From the NCBI GenBank assembly GCA_964418305.1, contig CAYQLX010000002.1, positions 6,064-44,957 on the forward strand: a DNA stretch of 38,894 nt. Direction: 5' to 3'. This document shows, in pieces, positions 1 to 38,894 of the stretch. The notes under the pieces were generated by a model. That model worked only from the letters and a program-made list of their open reading frames with translations. It was not told the DNA's origin and did not search any database. The stretch is from an uncultured Coriobacteriaceae bacterium (GTDB lineage Bacteria; Actinomycetota; Coriobacteriia; Coriobacteriales; QAMH01). Each line of letters starts with the position of its first letter. The stretch's first letter is position 1. Position numbers and translations under genes: made by a program.

Positions 1-57
1 ATCGTGCATTGCCTGCAGGACCTCGATGAGTTCGAGCTCATCGACTGGCTTGACTAG
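1..57 (+). CDS. 3' end of an unidentified CDS truncated by the window edge
   Basis: Frame 1 reads IVHCLQDLDEFELIDWLD then TAG at 55-57 with no earlier stop. It is too short to identify. Confidence 0.25.
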   Translation: MVHCLQDLDEFELIDWLD

Positions 58-126
58 GGTAGCCGCCTTGCAGCGCCCTGCAACCTAGCAGACGATGCAG
101 AAACATCGGCAGATTCGCAGGTTCTT

Positions 127-219
127 TACGTAGGGGTCGAACTTGTTCGACCCACGATGCATTGGCCCTAACATTTCTGTATTTGCATCGTGGGGCGGAA
201 TGAATTCCGCCCCTACGTA
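127..219. repeat. Inverted pair of ~35-nt hairpin elements (127-161 and 184-219)
   Basis: Copy 1 is TACGTAGGGGTCGAACTTGTTCGACCCACGATGCA. The reverse complement of copy 2 is TACGTAGGGGCGGAATTCATTCCGCCCCACGATGCA. The flanks are identical. The internal stems differ in sequence, but each stays self-complementary. Confidence 0.6.
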
Positions 220-275
220 TGGGGGTGTGCAGCCCTTGCGCACGGTAGAATGGACACGGCAAATAAGGGGGCGGC

Positions 276-713
276 ATGGGCGACAAAGCCAACACAGGCG
301 ACTTTAACACCTGGCTTAAGCAGGAAAAGCAGGCAGTGGATGACTGCGCCATAGCAGCAGATGCGCAGGTTGGCGAGCCGGCAGACATAAGCGAGCTCGT
401 CGAGTCTCAAGCAGCGCAAGCGCGTGAATTCCTCCGGCGCACAAAAGACGGCATGTCATCGGCAAAGCAAGAGCGACGACAAGCCAAAGAGCAGCTTGAG
501 CGCGAGAAGTGCGAGCAAGAGCAGGCGGCCGAGCAAGCGCATCAAGAGAAGCTCGAGCGCCAAATGCGTGAGAAGATTGCCGAGGTGAACCGCAGGCACG
601 GCATCGTCGAGGAAAAGCGCACTTGGCGCAGCGATGCCATGGAGCATATGACAGACCGTGAGTACGCCGATTGGTACGACAACTACTACTTCGACCCCGA
701 TAAGCCGTTCTAG
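276..713 (+). CDS. Hypothetical small, highly charged (Glu/Gln/Lys/Arg-rich, coiled-coil-like) protein with an aromatic C-terminus
   Basis: 145-aa ORF. ATG is preceded by AAGGGGG 4 nt upstream, and TAGAAT (-10-like) lies at 246-251. I recognise no family motif. Confidence 0.5.
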   Translation: MGDKANTGDFNTWLKQEKQAVDDCAIAADAQVGEPADISELVESQAAQAREFLRRTKDGMSSAKQERRQAKEQLEREKCEQEQAAEQAHQEKLERQMREKIAEVNRRHGIVEEKRTWRSDAMEHMTDREYADWYDNYYFDPDKPF

Positions 714-790
714 GAACTAGCACCATAAACTGCGGCCCCTCGTGGAGCTGCGAAATGCGCGGTGCAACACCCCGTCCTTAGCAACTCGTT

Positions 791-1732
791 CTAGGAGCTA
801 GCGCCCTCAACTTCTTGCGGCTTAGGCGCCGGCTTGGCTACAAGCACCATCATGATGAGGATGGCAACGCAACCCACTAGATCTGCCGGGCTTGCAACCG
901 TACCCAGCCACAAGCAGCTAAACACCATGCCGCTCACAGGCTCGAACACACCCACCAAGCTGGCCTTGACCGCGCCGGCCTCTTTAACACCCTGCAGGTA
1001 GACAAAGTAAGCAATCACGGTACCCACGAGCACCACACCAGCAAAGACCGCCCAACCCTGTAGCGGCATGCTCACATGGGCCTGCCACGGCTTGGCAAAG
1101 GGCGCCAGCATAACGGCCGCCAAGGTCATAGCGCATCCGTTGGTGATGAAGCTCCCATACTTATCCAGCAACTTGACGGGCAAGAGGTTGTAGCCCACAA
1201 GCGACAGAGCATTGCCAAGGCCCCATGCAAGGCCGATGGCGCTGATTCCCAAAGAGCCAATTTTGCCCTGCGTGGCAATAGCGGCCGTGCCAAAGAGCGC
1301 CAAGATGAGCGAGGCAAGCTCAACACCCGACGGCGCACGACGGCCGCGCACGCAAATAATGATGACGATGAACACAAGGCCCACCTCTTGCAAGAGCAGT
1401 GCGTTGCCGGCGCCAAGGTAGCTCACCGACGACATATACGTCACCTGAATCAGCACGACACCCACAAGCGCAAAGGCAACGAGGCGCAGCAGCATGGGCG
1501 CGTCTGTAAACAGCTGGGCAAGGCGCTTGCGGTCTGTGACCAGCGCCACGATGATGAAGATGGGACCTGATATAACCGTGCGCATGAAGGCCAGCCACAC
1601 GACGTCGATATGATAATTAGTTGTGAGATAGCTCACGCACGTAGCCGAGAAACCCCAGCACACAGCACCCAGAAAGGCGAGGAAGACTCCCCTCGCCGCG
1701 TGGTTGCCGTTACTGCCCTCTGTTGTCGTCAT
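791..1732 (-). CDS. EamA/DMT-superfamily transporter
   Basis: 313 aa. ATG at 1730-1732 is preceded by GGAAAGGG. About 10 hydrophobic helices in two repeated halves, with an EamA-like N-terminus (FLAFLGAVCWGFSATCV). Confidence 0.8.
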   Translation of the reverse strand: MTTTEGSNGNHAARGVFLAFLGAVCWGFSATCVSYLTTNYHIDVVWLAFMRTVISGPIFIIVALVTDRKRLAQLFTDAPMLLRLVAFALVGVVLIQVTYMSSVSYLGAGNALLLQEVGLVFIVIIICVRGRRAPSGVELASLILALFGTAAIATQGKIGSLGISAIGLAWGLGNALSLVGYNLLPVKLLDKYGSFITNGCAMTLAAVMLAPFAKPWQAHVSMPLQGWAVFAGVVLVGTVIAYFVYLQGVKEAGAVKASLVGVFEPVSGMVFSCLWLGTVASPADLVGCVAILIMMVLVAKPAPKPQEVEGASS

Positions 1733-1834
1733 CTATTGCCCTTTCCTAGCGCGCTTCCTAACGCACAACCTCTGCCATGCTCGCTAAACGAGCGCCAGCA
1801 AGCGATTATACGTTGAGCATCTGCGCACGCGACA

Positions 1835-3238
1835 CTAAACCGCGCGCGATTTGCGCTCGATGATCCCGTATCGCGGGCCAAGCACGGCAACAGCCGTGAC
1901 GCCGCAGATGGTCGCCAGCACCTCTGCGACTAGGACAGAGAACCAGATGCCATCAGCCCCAAAGATCAAAGGCAGCGTCATCACACAGCCAACCTCAAAG
2001 ACAATGGTGCGCGTAAAGGACAGCACGGCACTGACAATGCCGTTTGACAGAGCCGTGAAAAGCGACGAGTTATACATGTTGAAACCCATGAGCAAAAACA
2101 CCATCGCATAGATGGAGAAGGCATGCGCCGTGAGTTGCTGCAGGTCATGGTCGTATCCAACAAAGATGCTCGTCAGCGGTGTGATAAGCAGATGGGACAA
2201 AATCAGCATCACCACGCCCGTCACACCCATGATGCAAAGGCTCTTCTTAAACAGACTGCGCATCTCAACTTTGTTTTGCGCGCCATGCTGAAAGCTCATC
2301 AACGGCGCCGTGCCGACGCAATACCCTATGAAGATTGCAGCAAATATCGTCGACACATAGGCGATAGCGCCGTATGCGGCAACGCCGTTTTCACCTATCA
2401 GCGAGAGCAGCTGCATGTTGAAGACGATAGTCACCACAGAGATGGAGATGTTGGACACCATCTCAGAGCTGCCGTTACCCAGCGCCTCGCCCAAGTAGCG
2501 CAGGTTGAAATGACAACGCCCCAGATGCAAAAGCGAGCTGTTGGGCAGGGCAAAGTACACCAGCGGGATGAGGCCGCCGCATGCGACTCCTATAACCGTA
2601 GCGATAGCAGCACCCTTAATGCCCCAGCCAAAAACCGCCACAAACAAGAAGTCCAATCCGATGTTCGCGATACCGGCTGCAACGCTGGTCCATAGCGATA
2701 CCGAAGGTTTGCCAGAGGCTACAGAGAGCCCCTGGAACGAGTACTCAAGCGAGTCGAACACCAAGCCCATCATCAGAATCGTGCCGTACTCGACGCTCAG
2801 ATCCAAAAGCTCGCCTTGCGCACCCATGAGCGTGAAGATATGCGGGAGCAGCGGGATGCCCACCAAGGTGAGGATGATGGCGATAACGATGGTGGCGTAC
2901 ACAAACAACGAGAAAAGCCGGCTTGCGAGCTCGGGGTTACCGGCGCCGTTTGTCCTAGAGACAATCGCCGAGCCGCCCGTTCCTATCATGTAGCCGAAGG
3001 TCCCCAAAATCGTATACACCGGAAAGGCAAAGTTCACCGCCGCCAACGCAGTGGAGCCCACGAAGTTGGAAACAAAGAAGCCGTCGGCTATCTGGTAAAT
3101 AGCCATGAAGATCATGGTCCCTACAGATGGAGCGGCATACTTGAGAAGACCTGCGATGCCAAAATGCACCGACAGGTCCGGGGTCTTCTTTTTCTTAGAG
3201 ATTTTTTCTTGTTTGTTGTCGCTGCTGCTGCACAGCAT
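1835..3238 (-). CDS. MATE family efflux transporter
   Basis: Polytopic protein with a MatE-like N-terminal segment (LLKYAAPSVGTMIFMAIYQIADGFFVSNFVG) and a second repeat. The start is ambiguous: ATG at 3238 is chosen, and the track ORF starts at TTG 3250. Confidence 0.8.
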   Translation of the reverse strand: MLCSSSDNKQEKISKKKKTPDLSVHFGIAGLLKYAAPSVGTMIFMAIYQIADGFFVSNFVGSTALAAVNFAFPVYTILGTFGYMIGTGGSAIVSRTNGAGNPELASRLFSLFVYATIVIAIILTLVGIPLLPHIFTLMGAQGELLDLSVEYGTILMMGLVFDSLEYSFQGLSVASGKPSVSLWTSVAAGIANIGLDFLFVAVFGWGIKGAAIATVIGVACGGLIPLVYFALPNSSLLHLGRCHFNLRYLGEALGNGSSEMVSNISISVVTIVFNMQLLSLIGENGVAAYGAIAYVSTIFAAIFIGYCVGTAPLMSFQHGAQNKVEMRSLFKKSLCIMGVTGVVMLILSHLLITPLTSIFVGYDHDLQQLTAHAFSIYAMVFLLMGFNMYNSSLFTALSNGIVSAVLSFTRTIVFEVGCVMTLPLIFGADGIWFSVLVAEVLATICGVTAVAVLGPRYGIIERKSRAV

Positions 3239-3270
3239 AAATAACACCAACGTTCAAATAGTTTGGATAC

Positions 3271-3303
3271 CAAAAGCGGCGCCGAGCCTCAAAAGCCTGC
3301 GCC
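3271..3303 (-). terminator. Weak terminator-like hairpin after the acyl-CoA ligase gene
   Basis: GGCGC (3278-3282) pairs with GCGCC (3299-3303). On the minus strand this is followed by CTTTTG. The stem is short and the loop is large. Confidence 0.3.
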
Positions 3304-3336
3304 ACTTAAAACTCCCGACAGATGCTCGTTATGAAT

Positions 3337-4893
3337 CTACGCGATTTCTTTCAGGCGCTGGCTGTCTCGCTTGCCGTTGGGAAGGCTTGGGATTGCCTCC
3401 AAAAAGATAACCTCGTCAGGAAGCGAGCCCTTCTCCAGCTTGTTTGCACCAAAGGCACGCAGCTCCTCGTAGGTGACCTTGCACCCACTCTCCAAAGTGG
3501 CAAAGAGACGCACGCGCTCACCAAGCTCTAGGTCGGGTTTGCCGATGACCGCGCAGTCCTTGATAGCCGGATGGGACAGATAGACTTTCTCCACCTGAGC
3601 GGGGTAGATGTTAAGGCCTCCCCTGACGATGATGTTTTTCAAGCGTCCCAACACATAAAGGCGCCCGTCGTCGTCAAGGCGTCCTACATCGCCCGTCCCA
3701 AACCACTCGCTCGTGTCATAGCTCGTCTTTTCATCATGATCGGTCGTGCGGATGTAGCGCATGAGCGACGGCGTCTTGGTCAAAATTTCCCCCGTAGCGG
3801 GATCTATTTTAAGCTCGGCACCTTGAATAGCTTTGCCCGAGCTTTCCAGACGCGTCTCCAAGGGGGCGTCGGGGGACTCAACCGTCAGTGTAGCTGCCGT
3901 CTCGGTCATGCCGTAAGACAGCACGATACGGCAGCCTGACAGCCTCTCGTACTCTGTCAGCACCGATTCACAGCATGCGTCGCCGGCAACCATGCACACA
4001 CGCGTAGCCGCGGCCTCGCGAGCTTCGGGGCCGGCCTCTCTCATAACAGCCAGCTCCCTGATAATCATCGTCGGCACGCAAAAACGCACAGCCGGCTTCA
4101 AAGAGCCGATCAACTGTAGAGAGGATTGAACGGAATACTTCCTAAGAACGGCCCACGTAGAACCGTGCAACAGGGCACTGACCATGGCCACAAACCCATA
4201 AACATGGAAAACAGGCACAGGCGCGTACAAGACGTCCTCCCCCGTCATACCCAAAGTCTGCGTAAGTCTAGTGGCGTTGTATGTAAACGACGACATAGCG
4301 TTGGCAATCGCCTTGGGAGCACCAGTCGAGCCGCTGGAGAAGAGCACCACGTCCTCATCAACCTTGCGCGAAAAAGAGGTCTCACCTGCGCTTGCAGAGG
4401 CTGCAGAGCGAGCCTTAGCAAGCGAGGTTGCATCCGACGCGTCGCCGTCGAGGTAGAGGAAAGGAACCTCGACGCCGTCACGGCGGGCAGATGCACACGA
4501 GGAAGCATCTTCGAACACAATCAGCGATGGCTTGAGGAATGCTGCATCATCTGCCACATGGTGATCTGTCAGAGAAGGAGCCCTCATGGCGATGTTCAAG
4601 CCCAAGTAATCGGCCGCGCTCAACAGGGCGGGGACCTCTGCCCTGTTGGGAACGTAGAACAGCACGGTGTCACCTTGCTTCAACCCGAGCTCTTCTCTAA
4701 GCCATGCGGCCACGGCCAATGCGAGCTCAAAGGCGTCTTTGTACGACATCGTGTCGCGCTCGCTTGCAACAACGGGCTTATCAGGGTGAGTAGCAGCGCC
4801 TTTTGCCAAAAGGGCGAGGAGAGAGGGCGCCTGGGCAGCAGGCGCATCAACGCCTGTCTGCTCTTCAAGCTGCTTGTCATATTGCGCTGTCAT
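3337..4893 (-). CDS. AMP-forming acyl-CoA synthetase/ligase (ANL superfamily; CaiC/FadK-like position)
   Basis: Motifs FSSGSTGAPKA (P-loop), YGMTET, GDVGRLDDDGRLYVLGRLKNIIVRGGLNIYP and a C-terminal NGKRD lysine. ATG at 4891-4893 follows GGGGGAGGGG. Confidence 0.9.
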   Translation of the reverse strand: MTAQYDKQLEEQTGVDAPAAQAPSLLALLAKGAATHPDKPVVASERDTMSYKDAFELALAVAAWLREELGLKQGDTVLFYVPNRAEVPALLSAADYLGLNIAMRAPSLTDHHVADDAAFLKPSLIVFEDASSCASARRDGVEVPFLYLDGDASDATSLAKARSAASASAGETSFSRKVDEDVVLFSSGSTGAPKAIANAMSSFTYNATRLTQTLGMTGEDVLYAPVPVFHVYGFVAMVSALLHGSTWAVLRKYSVQSSLQLIGSLKPAVRFCVPTMIIRELAVMREAGPEAREAAATRVCMVAGDACCESVLTEYERLSGCRIVLSYGMTETAATLTVESPDAPLETRLESSGKAIQGAELKIDPATGEILTKTPSLMRYIRTTDHDEKTSYDTSEWFGTGDVGRLDDDGRLYVLGRLKNIIVRGGLNIYPAQVEKVYLSHPAIKDCAVIGKPDLELGERVRLFATLESGCKVTYEELRAFGANKLEKGSLPDEVIFLEAIPSLPNGKRDSQRLKEIA

Positions 4894-4925
4894 AAACGTC
4901 CCCTCCCCCGTTTTGAATCTAAAAT

Positions 4926-6488
4926 CTAGGCCATCAAGGTATCGCCCAGGCCGTCCCAGTCCTCCTGGAACAAAGCCGCGTCCATGGTCTTAAGGTTGCT
5001 GCTAACCGCCGGCTTGAAGCCCATGTGAGCGATGACGTCGCGCTCTAGGTCGATACCGGGCGCGACCTCAGTCACGGTCACAACGCCGTCGATAAGCTCC
5101 AGCACGCAGCGCTCGGTGATGTACATGATCTTTTGGTCCTTGCCAGCACTCTTGCCGGCAAAGGTGATCTGCTGGACATGCTCGACAAACTTCTGAGCGC
5201 TGCCCTCCTCAACGATCTTGACCTGGCCGTCGACAATCTCCTCCTTGCACTTGGCCATGAAGGTGCCAGCAAAGACGACCTTTTTAGCCGACTGCGTAAT
5301 GTCGATAAAGCCACCGGGGCCGGAGAGGCGATTGCCAAACTTAGAGACGTTGACGTTGCCCTCCGTGTCAGCCTCTGCAAGACCAAGCACCGTGATATCC
5401 AAACCGCCGCCGTCGATGAGGTCGAACATGTCGTTGTGGACCATCACGCACTCGGGGTTGTAGTTAGACCCAAAGTTGGGAAGTGCCGCAGGCACACCGC
5501 CCACGCCGCCGGCCTCTGCGGTAAGCGTAATCTCGCTCGCGAGGCCTGCCTCGGCGACGATGGAGGCAACGTCAGCGGGGATGCCGACGCCAAAGTTAGC
5601 CACATCGCCTTGGCGAAGCTCCTGGGCGCAGCGGCGGCAGATGACCTTGCGCGGGCTCAAATCGAGCACGGGCAGCTGGTCGAGCGGCTTTCTGAGCTGA
5701 CCGCTAAAGGACGGCTCGTAGTAGACGCCCTCGGTCTGCCAGCAGCAGGACTTATCAGTTGCCTGGACAACGTAATCAACAACGATGCCAGGGATGCGCA
5801 CGTCCTTGGGATTAAGCGTGCCTTTTTGCGCCAGGTACTCCACCTGAACGATGACGATACCGCCGGAGTTGTGGGCGGCCATGGCCACGGCCAGACCCTC
5901 GTTTTGGACGCTTTCCTTCTCGAAGGTGATGTTGCCGTTTTCGTCGGCGGTAGTGCCGCGCAGCAAGGCAACGTCAAGCGGGAAGCTCTTGTAGAAGAGG
6001 TACTCCTCGCCCTGGAACTCGACGAGCTCGACAAGCTCGTCAGTGGTCGAGTCGTTCATCTTGCCGCCCTCTACGCGAGGATCAACAAAGGTACCCAAAC
6101 CAACCTTGGTAAGCAGGCCGGGGCGACCAGCTGCGATCTCACGCCAGAGGTTGACAATCACGCCCTGGGGCAGGCAATGGCACTGGATGTCACCGGACTG
6201 CACGAGCTTGTTGAGTGCGAAGGCAGAGCCGATGTGAGCACCGGACCACTTGGTCACAAGGCCGGGACCGGCCTCGCCCAAGATGGTGACGCCGCGCTCC
6301 TTCCAGTCGCCCATGGCGCAGCCCTGCTTGAGGTTGATGTTGCAGGGATGACCGGTCTCTTTGAAGCTGTCGCGCATGGCGCGCCCGACTTCCTCGGCCC
6401 AGCCAGAAAGACCCATGCCGGCCAAACCGACGGTAGCGCCGTCGGGGATGAGCTTAGCGGCCTCTGCCGCGGTGATGAACTTAGCCAT
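4926..6488 (-). CDS. Family I acyl-CoA:carboxylate CoA-transferase (YdiF / propionate CoA-transferase Pct-like)
   Basis: 520 aa, collinear by eye with remembered Clostridium propionicum Pct. Shared segments include AAEAAKLIPDG, GNITFEKE, GGIVIVQVE and ITERCV. The presumed catalytic Glu lies in TLTAEAGGVGGVP. Confidence 0.9.
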   Translation of the reverse strand: MAKFITAAEAAKLIPDGATVGLAGMGLSGWAEEVGRAMRDSFKETGHPCNINLKQGCAMGDWKERGVTILGEAGPGLVTKWSGAHIGSAFALNKLVQSGDIQCHCLPQGVIVNLWREIAAGRPGLLTKVGLGTFVDPRVEGGKMNDSTTDELVELVEFQGEEYLFYKSFPLDVALLRGTTADENGNITFEKESVQNEGLAVAMAAHNSGGIVIVQVEYLAQKGTLNPKDVRIPGIVVDYVVQATDKSCCWQTEGVYYEPSFSGQLRKPLDQLPVLDLSPRKVICRRCAQELRQGDVANFGVGIPADVASIVAEAGLASEITLTAEAGGVGGVPAALPNFGSNYNPECVMVHNDMFDLIDGGGLDITVLGLAEADTEGNVNVSKFGNRLSGPGGFIDITQSAKKVVFAGTFMAKCKEEIVDGQVKIVEEGSAQKFVEHVQQITFAGKSAGKDQKIMYITERCVLELIDGVVTVTEVAPGIDLERDVIAHMGFKPAVSSNLKTMDAALFQEDWDGLGDTLMA

Positions 6489-6539
6489 TGTTGCTCTCCT
6501 TAGAGGTGAAGTTTCGTTCGTTTCCTAGAAAGCCTGTGC

Positions 6540-6839
6540 CTAGCCGAAGCGGTACTCCACGCCCATGGTGGGCTGGGGGTTTTCCCACTTGGCGATGATG
6601 GTGTCGCCGCAAGCGATGCGGCAGGTGCCGCACTCGAGGCAACCGGCGTAGTCAAAGGTCTTCTCGCCGGTCTCTGCATCGAGCTTGTAAAGCGCCGCGG
6701 GGCACAGCATGATCAGCTTCTCGAACTCTGCGTCGGAAATGTTTTCCGAAAGCTCGATATGGGCGTTGTCCTCGTCTACCTCGTACTTGTTGACGGCCAG
6801 ATAGCCATCAACGTTTACCGTGTAATCGGTCCTGCTCAC
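6540..6839 (-). CDS. fixX: FixX/YdiT-type ferredoxin-like protein
   Basis: 99 aa with FDYAGCLECGTCRIAC and a C-terminal GVEYRFG, as in E. coli FixX. The GTG start overlaps the fixC stop (GTGA at 6836-6839). Confidence 0.9.
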   Translation of the reverse strand: MSRTDYTVNVDGYLAVNKYEVDEDNAHIELSENISDAEFEKLIMLCPAALYKLDAETGEKTFDYAGCLECGTCRIACGDTIIAKWENPQPTMGVEYRFG

Positions 6840-8131
6840 AGTGCCTTCACCGCCTTCATCGCGTCTTTGACTATGTTGAGCAAGCCCACCTTCTTGACGA
6901 TGGGCATAGCGTTTGCCTTGAGATGCTTGGCAGGGCTGCCGTCAACGATGAACATAGACTTCATGACATCGCTGGCCATCTCGGGGTAGCCGCTAAACAT
7001 ACGATCGAAGCCTTCCATGAACGCAGGGGCGTTTTGGTAAGTCTTAAGATCGCTCATGACGAAGGAACCCTCGAGCGCGCGCTCATAGCCAGCCAGGCCT
7101 GCCGCAGACGTATTGCCTGCGTCGATGGCCTTGGCGGCCTCGCGACCTGCGTGCATGCCAGCAGCCACCGCGTAGTCCATGCCGCGCACCTGGTAGCCCA
7201 AATTCAGGCACATCATGGCGTTGTCGCCTGCGAGCATAACGCCGTCGGCAACGAGCTTGGGCATCGCGTTGTAACCACCCTCAGGCACCATGTGACCGGA
7301 GTGCTCAACGACCTTGCCGCCCTTGATGAGCGGAGCAACAGCCGGGTGATTCTTGAGATCTTCAAGCATCTGATAGACAGGCGCCTTGCCGTGCTCTGCA
7401 ACGGCCTCGATGCCGGCGACAATGCCCAAAGAGATGCTCTCCTTGTTGGTGTACATGAAGCCGCCGCCAAAGCAACCCTTGGTGCAGTCGCCTGCAAACA
7501 GCCAAGCGGCGCCCTCGTCGTCAGAGCCAGCGAGCACGCGGTCGGTGATAGTTGCGGCAGGAAGCTCGATGACCTCCTTAACGCCAACAGCCACGGATTC
7601 AGGGCTGGGACGCTTAGCGCCGGTGGCCTCTTTGGCCAGAAGCGAGTTGACGCCATCGCACAAAATGACAACGTCGGCGGTGATCTCATCCTCGCCGGCC
7701 TTGACGCCTACGACCTTGCCTGCGTCGTCTTTGACCAAAGACTCGACGGGAATGCCGTAGATGAACTCGGCACCTGCGTCTTCTGCCTTAGAGGCGAGCC
7801 ATTGATCAAACGGAGCGCGCAAAACGACGTAGGAATCGCGGCCCTCCTGCTTCATGTCCTCGGCTGAGTAATCAATCGTGAGGTTGGCATCGCCCGTCAT
7901 GAGGCTGATGCGCTCATGCGTGACCTTGCGCTCCAGCGGAGCTTCGCTCTCAAAGTCGGGGAATACCGCCTTGAGGGCATGCGAGTAAATACGGCCGCCG
8001 GTCATGTTCTTTGCACCGGCAAAGTTGCCGCGCTCGATGACTAGGACTTCCTTGCCGGCCTTTGCCAGCTCGTATGCCGCAACGCTGCCTGCGCAGCCAG
8101 CGCCCACGACTATAGCCTGAAAATCTGACAT
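6836..8131 (-). CDS. fixC: FixC/YdiS-type FAD-dependent oxidoreductase (ETF:quinone oxidoreductase-like)
   Basis: N-terminal dinucleotide fold AIVVGAGCAGSVAAYELAKAGKEVLVIERGNFAGAKNMTGGRIY. Collinear with remembered E. coli FixC through MLEDLKNHPAVAPLIKGGK. RBS AAGGGAGAG. Confidence 0.9.
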   Translation of the reverse strand: MSDFQAIVVGAGCAGSVAAYELAKAGKEVLVIERGNFAGAKNMTGGRIYSHALKAVFPDFESEAPLERKVTHERISLMTGDANLTIDYSAEDMKQEGRDSYVVLRAPFDQWLASKAEDAGAEFIYGIPVESLVKDDAGKVVGVKAGEDEITADVVILCDGVNSLLAKEATGAKRPSPESVAVGVKEVIELPAATITDRVLAGSDDEGAAWLFAGDCTKGCFGGGFMYTNKESISLGIVAGIEAVAEHGKAPVYQMLEDLKNHPAVAPLIKGGKVVEHSGHMVPEGGYNAMPKLVADGVMLAGDNAMMCLNLGYQVRGMDYAVAAGMHAGREAAKAIDAGNTSAAGLAGYERALEGSFVMSDLKTYQNAPAFMEGFDRMFSGYPEMASDVMKSMFIVDGSPAKHLKANAMPIVKKVGLLNIVKDAMKAVKAL

Positions 8132-8174
8132 TTATCTCTCCCTTCTATACATAGAAGTCTCTCTACCCAAATGG

Positions 8175-8207
8175 GGGCATCGCATCGTGGGGAGCGATAC
8201 GATGCCC
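8175..8207. repeat. Imperfect hairpin sharing the 11-mer GCATCGTGGGG with the 127-219 elements
   Basis: GGGCATCG-C-ATCG [TGGGGAG] CGAT-A-CGATGCCC. The 11-mer at 8182-8192 is identical to 185-195, and its near-complement is at 151-160. Confidence 0.45.
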
Positions 8208-8269
8208 TGAAAATGCCTGACGCGAAAAAGGAGGGGATTGAACGTCAAGCCGTGGTAAATCAAGTGGTC

Positions 8270-8298
8270 GCAAGACCGGAAAGGTATTCCGGTCTTGC
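8270..8298 (-). terminator. 12-bp hairpin 8 nt after the CoA-transferase stop (partial terminator or processing site)
   Basis: GCAAGACCGGAA [AGGTA] TTCCGGTCTTGC. On the minus strand it is followed by GACCACTTGATTT, a poor U-tract. Confidence 0.45.
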
Positions 8299-8306
8299 GT
8301 TGAGAA

Positions 8307-9518
8307 CTAGATGATCTTGTTCTCCTTGAGCTGTGCCATCTCCTCGGCAGAAAGGCCCAGCAAGCCACCGTAGATCTCCTCGTTGTTGCCGCCGAGCTTG
8401 GGCGAGCACTCGTAGTCGATGACGTTTTCGGACATACGGGCTGCAAAGCCAGGAACCTTGATCTTGCCGCGGTAGTCGTGCTCTACCTCAACGACGATGC
8501 CGCTTTCTGTGTACTGCGGATCGCTTGCAAAGTCGCTGATGTCGAGCATGGCGCCAGCGGGGACATCTGCCTTGGCGAGGATGTCCATGGCCTCTTGCTT
8601 GGTGTGCTGAGAAGTCCACTCGGTGATGATTGCGTTAAGCGCATCGCGGTTCTCATAGCGGGTGTGCGGAGTAGCCATGCGCGGGTCGTCCAGAAGCTCT
8701 TCATGGCCGATGGCCTTGCACAGATAGCTCCACTGCTTGGAACCTGGGTTACGCGACGTGTAGATATGCACGTAGTCGTTGGGACCAAAGGGCTTGCAGG
8801 GATAGGTATCGGACGGAGCCACATCCTCCAGGGGCATGCCGTTGCCAACGCGGCGGGGCGGCTTTCCCGTGTTGTAGTAGGGCTCCCAGCCAGAACGACC
8901 AAGGCCGATGATGAAGTCCTGCATATCGCACTCGATTTGCTGGCCAACGCCTTCCTTGTCGCGCTGATACAACGCGGCGGTGATGGCGAGCGCACACATG
9001 AGACCGGTGCCGGAATCGGCAACGCTCACGCCAGCCTTGATGGGCTGATCGGGCAGACCGGTAGCAGAGACGAAGCCGCCGGCATGGGTTGCGATCGGGT
9101 CAAACGCGGGGTACTCGGCGTAAGGCCCTTGAGAGTAGAAGCCCTTGATGGATGCGTAGACAATCTTGGGGTTGACCTTCTTGCACTCCTCATAGGAAAG
9201 GCCGAGCCTTGCCATGGAGCCGGGGCCCATGTTTTCGACGATGACGTCACACTTCTCCAGAAGCTTGAGCATCAGGTCATGACCCTCGGGGGTCTTCATG
9301 TTGCAGGTGAGACCCTTCTTGTTCATGTTCATGATGATGAAGCCGTAGCTGTCATGCTCGGGATCCAGACCGGAGTAACGGCCAAGCTCGCCGCGACCCG
9401 GACGCTCCACCTTCAAGACCTCTGCGCCGAGCCAAGCAAGCGTCTCGGTGCAAACGGTACCTGCCTCGAACTGCGTAAGGTCCAAGATCCTTGCGCCGCT
9501 CAGTGCTCCCTTACCCAT
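8307..9518 (-). CDS. Family III CoA-transferase (CaiB/BaiF/Frc/FldA/HadA family)
   Basis: 403 aa. LDLTQFEAGTVCTETLAWLGAEVLKVERPG, KTPEGHDLMLKLLEKCDVIVENMGPG and the catalytic-Asp context GVSVADSGTGLM align by eye with remembered formyl-CoA transferase. Confidence 0.9.
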   Translation of the reverse strand: MGKGALSGARILDLTQFEAGTVCTETLAWLGAEVLKVERPGRGELGRYSGLDPEHDSYGFIIMNMNKKGLTCNMKTPEGHDLMLKLLEKCDVIVENMGPGSMARLGLSYEECKKVNPKIVYASIKGFYSQGPYAEYPAFDPIATHAGGFVSATGLPDQPIKAGVSVADSGTGLMCALAITAALYQRDKEGVGQQIECDMQDFIIGLGRSGWEPYYNTGKPPRRVGNGMPLEDVAPSDTYPCKPFGPNDYVHIYTSRNPGSKQWSYLCKAIGHEELLDDPRMATPHTRYENRDALNAIITEWTSQHTKQEAMDILAKADVPAGAMLDISDFASDPQYTESGIVVEVEHDYRGKIKVPGFAARMSENVIDYECSPKLGGNNEEIYGGLLGLSAEEMAQLKENKII

Positions 9519-9551
9519 ATCATTACCTCCTAGTTTCCAAAAACTCGTTGC

Positions 9552-10904
9552 TTATTTGTCTGCGTTGGGGATAACGCGGTTCTCGATGAAGTCCTCGACC
9601 ATGGCGAGCATGTTGTCGCGGCTGAGCTTGCGCGGGTCAACAGGGTCGGCCACAAAGCGCAGCACCGGCACGCCAGCTTGCTCAAGCGCCTTTTCGATGA
9701 AGTAAGAGCCCTCGATGTTTTGCATGCAGTTGTCGGGGACCATATAGACAACGCCGTCGATGCCGTTGGTCTGGGCTTCTTTGACAAACCACGCTGCATT
9801 CCAGGGCGGCATGTGCAAGGCGTCCTGCATGATGATCTCGCGCGCGGCCAAGCAGCGCAGGGGGTCTTCCTCGACGTGGTAGCGGATGTAGGTATCAGCG
9901 CCCATAGCCAGATACATAGACCACACGAAGGCAGCGCCGTACTTCTTCTCGAAGTTCTGATAGAACTCAAAGTCATGCCACAAGCCGCGGCCAATCCACA
10001 TGAGGCGATACTTCTCGTTGGGGACGGCGTAATCCTTGGCGTCGACGAGAGCCTTGATCTCCATGTAGAGGCTCTTGGCGTGGTCAACTGCCCACTGCGT
10101 ACCGCGCTGCCACTGAGCCTGCATAACGGCGTTGATGGTGTCGACGACGGTAACAGGAGCGGGGCGGGAAACAGCGATGAGGTCGCGGGTTTTCTTGTAC
10201 CACTCCTCCTGCTCGTTGATCAGGTTCATGACCTCGATGAACTTCTGCTCGTCGAACATATGGCCCGTCTCCTGCTCCAAGAAGCGGATTAGCTCCTTGA
10301 AGTCGTCAACGAACTCGTCCAGACGATCGCTGTCCAGAAGCTCTTCCCAATCGTACGGGGCAAGCTCCCACCAGTTGAGCGGGGTCGTGCGGGTCTGCGT
10401 GACCTCCATCGTAAAGAGCTTGGCGCCGTAGTTTTTGCTAAACAGCTCGAAGATCTTGTTCTGGCAATCGCAGCAAAGACGCGTGATAGCGATGGTGGGC
10501 TTGGGAAGACCGCCCCAGGGACCCAGCGGCTTGCCGTCTTCTCCGATGGCGTGGTCATCGGGGTCCATGCTCTCTGCCAGAGGTGTAGCGCAGTACGTGC
10601 ACAGGTCATCGCGGTAACCCGCTGCACGCAGCAGGTCAAAGTACTTCTTGTTCATGCGCTTTGCGGCGCAGATAGCACTCCACCACTGGTTCACGACGAA
10701 GGGGATATCCATCGCGCGCAAAATCTCGATGGGCACATCGGCGTTGATGTAAGCAAACGGGCTACCTGTTCCCTCTACCTGACGCTTGAGGTCCTGGAAC
10801 CACTGCTTCTGATACGCGCTCGCAACTGCAGTAGCCTTGAGTCGCTTGACTGCCTTGCTCTTGCTGCCGCTTTGAGGGGCAGCACCCTGCTTCTTCTCTT
10901 CCAT
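9552..10904 (-). CDS. 2-hydroxyacyl-CoA dehydratase / benzoyl-CoA reductase B/C family protein (HGD-D fold), large subunit
   Basis: 450 aa. N-terminal AYINADVPIEILRAMDIPFVV, typical of HgdA/HadB/FldB-type proteins, plus several Cys clusters (LCTYCATP, RLCCDCQ). The ATG overlaps the upstream stop (TAATG at 10904). Confidence 0.75.
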   Translation of the reverse strand: MEEKKQGAAPQSGSKSKAVKRLKATAVASAYQKQWFQDLKRQVEGTGSPFAYINADVPIEILRAMDIPFVVNQWWSAICAAKRMNKKYFDLLRAAGYRDDLCTYCATPLAESMDPDDHAIGEDGKPLGPWGGLPKPTIAITRLCCDCQNKIFELFSKNYGAKLFTMEVTQTRTTPLNWWELAPYDWEELLDSDRLDEFVDDFKELIRFLEQETGHMFDEQKFIEVMNLINEQEEWYKKTRDLIAVSRPAPVTVVDTINAVMQAQWQRGTQWAVDHAKSLYMEIKALVDAKDYAVPNEKYRLMWIGRGLWHDFEFYQNFEKKYGAAFVWSMYLAMGADTYIRYHVEEDPLRCLAAREIIMQDALHMPPWNAAWFVKEAQTNGIDGVVYMVPDNCMQNIEGSYFIEKALEQAGVPVLRFVADPVDPRKLSRDNMLAMVEDFIENRVIPNADK

Positions 10905-12070
10905 TACGCACCAACCTTAAGACTGCCGACAAAGCTGTCGAGCTCTGCGTTCAAATTGTCGTTTTTGGAAACAGGCCACTGCTGGCGGAAGAACGCCACC
11001 GTCTTCACGCCTGCCTCCTCGAGGGCTTTCTTCTGCTCGGGGTAATCCCAAGATGCAGACTCGTCATGCTCATGCAAATAGAAGATGACGCCGTCTGCTG
11101 CGCAATCGGCAGCTGCTGTAGAAAGGCTTTCAACCCTATCTGCCACAGGAGCCTTGCACGTGCTTATCTGACGCAGCATATAGCGGTCGACGATGGCGCG
11201 GATGGGGTCGATATCGGTACGCGTGTCACGATCAAATGCCCTGTCGCCCCAATTGTGATCCTCACCTACGACAACGCACCCGCAGGCCTCGATTGCATCG
11301 TAAAGATCCAAGGACTCCTGCGCGGTACCGGTCACAAAGACGCGCGGGCCCTCGATAGCAGGCCAGTTCTTGGCATCTGCGGCAACCTGGCGTACGAGCT
11401 CGGCATGGGTGGCGCGGTCCATGAAGAACGAAGAGCCGGTAATCACAGCGGCCTCTGCTCCGTTGATGCGCGGGGTCTCGCCGTGACGCAGCGCGGCGAC
11501 CTGACGCAGTGCAGCGCGGTCCTCGTTGCAGATTTCTGCAGCCTGCTTAATCTCCTCGTCGGTGATGGGGCGGGCAATCCACTTCTCTACCGTTTCGCGG
11601 AAGCGTGCCACGACCTTCTTGTTCTCGTCCTGATAAAGACGATGACGCGACCACAGCCAGTCGACAAACTCGACGGGCGGGAGGTTCATCTGCCTCTCGC
11701 TGCGGCGCATCTCACGCAGGTACAGCCACATGCGCAGCTCGAAGTCGCTGGTGTGGGAGACGGTCAGATAATCGAACAGCCCTGCATAGGTACCGTCGAC
11801 GATCTTCTCAAACGTTGCGTACGTGCAAGGCTCAAAGGCCTTCTCGAGATAGATTTCTGTGAACTTGAAGTCCTTATTGGGATCGGCATAAACGCGAACC
11901 GGCAACATGCCAGCTGCAATCACAATCTCATCGGGAACGTCAGCACCCATCTCGCCAACAACCTTACCGCCCTGCTCTTTGAACTCGAGCAGATACTTCT
12001 CGCGGTTTTGGTAGATGTCGTACAGAGTTGAAAACGCAGAACTCTGCCTAGCACACTCTCGTATTGTCAT
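10904..12070 (-). CDS. 2-hydroxyacyl-CoA dehydratase family protein (HGD-D fold), small subunit
   Basis: Start trimmed to ATG 12068-12070 (MTIRECARQ), preceded by GAAGGAGAG. 388 aa with VVGEMGADVPDEIVIAAGMLPVRVY and C-terminal DGVIFYLHEHDES, typical of the family. Confidence 0.75.
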   Translation of the reverse strand: MTIRECARQSSAFSTLYDIYQNREKYLLEFKEQGGKVVGEMGADVPDEIVIAAGMLPVRVYADPNKDFKFTEIYLEKAFEPCTYATFEKIVDGTYAGLFDYLTVSHTSDFELRMWLYLREMRRSERQMNLPPVEFVDWLWSRHRLYQDENKKVVARFRETVEKWIARPITDEEIKQAAEICNEDRAALRQVAALRHGETPRINGAEAAVITGSSFFMDRATHAELVRQVAADAKNWPAIEGPRVFVTGTAQESLDLYDAIEACGCVVVGEDHNWGDRAFDRDTRTDIDPIRAIVDRYMLRQISTCKAPVADRVESLSTAAADCAADGVIFYLHEHDESASWDYPEQKKALEEAGVKTVAFFRQQWPVSKNDNLNAELDSFVGSLKVGA

Positions 12071-12251
12071 GTAGGACTCTCCTTCGTTAACGGCACGCCG
12101 TTGCTTTTGCCAAGGACGATACCCATGCATATGCCCACCCTTAGGCACGAAAGACGAGGCTCGTCTTTTGCATATCCTCATAGTAAGGAGCAGCCATGAC
12201 CTGCGGAATAAACACAAACTCCACGGGGTGCGGACAGGTTGTTTATATGTT

Positions 12252-12305
12252 CTAAAACAGATAAAACAATGCCAGCGCACCCTCTCTCAAAGGCACGCTG
12301 GCATT
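12252..12305 (-). terminator. Rho-independent terminator of the LysR gene
   Basis: 10-bp stem AATGCCAGCG/CGCTGGCATT (12268-12305), followed on the minus strand by GTTTTATCTGTTTT. Confidence 0.7.
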
Positions 12306-12335
12306 GTCAAAAACGCATAAAGGAGGCGGTTACTT

Positions 12336-13238
12336 TTAGAGGTCTGCCGGGGCGTAAGGAGAAGACGCCACCCTTTCTCTTATGCACTCTGCAAGCTCAT
12401 GATCGACCTCACGATGAACAGTCTGGAGCACGATGTGGGCATCGAGCGGCTCGTAGTTTGCGGGCGTGCAGTAGCATTCCTTGGACCACGGGCTGCGATC
12501 GACGTCTAACTGTCGTATGAAGGTCACCTCTTTGCCGGGGCGTGACAACAATCTGGCGATGTAGTCCTTATCTACCTCGCGCACGCGCAGCTCAAAGCCA
12601 AGGCGCTGGCAATGAGTCTGCAGGATCTTCACCCAAGCAAAGCTGCGGTACTCGGTTATGACCGTAAGGTCGCGCAAATCTGCAAAAGAAAAGCTGCCTC
12701 GCTTTGCAATGTCGCTTTGGCAGTTGACCAGGGGCACAAAGCGCAAAGCACATATCTCTTCTTGAGGAAGCTCGCGCAAGTCATCTATCTCGGATGAGAG
12801 GAACCTGTAGTCGTAACCGCCGTCCATGAAAATCTTTGAGAGGCGCTCTTCGTTTTCCCTGAGCATCAGGGCTTTGACGCAGTCATCGGGATGGGAGAGG
12901 TTGTAATCCTCGACGCCCTGCAAAACCACATCGCCAAACATAGAGTCACGGCCGATAAGGTAGCGCGCGTGCTCCGCGCGTTTAAGATCGCTCAGATAAG
13001 CGTAGACTTCGTCTTCTGCCTGGACCATCTGCTTAAAAGACGGCTGTAGATTCTTTGCCTGCTCGGTCAATATCATGCCTTGGGCGCTTCTTACAAAAAG
13101 ACGTACTCCGAGCTTTGTCTCCAGCCTTTTAAGGGAGCGGGAAAGCCCCTGAGGGGAGATATACAAAGCGGCGGCGGCTTGGTTCACGCTCCCGTGCTCG
13201 CAAATAGCAAGAAAATAACGGGCTTCGTCTGTGTTCAT
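12336..13238 (-). CDS. LysR family transcriptional regulator
   Basis: Start trimmed to ATG 13236-13238 (MNTDEARYFLAICEHGSVNQAAAALYISPQGLSRSLKRLE, a canonical LysR wHTH). GGAGG lies 11 nt upstream. Confidence 0.85.
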   Translation of the reverse strand: MNTDEARYFLAICEHGSVNQAAAALYISPQGLSRSLKRLETKLGVRLFVRSAQGMILTEQAKNLQPSFKQMVQAEDEVYAYLSDLKRAEHARYLIGRDSMFGDVVLQGVEDYNLSHPDDCVKALMLRENEERLSKIFMDGGYDYRFLSSEIDDLRELPQEEICALRFVPLVNCQSDIAKRGSFSFADLRDLTVITEYRSFAWVKILQTHCQRLGFELRVREVDKDYIARLLSRPGKEVTFIRQLDVDRSPWSKECYCTPANYEPLDAHIVLQTVHREVDHELAECIRERVASSPYAPADL

Positions 13239-13307
13239 AAAAACGCGAACCTCCAATGCGCGCATTGCTCGAATACGCTCAAGTATAAAGCCTTTGCGGC
13301 CCGACAC

Positions 13308-13345
13308 AAAAAGGCGGCGCCCAGAATTCCCATTCCGAGCGCCGC
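13308..13345 (-). terminator. Rho-independent terminator of the 13377-14309 transporter gene
   Basis: Stem GCGGCGC/GCGCCGC (13314-13345), followed on the minus strand by CTTTTTGTGT. Confidence 0.7.
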
Positions 13346-13376
13346 GTAACTTATCTGTAGATATAGCTAACTTGTG

Positions 13377-14309
13377 CTAAGCAGCGGCAGCCTCAGACTC
13401 ACCGCCGTCATTTTGCTTAGATTGCATCAGCTCGGAAAGCGCAATGGCAACAAGGATGATGACAATGCCCAAGATTTTGAAGAACGTCGTGCTCTCACCG
13501 CACAGAATAACGCCAGCGATAACAGCAACGGGAAGCTCAGATGACGTGAGGATACCCACGATGCCGCCGGGCAGGTTATTAGTCGCAACAGAGATGCAGA
13601 CGCAGGGGATAATCGTCATGACAAGACCCATGATGATGCCGCCGGGCACGAGGTCAACGATGTTACCTGTCGCAGTGCCTGCGGCAGGAAGCATGATGAC
13701 CACAAAGATCAGCGCACCAAACGACATGAAGAAGGTCCTCGTGACAGAAGGCACCTCCACGGCAATGCGGCCGTTAAAGCAGATAAAGATTGCGTAGCAA
13801 ACAGCGCAGACCATCGCAAAGAAAACACCCAAGGGGTCCATAGTCGTCTGACCGGACATGATGTCATCAAACAAGCCGCTGCCAAAGAACGTACCGACGA
13901 TGATGGCAATGGCCGAAATAATGACCCAGATATTGGGCACCTTGCGGTCCAGTAGTGCCTGGATAACCACGGTGATCCACACATACTGGAACTGCATGGC
14001 CACGGCTTGGTTAACAGAAATCATATCGATCGCAATGTAGTACGTGTAAGACGATATAGCAGAGATAACACCCAAAATAGCGAGCTGGATGATGTCCTTG
14101 CGGGTCATCTTGCAGCGATAACGCACCAAGACCAAGACGCCCAAGATAATAGTAGAAGCCAAAAGCTGGGCGACGATGATATGCCCAACCTCAAAACCAC
14201 CGGTTTTGACCAATTGACTGATTGCGCCACCGACGCCGTAAGCCGCGCCAGCTGCCAGACCCATAACGGCAGCAAAAGCACGTCCACCGTTTGTGTTTGT
14301 GGTACTCAT
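13377..14309 (-). CDS. DMT-superfamily (EamA/multidrug-efflux-like) membrane transporter
   Basis: Start trimmed to ATG 14307-14309 (MSTTNTNGG) after GGAAGG. 310 aa with about 10 hydrophobic helices. Confidence 0.7.
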   Translation of the reverse strand: MSTTNTNGGRAFAAVMGLAAGAAYGVGGAISQLVKTGGFEVGHIIVAQLLASTIILGVLVLVRYRCKMTRKDIIQLAILGVISAISSYTYYIAIDMISVNQAVAMQFQYVWITVVIQALLDRKVPNIWVIISAIAIIVGTFFGSGLFDDIMSGQTTMDPLGVFFAMVCAVCYAIFICFNGRIAVEVPSVTRTFFMSFGALIFVVIMLPAAGTATGNIVDLVPGGIIMGLVMTIIPCVCISVATNNLPGGIVGILTSSELPVAVIAGVILCGESTTFFKILGIVIILVAIALSELMQSKQNDGGESEAAAA

Positions 14310-14373
14310 AAAAACCTTCCAAAAACTCATTAACCGATAATTACTATATTGAATCCAGAAGCAAGACAAATCC

Positions 14374-14456
14374 GCAGCACGCCAGCTTGTGCTGCTTCCG
14401 TACCCAAAAACGCGATAAGGAGCTGTGCCAGGGTCATCACCACCTGGCGCAGCTCC
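14374..14456 (-). terminator. Two tandem hairpins after esterase A
   Basis: A 14-bp imperfect stem GGAGCTGTGCCAGG/CCTGGCGCAGCTCC lies at 14419-14456. A 7-bp stem GCAGCAC/GTGCTGC lies at 14374-14395, followed on the minus strand by GGATTTGTCTTGCTT. Confidence 0.5.
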
Positions 14457-14473
14457 ATTAAGACAGACAACAG

Positions 14474-15973
14474 TTAGTTGAACCTGCGGGCGATATCCAA
14501 ATCCTCGGGGCGGACCTCGCCAGAAGCGCGCCACTCACTGCCCATGTACATCGTGCAGCGGTCATTGTCGTACGTAGGCCACTCAACGCCAAGAGCCTCA
14601 CCGTTGGGGTCATGCTTGACGATGAAGTTATGCCAAACCTCGCGCAACTTGCGGCCGTATTCCGGATCCGGCTTGTCGCCCAGAAGCGTCTCGCCAGACT
14701 TGAGCTCGAGGTAGAGATTGCCGTCGAGCTTGTCGGCAACGTAGGGAATCTCAAAGCAATGCTGAGCACGGAGCGTACAGCCCTCGGGTTTCACGTCAAT
14801 GTAGTAAACCCAAACGTTGCTGCCGCCCTTGGCCACCTCTTCAGATGCTTTTGCCTGGGCCGCACGGATGAGGAAGTCGTTGAACATATCCTCCATCGTC
14901 TCATGTGCGTCGCGCGCAGGGTCGGTTGCCTTGTATGCCTCGATGTCTGCATCGGTGAGCGTGGGGAACATCTCTTTGAGAGCATCGGCTATCTCATCGG
15001 GAGACATGTTCATCACATTGGGGGCAAACTCGCCAGAAACAGTGCCACTCAAGAGCGCTATGTGCTTGCAAGCGCCGCTCTTCCACTCATCCTCCAGCTT
15101 GCTCGTAAGATCAGTGTCATCGCAAACAGGCCCGAACAGTGCCATGTTGCCAGGCTTCATCTTGGCTTCGAAGCCGTACTTGACAACATCTTCAATGGGC
15201 ATATCCAAGACGTCTTTGAGCGTCTTGCAACCAGAAAGCTCGTAGAAGTCATCAAAACCGTGCTTGACGGACTCGGCATCCGCACGCAGGACCTCATCAG
15301 AAGGCGCGGTGCTCTCGGCGATAACGCCCTTAATCATGCCGCGAACCTCGGGCATGCCCATCAGCACGTAAACAGAGTACGAACCCGCGCTCTGGCCGCC
15401 GATGGTGATTTGCTCGGGGTCGCCGCCAAAGGCCTCGATGTTCTCATAAACCCATTTGATGGCCGCAGCCTGATCATGCATCTGAAGGTTGATGCTGCCG
15501 GCGTAATCCTCGGCGCCTTCAAAGCGGGAAAGATCCATGGAGCCCACGGGCCCAATGCGGTACTCAATGTTCACATAGACAACATCAGGGTAATGCTCAA
15601 CGAACTTATCGCCGCAGTAGACGCCACCAAAGCAATCGGTGCGGCAGCTGCCGGTGATGTAGCTTCCGCCGTGGATGAAGATGTAGACGGGCTTCTTGCC
15701 CTCTGTACCGCTAGTCCACACGTTGAGGTACAGGCAGTCTTCGCTCAAAGGCGGCTTGCCGTCGGGGTATTCCTCAACGGGAACAGCCTGATAGCATGCG
15801 GGGTTGTCGTTAAGAGCCAGATACCTCTCGTCGGAGGGCTCCAAGGGCTGCGCGCGCTTCCAGCGATGCACGGGCTTTGCATAGCGGATGCCAAGATACT
15901 CCTGGACGCCGCTGTCTAGAAGCTTGCCAACGTAGACACCGGTTTTTGCTGTTGCAGTCACCAAGTTTTCCAT
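14474..15973 (-). CDS. Type-B carboxylesterase (para-nitrobenzyl esterase/cholinesterase fold), paralogue A
   Basis: EDCLYLNVW, oxyanion IHGGSY, nucleophile elbow GGQSAGS (Ser codon 15389-15391), acid SGEF, His in RAQHCFEIPYV. No signal peptide. RBS GGGAG. Confidence 0.9.
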   Translation of the reverse strand: MENLVTATAKTGVYVGKLLDSGVQEYLGIRYAKPVHRWKRAQPLEPSDERYLALNDNPACYQAVPVEEYPDGKPPLSEDCLYLNVWTSGTEGKKPVYIFIHGGSYITGSCRTDCFGGVYCGDKFVEHYPDVVYVNIEYRIGPVGSMDLSRFEGAEDYAGSINLQMHDQAAAIKWVYENIEAFGGDPEQITIGGQSAGSYSVYVLMGMPEVRGMIKGVIAESTAPSDEVLRADAESVKHGFDDFYELSGCKTLKDVLDMPIEDVVKYGFEAKMKPGNMALFGPVCDDTDLTSKLEDEWKSGACKHIALLSGTVSGEFAPNVMNMSPDEIADALKEMFPTLTDADIEAYKATDPARDAHETMEDMFNDFLIRAAQAKASEEVAKGGSNVWVYYIDVKPEGCTLRAQHCFEIPYVADKLDGNLYLELKSGETLLGDKPDPEYGRKLREVWHNFIVKHDPNGEALGVEWPTYDNDRCTMYMGSEWRASGEVRPEDLDIARRFN

Positions 15974-16226
15974 TTTTGACTCCCATCAAAAAATGCAATC
16001 GCGCTATCGCCAGAGCTTCTGACGACAGACGTCCTGTCAACATAACCCAGTTTCCTTGATGGTCGTGCTAAACAGAATGTCGGAGAACACCAACACTTAG
16101 CACGAAGATTGTGCAAAACGACCAAATCATCTGAAAAAGATATTAAGCGCTTTACCCCTTGTCTAGGGGACGCGTAACGCACGCCAGCCATAAAAAGCCC
16201 GCTTGCGCTATGTAATCCATGCACAC

Positions 16227-16259
16227 GCAAAGCGGCCGGTGGAAACACCGGCCGCTTGC
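16227..16259 (-). terminator. Strong GAAA-tetraloop hairpin 31 nt after MFS-A stop
   Basis: GCAAAGCGGCCGGTG [GAAA] CACCGGCCGCTTGC, 14 bp with one bulge. There is no clear U-tract. Confidence 0.5.
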
Positions 16260-16290
16260 TGAGAGAGAAAACCCTAAAGAGGTTTGGGCA

Positions 16291-17604
16291 CTAAGCCTGC
16301 TCTGCTTCCTCGTTCTTGGCATCTTTGTTCATCACGCGGATGAACTCGATGTTATTGCCCTTGAGCTTGAGAAGGATCAGCGAGAGCACGACGGCAACTG
16401 CAACAGCGATAGCGCAGACCATGAACATTCCGGAATAACCGCTGTCGCCGCCGAGCACTGCCAGCCAAGGCGAGATAGCCGCGGCCAGAAGGATGGAGGT
16501 GTAACCGAGCGAGTAGTTAAAGGCAAAGTGCTCGCTGCCAAAGAAGTCACCGATAAGAGACGGATGCATACCGGCAAAGCCACCCAGGCAGAAGCAGTAC
16601 ACGAACGTGCAAACGGCAAACCAGACGATGCCGTGACCCTCGCAGAAGACGAGACCCATAATCGCGATAAAGCCGATGATAAGGATTCCGACAACAACCT
16701 TGAGACGGCCCAGGTGGTCGCCAATGGGGCCAATGATGCAGGACAAGAAGCCCATGACGGAAACGCCGGAGACCAAGAACGCCGCAGTCATATCAGAGAT
16801 ACCGAGGATATCGACGGCGATGTAGGCAAGCTGGTAGGACAAAAGCATGTAACCGGAGCTTGCGCACAGCGGGATGAGGTAGAGCAGATAGAACGCAGGA
16901 TCCTTGAGCATGGCCTTCCAGTCCTTCTGAACGAAGTTGGGATTAGCGATGACCTTGCTCCTCCTGCCCTTACGCTCGCCGGCCTCGGCGTCAGAAGCGA
17001 TGTTCTTGGGCATGTAATCGGCAGGATAATCCGGGAAGAAGATAACCATGACGAGAATCAGGGCTGCCAGAATGATGCCGTTGATGACGAACATCATGTC
17101 AAAGCCCACGCTCTCGATGAGCATCTGGGTCTGAGGGGCCAAGATCATGCCGCCAGCGCTGATACCGCATGCGCACAAGCCAACCGCAAAGCCGCGGTAA
17201 TCGGGGAACATGCGCTCGACGGTGGTCATAACAGAGATATAGATGACCGCCTGCTGCCAACCAATGAAGACAACCTGGGCAATGGCAAAACCAAGGATGC
17301 TGTTGTTGAAGCCGCAGATCAACATACCGATGAGAAGCATCACTGCGCAACTGATGATCGACTTTGTAACGCCAAACTTATCGACAAACTTGCCACCAAT
17401 GATGGTGAACACCGCACCGGCAATCGTAAGACCTGAGTAAATCGTTGCCATGCCTGCTTCCGTGGCACCACGAATGGTGATCATAGGATCGACGAGCAAG
17501 CTCCATGTCATGCCCAAAGCAGCCGTGGAAATGATGATCATACTGATGACCAGTGCAATCCACCTGTATCTGTCGGGGTTTTCGGGTCTGAACTGAAGAT
17601 GCAT
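16291..17604 (-). CDS. MFS transporter, oxalate/formate antiporter (OFA)-like family, paralogue A
   Basis: 437 aa, 12 TM-like segments with a central charged loop. ATG 17602-17604 follows AGGAGGG. Alignable full-length with 23771-25072. Confidence 0.85.
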   Translation of the reverse strand: MHLQFRPENPDRYRWIALVISMIIISTAALGMTWSLLVDPMITIRGATEAGMATIYSGLTIAGAVFTIIGGKFVDKFGVTKSIISCAVMLLIGMLICGFNNSILGFAIAQVVFIGWQQAVIYISVMTTVERMFPDYRGFAVGLCACGISAGGMILAPQTQMLIESVGFDMMFVINGIILAALILVMVIFFPDYPADYMPKNIASDAEAGERKGRRSKVIANPNFVQKDWKAMLKDPAFYLLYLIPLCASSGYMLLSYQLAYIAVDILGISDMTAAFLVSGVSVMGFLSCIIGPIGDHLGRLKVVVGILIIGFIAIMGLVFCEGHGIVWFAVCTFVYCFCLGGFAGMHPSLIGDFFGSEHFAFNYSLGYTSILLAAAISPWLAVLGGDSGYSGMFMVCAIAVAVAVVLSLILLKLKGNNIEFIRVMNKDAKNEEAEQA

Positions 17605-17626
17605 AAGAACCCTCCTGTTGCCTTAC

Positions 17627-17696
17627 TTTGAATGCGCTCCTCTTGCACATCCGCTTGTGGCTAATACACCCGGAATTTTGAATGCGCCGCTCGTGC
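17627..17696. promoter_or_regulatory. Direct repeat TTTGAATGCGC(N)CTC(N)TGC x2, spaced 50 nt, in the MFS-A / PucR-A divergent region
   Basis: 17627-17646 is TTTGAATGCGCTCCTCTTGC and 17677-17696 is TTTGAATGCGCCGCTCGTGC (17/20 identical, the first 11 nt perfect). Confidence 0.4.
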
Positions 17697-17967
17697 TGCG
17701 AAATAGCACCACTTACCTAAAGTTTGGCGATTTTTTGTGCAAAATTTACAAGACGATAACAAAAGCACACTTGTACGCTCCTATATGTTCAGACGGCAAA
17801 GCCAAGGCCCAATCGCACAAAACAAACGTGTTGAGCGGGGCACAAAATAGCAAAGCATCAATGGCAGCCGCAAGGGCGTAAGTCAGCCCTTGCAACAGAC
17901 AGAAGAAGTTCATAAACTCACAGGCAAAATTCGCTGTCATGCGAGCACAAGAAAACAGGGAGGCGCG

Positions 17968-19197
17968 ATGCGAATCTCTATGTTCTACAAGCAGGAGCTT
18001 GGCAATCACCTAAAGCGTTGCTCGATATCGTTTAATGACACGGTTTTGCCAAAGGGAATCATCATCGTCGATGATGAGACAGCTCCGCGCGAAGGACATC
18101 TGTGCATCGTAAGCTCTAGCGCTGTGGATTCGTTTAACACAGATTGCAAAGACGTAAAGAGCTGCTATTTCTTCCTAACCACAGGCGCCGCCGAGCTCTT
18201 TGACATGCTCGCAAAAAGAGGCAACTGTGCAGTCTATGCAACAGACCTCGATTGCATTCCGCTTTACAACCTTCTCTATACTGCATCGCTTCATTCCGGT
18301 TCTTCCGAGGTGAACCTCGCTCCTGGCGGTAGCGACTTTGCCAACTTCATCCACGACGTTTTACGTATGCGTCTTGTACATGAAAATGAAATATTCAATG
18401 CCTATAGTGAATTCCCTAATACAGCGGACATGTCTTTTAGGGTTTTAATATTTGAATTTGAGAAAGACCAAGCAACTGCTGTCAATATCGGCATGCTCTC
18501 AAGACGATTGAAGAGCATCTTTTCCCGCGTGAATTGCACCAATTACTTTGGGCGCTTTATCGCAATCCAGCAAGCAGGTGATTGGAAGAAAGACGACATA
18601 CATTTCTCATCCGATGTACAGGCTCAGCTGGAGGAAGTGTGCATCTCAACCCACTGCTATTGCTCGGTAGGATGCCCAATCCTTAACTGGCAAATATTGC
18701 GTACACAGATTCACATGATTACCTCTACCCTGCGTATTGCATTGCGCCTGTCCAAGGATTCAAGCAAACGCATTTTCTATTCAGAGGAATATATGCTGCA
18801 GCTCACTTTGAACTGGGCTTTCAAGGGCTACACAGAAGAGTATTTGCATGAGAACTACATGTATATGCTCTACCCCGGCGTTGCTCAGATCATCCGCTAT
18901 GACCAAGAAAATGGCACCGACCTACGGGACGTTTTGCTGCAGTACCTCCTCAACGAGAGAAACGCCACAAAGACTGCAGACGCCTTGTTCATGCACCGCA
19001 ACACCGTCCTCTATAAAATCAAGAAAATTGAGTCCCTTCTTGGGGACGACTTAGAGGATCCGGCGACAAGGGAGCGCATCCAATGGTCGTGCAGGATGAG
19101 CGAGTTCTGCGAGCGAGCCCTCGACGTCATGCCCGATCAGTTCAAAGGCTATGGCTCGTCCAAGAGGTTCCCCATCAACCCGTCAATTCTTGACTAG
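17968..19197 (+). CDS. PucR/CdaR-family transcriptional regulator, paralogue A
   Basis: Start trimmed to ATG 17968 after GGGAGG. C-terminal PucR HTH: LLQYLLNERNATKTADALFMHRNTVLYKIKKIESLLG. Confidence 0.8.
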   Translation: MRISMFYKQELGNHLKRCSISFNDTVLPKGIIIVDDETAPREGHLCIVSSSAVDSFNTDCKDVKSCYFFLTTGAAELFDMLAKRGNCAVYATDLDCIPLYNLLYTASLHSGSSEVNLAPGGSDFANFIHDVLRMRLVHENEIFNAYSEFPNTADMSFRVLIFEFEKDQATAVNIGMLSRRLKSIFSRVNCTNYFGRFIAIQQAGDWKKDDIHFSSDVQAQLEEVCISTHCYCSVGCPILNWQILRTQIHMITSTLRIALRLSKDSSKRIFYSEEYMLQLTLNWAFKGYTEEYLHENYMYMLYPGVAQIIRYDQENGTDLRDVLLQYLLNERNATKTADALFMHRNTVLYKIKKIESLLGDDLEDPATRERIQWSCRMSEFCERALDVMPDQFKGYGSSKRFPINPSILD

Positions 19198-19221
19198 ACG
19201 GCTATCGCTAAAAACGCGTGG

Positions 19222-20442
19222 CTAACAGCCTACGACCACCTCGTCGCCGTCCCATGAAAGCTTGCCGTTAAGGCCTGCCTCTGTCGTGACGCGCTGCATG
19301 TACTCGAAGGTCTCTTGGCCCTTCTGATCTTGGCCGTGTACATAGGGCACGCCGCTTTTCTCTGTCTGCATGAGCACCATCCGCGTCTGAGCGATTCTTG
19401 CCACGCCATCTGCGTCTTTTTTGATGATGAGCTTTGCCGCATGACAATGGACAGACTCTGGATGGAAGGGATAGGTGGGGTACTCGGGGTCTGGCACAAA
19501 GCCAAAACGTTTGACGCGCGCCTTGATCCACTCCTGGTTGACGGAGTCGGCCCCTCCTGGAATCTCTCCCTTGAAGTTGGGCGAAAGTTGGGGAACCCAC
19601 ATCACAAAGTTGTTGAGGCCGTGGAAGATGGGCGCGCCCTTGTAGACTTCGACTCCGTGCGAGATATGACTGTGAGAACTCATCACCGCATCTGCACCAT
19701 TATCCACGGCCATATGGGCGATTAAGCGCTCCCATGTGTCGACGACCACAGGCTGATGCACGTAACCCTTGTGATAATAGGCGATGAGGATGTCACAGTC
19801 CTTCTTGGCTGCACGTATGTCCGTTGCCATCTTCTCCAAGGCATCGCAGGAAACAAAGTTATGCCCTCTAAAGAGACCATCCATCTGCTGGGGTTCTTTA
19901 AGCGACCATACATCCCACTCCACGCGTGCATCGCGCGAAGATTGATCCACCTGGGTGTCCACCCACGCGCGTGTGAACTCCAGCCCGTTGGTGCCTCCCC
20001 TGTCATCGCGCGCAAACGTGTACTTAGAGCCAACGCAGTTCCACGCGATGACGCCTATCCTCACGCCGTTCTTTGTTATGTATGCGGGCTTTGCGGCTTG
20101 CGCAGCGTCCAAACCTCCGCCGCAGCAGGCGATGCCCTTCTCCTGACACCAATCGATGGTGTCTTTGACGCCTTGCTCGCCGTAATCATAGAAATGGTTG
20201 CCGGATAGCGTGACCAGGTCCACTTTGCCCACAACGGGCTCTAGGACATCCACGAGCTTGTCGTGGCCGGCTTCTGGGAGCAGCTGGCGCGTATAAGGTT
20301 CCTCGAGCTGGAACATACGCACATCGCATGAGTCGAGCAAGGGAGTGACTCCCTGCAGGTACTTGGACGCCTCGCGCCCTACCGAGAAATCTCCGGCAAA
20401 CAAAACAGAGATTTCCTCTTGCCCGCTTTTGCCCTCTATCAC
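19222..20442 (-). CDS. CapA-like (PGA_cap) metallophosphoesterase-fold protein
   Basis: FAGDFS, FQLEEPYT, LSGNHFYDYGEQG, YYHKGYVHQ, GADAVMSSHSHISHGVEVYKGAPIFHGLNNF. GTG start follows AAGGGAG. Confidence 0.7.
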   Translation of the reverse strand: MIEGKSGQEEISVLFAGDFSVGREASKYLQGVTPLLDSCDVRMFQLEEPYTRQLLPEAGHDKLVDVLEPVVGKVDLVTLSGNHFYDYGEQGVKDTIDWCQEKGIACCGGGLDAAQAAKPAYITKNGVRIGVIAWNCVGSKYTFARDDRGGTNGLEFTRAWVDTQVDQSSRDARVEWDVWSLKEPQQMDGLFRGHNFVSCDALEKMATDIRAAKKDCDILIAYYHKGYVHQPVVVDTWERLIAHMAVDNGADAVMSSHSHISHGVEVYKGAPIFHGLNNFVMWVPQLSPNFKGEIPGGADSVNQEWIKARVKRFGFVPDPEYPTYPFHPESVHCHAAKLIIKKDADGVARIAQTRMVLMQTEKSGVPYVHGQDQKGQETFEYMQRVTTEAGLNGKLSWDGDEVVVGC

Positions 20443-20490
20443 AGCTGCTCCCTTCGCCTTTGCCTGCTGGCCGTCAAATCAAAGATAGAT

Positions 20491-22065
20491 CTAGTTCTGT
20501 TCAAATGCCGTGGGGTCGTTTTGCGCCTTCCTGGCGTAGCACTGGCCGCCACAGTAAGCAGAAAGCGCCTTGCCCAACAGCATGTTTACCTCATCGTCGT
20601 TGTCGTCTTTTGCGCTGGCGCACACGGCAAGGCTCTGGTAGTTGATGCCCTCGTACATGAGCTCCTTGGCCTTTTCCAAAACCTGCTCTCGCTCTTGCGA
20701 GCGCTCGCTCAGATGATAGACATCGCGGGCGGCAAACCAAAGCTGCTGCTCGAGCTCCTGGCGCGCCTCGGCGACGACAGCCAATGCGTCGCCCACCAAG
20801 CGGATCTTCCAGAACGTGCCCAGCGAATGCGGGTGCAGCGACAAGCAGGGCGTGCTGTCGCCCTTCATGCAGTAGAAGGCGCGCTCTTCGACATCGACCA
20901 CGTGGCGCAAGACGGGTCTAAACCCGGCCGAGTGCACCTGTGGGGACCAATCCCCCATATCGAGACCGTTGTCAAAGATAGGCACCCAGTTGTTATGCCA
21001 CCCTGAGGGGACGGGTTGCGATTGGTCGTGCTTCCAGACGTCGAGCCCCCAATCCTCACGATAAGGACGCGACCAACCTTCAGGAACGTAGTAATCGTCG
21101 ATGCTTTCTGCGGCAAAGAGCGTCTGCTTGCTGATCTTGCCCCAATGGTCCTGGACAAACTTCTCGACACTCCAGTAGCGCGGGTCGGTATCGCTCCAGT
21201 ACTTAGCCCCCTGGTTGAGGCAGTCTTGCATATCGGGATGATGGGACCCATTGTTCTCGAGCAAATAATCGGTCTCTCCCAAATCCCCCGACCTGCGCAC
21301 GCGCTTCTTCTTGCCGGTGAACTCCATGAGCCACACGTCATGGGATTCATCGCCGGCAAGTTGATTGCAGCCTGTCACGAACTCCCAATCGCGATATGGG
21401 GCCATAGCCTCCTCGGCCGAGTTGCTAAACGCCGCAGCATAAATGTTGGCGTCGTTCCACATATGGCGCCAATCGCCTTCGACGGGCTTGCGGATGCTTC
21501 CCTCGCCTGCGTTTTGGTGCCCGGAGCCTTGGAGCAAGACGCCTTTCTCGTTAAGGCAGGTGCGATGGAAAAGCTCGCAGGAGATGAATGCGTTGCCGTC
21601 TTGCGGGTAAGCCAAAACAGCGGGAAGGTACTCGCGCGCCTCGTAGCCCAAGTCCATGTTGGAAGCGCCGATGAGATGCCCATCTTTTGTGGCGCTGCCC
21701 CATGCTGCAACCTCGGAGCACTCGCGCTCTGCACGCAACATGCTAATGCCGTAAAGACTTAGGACTGCCTCGTCAAACGGGCGGCCAGCCTCGTCGGCCA
21801 TGCCCTGGACGAGCTGAATGAGCTGCGGGAAGTCCTTCTCGCAGGCTTTGAGGTAGCGTTTGCCCATAGAGCGGATATGTTCCTCGTCGCCAAGGGCACC
21901 GTAGTAGTCTGCAAAGGTGCTGGCGCAACGGGCGATAAATGCCTCTTTGCACTGCGCAACGTACTGGCGCCCCATGTCATACCAAGAACCGCTTACGATG
22001 GCGATGCGCTGGAACGGGCTTATTTTCATGCAGGGATCGAACGGATATGCATCATGGATGCTCAT
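20491..22065 (-). CDS. C45-family (acyl-CoA:6-APA acyltransferase-like) Ntn-hydrolase-like protein with a long C-terminal extension
   Basis: Candidate nucleophile Cys116 lies in RECSEVAAWGSATKDGHLIGASNMD, resembling the C45 CT..G..G.NWD region. 524 aa against about 350 typical. RBS GGAGG. Confidence 0.55.
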   Translation of the reverse strand: MSIHDAYPFDPCMKISPFQRIAIVSGSWYDMGRQYVAQCKEAFIARCASTFADYYGALGDEEHIRSMGKRYLKACEKDFPQLIQLVQGMADEAGRPFDEAVLSLYGISMLRAERECSEVAAWGSATKDGHLIGASNMDLGYEAREYLPAVLAYPQDGNAFISCELFHRTCLNEKGVLLQGSGHQNAGEGSIRKPVEGDWRHMWNDANIYAAAFSNSAEEAMAPYRDWEFVTGCNQLAGDESHDVWLMEFTGKKKRVRRSGDLGETDYLLENNGSHHPDMQDCLNQGAKYWSDTDPRYWSVEKFVQDHWGKISKQTLFAAESIDDYYVPEGWSRPYREDWGLDVWKHDQSQPVPSGWHNNWVPIFDNGLDMGDWSPQVHSAGFRPVLRHVVDVEERAFYCMKGDSTPCLSLHPHSLGTFWKIRLVGDALAVVAEARQELEQQLWFAARDVYHLSERSQEREQVLEKAKELMYEGINYQSLAVCASAKDDNDDEVNMLLGKALSAYCGGQCYARKAQNDPTAFEQN

Positions 22066-22104
22066 GAGAAAACCTCCGATTCATTTATCCGTGCTTAAAG
22101 CAAG

Positions 22105-22138
22105 CAGGCCCGATGAGAGCTTTGCTTCATCGGGCCTG
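22105..22138 (-). terminator. 12-bp hairpin between esterase B and the C45-like gene
   Basis: CAGGCCCGATGA [10 nt] TCATCGGGCCTG, followed on the minus strand by CTTGCTTTAAGC. Confidence 0.45.
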
Positions 22139-22144
22139 TGATTG

Positions 22145-23650
22145 CTATTTCTGGTAATGACGAATGATCTCGATGTCTTTGCGACGCGCGCCGTCCTCGA
22201 CAGAGAACTCTTTGTCAAAGATTGCGGTCTTTTGCGCGTCTTCATCATACAAAGGCCACTCGATACCCAGAGACGGACCATTGGGGTCACCCGAGACGAT
22301 GAAGTTGTACCAGACGTCTTGGATCTTCTTGCCAAACTCATAATCAGGATGCTCACCTGCGAGCTTCTCACCGCTGGTCAGGTACAAATACATTCCCGCA
22401 TCCGGCTTACCGGACACAAACATAAGCTCTGCGCAGTGCTGAGCGCGGATGCGCGCGCCTTCTGGCTTGAAGGGCATGTAGTACATGTAGACCTTGCTGC
22501 CACCCTGCAAAACAGCTTCCGTCGAGGAAATCTGCCTGAGACGCATGCCAAGGTCGTTGTACATGTCCTCCATGGTCTCGGACTCGGGGCGATTGGGGTA
22601 GTTGTCCTTGAATGCCTGGATATCCTCATCGGTGACCATGGGGAAGCGGGAGCGTACGCGCTTCTCGATGTCTGCCGCGCTCATGTCGATCATATCGGTC
22701 GAGTACTCGCCGGCAAGAGTGCCACTCATCACAGCAACGTGCTTGGCGCAACCAGAGGCCAAAGCAACCTCTATGTCCATGGGGATAACCTTATCGTCGC
22801 GGCACGGGTTATAGCCTGCGTACCCAGGCTCCATGAACAGAGCGTCAGATGCTGCCACAAGCTGTAAAGGCGTTGCGGCAAGCATGTCGTCGAGCGATTT
22901 TGCGTCCAGATAATCGGCCATCATCTTACCCGTACGCTTGGCGTCCTCGGGCGCCTTGGTGGTGCGGATGGGGCCGGTAGTGGGAGCGGAGCTTTCGCAG
23001 ATGGCACCGCAGAAGAGCTTGGCAGCCTCGGGGATTGACATGAGGACGAAGCAAGAGTAGCTTCCCGCGCTCTGGCCGCCGATAGTCACATGATCGGGAT
23101 CTCCGCCAAACGCTGCGATGTTTTCCTGTATCCACTTGAGCGCGGCGATCTGGTCGAGGATCTGCAAGTTGTTGGAATCTGCGTACTCGCCTTTATCGTC
23201 AAAGGCGCTCAGGTCCATAGAGCCAAACGGCCCAAAACGGTACTCGATGTTGACAAAGACCGTATCCGGATGCGTTGCGACAAACTCATCGCCGCAATAA
23301 ATGCCGCCAAAGCAATCCGTGCGAATGCTGCCCTCGACATAGCTGCCGCCGTGGATGAACACATAGACGGGCTTCTTGCCGGACTCACCGTTGGTCCAGA
23401 TGTTGAGATTGAGACAGTCCTCGCTCATAGGAGGTTCGCAGTCAAACTCCTCGGGCATGTACGTCTGCCAAGGCGCGGGTCTGTCTTCCAGAGCGCTGAT
23501 AAGCGTATCACTTGGCTTAAGCGGCGTTGCGCGCTTCCAACGCTGAGGGGGATTCGCATAGCGGATGCCCAGATACTCGTGGACTCCATTAGGCAAAACT
23601 TTGCCAACATACTCGCCGGTGACGGCTTTAGCGTGAACTTGATTAGCCAT
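22145..23650 (-). CDS. Type-B carboxylesterase, paralogue B
   Basis: Start trimmed to ATG 23648-23650 (MANQVHAK) after GGAAAGGGAAG. EDCLNLNIW, IHGGSY, GGQSAGS (Ser codon 23069-23071), AGEY, RAQHCAELMFV. Confidence 0.9.
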   Translation of the reverse strand: MANQVHAKAVTGEYVGKVLPNGVHEYLGIRYANPPQRWKRATPLKPSDTLISALEDRPAPWQTYMPEEFDCEPPMSEDCLNLNIWTNGESGKKPVYVFIHGGSYVEGSIRTDCFGGIYCGDEFVATHPDTVFVNIEYRFGPFGSMDLSAFDDKGEYADSNNLQILDQIAALKWIQENIAAFGGDPDHVTIGGQSAGSYSCFVLMSIPEAAKLFCGAICESSAPTTGPIRTTKAPEDAKRTGKMMADYLDAKSLDDMLAATPLQLVAASDALFMEPGYAGYNPCRDDKVIPMDIEVALASGCAKHVAVMSGTLAGEYSTDMIDMSAADIEKRVRSRFPMVTDEDIQAFKDNYPNRPESETMEDMYNDLGMRLRQISSTEAVLQGGSKVYMYYMPFKPEGARIRAQHCAELMFVSGKPDAGMYLYLTSGEKLAGEHPDYEFGKKIQDVWYNFIVSGDPNGPSLGIEWPLYDEDAQKTAIFDKEFSVEDGARRKDIEIIRHYQK

Positions 23651-23667
23651 TTCTAGCTTCCCTTTCC

Positions 23668-23709
23668 AAAAAATTGGCTGGAGCCCTTGTGCAAAAACTC
23701 CAGCCAATT
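23668..23709 (-). terminator. Strong rho-independent terminator between MFS-B and esterase B
   Basis: 12-bp stem AATTGGCTGGAG/CTCCAGCCAATT with a 14-nt loop. On the minus strand it runs straight into TTTTTT, then the esterase-B RBS. Confidence 0.75.
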
Positions 23710-23770
23710 AATTAAACACTTTTATTGGCGAGCTGTGACCAAGCAGTCACCGCCTCTTTAAGGCAATGCT

Positions 23771-25072
23771 CTACTCGGCATCCTTCTTACGAAGGATGTA
23801 CTCGGTCTTACCGTTGCGGATGTGACGCAGGATAAGAGAAATCACAAAGCCGATAGTGCACATAACAGTGCAGAGCATGAAGATGGGCACATAGTCGGGG
23901 CTGTCGCCAGTGGTGCGGCCGACAACTGCCAGCCAAGGAGAGATGGTAGCAGCAACCAAGACGCCGATGTAGACGATGGAGAAGTTAGAGCCAAAGTGCT
24001 CGCCACCAAAGAGGTCGTTGGTCAGAGGACCGGTGGAGCCAGCCAGAGAGCCCATGAAGAAGCAATAGGCAAAGCAGCAGACTGCGAACCAGACGATGCC
24101 ATGGCTACCGGAGAAGATCAGGCCGCCGATAGCAATCGTGCTGAAGAGCAAGCAGATGGGCACCCAGTTAAGACGGCCGATAAGGTCACTGATAAAGCCA
24201 CCGATAATCTTTGCAGCAAAACCGCATGCAGAGACACCGGAAACCAGGAACGCAGCCTCGATGGGCTCGATGCCCAGGATGTCTTGGGCGATGTAGCTCA
24301 TCTGATAGGAAAGAAGCATGAAGCCGGTAACACCAAGCAGAAGAATCGCGAAGAGCATGTAGAACGCAGGGTCCTTGAACATCTCGACGTTGCCCTTCTG
24401 GACAAAATCGGGGTTGGCGACAAAGCGGGTCTTCTTCTTGTCCTCTGCCTCTTCAGCCTCGGCCTGCACATAGCCGGCAGGCTTGTAGTTTTGAGGGGGA
24501 TCCGGGTTGAGGAAAACGCAGATGAGGGACACAACGAAGCAAGAACCGCCGATGATGAAGAACATCGCATCGAAGCCGAAGGTGTCCATGGCTGCCTGGC
24601 AAAGCGGGCTGATGATCATGCCGCCCAGAGAGACGCCTGCAGTGGTGAAGCCCATGGCAACGCCGCGGTGATCGGGGAAGCCCGTAGAAGCGGTAGCCAA
24701 AACAGAGATGTACAAAACGGACTGCTGGAAGCCAACGAAGATAACCTGCGCGATGGCGAACACCCAGATGTTATGCGAGATGCCGCACAGGATGTTGCCA
24801 ATGAAGTAGCAAATCATGGAAATGAGCGTCATCTTATTTGCACCGAGTTTATCGACGAGTTTACCGCCGACAACGGTAAAGATCATGCCAACAACAGTCA
24901 GACCGGAGTAGCAGCCTGCCATGAAGGCATCGGATGCGCCACGCTCGTTGATCATGGGGTCTACCAAGAGACTCCAGATGTGGCCGGTGCATGTCATGAG
25001 CAGGATCATGCCTGCTACGAGCGACACCCACCTAAACGCATCGTAGTTTTTTGGTTTGAACTGGAAAGCCAT
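23771..25072 (-). CDS. MFS transporter, OFA-like family, paralogue B
   Basis: Start trimmed to ATG 25070-25072 (MAFQFKPKNYDAFRW) after AGGAGG. Collinear with paralogue A (WSLLVDPMI, FAIAQV, KDPAFY, GHGIVWFAVC, ISPWLAV). Confidence 0.85.
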   Translation of the reverse strand: MAFQFKPKNYDAFRWVSLVAGMILLMTCTGHIWSLLVDPMINERGASDAFMAGCYSGLTVVGMIFTVVGGKLVDKLGANKMTLISMICYFIGNILCGISHNIWVFAIAQVIFVGFQQSVLYISVLATASTGFPDHRGVAMGFTTAGVSLGGMIISPLCQAAMDTFGFDAMFFIIGGSCFVVSLICVFLNPDPPQNYKPAGYVQAEAEEAEDKKKTRFVANPDFVQKGNVEMFKDPAFYMLFAILLLGVTGFMLLSYQMSYIAQDILGIEPIEAAFLVSGVSACGFAAKIIGGFISDLIGRLNWVPICLLFSTIAIGGLIFSGSHGIVWFAVCCFAYCFFMGSLAGSTGPLTNDLFGGEHFGSNFSIVYIGVLVAATISPWLAVVGRTTGDSPDYVPIFMLCTVMCTIGFVISLILRHIRNGKTEYILRKKDAE

Positions 25073-25105
25073 TTCAATACCTCCTAAACAATTTCCCTTC
25101 TTGCG

Positions 25106-25127
25106 CATCGACATACATATCGATGTT
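25106..25127. promoter_or_regulatory. Palindrome CATCGA-N8-TCGATG upstream of MFS-B, containing TATCGATGTT
   Basis: CATCGACATACATATCGATGTT lies 34-55 nt upstream of ATG 25072. The 10-mer TATCGATGTT recurs at 27224-27233. Confidence 0.35.
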
Positions 25128-25271
25128 TCATTTACATTAATCAGCCCGCAGACGGTCGGTTATGTTGGTAAGCAACAGAAAAAGGGTCGTTTATTGTTTG
25201 CTAGCGCCATTAACAAACAGGCGAACCCAACATCGCTTTTTGCTTGCTAAAAACCAGTCAGGAGCGCTAAC

Positions 25272-25302
25272 AAAAAAGGCAGGATAGGAACCCTATCCTG
25301 CC
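25272..25302 (-). terminator. Rho-independent terminator of the CocE/NonD gene
   Basis: GGCAGGATAGG [AAC] CCTATCCTGCC, followed on the minus strand by TTTTTTG. Confidence 0.8.
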
Positions 25303-25327
25303 TTTAACCAGCGTAGTGCCGCTACCC

Positions 25328-27199
25328 CTATTTGTAGATGTTGGGGATGGTGACGGACGTGGCGTCATCACCACCAAAGTAGAAGCTGACCTTGGGTTTG
25401 GCGATATCTGCGTTTTCCTCATAAGGGAGACGACCGTAGTAGTACATGCGGTCGCAAGAGTTGGCCAAAGTCACGCGCAGGCAATGCCCCTTCTTCACGC
25501 GATACGACGTAGGCATAACGTCGATATCGAGCGCGTACTTGGTACCAAGCTCGAGGTACTGGCTGTCGCTTTCCTTGCAGGGGTGCCACGGCAAACCCAG
25601 ATAGTCGTAGGGGCATTCCTCGACGGAGCGCTTAGAAGCCCTGAGCTGGCCTTGCGTGATGAGGAAGCACTCGTCTGTCGCGGGGTTGTAGTCAGAAATC
25701 ATCGCAAAGACGTCAACGTCGTAATCCTTGTCCATCCAACCTGGCTCGTCCAAGGAAAAGACAGCGTGCACCATGGGATGTCCGATGATATCGAAGTCGT
25801 CTTCAAGCGCGGCCGAGGTAAACGTCACGCCCTGCTGGTCAAACCCGTTGCCCTTATCCGTTGTGGTGAGCTTGCTCTCCACACCGCAGCCGGGGCCATA
25901 AGGATCCACAAACTCAAAGGCTTCCTCGTTTGCCGGGCAATCAAGTACCAAAGCGCCCTGATCAAGATCGGAGCCAGAGAGCTTCTGTGTCGTGGTGGGA
26001 TAGAAGACCTTCCTTATGCCCTCAGAGACAGGCCAGTCCTTGCGTCCCACGTAAGAGCCGGTGTCTGCGCCTGCTACGGTATGACGCTCGAAGTTGTAGT
26101 TGCAGAGCTTGTAGTTGACCGGCTGCTCGGTATCGACGCCGTTGTCAATGCCCTTGAGCCAATGGTCAAACCAACGACGCATCTCGATATCCCAGCGGAT
26201 GTCGTACTTCTGGTCCATGTGGTACCACGGACCCATGGTGATCTTCTTGGGAAGCTCGAGGTTTTTGTACATGACAAACGTATCGCGGCGGAAGACATCG
26301 TAGACGCCACCCATGCAATAAACAGCCACGCCGGATTTGTTAACCATGTCCTTATAGGAGCTAATGCTGATGACCTTCCAGTGCTCGCCGTCTGCCTCCA
26401 GATAGGAGTCGCGATGCACCAGGTCCCTCATGATGCCAACCTGGTCGCCGTTGTCCAAGTGCATGCGGCAGGCCTCACGCAGCTGGGAGCCATCCAAATC
26501 ATCGTCGACAGGAATCGTCATCGCGGCAAGCTTCTCAACCATCTTGCGGACGCTTTCCTCGTCTTGGGCGTCAAAGTCATCGGGATGGGTCTCGAAGGCG
26601 CGCGGAATACCGCCGCGCAGCCAGCCGTCGTACTTGTCAAAATCCGTCATGCAGGTAAAGCTCGCTTTGAGGCCCTCGGGGCAGGTGGAGATGCACTCCA
26701 AGGTAGTCTGGCCGGTGTAGGAGTAACCGGCAATGCCGACCTTACCCGTGGTAAAGGGCTGCTGGGCAAGCCATTCGATAATCTCTTTGCCGTCTTGTGC
26801 TTCACGACGGGAGTTAGTGGTAACGCGAACGCCATAGGAAGCACCGGTGCCGCGCACGTCGGCAATTGCCACAACGTAGCCGTAGCGGGTCAGATCGAGC
26901 AAGCCCTCGATGCCCCAATCGTCAAAGCGCGGCTCACCGCCCTTTACGCCGTAAAGCTTAGTAGCCTCCTGCGCAGAGGCGATTCGACCGTAGGGGGTGT
27001 AGTGGAAGACAACCGGCAGGGGCTTTTCTTCTACAACACCGCCACACATGGGGCGGTAGTAATCGACAGCAATCTTGGTGCCATCGCTAACCTCGTAGTA
27101 CTGGCTCGTACGCTGTGCGTCGTCATAGTGCGCGTCGTTATAGCCTTCGTACTGGCCGATGCTAGACGTCTTTATGAAAGAAACTGACTTGATAGACAT
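25328..27199 (-). CDS. CocE/NonD-family (S15, X-Pro dipeptidyl-peptidase fold) serine hydrolase
   Basis: Start set at ATG 27197-27199, because the track start at 27205 is TTG. DVRGTGASYG, nucleophile motif AGYSYTGQ, and a large C-terminal beta-domain. No signal peptide. RBS GAGGA. Confidence 0.85.
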   Translation of the reverse strand: MSIKSVSFIKTSSIGQYEGYNDAHYDDAQRTSQYYEVSDGTKIAVDYYRPMCGGVVEEKPLPVVFHYTPYGRIASAQEATKLYGVKGGEPRFDDWGIEGLLDLTRYGYVVAIADVRGTGASYGVRVTTNSRREAQDGKEIIEWLAQQPFTTGKVGIAGYSYTGQTTLECISTCPEGLKASFTCMTDFDKYDGWLRGGIPRAFETHPDDFDAQDEESVRKMVEKLAAMTIPVDDDLDGSQLREACRMHLDNGDQVGIMRDLVHRDSYLEADGEHWKVISISSYKDMVNKSGVAVYCMGGVYDVFRRDTFVMYKNLELPKKITMGPWYHMDQKYDIRWDIEMRRWFDHWLKGIDNGVDTEQPVNYKLCNYNFERHTVAGADTGSYVGRKDWPVSEGIRKVFYPTTTQKLSGSDLDQGALVLDCPANEEAFEFVDPYGPGCGVESKLTTTDKGNGFDQQGVTFTSAALEDDFDIIGHPMVHAVFSLDEPGWMDKDYDVDVFAMISDYNPATDECFLITQGQLRASKRSVEECPYDYLGLPWHPCKESDSQYLELGTKYALDIDVMPTSYRVKKGHCLRVTLANSCDRMYYYGRLPYEENADIAKPKVSFYFGGDDATSVTIPNIYK

Positions 27200-27215
27200 A
27201 AACAAATCCTCGATT

Positions 27216-27233
27216 CATCTAGGTATCGATGTT
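27216..27233. promoter_or_regulatory. CATCTAGGTATCGATGTT upstream of the CocE/NonD gene (shares TATCGATGTT with 25118-25127)
   Basis: 10-mer identity plus a degenerate left half-site. It lies 17-34 nt upstream of ATG 27199, in the divergent region with PucR-B. Confidence 0.3.
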
Positions 27234-27296
27234 GAGAATATATCCGCTGCGCTTTGTTGTACCTATGGATTTGATGCACACAAAAGCTATTATTCA

Positions 27297-27320
27297 ATGT
27301 GAGTTTTGACCATGTGAGTT
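27297..27320. promoter_or_regulatory. Direct repeat ATGTGAGTT x2 upstream of PucR-B
   Basis: 27297-27305 and 27312-27320 are identical 9-mers with a 15-nt period, 58-81 nt upstream of ATG 27378. Confidence 0.3.
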
Positions 27321-27377
27321 CTCTTACCCACGGCATATCTTTTTTTACATGCGACGGGTTATCGCAAAGGAGACCAT

Positions 27378-28571
27378 ATGAAGACCGCCGACTTCATTCT
27401 TAAAGGCTTAGGGCTTCACGCATGCGCGCATGCAACCAACTACCACGGGACGGATTTGCCCAAAGGCATCATATTTCTCACAGAAAACACCCAGCCCCGC
27501 AAAGACTATATGCACATAGCAGCCTTGGACGACCTACTCAGATTCAAACTCACACCGGAGGCGTTGGCAGAATGCTACGTGTTCACGGTAGCACCCGATG
27601 CCGTGAGCACGATTCAGATACCACCGCTTGAAAACGTGTCGTTGTACCAAACGGACCTCGACTGCTTTGAGCTTTATAACCTGCTTACCGACATCTGCGA
27701 GCGTATGAAGTCAAGCCCCATCACGCGCGCATCAAGCGGCCACAACTTCGCGGATTTCATACATGACGTGGTCTCTATGAACATCACCCGCGCCGACGAG
27801 ATACTCACGCATCTGCGCAAGTTTCCCAACGTAAACGACGCCGGATACCGCATCCTGTCCTTTGAGTTCGATGACAAAGACCCAAGCGACACCCAGTATT
27901 CGCGCCTCATCAACACGGTACAAAAGATCTTCCCCTACTCAAACTCTGCCATCTACTTTGGACGCGTCGTCACCATGGCACAATCCATCGCAAGAGAGAA
28001 AGACGTCATTGTCATGCCGCAGACGCACATGGACAAACTCGTCAAAGCATGCGAGGACCATAAATGCTGCTGCGGTGTGAGCAACACGACGATAAATTGG
28101 ACGATGATACGCACGAACTTCATCAGCGCGAGCACGACGCTGGATATAGGACGCGCCATGAGAAAAGACCCCAATCAACGCGTGTTCTTATCAGAAAAAG
28201 CGCTGGTCTATCGCATGTTGGACATCTATTATCGCGATTTCAAGAGGGAATTCAGGCATGATAGCTACATCTACATGCTTCATCCCGGATTAGCTGCCGT
28301 GATCCGCTACGACGCCGCCCACGACACAGATCTGCGCAAGCTGCTCTACAGCTATCTGCGCAACGAGCGCAATCTCACACGCACCGCCACAGAGATGAGC
28401 ATGCACCGCAACACCGTCATCTACAAGGTCAAGACCCTTACCTCGCTTGTCGAAGACGACCTTGATGACCCGATCATAAGGTTGAGGTTGCTGCTTAGCT
28501 GCATGATGTGTGATTACGCCGAGAAAGCCTTTGGCATTCCGCCGACGAGCTTTCCGGGGTACACAAAGTAA
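27378..28571 (+). CDS. PucR/CdaR-family transcriptional regulator, paralogue B
   Basis: RBS AAGGAGA. C-terminal HTH LYSYLRNERNLTRTATEMSMHRNTVIYKVKTLTSLV. Shares LPKGII, TDLDC..LYNLL, FA.FIHDV and YMYMLYPG/YIYMLHPG with paralogue A. Confidence 0.8.
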   Translation: MKTADFILKGLGLHACAHATNYHGTDLPKGIIFLTENTQPRKDYMHIAALDDLLRFKLTPEALAECYVFTVAPDAVSTIQIPPLENVSLYQTDLDCFELYNLLTDICERMKSSPITRASSGHNFADFIHDVVSMNITRADEILTHLRKFPNVNDAGYRILSFEFDDKDPSDTQYSRLINTVQKIFPYSNSAIYFGRVVTMAQSIAREKDVIVMPQTHMDKLVKACEDHKCCCGVSNTTINWTMIRTNFISASTTLDIGRAMRKDPNQRVFLSEKALVYRMLDIYYRDFKREFRHDSYIYMLHPGLAAVIRYDAAHDTDLRKLLYSYLRNERNLTRTATEMSMHRNTVIYKVKTLTSLVEDDLDDPIIRLRLLLSCMMCDYAEKAFGIPPTSFPGYTK

Positions 28572-28649
28572 TCTAGAGACGCGCACGCGCGTACAGAACC
28601 ACGCGCACAGGGCGCCGCGGGCTATGACGCTGGCGCTTGGAGCCCTCCC

Positions 28650-29819
28650 CTACTGGCCCTTACGCAGGTACTCGTCGATAACGCGCTTTGACGCGATGCG
28701 AACCATAATCTCGTCTGTTCCCTGGGCAAGCTGATAACCACGGCAATCGTTCCAGATGCGTCCAACACGCGTTAGGCGTGTGTAACCCAAGCCGCCAAAG
28801 ATCTGAAGCGCCTCCGAAGCGACCTCTGTTGCGGCCTTAGGTACGAAGCGTTTGGCCAAAGCGGCAGAGAGTCTGCAATCCTGCCCGGCGTCCACTTGGA
28901 TCGCAGCCTGCTCTATCAGCGACCTCATAGAGCGAATCTTTATCTCCATATCGGTGATTTTCTCTTGGATTTGGGCCAGGTTGGAGATAGTTGAGCCAAA
29001 GCACACGCGGCTAGAAGCGTACTTCACGGCGTCGTCCATCGCCGCCTGTGCAAGACCCAAAGACGCAGCACAGGCAAGGATACGGCCGACGGCAAAGGCA
29101 TCGGTCATAGGCGCGTGCGCACGGCCGCGCTCACCAATGACAAACTCCGGGCGCATCTCTACGTCCTCGAACTTAATCATCGCCTGCGGGGTCATGGTCT
29201 GGCCGATTGTCTCTATGGGGTAGGTGCTCACGCCCGGCAAGGTCCTGGGAAAAAGCCAAAACGTAAGACGTTGGTCTTTGTCTGTCGAGTCCTCCTCTTT
29301 GGCGACGGCCATGATATAAGGCTCGAACTGGCCATTGCTCACGTACATTTTCATGCCGTTCAGATAGACTTTGCCATCCCGCGTGACGGTGGAAGTCTCC
29401 ATGGCAAAGGTGTCGGTTCCAGAAGACGGCTCTGTGATCGCCTCGGAAAAACCCGTGGCGCCTGTCGATTCAATCATGTTGCGCACCAGGTCAAAGTGGT
29501 CCTCACCACCTAAGATCTGCATCAATCGAATGCTGAGGATATGAGTGAGAAACGGCAACGCCGCCCCTGCCGTGCGATGCAGCTCCTCAATAACAAAGAT
29601 TTGGGTCATGAAATCGGCAGGTACTCCGCCCAATGCCTCGGGCAGACCCATCTTGCCTAGGTCACTCGCGTAAAACGCCTTGAGAACATCGGATGGCATG
29701 CCCTGCCCTTTGCACCAGCTCTGTATGCTCTTCTCATCCAGGTACTTATCGGAAAAATCCCTTACAAGTTCTTGGACCTCAAGACGACGCTTGTCATACT
29801 GCGTGGTTTCCAAAGCCAT
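28650..29819 (-). CDS. Acyl-CoA dehydrogenase-fold flavoprotein lacking both canonical catalytic Glu positions (ACAD-2)
   Basis: Start trimmed to ATG 29817-29819 (MALETTQYD) after GAGGGA. ITEPSSGTD, GLAQAAMDDAVKYASSR, FGGLGYT. Gly245 (codon 29085-29087) sits at the IVD-type base position and Gln366 (28722-28724) at the MCAD-type base position. Confidence 0.85.
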   Translation of the reverse strand: MALETTQYDKRRLEVQELVRDFSDKYLDEKSIQSWCKGQGMPSDVLKAFYASDLGKMGLPEALGGVPADFMTQIFVIEELHRTAGAALPFLTHILSIRLMQILGGEDHFDLVRNMIESTGATGFSEAITEPSSGTDTFAMETSTVTRDGKVYLNGMKMYVSNGQFEPYIMAVAKEEDSTDKDQRLTFWLFPRTLPGVSTYPIETIGQTMTPQAMIKFEDVEMRPEFVIGERGRAHAPMTDAFAVGRILACAASLGLAQAAMDDAVKYASSRVCFGSTISNLAQIQEKITDMEIKIRSMRSLIEQAAIQVDAGQDCRLSAALAKRFVPKAATEVASEALQIFGGLGYTRLTRVGRIWNDCRGYQLAQGTDEIMVRIASKRVIDEYLRKGQ

Positions 29820-29933
29820 GCCATCCCTCGAGACAGATCGGTCAAAGCTCTCATGAAGCTCGACGTTCTTACATAACAACCCTGCTATTAGAAAACAAAT
29901 TTTACAGCTATCACAAAGCTGCAGGGCAAAAGC

Positions 29934-29997
29934 AAGAGCCGCTGCATAGGCGAGCGTGCAAGGGACGTGCCCTAACACCCGCCGCGCAGCGGCTCTT
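29934..29997 (-). terminator. Long-range 12-bp stem after etfA (possible terminator or processing structure)
   Basis: AAGAGCCGCTGC (29934-29945) pairs with GCAGCGGCTCTT (29986-29997), with a nested AGGG/CCCT hairpin. On the minus strand it is followed by GCTTTTGCCC. Confidence 0.4.
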
Positions 29998-30020
29998 TGC
30001 GTCTATATCAAAGTCAGCTT

Positions 30021-30914
30021 CTACAGAAGCGCGTTGAGCGCGGGAAGAACCTCTTTGATATCGCCAACCAGGCCGTAATCGCACTGCTTAAAGACAGGTG
30101 CGTTCTCATCCTTGTTGATGGCAAAGATAACGCCACTGCGGTTTGCGCCGACCATGTGCTGCATCTGGCCAGAAACGCCAGCGGCAACATAAACCTTGGG
30201 AGAAAGCATGAGGCCAGAGACGCCGATGTAGGACTCGGTGGGCATCCAGCCGTTGCCCTCGGCCAAGGGGCGCGTGCAACCCAGACCAGCACCGATCTTG
30301 TCACAAAGCTCGCGAGCCAAGTCAAGGTCTGCTTCCTCGGCAAAACCACGGCCAGCGGCAACGACGACATCGGACTTGGTCAAGTCAACGCCGGTCTTTT
30401 CAACAGGCTGGCTGGAGACGACGCGGATGGCCTTTTGAGGAGCAACCCACTCGAGAGCAGTAGCCTCAGCGCAAGAACCAGTGGGCTCTGCGGCGTCAGG
30501 GAAGGCAGAAGGAGTCGCGGTGTAGAAAGCAACCGCGCCTGCCGCCTTGCGCGTAATCTGGCCAACGCCGCCGTAGTACATGGAGGTTGCGGCGCCATCG
30601 GCAATAGACATGGCGTCGGTGATAACAGCAGCGCCAGCAGCAGCTGCCATATGGCCGACGACAGACTTGATGTGGCGGGTGGGCTCTGCGATTACGATTG
30701 CAGCGCCCTCTGCAGCGGGCTTGAGGCTCTCTGCCGCGTCATCAGCAGCGCAGCCAGCCGGAACGGCAACGGTATAAGCCGCATCGGCGGTGTTGGGGGC
30801 GTAAGCAGCGCCGCCAACCAGGGCAACGGCGACTTCGTCGCCAAGAGTGCGTGCACCAGCGCAAAGCTGAGCGGCGACGTCGGAGTGTTCAGCGATTACC
30901 AGAACTTTCATCAT
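30021..30914 (-). CDS. etfA: Electron transfer flavoprotein alpha subunit (FixB/YdiR-like)
   Basis: 297 aa, collinear by eye with remembered E. coli FixB: VVAAGRGF, CTRPLAEGNGWM, YIGVSG, AAGVSGQMQHMVGA, IFAINKDENAPVF. Confidence 0.9.
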   Translation of the reverse strand: MMKVLVIAEHSDVAAQLCAGARTLGDEVAVALVGGAAYAPNTADAAYTVAVPAGCAADDAAESLKPAAEGAAIVIAEPTRHIKSVVGHMAAAAGAAVITDAMSIADGAATSMYYGGVGQITRKAAGAVAFYTATPSAFPDAAEPTGSCAEATALEWVAPQKAIRVVSSQPVEKTGVDLTKSDVVVAAGRGFAEEADLDLARELCDKIGAGLGCTRPLAEGNGWMPTESYIGVSGLMLSPKVYVAAGVSGQMQHMVGANRSGVIFAINKDENAPVFKQCDYGLVGDIKEVLPALNALL

Positions 30915-30925
30915 GTTCTCTCTTC

Positions 30926-31684
30926 CTACTGGAGTGCGCTCTTGAGAGCTTGTGCGAACTGGTCGATTGCGCCGTCATCCGCAGCATTGGCAATCTGGAG
31001 CTTGCGCTCGGCAGCCTCGGGGGCCTTGACTGCCTCGATCTGCGTAGCGGCGGCGGGCTGGCAGGGAGCACCGGTGACGTTCATGGGCTTCTTGCCGGCC
31101 TTGAGGATGTCCTTCATGCCGGGGATACGGGGCAGGGCAACCTCAGGCGTGACTGCTACCAGGCAGGGGAAGTCGAGCTCGACGACCTCGACGACGTCTT
31201 CCAGGCGACGCGTTGCCTTCACGCCGTTGCCGGTGACCTCGATGGAGGACACAGCGTTGACAGCAGGAATGCCGAGGGCATGGGCGAGCTGCACGTCGAC
31301 TTGCTGAGCGTAGTTATCGGCAGAGCCGTCGCCGCAGACGATCAGGTCGAACTCCTCGTCGCCGAGCGCCGCAGAGAGGACCTGTGCGGTTGCATGAGCG
31401 TCCATATCGGCGCAGGCGTCGTCTGCCACCATGATCAGCTCGTCGGCGCCGCGGGCCAAGATGTTCTTCTTGAGCTTGGACTCATCGATGGCGGCATCGC
31501 CAGCGGTGAGAACCTTGACGCTGGAGCCTTCGTCGGCTGCAGCAAGCTGGGCGGCAATCTCAATCGCGTTGGTGTCGTAAGCAGAGATCGTCGGGCGCGC
31601 CTTGGACATATCCAAAGAGCCGTCTGCCGCTGCGGTGATGTCTTGGTCGTCTGCAACGACCTTAACAGCAGTGATGATCTTCAT
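30926..31684 (-). CDS. etfB: Electron transfer flavoprotein beta subunit (FixA/YdiQ-like)
   Basis: 252 aa. MKIITAVKVV, AYDTNAIEIAAQL, DLIVCGDGSADNYAQQV and LPRIPGMKDILKAGKKP match remembered E. coli FixA. Confidence 0.9.
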   Translation of the reverse strand: MKIITAVKVVADDQDITAAADGSLDMSKARPTISAYDTNAIEIAAQLAAADEGSSVKVLTAGDAAIDESKLKKNILARGADELIMVADDACADMDAHATAQVLSAALGDEEFDLIVCGDGSADNYAQQVDVQLAHALGIPAVNAVSSIEVTGNGVKATRRLEDVVEVVELDFPCLVAVTPEVALPRIPGMKDILKAGKKPMNVTGAPCQPAAATQIEAVKAPEAAERKLQIANAADDGAIDQFAQALKSALQ

Positions 31685-31718
31685 TCGAATCTCCCTATCT
31701 TTCAGGCTTCAAAGAGGC

Positions 31719-32879
31719 TTAGTTCTTGGCGTACTTCTTGGCCAGCTGACGACCAGCGATGTAGCACATAATCTCGTCGGTGCCACCTGCGATCTGCATA
31801 CCGCGCAGGTCAACCCAGATGCGACCGAGGCGAGTCTCGTCCGTGTAGCCCAGGCCGCCGTAGATCTGCATAGCCTCGCTTGCGACCTCGGTGCAAACCT
31901 TGCCTGCGTAGTACTTGAGCAGTGCGGAGTCGATGCGGACGCTCTCGTTGTTGTCCATCTTCCACAGCGTCTTGTAAAGCATATTGCGGCTGTTCTGCAG
32001 CGCGATCTCCATCTCGGTGAGCTTGAGCTGGATGAGCTGGTAGTTATACAGCGGCTTGCCAAAGGTGGTGCGCTGGGACACATAGGCGGCTGCGTCGTCC
32101 ATAGCTGCCTGAGCGCAACCGATGCACTGTGCGACGATGAGGCAACGCTCCATCTCGAAGTTCTTCATCAGGTTGTAGAAGCCCTTGCCAGGCTCGCCGA
32201 TACGCATGTCCTCGGTGAGCACGACGCCATCGAAGTACATCTCGCAGAAAGCGGAGACCTGCTGGCCAATCTTGTGCAGCGGAGCCGTGGAAAGACCGGG
32301 AGCATCCTTGGGGATAATCCACATGGACATGGACTTGTTCTCGCGGGAGGGGTCCTCGTCCTTGGCGATAACCAAGACGTTGGGGAAGACTTCGCCCTGG
32401 GTAACCCAGGTCTTCTGGCCGGACAGAATGTAGGTGCCGTCAGCCTGCTTCTTGGTCACGCAGGTCATGGCCTGGTTGTCAGAGCCAGCACCCGGCTCGG
32501 AAAAGCCCAAAGAGAAGATGGGCTCGCCGCTCTCCATGTAAGCACCCATGGCGGAGTTGATCTGATCGGGGGTGGCGCCAAACTCGATGAAGTCCCTCAT
32601 GGCAAGAGTGTTGTTGAGGGTAGGCAGTGCGCATCCGGAATAATGTGCGAACTCCTCGGTGAGGATGCCCAGAGTCACAGCGTCGGTATCGATGCCTTCG
32701 TACTCCTCGGGGATACCCATGAGACCAAAGCCATTCTCCATCCAGGCATCGGTGAGCTCCTTGCTCATCTTGTGGTCTTTGTACATCTGAGTAATCTTGT
32801 CTTCTGTCGTGTAGCGCTCGCAGAACTCCTTGATGCTGTCGACAAGAAGCGCCTGCTCATCTGTGTAGCTGAAATCCAT
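31719..32879 (-). CDS. Acyl-CoA dehydrogenase, CaiA (crotonobetainyl-CoA reductase)-like (ACAD-1)
   Basis: Start trimmed to ATG 32877-32879 (MDFSYTDEQALLV, compare CaiA MDFNLNDEQELFV) after GGGAGG. FSEPGAGSD; the IVD/CaiA-type base is retained in FEMERCLIV; Gly sits at the MCAD-type position (IAGGTDEIM). Confidence 0.9.
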   Translation of the reverse strand: MDFSYTDEQALLVDSIKEFCERYTTEDKITQMYKDHKMSKELTDAWMENGFGLMGIPEEYEGIDTDAVTLGILTEEFAHYSGCALPTLNNTLAMRDFIEFGATPDQINSAMGAYMESGEPIFSLGFSEPGAGSDNQAMTCVTKKQADGTYILSGQKTWVTQGEVFPNVLVIAKDEDPSRENKSMSMWIIPKDAPGLSTAPLHKIGQQVSAFCEMYFDGVVLTEDMRIGEPGKGFYNLMKNFEMERCLIVAQCIGCAQAAMDDAAAYVSQRTTFGKPLYNYQLIQLKLTEMEIALQNSRNMLYKTLWKMDNNESVRIDSALLKYYAGKVCTEVASEAMQIYGGLGYTDETRLGRIWVDLRGMQIAGGTDEIMCYIAGRQLAKKYAKN

Positions 32880-33022
32880 TGCCGAACTACCTCCCAAAAA
32901 GAGAATGTTGGTCATATGACCCTTATAGACAGCCCTAGCACAGGGCTTTGCTTATCACATTGTCGCGACCTGAATACAGAGAGGAAATAGGCAGATTTGC
33001 AGTTATGGCTAAGAAAAGGAAA

Positions 33023-33730
33023 CTAAACGAGCGTGAGCGAGAAACTCGTGGCGGTAACCGGGTGGTTTCTTATAGCGCCCTCGATCGACTCGGGCAAGAT
33101 GTTCCAAAACGGATTCTCTGCATCGTCTAGGACCTCGTCTGGCAGCTCTTTGCTACATACAAGGTTCTCGAGCATCCCCACAAACAACGCGAGGCTTCCG
33201 CGCGCGAGGAACCCACGCGTCTGAGCAGGGATGTAGCGCCCGTCGGCGATGAACTCTATATCCTGAAGAAACGCCGGGTAATACAGGTTCTGGATATACA
33301 ACTTGAGGTTATCCGGCTCTTGATCCTTGAACATGGCGCGATAAAACTTCTGCCGCTTCCTAAGGGCCAAGACCATTTGCTTGAGGAAAGCACCCTGGTC
33401 GAACATACGCGCTCCTGTGAGCAAGCGAACATAATAGGGCAACTCCGGGAACAGATCCTTCTCAACGGCAACGCTATCTTGGGCAGGAAAGACATGACTG
33501 CTGCAATCAAAAACCTCCTCAATCATGGAGGCGATATCAGTGCGAAAGATCCAGTAGGCCACGCTGTATTTTGAGGAGAAGTGATAGTAGAAGGAGTTCT
33601 TGTTCACTCCGGCTTTTCTCACGATATCGAGCACGCGAACATCAGCAGGGCCCTCATCGGCAACCATGTCGATGTAAATCTGGGCGAGCTTTTCTTTCGT
33701 GTTGCCCCCTGCGCTTTTGCCTTTAGCCAC
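33023..33730 (-). CDS. TetR/AcrR family transcriptional regulator
   Basis: N-terminal HTH VRVLDIVRKAGVNKNSFYYHFSSKYSVAYWIF. GTG start follows AGGACGAG, 18 nt downstream of the MFS stop. Confidence 0.85.
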   Translation of the reverse strand: MAKGKSAGGNTKEKLAQIYIDMVADEGPADVRVLDIVRKAGVNKNSFYYHFSSKYSVAYWIFRTDIASMIEEVFDCSSHVFPAQDSVAVEKDLFPELPYYVRLLTGARMFDQGAFLKQMVLALRKRQKFYRAMFKDQEPDNLKLYIQNLYYPAFLQDIEFIADGRYIPAQTRGFLARGSLALFVGMLENLVCSKELPDEVLDDAENPFWNILPESIEGAIRNHPVTATSFSLTLV

Positions 33731-33748
33731 AATGACACTCGTCCTAAC

Positions 33749-34957
33749 CTAATTGTTGGCCGGATTCTCATTACTGCCTAATAATAACTGATTAATGCTC
33801 TCGCGTTTTAACAAGAAGAGCACGAGGGCGAGGACAACAGGCACGAGCATAATCAAGTACATACTTGAATACGCCTGTAGCTCGCCAAAGCCGTATCCGC
33901 AAAGCACATCCACAATCAGGCCGCCTAAGACGGGGCCGATAAGGTAACCAAGATCCAACCCTATGTAGTAGGTATTGCTTGCCGCCCCACGCTCGTCGCG
34001 TGGAGCACATTGAATGCTAAGGGACTGCAGCAGCGGAGAGACGGCCCCATACCCAAAGGCACCAATCAAGGCTGCCGCGATATAGACGTAGAAGCTGGTT
34101 GCATGCCAGATGATGACGAGGGACGCGCCAAAAAAGACCAAGCCTATGGGGATGATCTTGCCTGCTCCGTACCTGTCTGCAAGCCCACCGAATACCGGAC
34201 GCGTAGCCAGTAAACACAGCGCATAAACCGTGAAGAACCAACCGATGCCGTCTACGCCGTTAAGGTTGCCGTAAATCACGATAAAGCCATTGATGCAGGA
34301 GAAGGGGACGACGAGCAGGATGTTAAGCCCTGCAGGCATAAGCGATTTAATCGCGATGATGCGCGAGAGCTTGACCTGGTATTTCTTGCGCGGCGCAGGC
34401 GAGCTTTCCTTGACAAAGAACGTGAGCAACCATGCTACAAACATGGACGCCGCCGATATCCTAAACGTCCACTCAAAACCCACGGCATTATGCAGCCAAA
34501 GCACGACGGCGGGGCCGGCAGCCTGCGAGACGGCAAACGAGAGGCTAAAGATGGACAGTCCGAGGTTCACCTTGTCATGCGGAAGGGACTCCCCTGTCAA
34601 CGCAAGGGCAACCGGACCTGCGCAACCCATTCCAAGCCCATGCAAAAGACGGGATGCAAATACCATGGGAATCGACGTAGAGAGGCTGTAGAGAAACATC
34701 GCAAACGTAATCAAAACAAGGGCTGCATTCAATATGCGCTTCTTGCTAAAAGAGTCAAAGGCTGGCCCTGCAAAAGGCCTGATGAGCAAAGCCGTTATCG
34801 CAAAGGCACCCGTCACAAAACCAACGACTTGCGCCGTGGCTCCAAGCTCATAAGCATAAAGCGGGATCAGCGTGTTTATCATCATCTGCCCCATCGATTG
34901 GAACAAGGCGATGACCAGCAAGCAGATGAAGCTGATATTCCAGACGCTTTTGCTCAT
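33749..34957 (-). CDS. MFS transporter
   Basis: 402 aa, 12 TM-like segments, with MFS loop 2-3 motif-like GPAFDSFSKKR and RPVFGGLADRYG. Confidence 0.85.
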   Translation of the reverse strand: MSKSVWNISFICLLVIALFQSMGQMMINTLIPLYAYELGATAQVVGFVTGAFAITALLIRPFAGPAFDSFSKKRILNAALVLITFAMFLYSLSTSIPMVFASRLLHGLGMGCAGPVALALTGESLPHDKVNLGLSIFSLSFAVSQAAGPAVVLWLHNAVGFEWTFRISAASMFVAWLLTFFVKESSPAPRKKYQVKLSRIIAIKSLMPAGLNILLVVPFSCINGFIVIYGNLNGVDGIGWFFTVYALCLLATRPVFGGLADRYGAGKIIPIGLVFFGASLVIIWHATSFYVYIAAALIGAFGYGAVSPLLQSLSIQCAPRDERGAASNTYYIGLDLGYLIGPVLGGLIVDVLCGYGFGELQAYSSMYLIMLVPVVLALVLFLLKRESINQLLLGSNENPANN

Positions 34958-35088
34958 ATGCTAAATCTCTCACGTCTCCTCAAAACGCTTGGCGCACATA
35001 CGCGTCAACCTCAATAACGAGGATAACGCAGACGCCATCGAGCGCATATAAACACGTCATCTTGATTAAGCGGACAAATGTGAACAGG

Positions 35089-35117
35089 CGGCGGGCAGCA
35101 AGCAGGCGGGCCCGCCG
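35089..35117 (-). terminator. GC-rich hairpin downstream of the radical-SAM gene
   Basis: CGGCGGGC [13 nt] GCCCGCCG, with no clear U-tract. Confidence 0.3.
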
Positions 35118-35202
35118 AGAACCCTCGACGAGCCCGCATAGCTTCTTTATCAGCAGCAAAAAGCAGCGCCTGCATTCGCCCGGATGTCAGCTCAGCCCTT
35201 CC

Positions 35203-36267
35203 CTACTCGGCAAGTTTTGCCTCCATGTACTCCGGCGTAAGGTCCACATAGCTGCCGTCGCCGCGCATCAGGCGCCTGAAGCCCGCTTGGTAGAAGAGCT
35301 CGCGCACAGCCGGCACGTCAAAACCGCGTGCAGCGGCGGTGTCTTCTGCCGTGTCACGCGGGTTGAAACCCGTCTCTGCCGTCACGCAGTTAGAGCCGCT
35401 TGTGAGGCTGATGAGGTTTGCCTCATGGTGCCCCATATGGATCGCATGGGGTCTGTCGCACATGAGCAGCGTCTCGATGGCGTTCATCTGCGCCATGCGC
35501 AGGTTGGTTATCTCATTGGACAGGCCCTCATAGCAAGTACCGGGAACGCTCGTGCGCTTCATGACGCCCGTCGTGTCCAGCCCGCCAAACTCCTCGTCGC
35601 GATCGCGAATCTCCATCAAACGGGCGGCGATGTCTGCGATGGGCGTCTCCGCGCCTACCGGCTCGCAGCACTCCTCGACCTTAAGACCGGCTGCATAAGC
35701 AGCATGAATCGTCTCCTCGCGACGCTCCGGGCTAATCTTAGTAAGACAACCCTCGCCAAGGCGCTTGATATGGTACACAGCATTGACCCCGGCGTCTTTG
35801 AGCTTGCGGAAGTATTCCTCGGTCGTATCACCGATGTTAGAGATGAGGCGCACATCAGCAGGGATAGCGGCGCGCACGGCTTTGACGCACTCGAGATAGT
35901 GATCCTCGTCGAAGGTGTTCATCGTCATAAGGTAGAGCCCGTAGAGGTCGCCGCCCTTGGTGAACTCCACGGCACGGCGCACCACCTCTTCCACAGGCAT
36001 GACCACATGCTCGGTAAAGCAGGTATGGCTCTTGCCAAAGGAGCAAAACTGGCAATCTGCCTCGCAGGGGTAGACCTCGATGCCAATCTGGCCCCAGATG
36101 GTCGCGGTGTTGCCGGTCTTCTGCCTTTGGATGCCGTCTGCAGCACCGCGCACAGCTGTTGCCTCAGGGGAAGCCTCGTCAAGCTCCAAGAGCTTCACGA
36201 CCTCGTCGTATGTTGGCGCTTTGCCCTCCCATGCACGGTTGATAATCTGCTCGATGTTTATATCCAT
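35203..36267 (-). CDS. Radical SAM protein (BioB/HydE/ThiH-like subgroup)
   Basis: CxxxCxxC motif in YPCEADCQFCSF, about 70 residues from the N-terminus. TIM-barrel-like periodicity, 354 aa. Confidence 0.8.
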   Translation of the reverse strand: MDINIEQIINRAWEGKAPTYDEVVKLLELDEASPEATAVRGAADGIQRQKTGNTATIWGQIGIEVYPCEADCQFCSFGKSHTCFTEHVVMPVEEVVRRAVEFTKGGDLYGLYLMTMNTFDEDHYLECVKAVRAAIPADVRLISNIGDTTEEYFRKLKDAGVNAVYHIKRLGEGCLTKISPERREETIHAAYAAGLKVEECCEPVGAETPIADIAARLMEIRDRDEEFGGLDTTGVMKRTSVPGTCYEGLSNEITNLRMAQMNAIETLLMCDRPHAIHMGHHEANLISLTSGSNCVTAETGFNPRDTAEDTAAARGFDVPAVRELFYQAGFRRLMRGDGSYVDLTPEYMEAKLAE

Positions 36268-36367
36268 GGTGCTCGCCTTTCTAATTACGTGTTGATATCT
36301 CGATTTTATCCATCGCCCGTGCCCATGGTGTTATCAAAGTCAAACACGATGCGTTTCATTGTGCCCC

Positions 36368-37411
36368 TCACAGGTGGTAGTAATCGCGTGCCAGAAGTTC
36401 CATGAAGTCTTGCGATAAATAGACCTTGAGCTTCTCGAAGGTCTTGTCGTTTTTAAGCGGATGCGCCGGATCATGGTATTGAACCCACGCCATGGCGCTC
36501 CAAGTCATGCCGCGCAGGCAGTTGGCCATGGTGTAAGCGTCAAAGCGAGCGTCAAAGCTGCCGCGCTCAAAGCGCCCGTCAACGGCATCCCAGTAAGACT
36601 CCACAAAGGCGTCGCGCGCGTCTGCAGTGAAGATGAAATCCGTATCCCAGATAGTGGTGGTGGGCGCAAGGAAGTAGGCCACATCGCGTGTGGCCTCCCC
36701 CACGATGGCCTTCTCCCAGTCCACGATGTGGCCGCTTGTGCCGGCGTCGTCTACCAAGAAGTGCGCCGACACCATCTCTGTGCTGATGATGTGGTTGCAC
36801 TCCTCTTTGCGCGGTGCGGTAGCAAGCTGTGCGCGAGCTTTGTCGAAGAAGCGCTCGATGTAGCTTTTGACCAGCGGGTCTGCCAAAGGCGAGGCCGTAT
36901 AGACGGCGTACATGCGCTCGCACTCTGCGACGAGGTCTGCCAAGGCATCGCCCGGGCGCAAGATAACACCGTTTGGCTGCGGGACAATGCTGTGAACATC
37001 GGCCATCATCTGCGCCGCACAATCAAGGTGCGCCTGGTTCTTAAAGTCGATCATGCGCCCGTCCACGCACTCCATAACGACAACCCCGCGCGGGCAGTAT
37101 TTGCGGGAGTTATCGACATAAAGCGGTTTGGGAGTACAGCCGCTGGGGGCAAGCTCAAGCAGCACGGCGTACTCATAGCCCACCTGATCTTCAAGGTCCA
37201 GCTGGCTTATGTAATTGAAGCGCAGGACATAGCGCTGCCCCGTTGCCGGATGCACAAACCAGTAATTGGCATTGTGCTCGCCTTGCGCAAGCGGAAAAGC
37301 GCTGAGAACCGAGCCATCCTCGATGCCCAACGCCTCCCACAATGCCCCGTTAGCGCGCAGGTACTGCGTAGCTTTTTTGATGTCGTCCTCTGTCAACGAT
37401 TTCTCTTTCAC
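36368..37411 (-). CDS. Phosphotransferase-family (APH/choline-kinase fold) protein with a non-canonical catalytic loop
   Basis: Kinase-like N-lobe (NYWFVHPATGQRYVLRFN) and a metal-binding IVDWEKA..GEATRDVAYF. The start is uncertain: GTG at 37411 immediately follows a TGA and lacks a good RBS. Confidence 0.65.
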   Translation of the reverse strand: MKEKSLTEDDIKKATQYLRANGALWEALGIEDGSVLSAFPLAQGEHNANYWFVHPATGQRYVLRFNYISQLDLEDQVGYEYAVLLELAPSGCTPKPLYVDNSRKYCPRGVVVMECVDGRMIDFKNQAHLDCAAQMMADVHSIVPQPNGVILRPGDALADLVAECERMYAVYTASPLADPLVKSYIERFFDKARAQLATAPRKEECNHIISTEMVSAHFLVDDAGTSGHIVDWEKAIVGEATRDVAYFLAPTTTIWDTDFIFTADARDAFVESYWDAVDGRFERGSFDARFDAYTMANCLRGMTWSAMAWVQYHDPAHPLKNDKTFEKLKVYLSQDFMELLARDYYHL

Positions 37412-37439
37412 TCAGCAGCAAACACTGCGGCCGCAAGTC

Positions 37440-37463
37440 TTACTCGGCGAGCTTTGCCTCCAT
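37440..37463 (-). pseudogene. 24-nt relic of a radical-SAM gene 3' end (MEAKLAE-stop)
   Basis: The minus strand reads ATGGAGGCAAAGCTCGCCGAGTAA. The end of the 35203-36267 CDS reads ATGGAGGCAAAACTTGCCGAGTAG. 21/24 positions are identical, and all three differences are at third codon positions. Confidence 0.5.
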
Positions 37464-37491
37464 AATAAGCTCCGCCGCTAAGCTGTGCACT

Positions 37492-38772
37492 CTACAAGAT
37501 AAAGTTAAAGATGTCTTGGCGCACCATGTAGATGAAGAAAATGAGCATCAAGGCGATGAAGACTATCGTGGTTGCGTTGATGACACGCACCGATACCGGG
37601 CGTCTGATGACCTTCTCCACGCACTCCGTAACAATCTTGCCGCCGTCAAGCGGCGGAACAGGAACTAGATTGACGATGCCAATGGAGATAGAAACTGCAG
37701 CCACGATGTAGAGGTACATAAAGACGTCTATACCTGCGGCTTGCTTGGCTAAAACGCTTATGCCCACGATGGAGCTCGATTGGCTCAAGGTCTGTGCCGA
37801 GGTAGACGGATTGAAGAGCATGGCGTATGCCACAACCGTCTGGCTCATCATCGACCAAGCGCTTTGCAGAGCCTCCCCGGGGCCTACGCGCATGCGGTCT
37901 GTTGCGGCATAAATGCCGATGATGGCCTTGCCGCTATCGTTTTGAGCGGCCTTGAGCTTGACGGTTATGTCCTGACCGTCGCGGCTAATACCCAAGGTGA
38001 CGGTGTCCCCCGCTTGCTTGTCTGCCAAAGCCGTATTGAGCTGTGACAGGTACTCGACCTGCGTGCCGTCGACAGAGGTGATGGTATCTCCCGGTTGCAG
38101 GCCAGCCTCTTGCGCCGGCGAGCCGTCTAGCAAGCTGTCGATTGTGGTGGTGGAATACTGCATGCCTATGCCGCAAAACGCCACCAAGATGAGCACGACG
38201 GTAAGGACCGCGTTGGCAAAGGGGCCGGCAAAGAGCACGATGAGACGCTTCCAACAGGGCAGGCCGCGATAGGTCTCCTTGCGATGAGAGTCCAACAGAG
38301 CCACGGGGTCTTGTACCTCGCGTGCCTGACCGAGTTCTAGGCCATCCGTCTTGGGAGCACACCATTTATCTGTCTTGTTGCTACGGCCGGGCTTGTTGAT
38401 AGCCCCCCAACCGTCTAGAACGGTAAGCACATACTCGGCGTCATCGGCCTCCAAATTGCAGGCCTGCGCCACATGCTCTACATCTACAGAGCCCTGCCGA
38501 TACACATAGGCCAACACCGGGGCAAGGTTAGGGTCCTCTTTGCCGCCCTCCATGCCGGCGATGCGGTTGTAGCCGCCCAGAGGAATGCAGGTGATGCCGT
38601 AGCGCGTGCCGTTGCGCTCAAACCCGATGTTGGGGCCCGGCATGCCAATCATGAACTCGGTCACGCGCACGCCAAACGCGCGCGCCGCGATAAAATGGCC
38701 CAGCTCGTGGACGACGACGATGATGATAAGCAGTAGCAGGCCCCAAAAGACCGTGAGCAGCGCATCAACCAA
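37492..38772 (-). CDS. rseP: RIP (site-2) zinc metalloprotease RseP/Rip1, M50 family with a PDZ domain
   Basis: HELGHFIAARAFG (HExxH) in TM1, a central PDZ-like segment (GSPAQEAGLQPGDTITSVDG) and C-terminal NLVPVPPLDGG. TTG start follows ACGGAG. Confidence 0.9.
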   Translation of the reverse strand: MVDALLTVFWGLLLLIIIVVVHELGHFIAARAFGVRVTEFMIGMPGPNIGFERNGTRYGITCIPLGGYNRIAGMEGGKEDPNLAPVLAYVYRQGSVDVEHVAQACNLEADDAEYVLTVLDGWGAINKPGRSNKTDKWCAPKTDGLELGQAREVQDPVALLDSHRKETYRGLPCWKRLIVLFAGPFANAVLTVVLILVAFCGIGMQYSTTTIDSLLDGSPAQEAGLQPGDTITSVDGTQVEYLSQLNTALADKQAGDTVTLGISRDGQDITVKLKAAQNDSGKAIIGIYAATDRMRVGPGEALQSAWSMMSQTVVAYAMLFNPSTSAQTLSQSSSIVGISVLAKQAAGIDVFMYLYIVAAVSISIGIVNLVPVPPLDGGKIVTECVEKVIRRPVSVRVINATTIVFIALMLIFFIYMVRQDIFNFIL

Positions 38773-38894
38773 AGGTAACTCCGTTCATCTAGTTTTCCCG
38801 GACCTGCATGCTAGCGCTTGGGTGCGACGCAGAAATCTCTTTTAGAAAACGGTCACGAACTTATCATCAAAACCTTAAAGAGGGCTGCAGGTTG

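Follow-up and report, generated by a model that had tools for sequence, protein, structure and literature searches.

We assign three consecutive genes in the window (the whole 38,894-nt stretch of DNA that was analysed) to the benzoyl-CoA reductase/2-hydroxyacyl-CoA dehydratase family, and within it to a large, uncharacterised branch in which, as judged from sequence comparisons, the Fe–S clusters have been partly or fully lost. We consider it probable that this trio represents a widespread, activase-independent HGD-D branch, most likely carrying out a redox-neutral acyl-CoA conversion; both the substrate and the type of reaction are what we infer. The sequence-only reading had described two translationally coupled open reading frames of the HGD-D fold, followed 33 nt later by a Frc/CaiB-type CoA-transferase with a retained VADSGTG motif, and profile searches of the window bore this out for all three genes (Table 1). 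The genes of the β-like and α-like subunits share the overlap GCGTAATGG, in which the last base of the TAA stop is also the first of the ATG start (TAATG at 10904), indicating translational coupling. The start codon of β is preceded by GAAGGAGAG, and an AGGAGG site lies ahead of the CoA-transferase start, 33 nt past the α stop. Directly 5′ of the trio lies a LysR-family regulator gene, which identical metagenome contigs also carry as a called gene of 300 aa; a LysR gene stands ahead of the trio at related Coriobacteriia loci, too. In the window, a 20-bp terminator-like hairpin (12265–12308) is situated after the regulator gene and before the trio.

Table 1. Features of the window discussed in the text
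Feature	Position	Strand	Evidence
LysR-family regulator, directly 5′ of trio	12336..13307	-	PF00126 HTH_1 E 2.4e-19; weak LysR_substrate match
β-like HGD-D subunit gene	10904..12070	-	388 aa; PF06050 HGD-D E 4e-47
α-like HGD-D subunit gene	9552..10904	-	450 aa; PF06050 HGD-D E 9e-49
Family III CoA-transferase gene	8307..9518	-	403 aa; PF02515 CoA_transf_3 E 6.5e-100
Structured spacer, 175 nt, two 13-bp hairpins	8132..8306	-	MFE -73.2 kcal/mol, z = -7.44
FixC/YdiS-type flavoprotein	6836..8131	-	NF007450 500 bits vs cutoff 466
FixX ferredoxin-like protein	6540..6839	-	profile searches
Fused family I CoA-transferase, YdiF/FadX type	4926..6488	-	profile searches
Acyl-CoA ligase	3337..4893	-	profile searches
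Strain-specific downstream block, fixC to ligase	3337..8131	-	fixC/fixX by trio in one strain only
PGA_cap (CapA/MslH-like calcineurin-fold) protein	19222..20442	-	PF09587 E 4e-42
CocE/NonD-family (Peptidase_S15) hydrolase	25328..27205	-	PF02129 + PF08530; TIGR00976 205 bits vs cutoff 66
Acyl-CoA dehydrogenase, EtfA, EtfB, second acyl-CoA dehydrogenase (YdiO/CaiA-like)	28650..32915	-	profile searches

The α protein matched MbdO, HadB and BzdO in the PDB, and its AlphaFold model (pLDDT 81) aligned with 9g87_A and 3o3o_A at TM-scores of 0.75–0.85. The two subunits differ in their Fe–S ligands. In α, C102, C145 and C393 were retained at the [4Fe–4S] ligand positions of BzdO and HadB (Cys95, Cys128 and Cys380 of BzdO), and together with three additional cysteines (C79, C105 and C147) they were invariant across 29 diverse family members. 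The β protein matched BzdN (2.9e-28) and HadC (1.5e-19), and its model (pLDDT 92) reached a Foldseek TM-score of 0.89 with 8s02_B. However, none of the six positions that hold the cysteine ligands of BzdN (Cys36/73/100/263/293/327; PMC11971306) carries a cysteine in β, and no conserved cysteine was found among 59 or among 32 members of the β family compared. The sequence data thus point to β being probably a cluster-less, non-catalytic scaffold partner with the BzdN/HadC fold, and to α being probably the catalytic subunit. The α gene is the best conserved of the module, with identities of 64–89% in gut taxa and 41–47% to aerobes; in Lachnospiraceae, α reached about 70% and β about 53%. Where HadB/BzdO have their catalytic Glu and His (Glu65 and His131 of BzdO), α has Gln73 and Gln148. 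Both in the family alignment and in 81 gut-type sequences (the window and 80 other species) Gln73 was invariant and Gln148 nearly so; Asp56, Asn72, Arg306, Trp309 and Asp311 are further invariant residues of the proposed pocket. The class I benzoyl-CoA reductases BzdNO and MbdNO (PDB 8s02, 9g87) were the best matches in both sequence and structure (β–BzdN, TM 0.89; α–MbdO/BzdO, TM 0.75), but they differ from the trio in the [8Fe–9S] cluster on the six cysteines of BzdN and in the two Gln replacements, while the window contains no BzdPQ-type ATPase and the context of the trio gives no hint of aromatic ring reduction. The top NCBIfam match of β was DCCP, and DCCP and DCCP-R (PDB 6eno, 7yyl) share the fold. 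Unlike the trio, however, DCCP forms a homodimer in which each subunit has six Cys ligands, and it has an ATPase of its own; with 117 bits against a cutoff of 350 we rejected β as a DCCP.

The sequence-only reading had taken the trio for the core of a had/fld/hgd/lcd operon. This assignment conflicts with the missing Fe–S ligands of β, with the missing catalytic Glu and His of α, with scores of 85–117 bits for NCBIfam equivalogs whose cutoffs are 350–750, and with close orthologues and aerobic homologues that lack any cluster cysteine. Specifically, 19 of the 81 gut-type sequences had lost all of them (C102N/C105D/C145G/C393D) at 64–67% identity, and the two cluster-free loci examined closely (L077 and L082) showed the same operon layout as the cluster-bearing L016. 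C79 was invariant even within this cluster-free sub-branch. Among the cluster-bearing sequences (n = 62), the Cys triad, C79 and C105 were invariant and C147 occurred in 61, which shows that a metal site is under selection, and this site might yet have a redox role. Homologues at 41–47% identity were found in Streptomyces, Amycolatopsis, Microbacterium, Caulobacter and Brevundimonas, all of them aerobes; these proteins contain 1–4 Cys each and are often β–α fusions, and in the first four genera the cluster cysteines are gone, too. The three aerobe loci examined consist of PGA_cap/CoA_transf_3/HGD-D operons. Cluster-free and cluster-bearing forms may catalyse different reactions. Synteny was maintained, with the gene order β–α–CoA-transferase kept in the 80 other species: in 72 of them the CoA-transferase follows α in the same orientation, L035 has it on the other strand and L083 2.5 kb downstream, while five of the six loci without it stop at a contig edge.

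The sequence-only reading had seen an activase in no frame of the window, and this proved correct. None of the large ORFs matched BcrAD_BadFG in Pfam scans, and a phmmer search with HgdC (probe sequence identical to PDB 1HUX) of all stop-to-stop frames of 40 aa or more returned a best hit of only E = 4. An HgdC homologue was likewise absent within 10 kb of the trio in the other species (0/80) and at the three aerobic loci, while the same probe recovered HgdC-like genes (E ≤ 1e-48) in 7 of 15 loci of canonical relatives, a small control set with mostly short contigs. Its absence from all of the trio loci compared is a trait of the branch and not an accident of the window.

The Asp of VADSGTG in the CoA-transferase aligned with the catalytic Asp of LGDSNTG in E. 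coli YfdW (233 bits). The GGGGQ loop of Frc was not present in the protein, and NF003809 scored 336 bits against a cutoff of 442; by these comparisons the enzyme is nearest to YfdW/Frc, yet no Frc orthologue. Conserved alongside the trio are a PGA_cap protein and transporters, often joined by a CocE-type hydrolase; no gene for a ferredoxin, flavodoxin or other reductant was found in the conserved neighbourhood. PGA_cap is the commonest family of enzyme neighbours elsewhere (28 of 80 species within 10 kb, usually directly upstream), and the protein of the window is 31–34% identical to its PGA_cap counterparts that are fused into the operons of the aerobes. Counterparts of the hydrolase accompany the module in Caulobacter and Amycolatopsis, and the S15 genes of L091 and L092 are 28–30% identical to it. 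The only characterised NCBIfam model matched by these PGA_cap proteins is that of MslH, a calcineurin-like, Ca(II)-dependent epimerase of a peptide C-terminal residue (PMC10406935, PMC8179263). The match is remote, however (52–106 bits against a cutoff of 700 overall; 52 bits to NF038314 for the protein of the window), and MslH acts on a lasso-peptide precursor whereas the substrate at trio loci is probably a small acid, so that an epimerase function is a lead only.

We propose that a carboxylic acid is imported, possibly after being freed from an ester or amide by neighbouring hydrolases, that it may be stereo-inverted by the PGA_cap/MslH-like protein, and that the Frc/YfdW-like transferase would place it on CoA. 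The α–β heterodimer, with α alone catalytic, would then convert the acyl-CoA in a redox-neutral polar reaction, most likely a dehydration, a hydration or an isomerisation, in a pocket formed by Asp56, Asn72, Gln73, Arg306, Trp309, Asp311 and Gln148; the transferase would finally hand CoA on to the next substrate molecule. If occupied, the three-Cys [4Fe–4S] site of α would be a structural or Lewis-acid element; it would not accept an ATP-energised electron, and hence no activase would be needed. In the window strain, the nearby acyl-CoA dehydrogenase/ETF/FixCX reductase system probably takes over the product.

Alternatively, the trio could encode an ordinary Fld/Had-type ketyl-radical dehydratase with an ATP-dependent activator elsewhere in the genome that delivers one electron straight into the α cluster, which we regard as rather unlikely. 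Dehydratase activators act catalytically and are promiscuous, and a single activase such as HgdC can serve several dehydratases. HadBC, FldBC, HgdAB and LcdAB with HadA/FldA share with the trio the coupled-gene heterodimer, the three canonical cysteines of the α motif and the pairing with a family III CoA-transferase able to recycle CoA; an acyl-CoA dehydrogenase with EtfBA, which adjoins such systems in some species, also occurs close to the trio, both in several species and in the window. Because an activase has been proposed to dock over the α-type (BzdO) cluster (PMC11971306), loss of the β cluster alone does not exclude activation. No activator gene is, however, linked to the trio in the window or at 83 other loci, in contrast to the canonical controls; the β cluster is gone and the PE motif has Gln in place of its Glu; and neither the orthologues of about 65% identity, with the same layout where inspected, nor the inspected aerobic homologues retain the α ligands. 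Scores for the respective NCBIfam models were 85–98 bits against cutoffs of 700–750, thus roughly one tenth, and the β–α–transferase order and the PGA_cap and transporter genes also set the trio apart.

It is distinctly improbable that the α cluster and C79/C105/C147 serve thiol/disulfide or sulfur chemistry, as in ferredoxin:thioredoxin reductase or a desulfidase, and not a hydro-lyase. The six invariant cysteines, two of the extra ones standing beside ligands (C-x-x-C and C-x-C motifs), and the persistence of C79 in the cluster-free gut sub-branch would fit such a role, but C105 disappears along with the ligands, C147 is variable (68/81), C79 is Val in most aerobic homologues, canonical family members also have C79 and C105, and no conserved partner redox protein is encoded nearby.

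Downstream of the trio, the structured spacer leading into fixC–fixX was found as the sequence-only reading had described it. None of 200 shuffles was equally stable, the first hairpin starts 8 nt past the CoA-transferase stop codon, and Rfam gave no family match for the spacer; a consensus terminator scan did not list the hairpins, as they lack a U-tract. The spacer is likely a terminator or attenuator between the trio and fixCX. The same reading had suggested a Fix-type ETF as electron source, but that FixCX with the distant EtfBA (as FixAB) should replace an activase and feed low-potential electrons to α–β is hardly credible: the two genes do follow on the same strand after 175 nt, and FixABCX of Azotobacter bifurcates electrons, yet FixC adjoins the trio in the window strain only (0/80 others, including relatives at 86–89% α identity), two strong hairpins intervene, cluster-free orthologues require no electron, and the YdiF-/FadK-type neighbours with YdiO/CaiA-like dehydrogenases flanking EtfBA some 20 kb away form a classic enoyl-CoA reductase arrangement. 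FixC sits with a YdiF-type CoA-transferase and an acyl-CoA ligase, genes that usually accompany enoyl-CoA reductase systems made up of an acyl-CoA dehydrogenase and ETF, and the acyl-CoA dehydrogenase/EtfA/EtfB cluster of the window is the probable enzyme served by FixCX. We take FixC/YdiS, FixX/YdiT, the YdiF-like CoA-transferase, the FadK/CaiC-like ligase, the YdiO/CaiA-like dehydrogenases and EtfBA to be counterparts of E. coli ydiQRST-ydiF-ydiO-fadK and caiTABCDE/fixABCX; unlike at the E. coli loci, they are strain-specific neighbours outside the conserved trio, and fixCX lies about 22 kb from etfBA. In other species, an acyl-CoA dehydrogenase with EtfBA directly follows the trio (L029 and L038) or precedes it (L041), and in L024 and L032 the dehydrogenase follows before the contig ends, which fits an enoyl-CoA-type product.

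HGD-D-fold enzymes are the textbook example of ATP-driven, oxygen-sensitive radical or low-potential chemistry. The sequence-only reading had described two such proteins and a family III CoA-transferase (together the trio) as the core of a had/fld-type operon without its activase, the BcrAD_BadFG ATPase (HadI/HgdC/FldI/LcdC) that activates these dehydratases. Each feature of that description was re-detected in the window, and its observations are therefore all present. Two ORFs matching PF06050 lie side by side and overlap at a TAATG within GCGTAATGG, and the CoA-transferase ORF starts 33 nt after the alpha stop, with an AGGAGG site in the gap. The PF02515 match covers model positions 1–365 of 366 and places the transferase in family III. 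Its closest match was E. coli YfdW (233 bits), with the Asp of VADSGTG on the catalytic Asp. Identity with Frc/YfdW (formyl-CoA:oxalate CoA-transferase) was rejected, as TIGR03253 gave 319.5 bits versus 504 and the GGGGQ loop region reads DVAPSDTY. A terminator-like 20-bp hairpin with a T-rich tail lies on the minus strand at 12265–12308, immediately 3′ of the LysR gene, so that LysR and the trio are probably separate transcripts despite their shared strand. A scan for sigma-70 promoters gave no match.

Features of the window in and around the trio
Feature	Coordinates	Strand	Remarks
Structured spacer, 175 nt	8132–8306	minus	two perfect 13-bp hairpins
Family III CoA-transferase, 403 aa	8307–9518	minus	PF02515 CoA_transf_3, E 6.5e-100
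Alpha-like HGD-D protein, 450 aa	9552–10904	minus	PF06050, E 9e-49
Beta-like HGD-D protein, 388 aa	10904–12070	minus	PF06050, E 4e-47; GAAGGAGAG ahead of ATG
LysR regulator	12336–13307	minus	upstream of trio
COesterase-family carboxylesterase	14474–15973
PucR regulator	17890–19197
PGA_cap protein	19222–20442		further upstream of trio
C45 autoproteolytic acyltransferase/hydrolase	20491–22065
COesterase-family carboxylesterase	22145–23707
CocE/NonD hydrolase	25328–27205		further upstream of trio
PucR regulator	27378–28571
ACAD-EtfA-EtfB-ACAD block	28650–32915

NCBIfam equivalogs for HadB/C, BzdN/O, BcrB/C and the double-cubane protein scored only 31–117 bits against cutoffs of 350–750. The HadB/HadC models reached 84.7 bits (cutoff 750) and 98.4 bits (cutoff 700). 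The sequence-only reading had asked whether profiles might instead place the pair with the double-cubane cluster proteins (DCCP) or benzoyl-CoA reductases (BcrB/C); they did not, with 117 and 50 bits for NF040772 (cutoff 350) and 113 and 57 bits for TIGR03190 and TIGR03191 (cutoffs near 450). Moreover, each DCCP subunit carries six Cys ligands, and a DCCP-R ATPase acts as partner, whereas in the window pair the beta Cys are missing and no such ATPase was found.

The beta-like subunit matched BzdN (E 2.9e-28) and HadC best, and its AlphaFold model (pLDDT 92) superimposed on both (Foldseek TM 0.89 to BzdN, 0.87 to HadC). In BzdN an [8Fe-9S] cluster is bound by Cys36/73/100/263/293/327, and HAD enzymes (HadBC/HgdAB/FldBC/LcdAB) carry a [4Fe-4S] cluster in alpha and a [4Fe-5S] cluster in beta (PMC11971306). 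None of the six BzdN positions is Cys in the window protein, where the HadC/BzdN motifs tmCtytPEE, fpafaC and kfCDP align with emGadvPDE, afEpc and hEHDES, and no Cys is conserved among 59 orthologues or 32 database relatives. Beta is therefore unable to hold a cluster in the known way, and a counterpart of the [4Fe-5S] cluster of HadC was not found in it. Beta also evolves faster than alpha (about 53% versus about 70% identity to Lachnospiraceae homologues). At residue 43, which is Ala in the window protein, 25 of the 59 orthologues (~40%) have a single Cys (ELGCDVPDE) that falls at or beside the BzdN Cys36 position and is apparently a remnant of the lost distal sub-cluster.

The alpha-like subunit matched MbdO, HadB and BzdO best (AlphaFold pLDDT 81; TM 0.75–0.85 overall, 0.76–0.85 to HadB). 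In BzdO, Cys95/128/380 bind a [4Fe-4S]-OH2 cluster, and Glu65 and His131 serve as the acid/base residues (PMC11971306). C102, C145 and C393 of the window protein align with the [4Fe-4S] ligands of BzdO/MbdO/HadB, and alpha is thus predicted to keep the three-Cys site with one open iron position that is typical of HAD enzymes. Mapping of Fe-S ligands, as the sequence-only reading had proposed, hence recovered the BzdO/HadB site in alpha and none of the BzdN Cys in beta. The acid/base residues are replaced while the Cys are kept. Canonical representatives carry P-E where alpha has Gln73 (VVNQWW), invariant in 81 gut-type sequences (the window and 80 species); BzdO Glu65 aligns with Asn72/Gln73, and His131, three residues past the second ligand, corresponds to Gln148, which is invariant or nearly so. 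C79, C105 and C147 are further invariant Cys of alpha. The idea that these residues hold another, non-canonical cluster or a double cubane was rejected as the main reading because they are not at the distal-subcluster positions of BzdN/DCCP, because C105 vanishes together with the ligand Cys, and because canonical members also have C79 and C105.

When one genome per GTDB species was scanned, 345 species proved to have a relative, and the best 80 were fetched with 10-kb flanks. Most of these came from gut and rumen sources and were Coriobacteriia or Clostridia, the latter mainly Lachnospiraceae, Oscillospiraceae, Intestinimonas, Murimonas and Lacrimispora; proteins identical to those of the window are encoded by chicken-gut Coriobacteriia close to Candidatus Aphodovivens avistercoris. 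The order beta-alpha-CoA-transferase was kept in 72 of the 80 loci. Of the rest, L035 has the transferase on the opposite strand and L083 has it 2.5 kb downstream; six loci lack it, five of them ending at a contig edge. Recurrent neighbours were a divergent PucR regulator, one or two PGA_cap proteins immediately upstream, a CitMHS/MatC or Opp-type transporter, and DUF6198/YczE or MatE; some loci also had glycyl-radical enzymes, family I CoA-transferases or ACAD-EtfBA (ACAD, acyl-CoA dehydrogenase). One or two glycyl-radical enzymes lie near or upstream of the trio in four Blautia and Lachnospiraceae loci (L007, L008, L030 and L033; ~0.2–8.8 kb) and in L012, L015 and L069. In the former four they are found directly upstream of the trio together with genes for a MatC/CitMHS transporter, a URO-D/MtaA-like protein and a radical-SAM activase. 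The glycyl-radical enzymes reached no NCBIfam equivalog cutoff, the generic PFL2-3 model being the best. NCBIfam scans of the neighbours (glycyl-radical enzymes, URO-D-like, PGA_cap, DUF6198/YczE, alpha/beta and CocE-type hydrolases) gave sub-threshold or generic matches and named no substrate. Likewise, full-text literature searches, with PMC11971306 and PMC10406935 as framework papers, found no characterised member of the branch.

The alpha cluster itself has been lost in part of the branch. Nineteen of the 81 gut-type alpha sequences (64–67% identity), including those of Clostridium sp. OM02-18AC, Lacrimispora indolis SR3, Intestinimonas and a Blautia, form a sub-branch with the joint replacements C102N, C105D, C145G and C393D, with the motifs around the lost Cys unchanged. 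Two of these loci laid out in detail (L077 and L082) have the same operon as the cluster-bearing L016. An exhaustive search of representatives revealed a wider branch at 40–50% identity that shares NADxPxE, VVNQWW, PWGGLP, MWIGRGLW and FVWSMYLA with the window alpha and has no cluster Cys; many members are beta-alpha fusions of 750–845 aa. These distant cluster-free homologues belong to Actinomycetota and Alphaproteobacteria (Streptomyces, Amycolatopsis, Pseudonocardia, Saccharothrix, Microbacterium, Caulobacter, Brevundimonas, Sphingomonas), genera that we take to be aerobes. In three such genomes the operons comprise PGA_cap, CoA_transf_3 and two HGD-D genes (or a fusion) with an amino-acid ABC, MFS or TonB transporter, and in two of the three a CocE/NonD Peptidase_S15 hydrolase. 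Their HGD-D proteins contain 1–4 Cys each. The accessory PGA_cap and CocE/NonD genes are also present in the window; identity to the aerobic counterparts is 41–47% for alpha and 28–34% for these two. In the Caulobacter locus (L091, 12581–19874) the beta-alpha fusion is followed by DUF3237, a TonB-dependent receptor, a tannase-family esterase, an alpha/beta hydrolase and a cytochrome P450. The Amycolatopsis operon (L092) adjoins an AMP-binding ligase, an ECH_1 enoyl-CoA hydratase, an aldehyde dehydrogenase and a PaaX-like regulator, a flank that resembles, by composition only, a ferulate-catabolism set (fcs/ech/vdh). Both contexts hint at plant phenolic esters.

The reported lack of an activase held up: no window ORF matched BcrAD_BadFG (Pfam), and an HgdC query identical in sequence to PDB 1HUX gave a best E of 4 against the six frames. 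No HgdC homologue (E < 1e-3) was present within 10 kb of the trio in any of the 80 species, no activase was found near the HGD-D genes of the three aerobic loci, and the same searches gave no match to the BzdPQ/BcrAD ATPase module. As a positive control, 15 metagenome loci were fetched with one canonical alpha representative (P-E, four Cys and His at the marker positions), since a broad alignment of canonical alpha subunits was too diverse as a locus-search query. Seven of these had HgdC-like genes (E ≤ 1e-48), though most control contigs were short. The absence is thus real and general across the branch, covering the window and the loci with their 10-kb flanks. The assignment of the trio to a standard had/fld core did not stand: the paired HGD-D subunits and the three-Cys motif of alpha match HAD enzymes, but the beta cluster ligands, the linked activator, the P-E Glu (here Gln73) and the equivalog scores do not. 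Nor does the trio match BzdNO/BcrBC, lacking the BzdN six-Cys set, BzdO Glu65/His131 and the BzdPQ/BcrAD ATPase.

An activase may be encoded elsewhere in this genome, and since activases have been proposed to dock at the alpha-type cluster (PMC11971306), a missing beta cluster is not in itself decisive against activation. We prefer the explanation that the activase is missing because the branch appears not to use one: the module works in organisms and orthologues without any Fe-S ligands, the branch has lost the beta relay/storage cluster throughout, other residues stand in for the acid/base pair of the radical enzymes, and the conserved neighbourhood includes no reductant gene. The chemistry common to the branch is thus most likely polar and redox-neutral. 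The constant presence of a CoA-transferase beside the pair suggests that the substrate would be an acyl-CoA, with CoA recycled by the transferase as in FldA and HadA. An enoyl-CoA-type product would fit the ACAD-EtfBA genes that occasionally adjoin the trio, and elimination of water, or a related lyase/isomerase reaction, is accordingly the favoured proposal for the alpha-beta step. The alpha cluster site, which is under selection in most anaerobic lineages, is read as a structural or Lewis-acid element, and forms with the cluster might function differently from those without. The trio is best classed as an activase-independent, progressively cluster-free branch of the BCR/HAD superfamily within a conserved catabolic module. 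We regard the chances as evenly balanced that it represents an unrecognised enzyme class of this superfamily, the end-point of the stepwise cluster loss that has been proposed for the family, with a cluster-less beta and a dispensable alpha cluster, performing an activase-free, redox-neutral and oxygen-tolerant acyl-CoA conversion in a catabolic module (PGA_cap/MslH-like protein, family III CoA-transferase, alpha-beta enzyme, transporter and often a CocE-type hydrolase) common to gut anaerobes and soil aerobes.

If so, a large branch without activase, beta cluster and, in many lineages, alpha cluster would have reused the HGD-D fold for polar chemistry, and the evolutionary series DCCP > BzdNO > HAD (PMC11971306) would gain a cluster-free end-point. 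The module is annotated everywhere as ‘2-hydroxyacyl-CoA dehydratase’, so that predictions of amino-acid/lactate fermentation based on this label, for example of phenylpropionate, indolepropionate or propionate production from gut metagenomes, are probably wrong. It probably marks a catabolic route for a plant- or diet-derived acid. As cluster-free aerobic members exist, biochemical study should be straightforward.

The structured spacer followed by fixC-fixX was found as described. Its hairpin arms, GCAAGACCGGAA...UUCCGGUCUUGC and GGGCAUCGUAUCG...CGAUGCGAUGCCC, are located between the stop of the CoA-transferase gene and the start of fixC; the spacer folds at -73 kcal/mol (z = -7.4) and has no U-tract. 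As the whole window gave no Rfam match, the hairpins do not correspond to a known riboswitch; they may form an actinobacterial-type factor-independent terminator or a repeat element. The genes 3′ of the spacer encode FixC (NF007450, 500 bits versus 466), FixX (100 bits, cutoff 166), a fused family I CoA-transferase and an acyl-CoA ligase. The window also encodes EtfB and EtfA, but 22 kb off, between two ACADs. Compared with the best 80 of the 345 species, FixC stands beside the trio only in the window's own strain, and relatives at 86–89% alpha identity have an acyl-CoA ligase in its place. FixCX, the YdiF-like and FadK-like genes and the ACAD-EtfA-EtfB-ACAD block together probably form a ydi/cai-fix-type enoyl-CoA reductase system. 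The proposal that Fix supplies electrons to the trio is thus not supported, given the strain-confined adjacency and the grouping of FixCX with enoyl-CoA reductase genes; in this strain the Fix system would lie downstream of the trio and would not activate it. The first ACAD (442 aa) has an N-terminal extension of ~60 residues relative to the second (398 aa), and for both, PRK12341 and CaiA-type models score highest, yet below cutoff.

The stretch at 13377–28571 is rich in hydrolases and transporters, including two MFS and one EamA transporter, and this gene content suggests the catabolism of an ester or amide conjugate. In view of the esterases, the CitMHS/Opp/amino-acid transporters and Iso_dh, we considered as candidate substrates aryl-lactates of rosmarinic-type esters, tartrate or other hydroxy-dicarboxylates, quinate/shikimate, and D-amino or hydroxy acids, at which the context only hints. 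The only characterised NCBIfam model matched by the PGA_cap proteins, far under its cutoff, was MslH, a Ca(II)-dependent epimerase acting on the C-terminal residue of a peptide (PMC10406935); this possible relationship is a lead only.

Long antisense ORFs (320–456 aa) lie opposite real genes on the plus strand at 5133–6503, 8478–9533, 11066–12031 and 14612–15919; the one checked, at 16219–17436, had no Pfam match. Such ORFs are typical of GC-rich DNA and misled the longest-ORF gene caller in several related loci.

Follow-up and report, generated by a model that had tools for sequence, protein, structure and literature searches.

Two paralogous regulator–transporter–esterase sets

The window, meaning the whole stretch of 38,894 nucleotides that was analyzed, contains two sets of three genes that share order and orientation. 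The first consists of EstA, a family VII (type-B) carboxylesterase of the GQSAG clade described below (14474..15973, minus strand; COesterase, 225 bits), its partner MfsA, an MCT/OFA-like MFS transporter (16291..17604, minus; MFS_1, 131 bits), and the divergently oriented regulator PucR-A (17968..19197, plus; HTH_30, 66 bits). The second consists of their paralogues EstB (22145..23650, minus; COesterase, 227 bits), which also possesses the GQSAG motif, MfsB (23771..25072, minus; MFS_1, 137 bits) and PucR-B (27378..28571, plus; HTH_30, 49 bits). Position and Pfam matches confirm all six genes and families reported in an earlier note on this DNA. Both esterases far exceed the PF00135 (COesterase) gathering cut-off of 27 bits, and so do both regulators the cut-off of 27 bits for the PucR C-terminal helix-turn-helix (PF13556); the N-terminal sensor region of the PucR proteins has no Pfam match.

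Each pair aligns over its full length by pairwise BLASTP: EstA and EstB are 50% identical (E 4e-175), MfsA and MfsB 48% (E 1e-136) and PucR-A and PucR-B 36% (E 3e-91). These identities are far above family level; between the esterases and the closest proteins that are not clade members, identity is only ~30%. The two modules still share DNA similarity, always offset by 7.47-7.68 kb; the 300 nt at 15346-15645 and at 23026-23325, for instance, are 69% identical. Neighbor-joining trees place the A-type and B-type esterases as sisters with 92% bootstrap (100% for the B-type clade) and the two PucR types as sisters with 99%; the MFS tree gave no resolved placement of MfsA relative to MfsB. Purifying selection acts on all copies of both modules, with dN/dS of 0.06 for EstA, measured against its L010 orthologue (L numbers denote related loci), and 0.06 for EstB. 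The diverged segmental duplication proposed in the earlier note is thus upheld by the BLASTP pairs, the constant offset and the esterase and PucR trees, and the two sets are best explained as the products of a direct duplication specific to the lineage of a Coriobacteriia-like gut anaerobe.

Module B is not a plain three-gene triad, as had been thought, because a CocE/NonD (S15) hydrolase gene sits between MfsB and PucR-B. It is one of three hydrolase genes within the block that had been passed over, the others encoding a C45 Ntn-type and a CapA-like protein. The CocE/NonD gene (25328..27199, minus; Peptidase_S15, 152 bits, with PepX_C) is divergent from PucR-B, scores 205 bits against the TIGR00976 cut-off of 66, and is found in eight related loci; Ser160 of its nucleophile motif GYSYxG (G158-Y-S160-Y-x-G163) is invariant in eight orthologues. 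The C45-like and CapA-like genes follow EstB on the same strand. The former (20491..22065, minus; NF040521, 95 bits, cut-off 85) encodes a C45-family Ntn-type hydrolase or acyltransferase-like protein with an invariant Cys116-Ser117, and its homologues adjoin clade esterases in L007, L010, L097 and L100. The latter, a CapA/PGA_cap-like metallohydrolase (19222..20442, minus; PGA_cap, 145 bits), ends the module B gene string, retains GNHD and HxH motifs that are invariant in five orthologues, and also follows clade esterases in L007, L097 and L100. All five hydrolases of the block retain their catalytic residues, and an N-terminal hydrophobic segment is found in none of them. Downstream of EstA lies an EamA-family transporter gene (13377..14309, minus; EamA, 70 bits), called as 310 aa in L001 and followed by a terminator at 13314-13345.

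A small clade of GQSAG esterases

EstA and EstB belong to a small, sharply bounded clade of about 40 clusters out of 5.8 billion, all scoring at least 327 bits, with the next match at 199 bits. The Ser-Glu-His triad S195 (in GQSAG)/E315/H405 is invariant in 39 clade sequences, and the AlphaFold model of EstA (pLDDT 95) matches solved bacterial esterases with TM scores of 0.85-0.87. No N-terminal hydrophobic or signal-like segment was found in either esterase, in agreement with the earlier note, and both look cytoplasmic. Their fold (TM 0.8-0.87), their length of ~500 aa, their triad and their apparent location are shared with Bacillus subtilis PnbA (1QE3), Geobacillus Est50/Est55 (2OGS) and a Thermaerobacter esterase (8WDM), to which they are, however, only 26-30% identical. 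They differ further from these family VII enzymes in having the nucleophile elbow GQSAG instead of GESAG, and in forming a small clade tied to dedicated MFS transporters and a catabolic island.

The GQSAG elbow had been taken as diagnostic of insect juvenile-hormone esterases. It is indeed present in EstA and EstB, and the literature confirms it for the insect enzymes, but it is not specific to them because it is invariant in the bacterial clade (40/40); it also occurs in 6/80 other bacterial homologues. The insect enzymes are secreted, eukaryotic and not close kin. Close kinship of EstA and EstB with them is rejected, the closest solved relatives being bacterial pNB-type esterases; among the top 60 PDB matches by sequence and the top 50 by fold, which are bacterial esterases and cholinesterases, no chain bears the name of a juvenile-hormone esterase.

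Transporters paired with the esterases

The lactate/H+ symporter SfMCT (6G9X; L-lactate) and the oxalate:formate antiporter OxlT (8HPJ) are the solved proteins nearest to MfsA and the closest solved or curated kin of both transporters, which align with them over 12 TM helices; MfsB matches SfMCT at 93 bits. The scores nevertheless fall far below equivalog and subfamily cut-offs (TIGR00890, 119 and 113 bits against 375; TIGR04259, 128 and 94 against 335; the curated SfMCT model, 188-191 against 320). The carboxylate-binding arginine of TM8 (SfMCT R280, OxlT R272) is replaced by Cys in MfsA and by Lys288 in MfsB; the position is uncharged in A-type and L093-type transporters and Lys in B-type and L007-type ones. 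The description of these proteins as OFA-type, made in the earlier note, therefore holds at superfamily level but not by curated cut-offs or the TM8 arginine.

The partnership of transporter and esterase, on the other hand, recurs in 9/11 esterase contexts examined, where the clade esterases are only 37-50% identical. A clade MFS gene adjoins the esterase gene in the window (twice), L010 (twice), L007, L093, L095, L096 (twice), L099 and L100 (twice), and in L095 the stop and start codons of the pair overlap; contigs with esterase orthologues also carry MFS homologues. Because the adjacency recurs beside such divergent esterases, a functional pairing is supported.

Predicted enzymes of CoA-dependent reduction flank the modules

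All the flanking genes considered here are on the minus strand, and Pfam and NCBIfam matches identify the first of them as an acyl-CoA ligase (3337-4893), a family I CoA-transferase (4926-6488), a FixX-like protein (6540-6839) and a FixC/YdiS-like protein (6836-8131). They are followed by a family III CoA-transferase (8307-9518; CoA_transf_3, 335 bits) and two HGD/BCR-family subunits (9552-10904 and 10904-12070; HGD-D, 167 and 162 bits). On the other side of the modules lie two acyl-CoA dehydrogenases (28650-29825 and 31719-32879; 333 and 450 bits to PRK12341, which we take to be YdiO-type) and a YdiR/YdiQ-type ETF (alpha, 30021-30914; beta, 30926-31684).

The HGD pair appears equally near to subunits of class I aryl-CoA reductases and to a dehydratase, its closest solved homologues being MbdO (77 bits) and HadB (59 bits). 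It does not match the curated Had/Fld/Hgd/Lcd type of 2-hydroxyacyl-CoA dehydratase, scoring 85 and 98 bits against the HadB and HadC cut-offs of 750 and 700, and the gene calls of the window and of the related loci examined include no activator ATPase. For the family III CoA-transferase, the best matches are formyl-CoA transferases (336 bits; CaiB, 105 bits) and not a characterized aryl-lactate enzyme. The reductase of the window is of YdiO/Fix type and not of CarC/CarD/CarE type: its dehydrogenases match PDB 4RM7 at 244 bits and Acetobacterium woodii CarC at 174 bits, with only 28% identity to CarC, and its 297-aa ETF alpha lacks a ferredoxin domain.

A conserved island in related loci

The same gene set is repeated in ~10 divergent loci, several of them related to each other, in two phyla and including one cultured human-gut isolate, Eubacteriales bacterium DFI.9.88 (Clostridium). 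The neighborhood check proposed in the earlier note thus finds esterase–MFS pairs again and again, together with the three hydrolases, the HGD/BCR enzyme and family III CoA-transferase, the family I CoA-transferase and the enoyl-CoA reductase/ETF. In the Clostridial loci, the genes MFS–Est–S15–HGD–HGD–CoA_transf_3 are closely packed into a single string, some of them overlapping in L095, and another clade esterase gene is placed upstream of CoA_trans–ACAD–ETFb–ETFa, at a distance of 1-3 genes. Over all 379 residues, the DFI.9.88 dehydrogenase has a 560-bit match to A. woodii CarC (next match, 401), and its ETF alpha matches CarE at 580 bits, N-terminal ferredoxin domain included; the CarC-like dehydrogenases are 83-90% identical among four loci. 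The family I CoA-transferase of the window is 67% identical to the gene directly upstream of the CarC homologue in DFI.9.88, and the family III CoA-transferase and HGD subunits are 62% and 64% and 43% identical to the DFI.9.88 genes that follow MFS–Est–S15. Given the identities of the two CoA-transferases and the 64% HGD subunit, the same acid chemistry would be expected in the window, with a different type of reductase. We found no characterized equivalent of the island or of the triad in the literature searched, as the earlier note had supposed for a PucR–OFA–type-B esterase system. Agmatine-type enzymes are encoded in some relatives (arginase family in L093, PAD_porph in L100).

Regulation varies among these loci. 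The 363-bp PucR-A/MfsA divergent intergenic region contains footprints conserved with L010, and conserved footprints occur in the PucR/MFS intergenic regions of both triads. In the Clostridial loci, it is AraC genes that adjoin the MFS–esterase pairs, the only PucR gene being located elsewhere in the cluster, and L100 has two PucR genes in tandem, not one per module. Control by PucR, proposed previously for the module, would consequently be lineage-specific. Hairpins or terminators stand between most module genes, which may therefore not be transcribed together; one intrinsic terminator after the S15 hydrolase gene (25275..25305, minus; a 14-bp stem, then a T-run) is kept in L010 with a compensatory stem change.

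A proposed route from conjugate to electron sink

Rather than standing as self-contained units, the triads form part of a conserved ~30-kb island, together with three further hydrolases and a CoA-dependent reductive pathway, and this changes their functional reading. The island probably imports conjugated plant-type acids, cleaves them within the cell and passes the freed acid to the reductive pathway. Each MCT/OFA-like transporter would import a conjugated organic acid (ester), which the partner esterase, EstA or EstB, would cleave in the cytoplasm, and the CocE/NonD, C45 and CapA-like hydrolases may cleave related ester or amide conjugates. The acyl-CoA ligase would first activate the freed acid, a task then taken over by a CoA loop that depends on the family I CoA-transferase, and the enoyl-CoA would be reduced by acyl-CoA dehydrogenase/ETF, YdiO/Fix-type here and CarCDE-type in Clostridia, as an electron sink. 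The family III CoA-transferase and the HGD/BCR-family enzyme may process a second product or a 2-hydroxy-acid precursor. PucR-A and PucR-B are candidate local ligand-responsive regulators, and modules A and B may take different substrates because their transporters differ at the TM8 charge position. We give this flow as a whole, with the two paralogous sets as the front end of the island, a slightly better than even chance of being correct.

We infer that the substrates most likely belong to the hydroxycinnamate (phenylacrylate) esters, for instance dietary phenolics resembling chlorogenate or rosmarinate. In caffeate respiration of A. woodii, CarA is a CoA-transferase, CarB a ligase and CarCDE the caffeyl-CoA reductase–ETF (PDB 6FAH). 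The Clostridial islands resemble it in their full-length CarC and CarE homologues and preceding 518-aa CoA-transferase, 1-3 genes from a clade esterase; the window resembles it in its acyl-CoA ligase and in its family I CoA-transferase, the likeness of the latter being measured against the DFI.9.88 gene. The car system takes up free caffeate, with CarA/CarCDE chemistry on caffeate, coumarate and ferulate, and no esterase or importer is described for it (PMC8085960). The link to caffeate is indirect for the window organism because its reductase is YdiO/FixABCX-like and not CarCDE.

Another parallel is the E. coli ydiF-ydiO-ydiQRST-ydiD (fadK) set: among NCBIfam models, the flanks of the window best match PRK12341, PRK10015 (FixC/YdiS-type), PRK12342 and PRK11916 (ETF), but here the esterase/hydrolase island separates the set into two parts. 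The bacterial chlorogenate and cinnamoyl esterases known to us belong to other alpha/beta-hydrolase families, which counts against the hydroxycinnamate assignment.

Alternatively, the modules could be two self-contained, PucR-controlled uptake–hydrolysis cassettes for a dietary or drug ester, independent of the neighboring genes. The triads are real paralogues with shared order and orientation, their divergent intergenic regions have conserved footprints, and terminator-like hairpins separate them from their neighbors. We nevertheless consider this unlikely: accessory hydrolase, CoA-transferase and reductase genes accompany clade esterases across phyla although gene order is shuffled, and the AraC genes of Clostridia and the tandem PucR genes of L100 do not fit a fixed cassette.

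A shade less probable is a role in degrading amino-acid esters, depsipeptides or N-acyl/peptide-like conjugates, from which the hydrolases would release 2-hydroxy or 2-amino acids into a Stickland-type reductive branch of family III CoA-transferase, 2-hydroxyacyl-CoA dehydratase and acyl-CoA dehydrogenase/ETF. Alpha-amino-acid ester hydrolases are among the relatives of CocE/NonD, acyl-CoA:6-APA acyltransferase belongs to the C45 family, and amide bonds are attacked by both CapA-like and C45 enzymes; the arginase-family and PAD_porph genes of L093 and L100 point to nitrogenous moieties. As in the clostridial fldAIBC and hadAIBC operons, a family III CoA-transferase lies beside two HGD-D subunits with acyl-CoA dehydrogenase/ETF nearby. 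However, the island has no activator (I) gene, its subunits are remote from HadB/HadC and slightly nearer MbdO, with scores of 85-98 bits far under the cut-offs of 700-750, and the adjacent Clostridial reductase is a CarC/CarE homologue and not of the nearest solved Bcd/Acd type.

Returning to import, cleavage and reduction of plant-type acids, what is defined here is a bounded esterase clade, its partner transporters and a gene set linking de-esterification to a CoA-dependent reductive (respiratory) module. What becomes of dietary ester-linked phenolics, and of many ester drugs, is decided by gut microbes, and we know of few dedicated ester uptake and hydrolysis systems from strict anaerobes. 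Occurrence in the cultured isolate DFI.9.88 makes the hypothesis directly testable; if it proves right, caffeate-type respiration would gain an upstream conjugate-cleaving stage, and polyphenol-ester metabolism could be traced by marker genes in human and poultry gut metagenomes. A bolder version, which we rate as a long shot, is that the island encodes a complete, previously unrecognized gut-anaerobe pathway for esterified plant phenolics, in which the GQSAG clade and its dedicated importers would de-esterify chlorogenate-, rosmarinate- or sinapine-type compounds, the hydroxycinnamate moiety would be respired via the CoA loop, and the activator-less HGD/BCR enzyme and family III CoA-transferase would convert the other moiety, e.g., quinate or aryl-lactate, as a CoA ester. 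If true, enzymes could be assigned to the microbial conversion of dietary quinate and chlorogenate to cyclohexane- or benzoate-type products (hippurate precursors), a route long known but not yet linked to genes.

It is very improbable that the esterases serve detoxification, inactivating xenobiotic esters, with efflux of the products or of the xenobiotic itself through the MFS proteins. Promiscuity is common among family VII carboxylesterases, genes for MatE, EamA and further MFS proteins are nearby, and MfsA lacks the TM8 anion-binding arginine; but cytoplasmic esterases require substrate entry, SfMCT and OxlT are uptake or exchange carriers, and the tight conserved pairing with catabolic CoA enzymes speaks for nutrition or respiration. 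The island already has separate exporter candidates in MatE, EamA and MFSX. Least probable of all is the use of choline or carnitine esters, with the esterases working like cholinesterases and the YdiO/Fix and family III CoA-transferase genes as a cai/fix-like carnitine pathway, a reading that the inclusion of cholinesterases in the esterase family, dehydrogenase matches of 205-275 bits to crotonobetainyl-CoA dehydrogenase, the FixA/B/C/X-like genes and the absence of a positive residue at TM8 of MfsA would favor, but against which stand the preference of the CoA-transferase for formyl-CoA transferase (336 bits) over CaiB (105), of the dehydrogenases for YdiO over CaiA, the lack of a BCCT transporter and CaiD, and the GQSAG elbow itself, in which Gln removes the charge of the Glu adjacent to the nucleophile that cholinesterases use in choline binding.

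Two diverged copies of a regulator-transporter-esterase module

Module A consists of the esterase EstA (14474-15973, minus strand), the transporter MfsA (16291-17604, minus strand) and the divergently transcribed regulator PucR-A (17968-19197, plus strand), and module B of EstB (22145-23650, minus strand), MfsB (23771-25072, minus strand) and PucR-B (27378-28571, plus strand). The ORF listing and the Pfam and NCBIfam scans agree with the coordinates that an earlier note had assigned to all six genes. The three paralogue pairs, which the earlier note had proposed to align, match over their full length by BLASTP, with 50% identity for EstA/EstB, 48% for MfsA/MfsB and 36% for PucR-A/PucR-B. At the DNA level, similarity persists between the modules, in matching stretches set apart by a constant 7.47-7.68 kb (one of them covers 300 nt at 69% identity), the expected trace of a diverged direct duplication. 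Together, the protein alignments and the residual DNA similarity bear out the diverged segmental duplication that the earlier note had read from the arrangement.

Neighbor-joining trees with 200 bootstraps were used to place the duplication. In the esterase tree the A-type and B-type sequences each form a group with 100% support and are sisters at 92%, apart from two Clostridial subclades; PucR-A and PucR-B pair as sisters with 99% support, and the Clostridial clusters, which have one PucR each, supply the next outgroup. The transporter tree did not resolve the A/B sister relation (8-29% support). The esterase and PucR trees indicate a lineage-specific and old duplication, which arose long before the window organism parted from the organisms of locus L010 (86-89% amino acid identity to the window) and locus L100 (approximately 70%). 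The dN/dS between paralogues that the earlier note had envisaged carries no information, given the saturation of synonymous sites (pS 0.64-0.79), and so orthologue dN/dS was used instead: it is 0.03-0.10 in all nine genes compared, which indicates that both module copies are maintained by selection.

Both gene sets are present in the same order, as the earlier note had described, but module B holds more than the triad: further genes are interspersed in it or appended to it. These are a CocE/NonD S15 hydrolase (25328-27199, minus strand) divergent from PucR-B, a C45 Ntn-type hydrolase-like gene (20491-22065, minus strand) and a CapA/PGA_cap-like gene (19222-20442, minus strand) convergent with PucR-A. 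Catalytic motifs are kept across the orthologues of all three (GYSYxG in S15, Cys116-Ser117 in C45, GNHD and HxH in the CapA-like protein), and none of the three has a signal-like segment. L100, whose EstA is approximately 70% identical, has the same gene content as the window in a different order: PucR-A and PucR-B lie adjacent in tandem (10001-12477; also in L101) and the S15 gene comes after EstB. The gene order of the window fits a tandem duplication of the triad followed by later insertions.

EstA and EstB belong to a sharply bounded esterase clade

EstA and EstB are type-B/family VII carboxylesterases, among which they form a new subfamily. The database search recovered forty 90%-identity clusters scoring at least 327 bits, the next match scoring 199 bits, and the triad Ser195/Glu315/His405 is invariant in 39 clade sequences. 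The predicted model of EstA (pLDDT 95.2) superimposes on bacterial family VII esterases with TM scores of 0.85-0.87, and a fold search with this model gave no substrate information beyond the family. As the earlier note had seen, both enzymes carry the nucleophile elbow GQSAG and lack a signal peptide, there being no N-terminal hydrophobic segment in either. Its suggestion that GQSAG marks juvenile-hormone esterases fails, because the motif occurs in 40 of 40 bacterial clade members and in 6 of the next 80 matches (70 of which have GESAG); membership of EstA and EstB in the juvenile-hormone esterases is rejected. Known plasmids yielded no clade esterase (best match 30% identity), and a scan of genome contigs with the clade alignment, which settled on generic COesterase motifs, gave relatives of approximately 30% identity and no clade context among the matches listed.

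The transporters differ at a substrate-binding position

The transporters, called OFA-type by the earlier note, are MCT/OFA-like relatives: the closest matches of both MfsA and MfsB are SfMCT, a lactate symporter, and OxlT, an antiporter, but the scores are far below the curated cut-offs, which rules out strict OFA membership. The arginine of transmembrane helix 8 that contacts the substrate carboxylate (SfMCT R280, OxlT R272) is replaced by lysine in B-type carriers (MfsB Lys288) and L007-type carriers, and by an uncharged residue in A-type (MfsA, about residue 273) and L093-type carriers. It is kept only in a separate MFS protein adjoining the homologue of CarE, a caffeate respiration protein of Acetobacterium woodii (L007 19076-20299, L093 6221-7426, L096 3287-4501). 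This pattern suggests different substrate charges for the A and B modules, and the free acid as substrate of the carrier with Arg; it is also indicative of three substrate classes among the carriers. We infer that MfsA and MfsB are importers because all five hydrolases are cytoplasmic and because MatE and EamA are further candidates for the exporter role.

A conserved island joins the esterases to CoA-level enzymes

The neighborhood sample comprised clade esterases 37-88% identical to EstA and covered about ten loci, several of which are interrelated. Of 11 esterase contexts, 9 have a clade MFS directly adjoining the esterase; the other two are L008, with a CitMHS carrier, and L097. Other partners recur, namely CocE/NonD (8 loci), C45 and PGA_cap (5 loci), the HGD pair with a family III CoA-transferase (8 loci), and a family I CoA-transferase with acyl-CoA dehydrogenase (ACAD) and ETF (7 loci). 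In the cultured human-gut isolate Eubacteriales bacterium DFI.9.88, a C45 gene on the minus strand is followed by MFS-Est-PGA_cap-MatE, CoA_trans-ACAD-ETFb-ETFa-MFS and AraC; after AraC come MFS-Est-S15-HGD-HGD-CoA_transf_3 and a PucR gene on the minus strand. Overlaps of a few bases link the MFS, esterase, S15 and HGD genes in L095.

The window and DFI.9.88 belong to different phyla, and their proteins are 67% (CoA_trans), 64% (450-aa HGD subunit), 62% (CoA_transf_3), 47.5% (MatE), 40-44% (esterases), 36-49% (MFS), 36% (S15) and only 28% (ACADs) identical. Some versions of the island are bordered by serine recombinase or phage-like genes (L008 15282-16778; L093 21208-21512). These borders, together with identities of 62-67% for several proteins shared by a Coriobacteriia-like contig and an isolate of Clostridia, suggest that the island has spread horizontally. 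The chicken-gut Coriobacteriia Candidatus Aphodovivens avistercoris is the annotated source of a protein at least 90% identical to the HGD subunit of the window.

In the window, one flank encodes LysR, two HGD/BCR-family subunits, a family III CoA-transferase, FixC/FixX-like proteins, a 520-aa family I CoA-transferase and an acyl-CoA ligase; the other encodes two YdiO-type ACADs around ETF alpha and beta, plus a TetR gene. A ydi/fix-like set (ligase, YdiF-like CoA-transferase, FixX, FixC/YdiS, two YdiO-like ACADs, ETF alpha/beta and TetR; 3337-8131 and 28650-33730) is divided in two by the esterase, hydrolase and HGD genes. The low identity of the ACADs indicates a non-orthologous replacement of the reductase, which is CarCDE-type in the Clostridial islands and YdiO/Fix-type in the window.

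The HGD-D (PF06050) subunit pair (9552-12070, minus strand) is conserved also in L093, L095, L096, L097, L099 and L100. Among solved structures its 450-aa subunit matches MbdO, a subunit of a class I aryl-CoA reductase, best (77 bits), with HadB behind it (59 bits). The pair lies about as far from dehydratases as from the class I reductases and is a candidate dehydratase, ring or other reductase, or dehydroxylase; these scores and those of NCBIfam reject a canonical Had/Fld dehydratase. A gene for an activator ATPase of the BcrAD/HgdC type was found neither in the window nor in the related loci with the HGD-D pair (approximately 21 kb each). Formyl-CoA transferases are the best matches of the family III CoA-transferase, and a cai/fix carnitine pathway is rejected, CaiB scoring 105 bits.

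Substrates and precedents

We propose, by analogy with car chemistry and from the CarC and CarE homologues of DFI.9.88, that the island acts on hydroxycinnamate-type esters. The ACAD of DFI.9.88 matches A. woodii CarC with 560 bits over 379 of 379 residues (next match 401), its ETF alpha matches CarE with 580 bits, N-terminal ferredoxin domain included, and the corresponding ACADs of four loci are 83-90% identical to each other. CarA and CarCDE activate and reduce caffeate in an energy-conserving CoA loop, and CarA also accepts 4-coumarate and ferulate (PMC8085960). A recent preprint describes gut CarC homologues as phenylacrylate reducers, without mention of esterases. Since the reductase of the window is YdiO/Fix-type, the proposed link to hydroxycinnamates depends here on the CoA-transferases, HGD pair and hydrolases that both islands share.

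A rival reading is that amino-acid-ester, depsipeptide or amide conjugates feed a Stickland-like branch, which fits the hydrolase set and also the agmatine-type enzymes of two island versions, an arginase/agmatinase family protein (L093 17248-18138) and a PAD_porph protein of the agmatine deiminase family (L100 4315-5421). These two enzymes are unrelated to each other, and their presence in different island versions hints at guanidino-amine conjugates, such as hydroxycinnamoyl-agmatines, among the substrates.

Parts of the island resemble the car, fld/had and ydi/fix systems, to which a hydrolase front end is added here; we found no published description of such a combination. The literature search returned nothing on PucR with a carboxylesterase and an MFS, in line with the earlier note, which knew of no characterized system of this kind, and nothing on caffeyl-CoA reductase with an esterase or on DFI.9.88. 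We rate the island as a substrate-specific catabolic or respiratory gene cluster, and its value lies in a concrete hypothesis testable on the cultured isolate DFI.9.88.

Intergenic elements and neighboring genes

Strong hairpins, some with T-runs, lie between most module genes (13314-13345, 22104-22139, 23670-23720 and 25275-25305). On the minus strand, module B runs S15, terminator, MfsB, hairpin with T-run, EstB, hairpin, C45 and CapA/PGA_cap-like gene; a relative retains the terminator between S15 and MfsB (25275-25305, minus strand), where the stem carries a compensatory change. Because of these hairpins the genes may be transcribed in units smaller than the gene strings; alternatively, the hairpins may be attenuators or stabilizers. 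No Rfam elements were found.

Exactly three copies of the 9-mer TTTGCACAA are present in the window (16109-16117, 17735-17743 and 23687-23695), all of them in module intergenic regions. The direct repeat GCGCATTCAAA has two copies 50 nt apart (17627-17696) just upstream of the MfsA ribosome-binding site. Both are candidate regulator sites, and both are conserved only in part in L010. We do not claim TTTGCACAA as a shared operator, because one copy lies inside a hairpin loop and L010 keeps only TGCACAA.

Downstream of the island are a weak radical-SAM-like ORF (35203-36267, minus strand; BioB/PylB-type matches, E ~1e-8), an APH-family kinase (36368-37411, minus strand) and an RseP-like M50 protease with a PDZ domain (37492-38772, minus strand), which appear unrelated to it.
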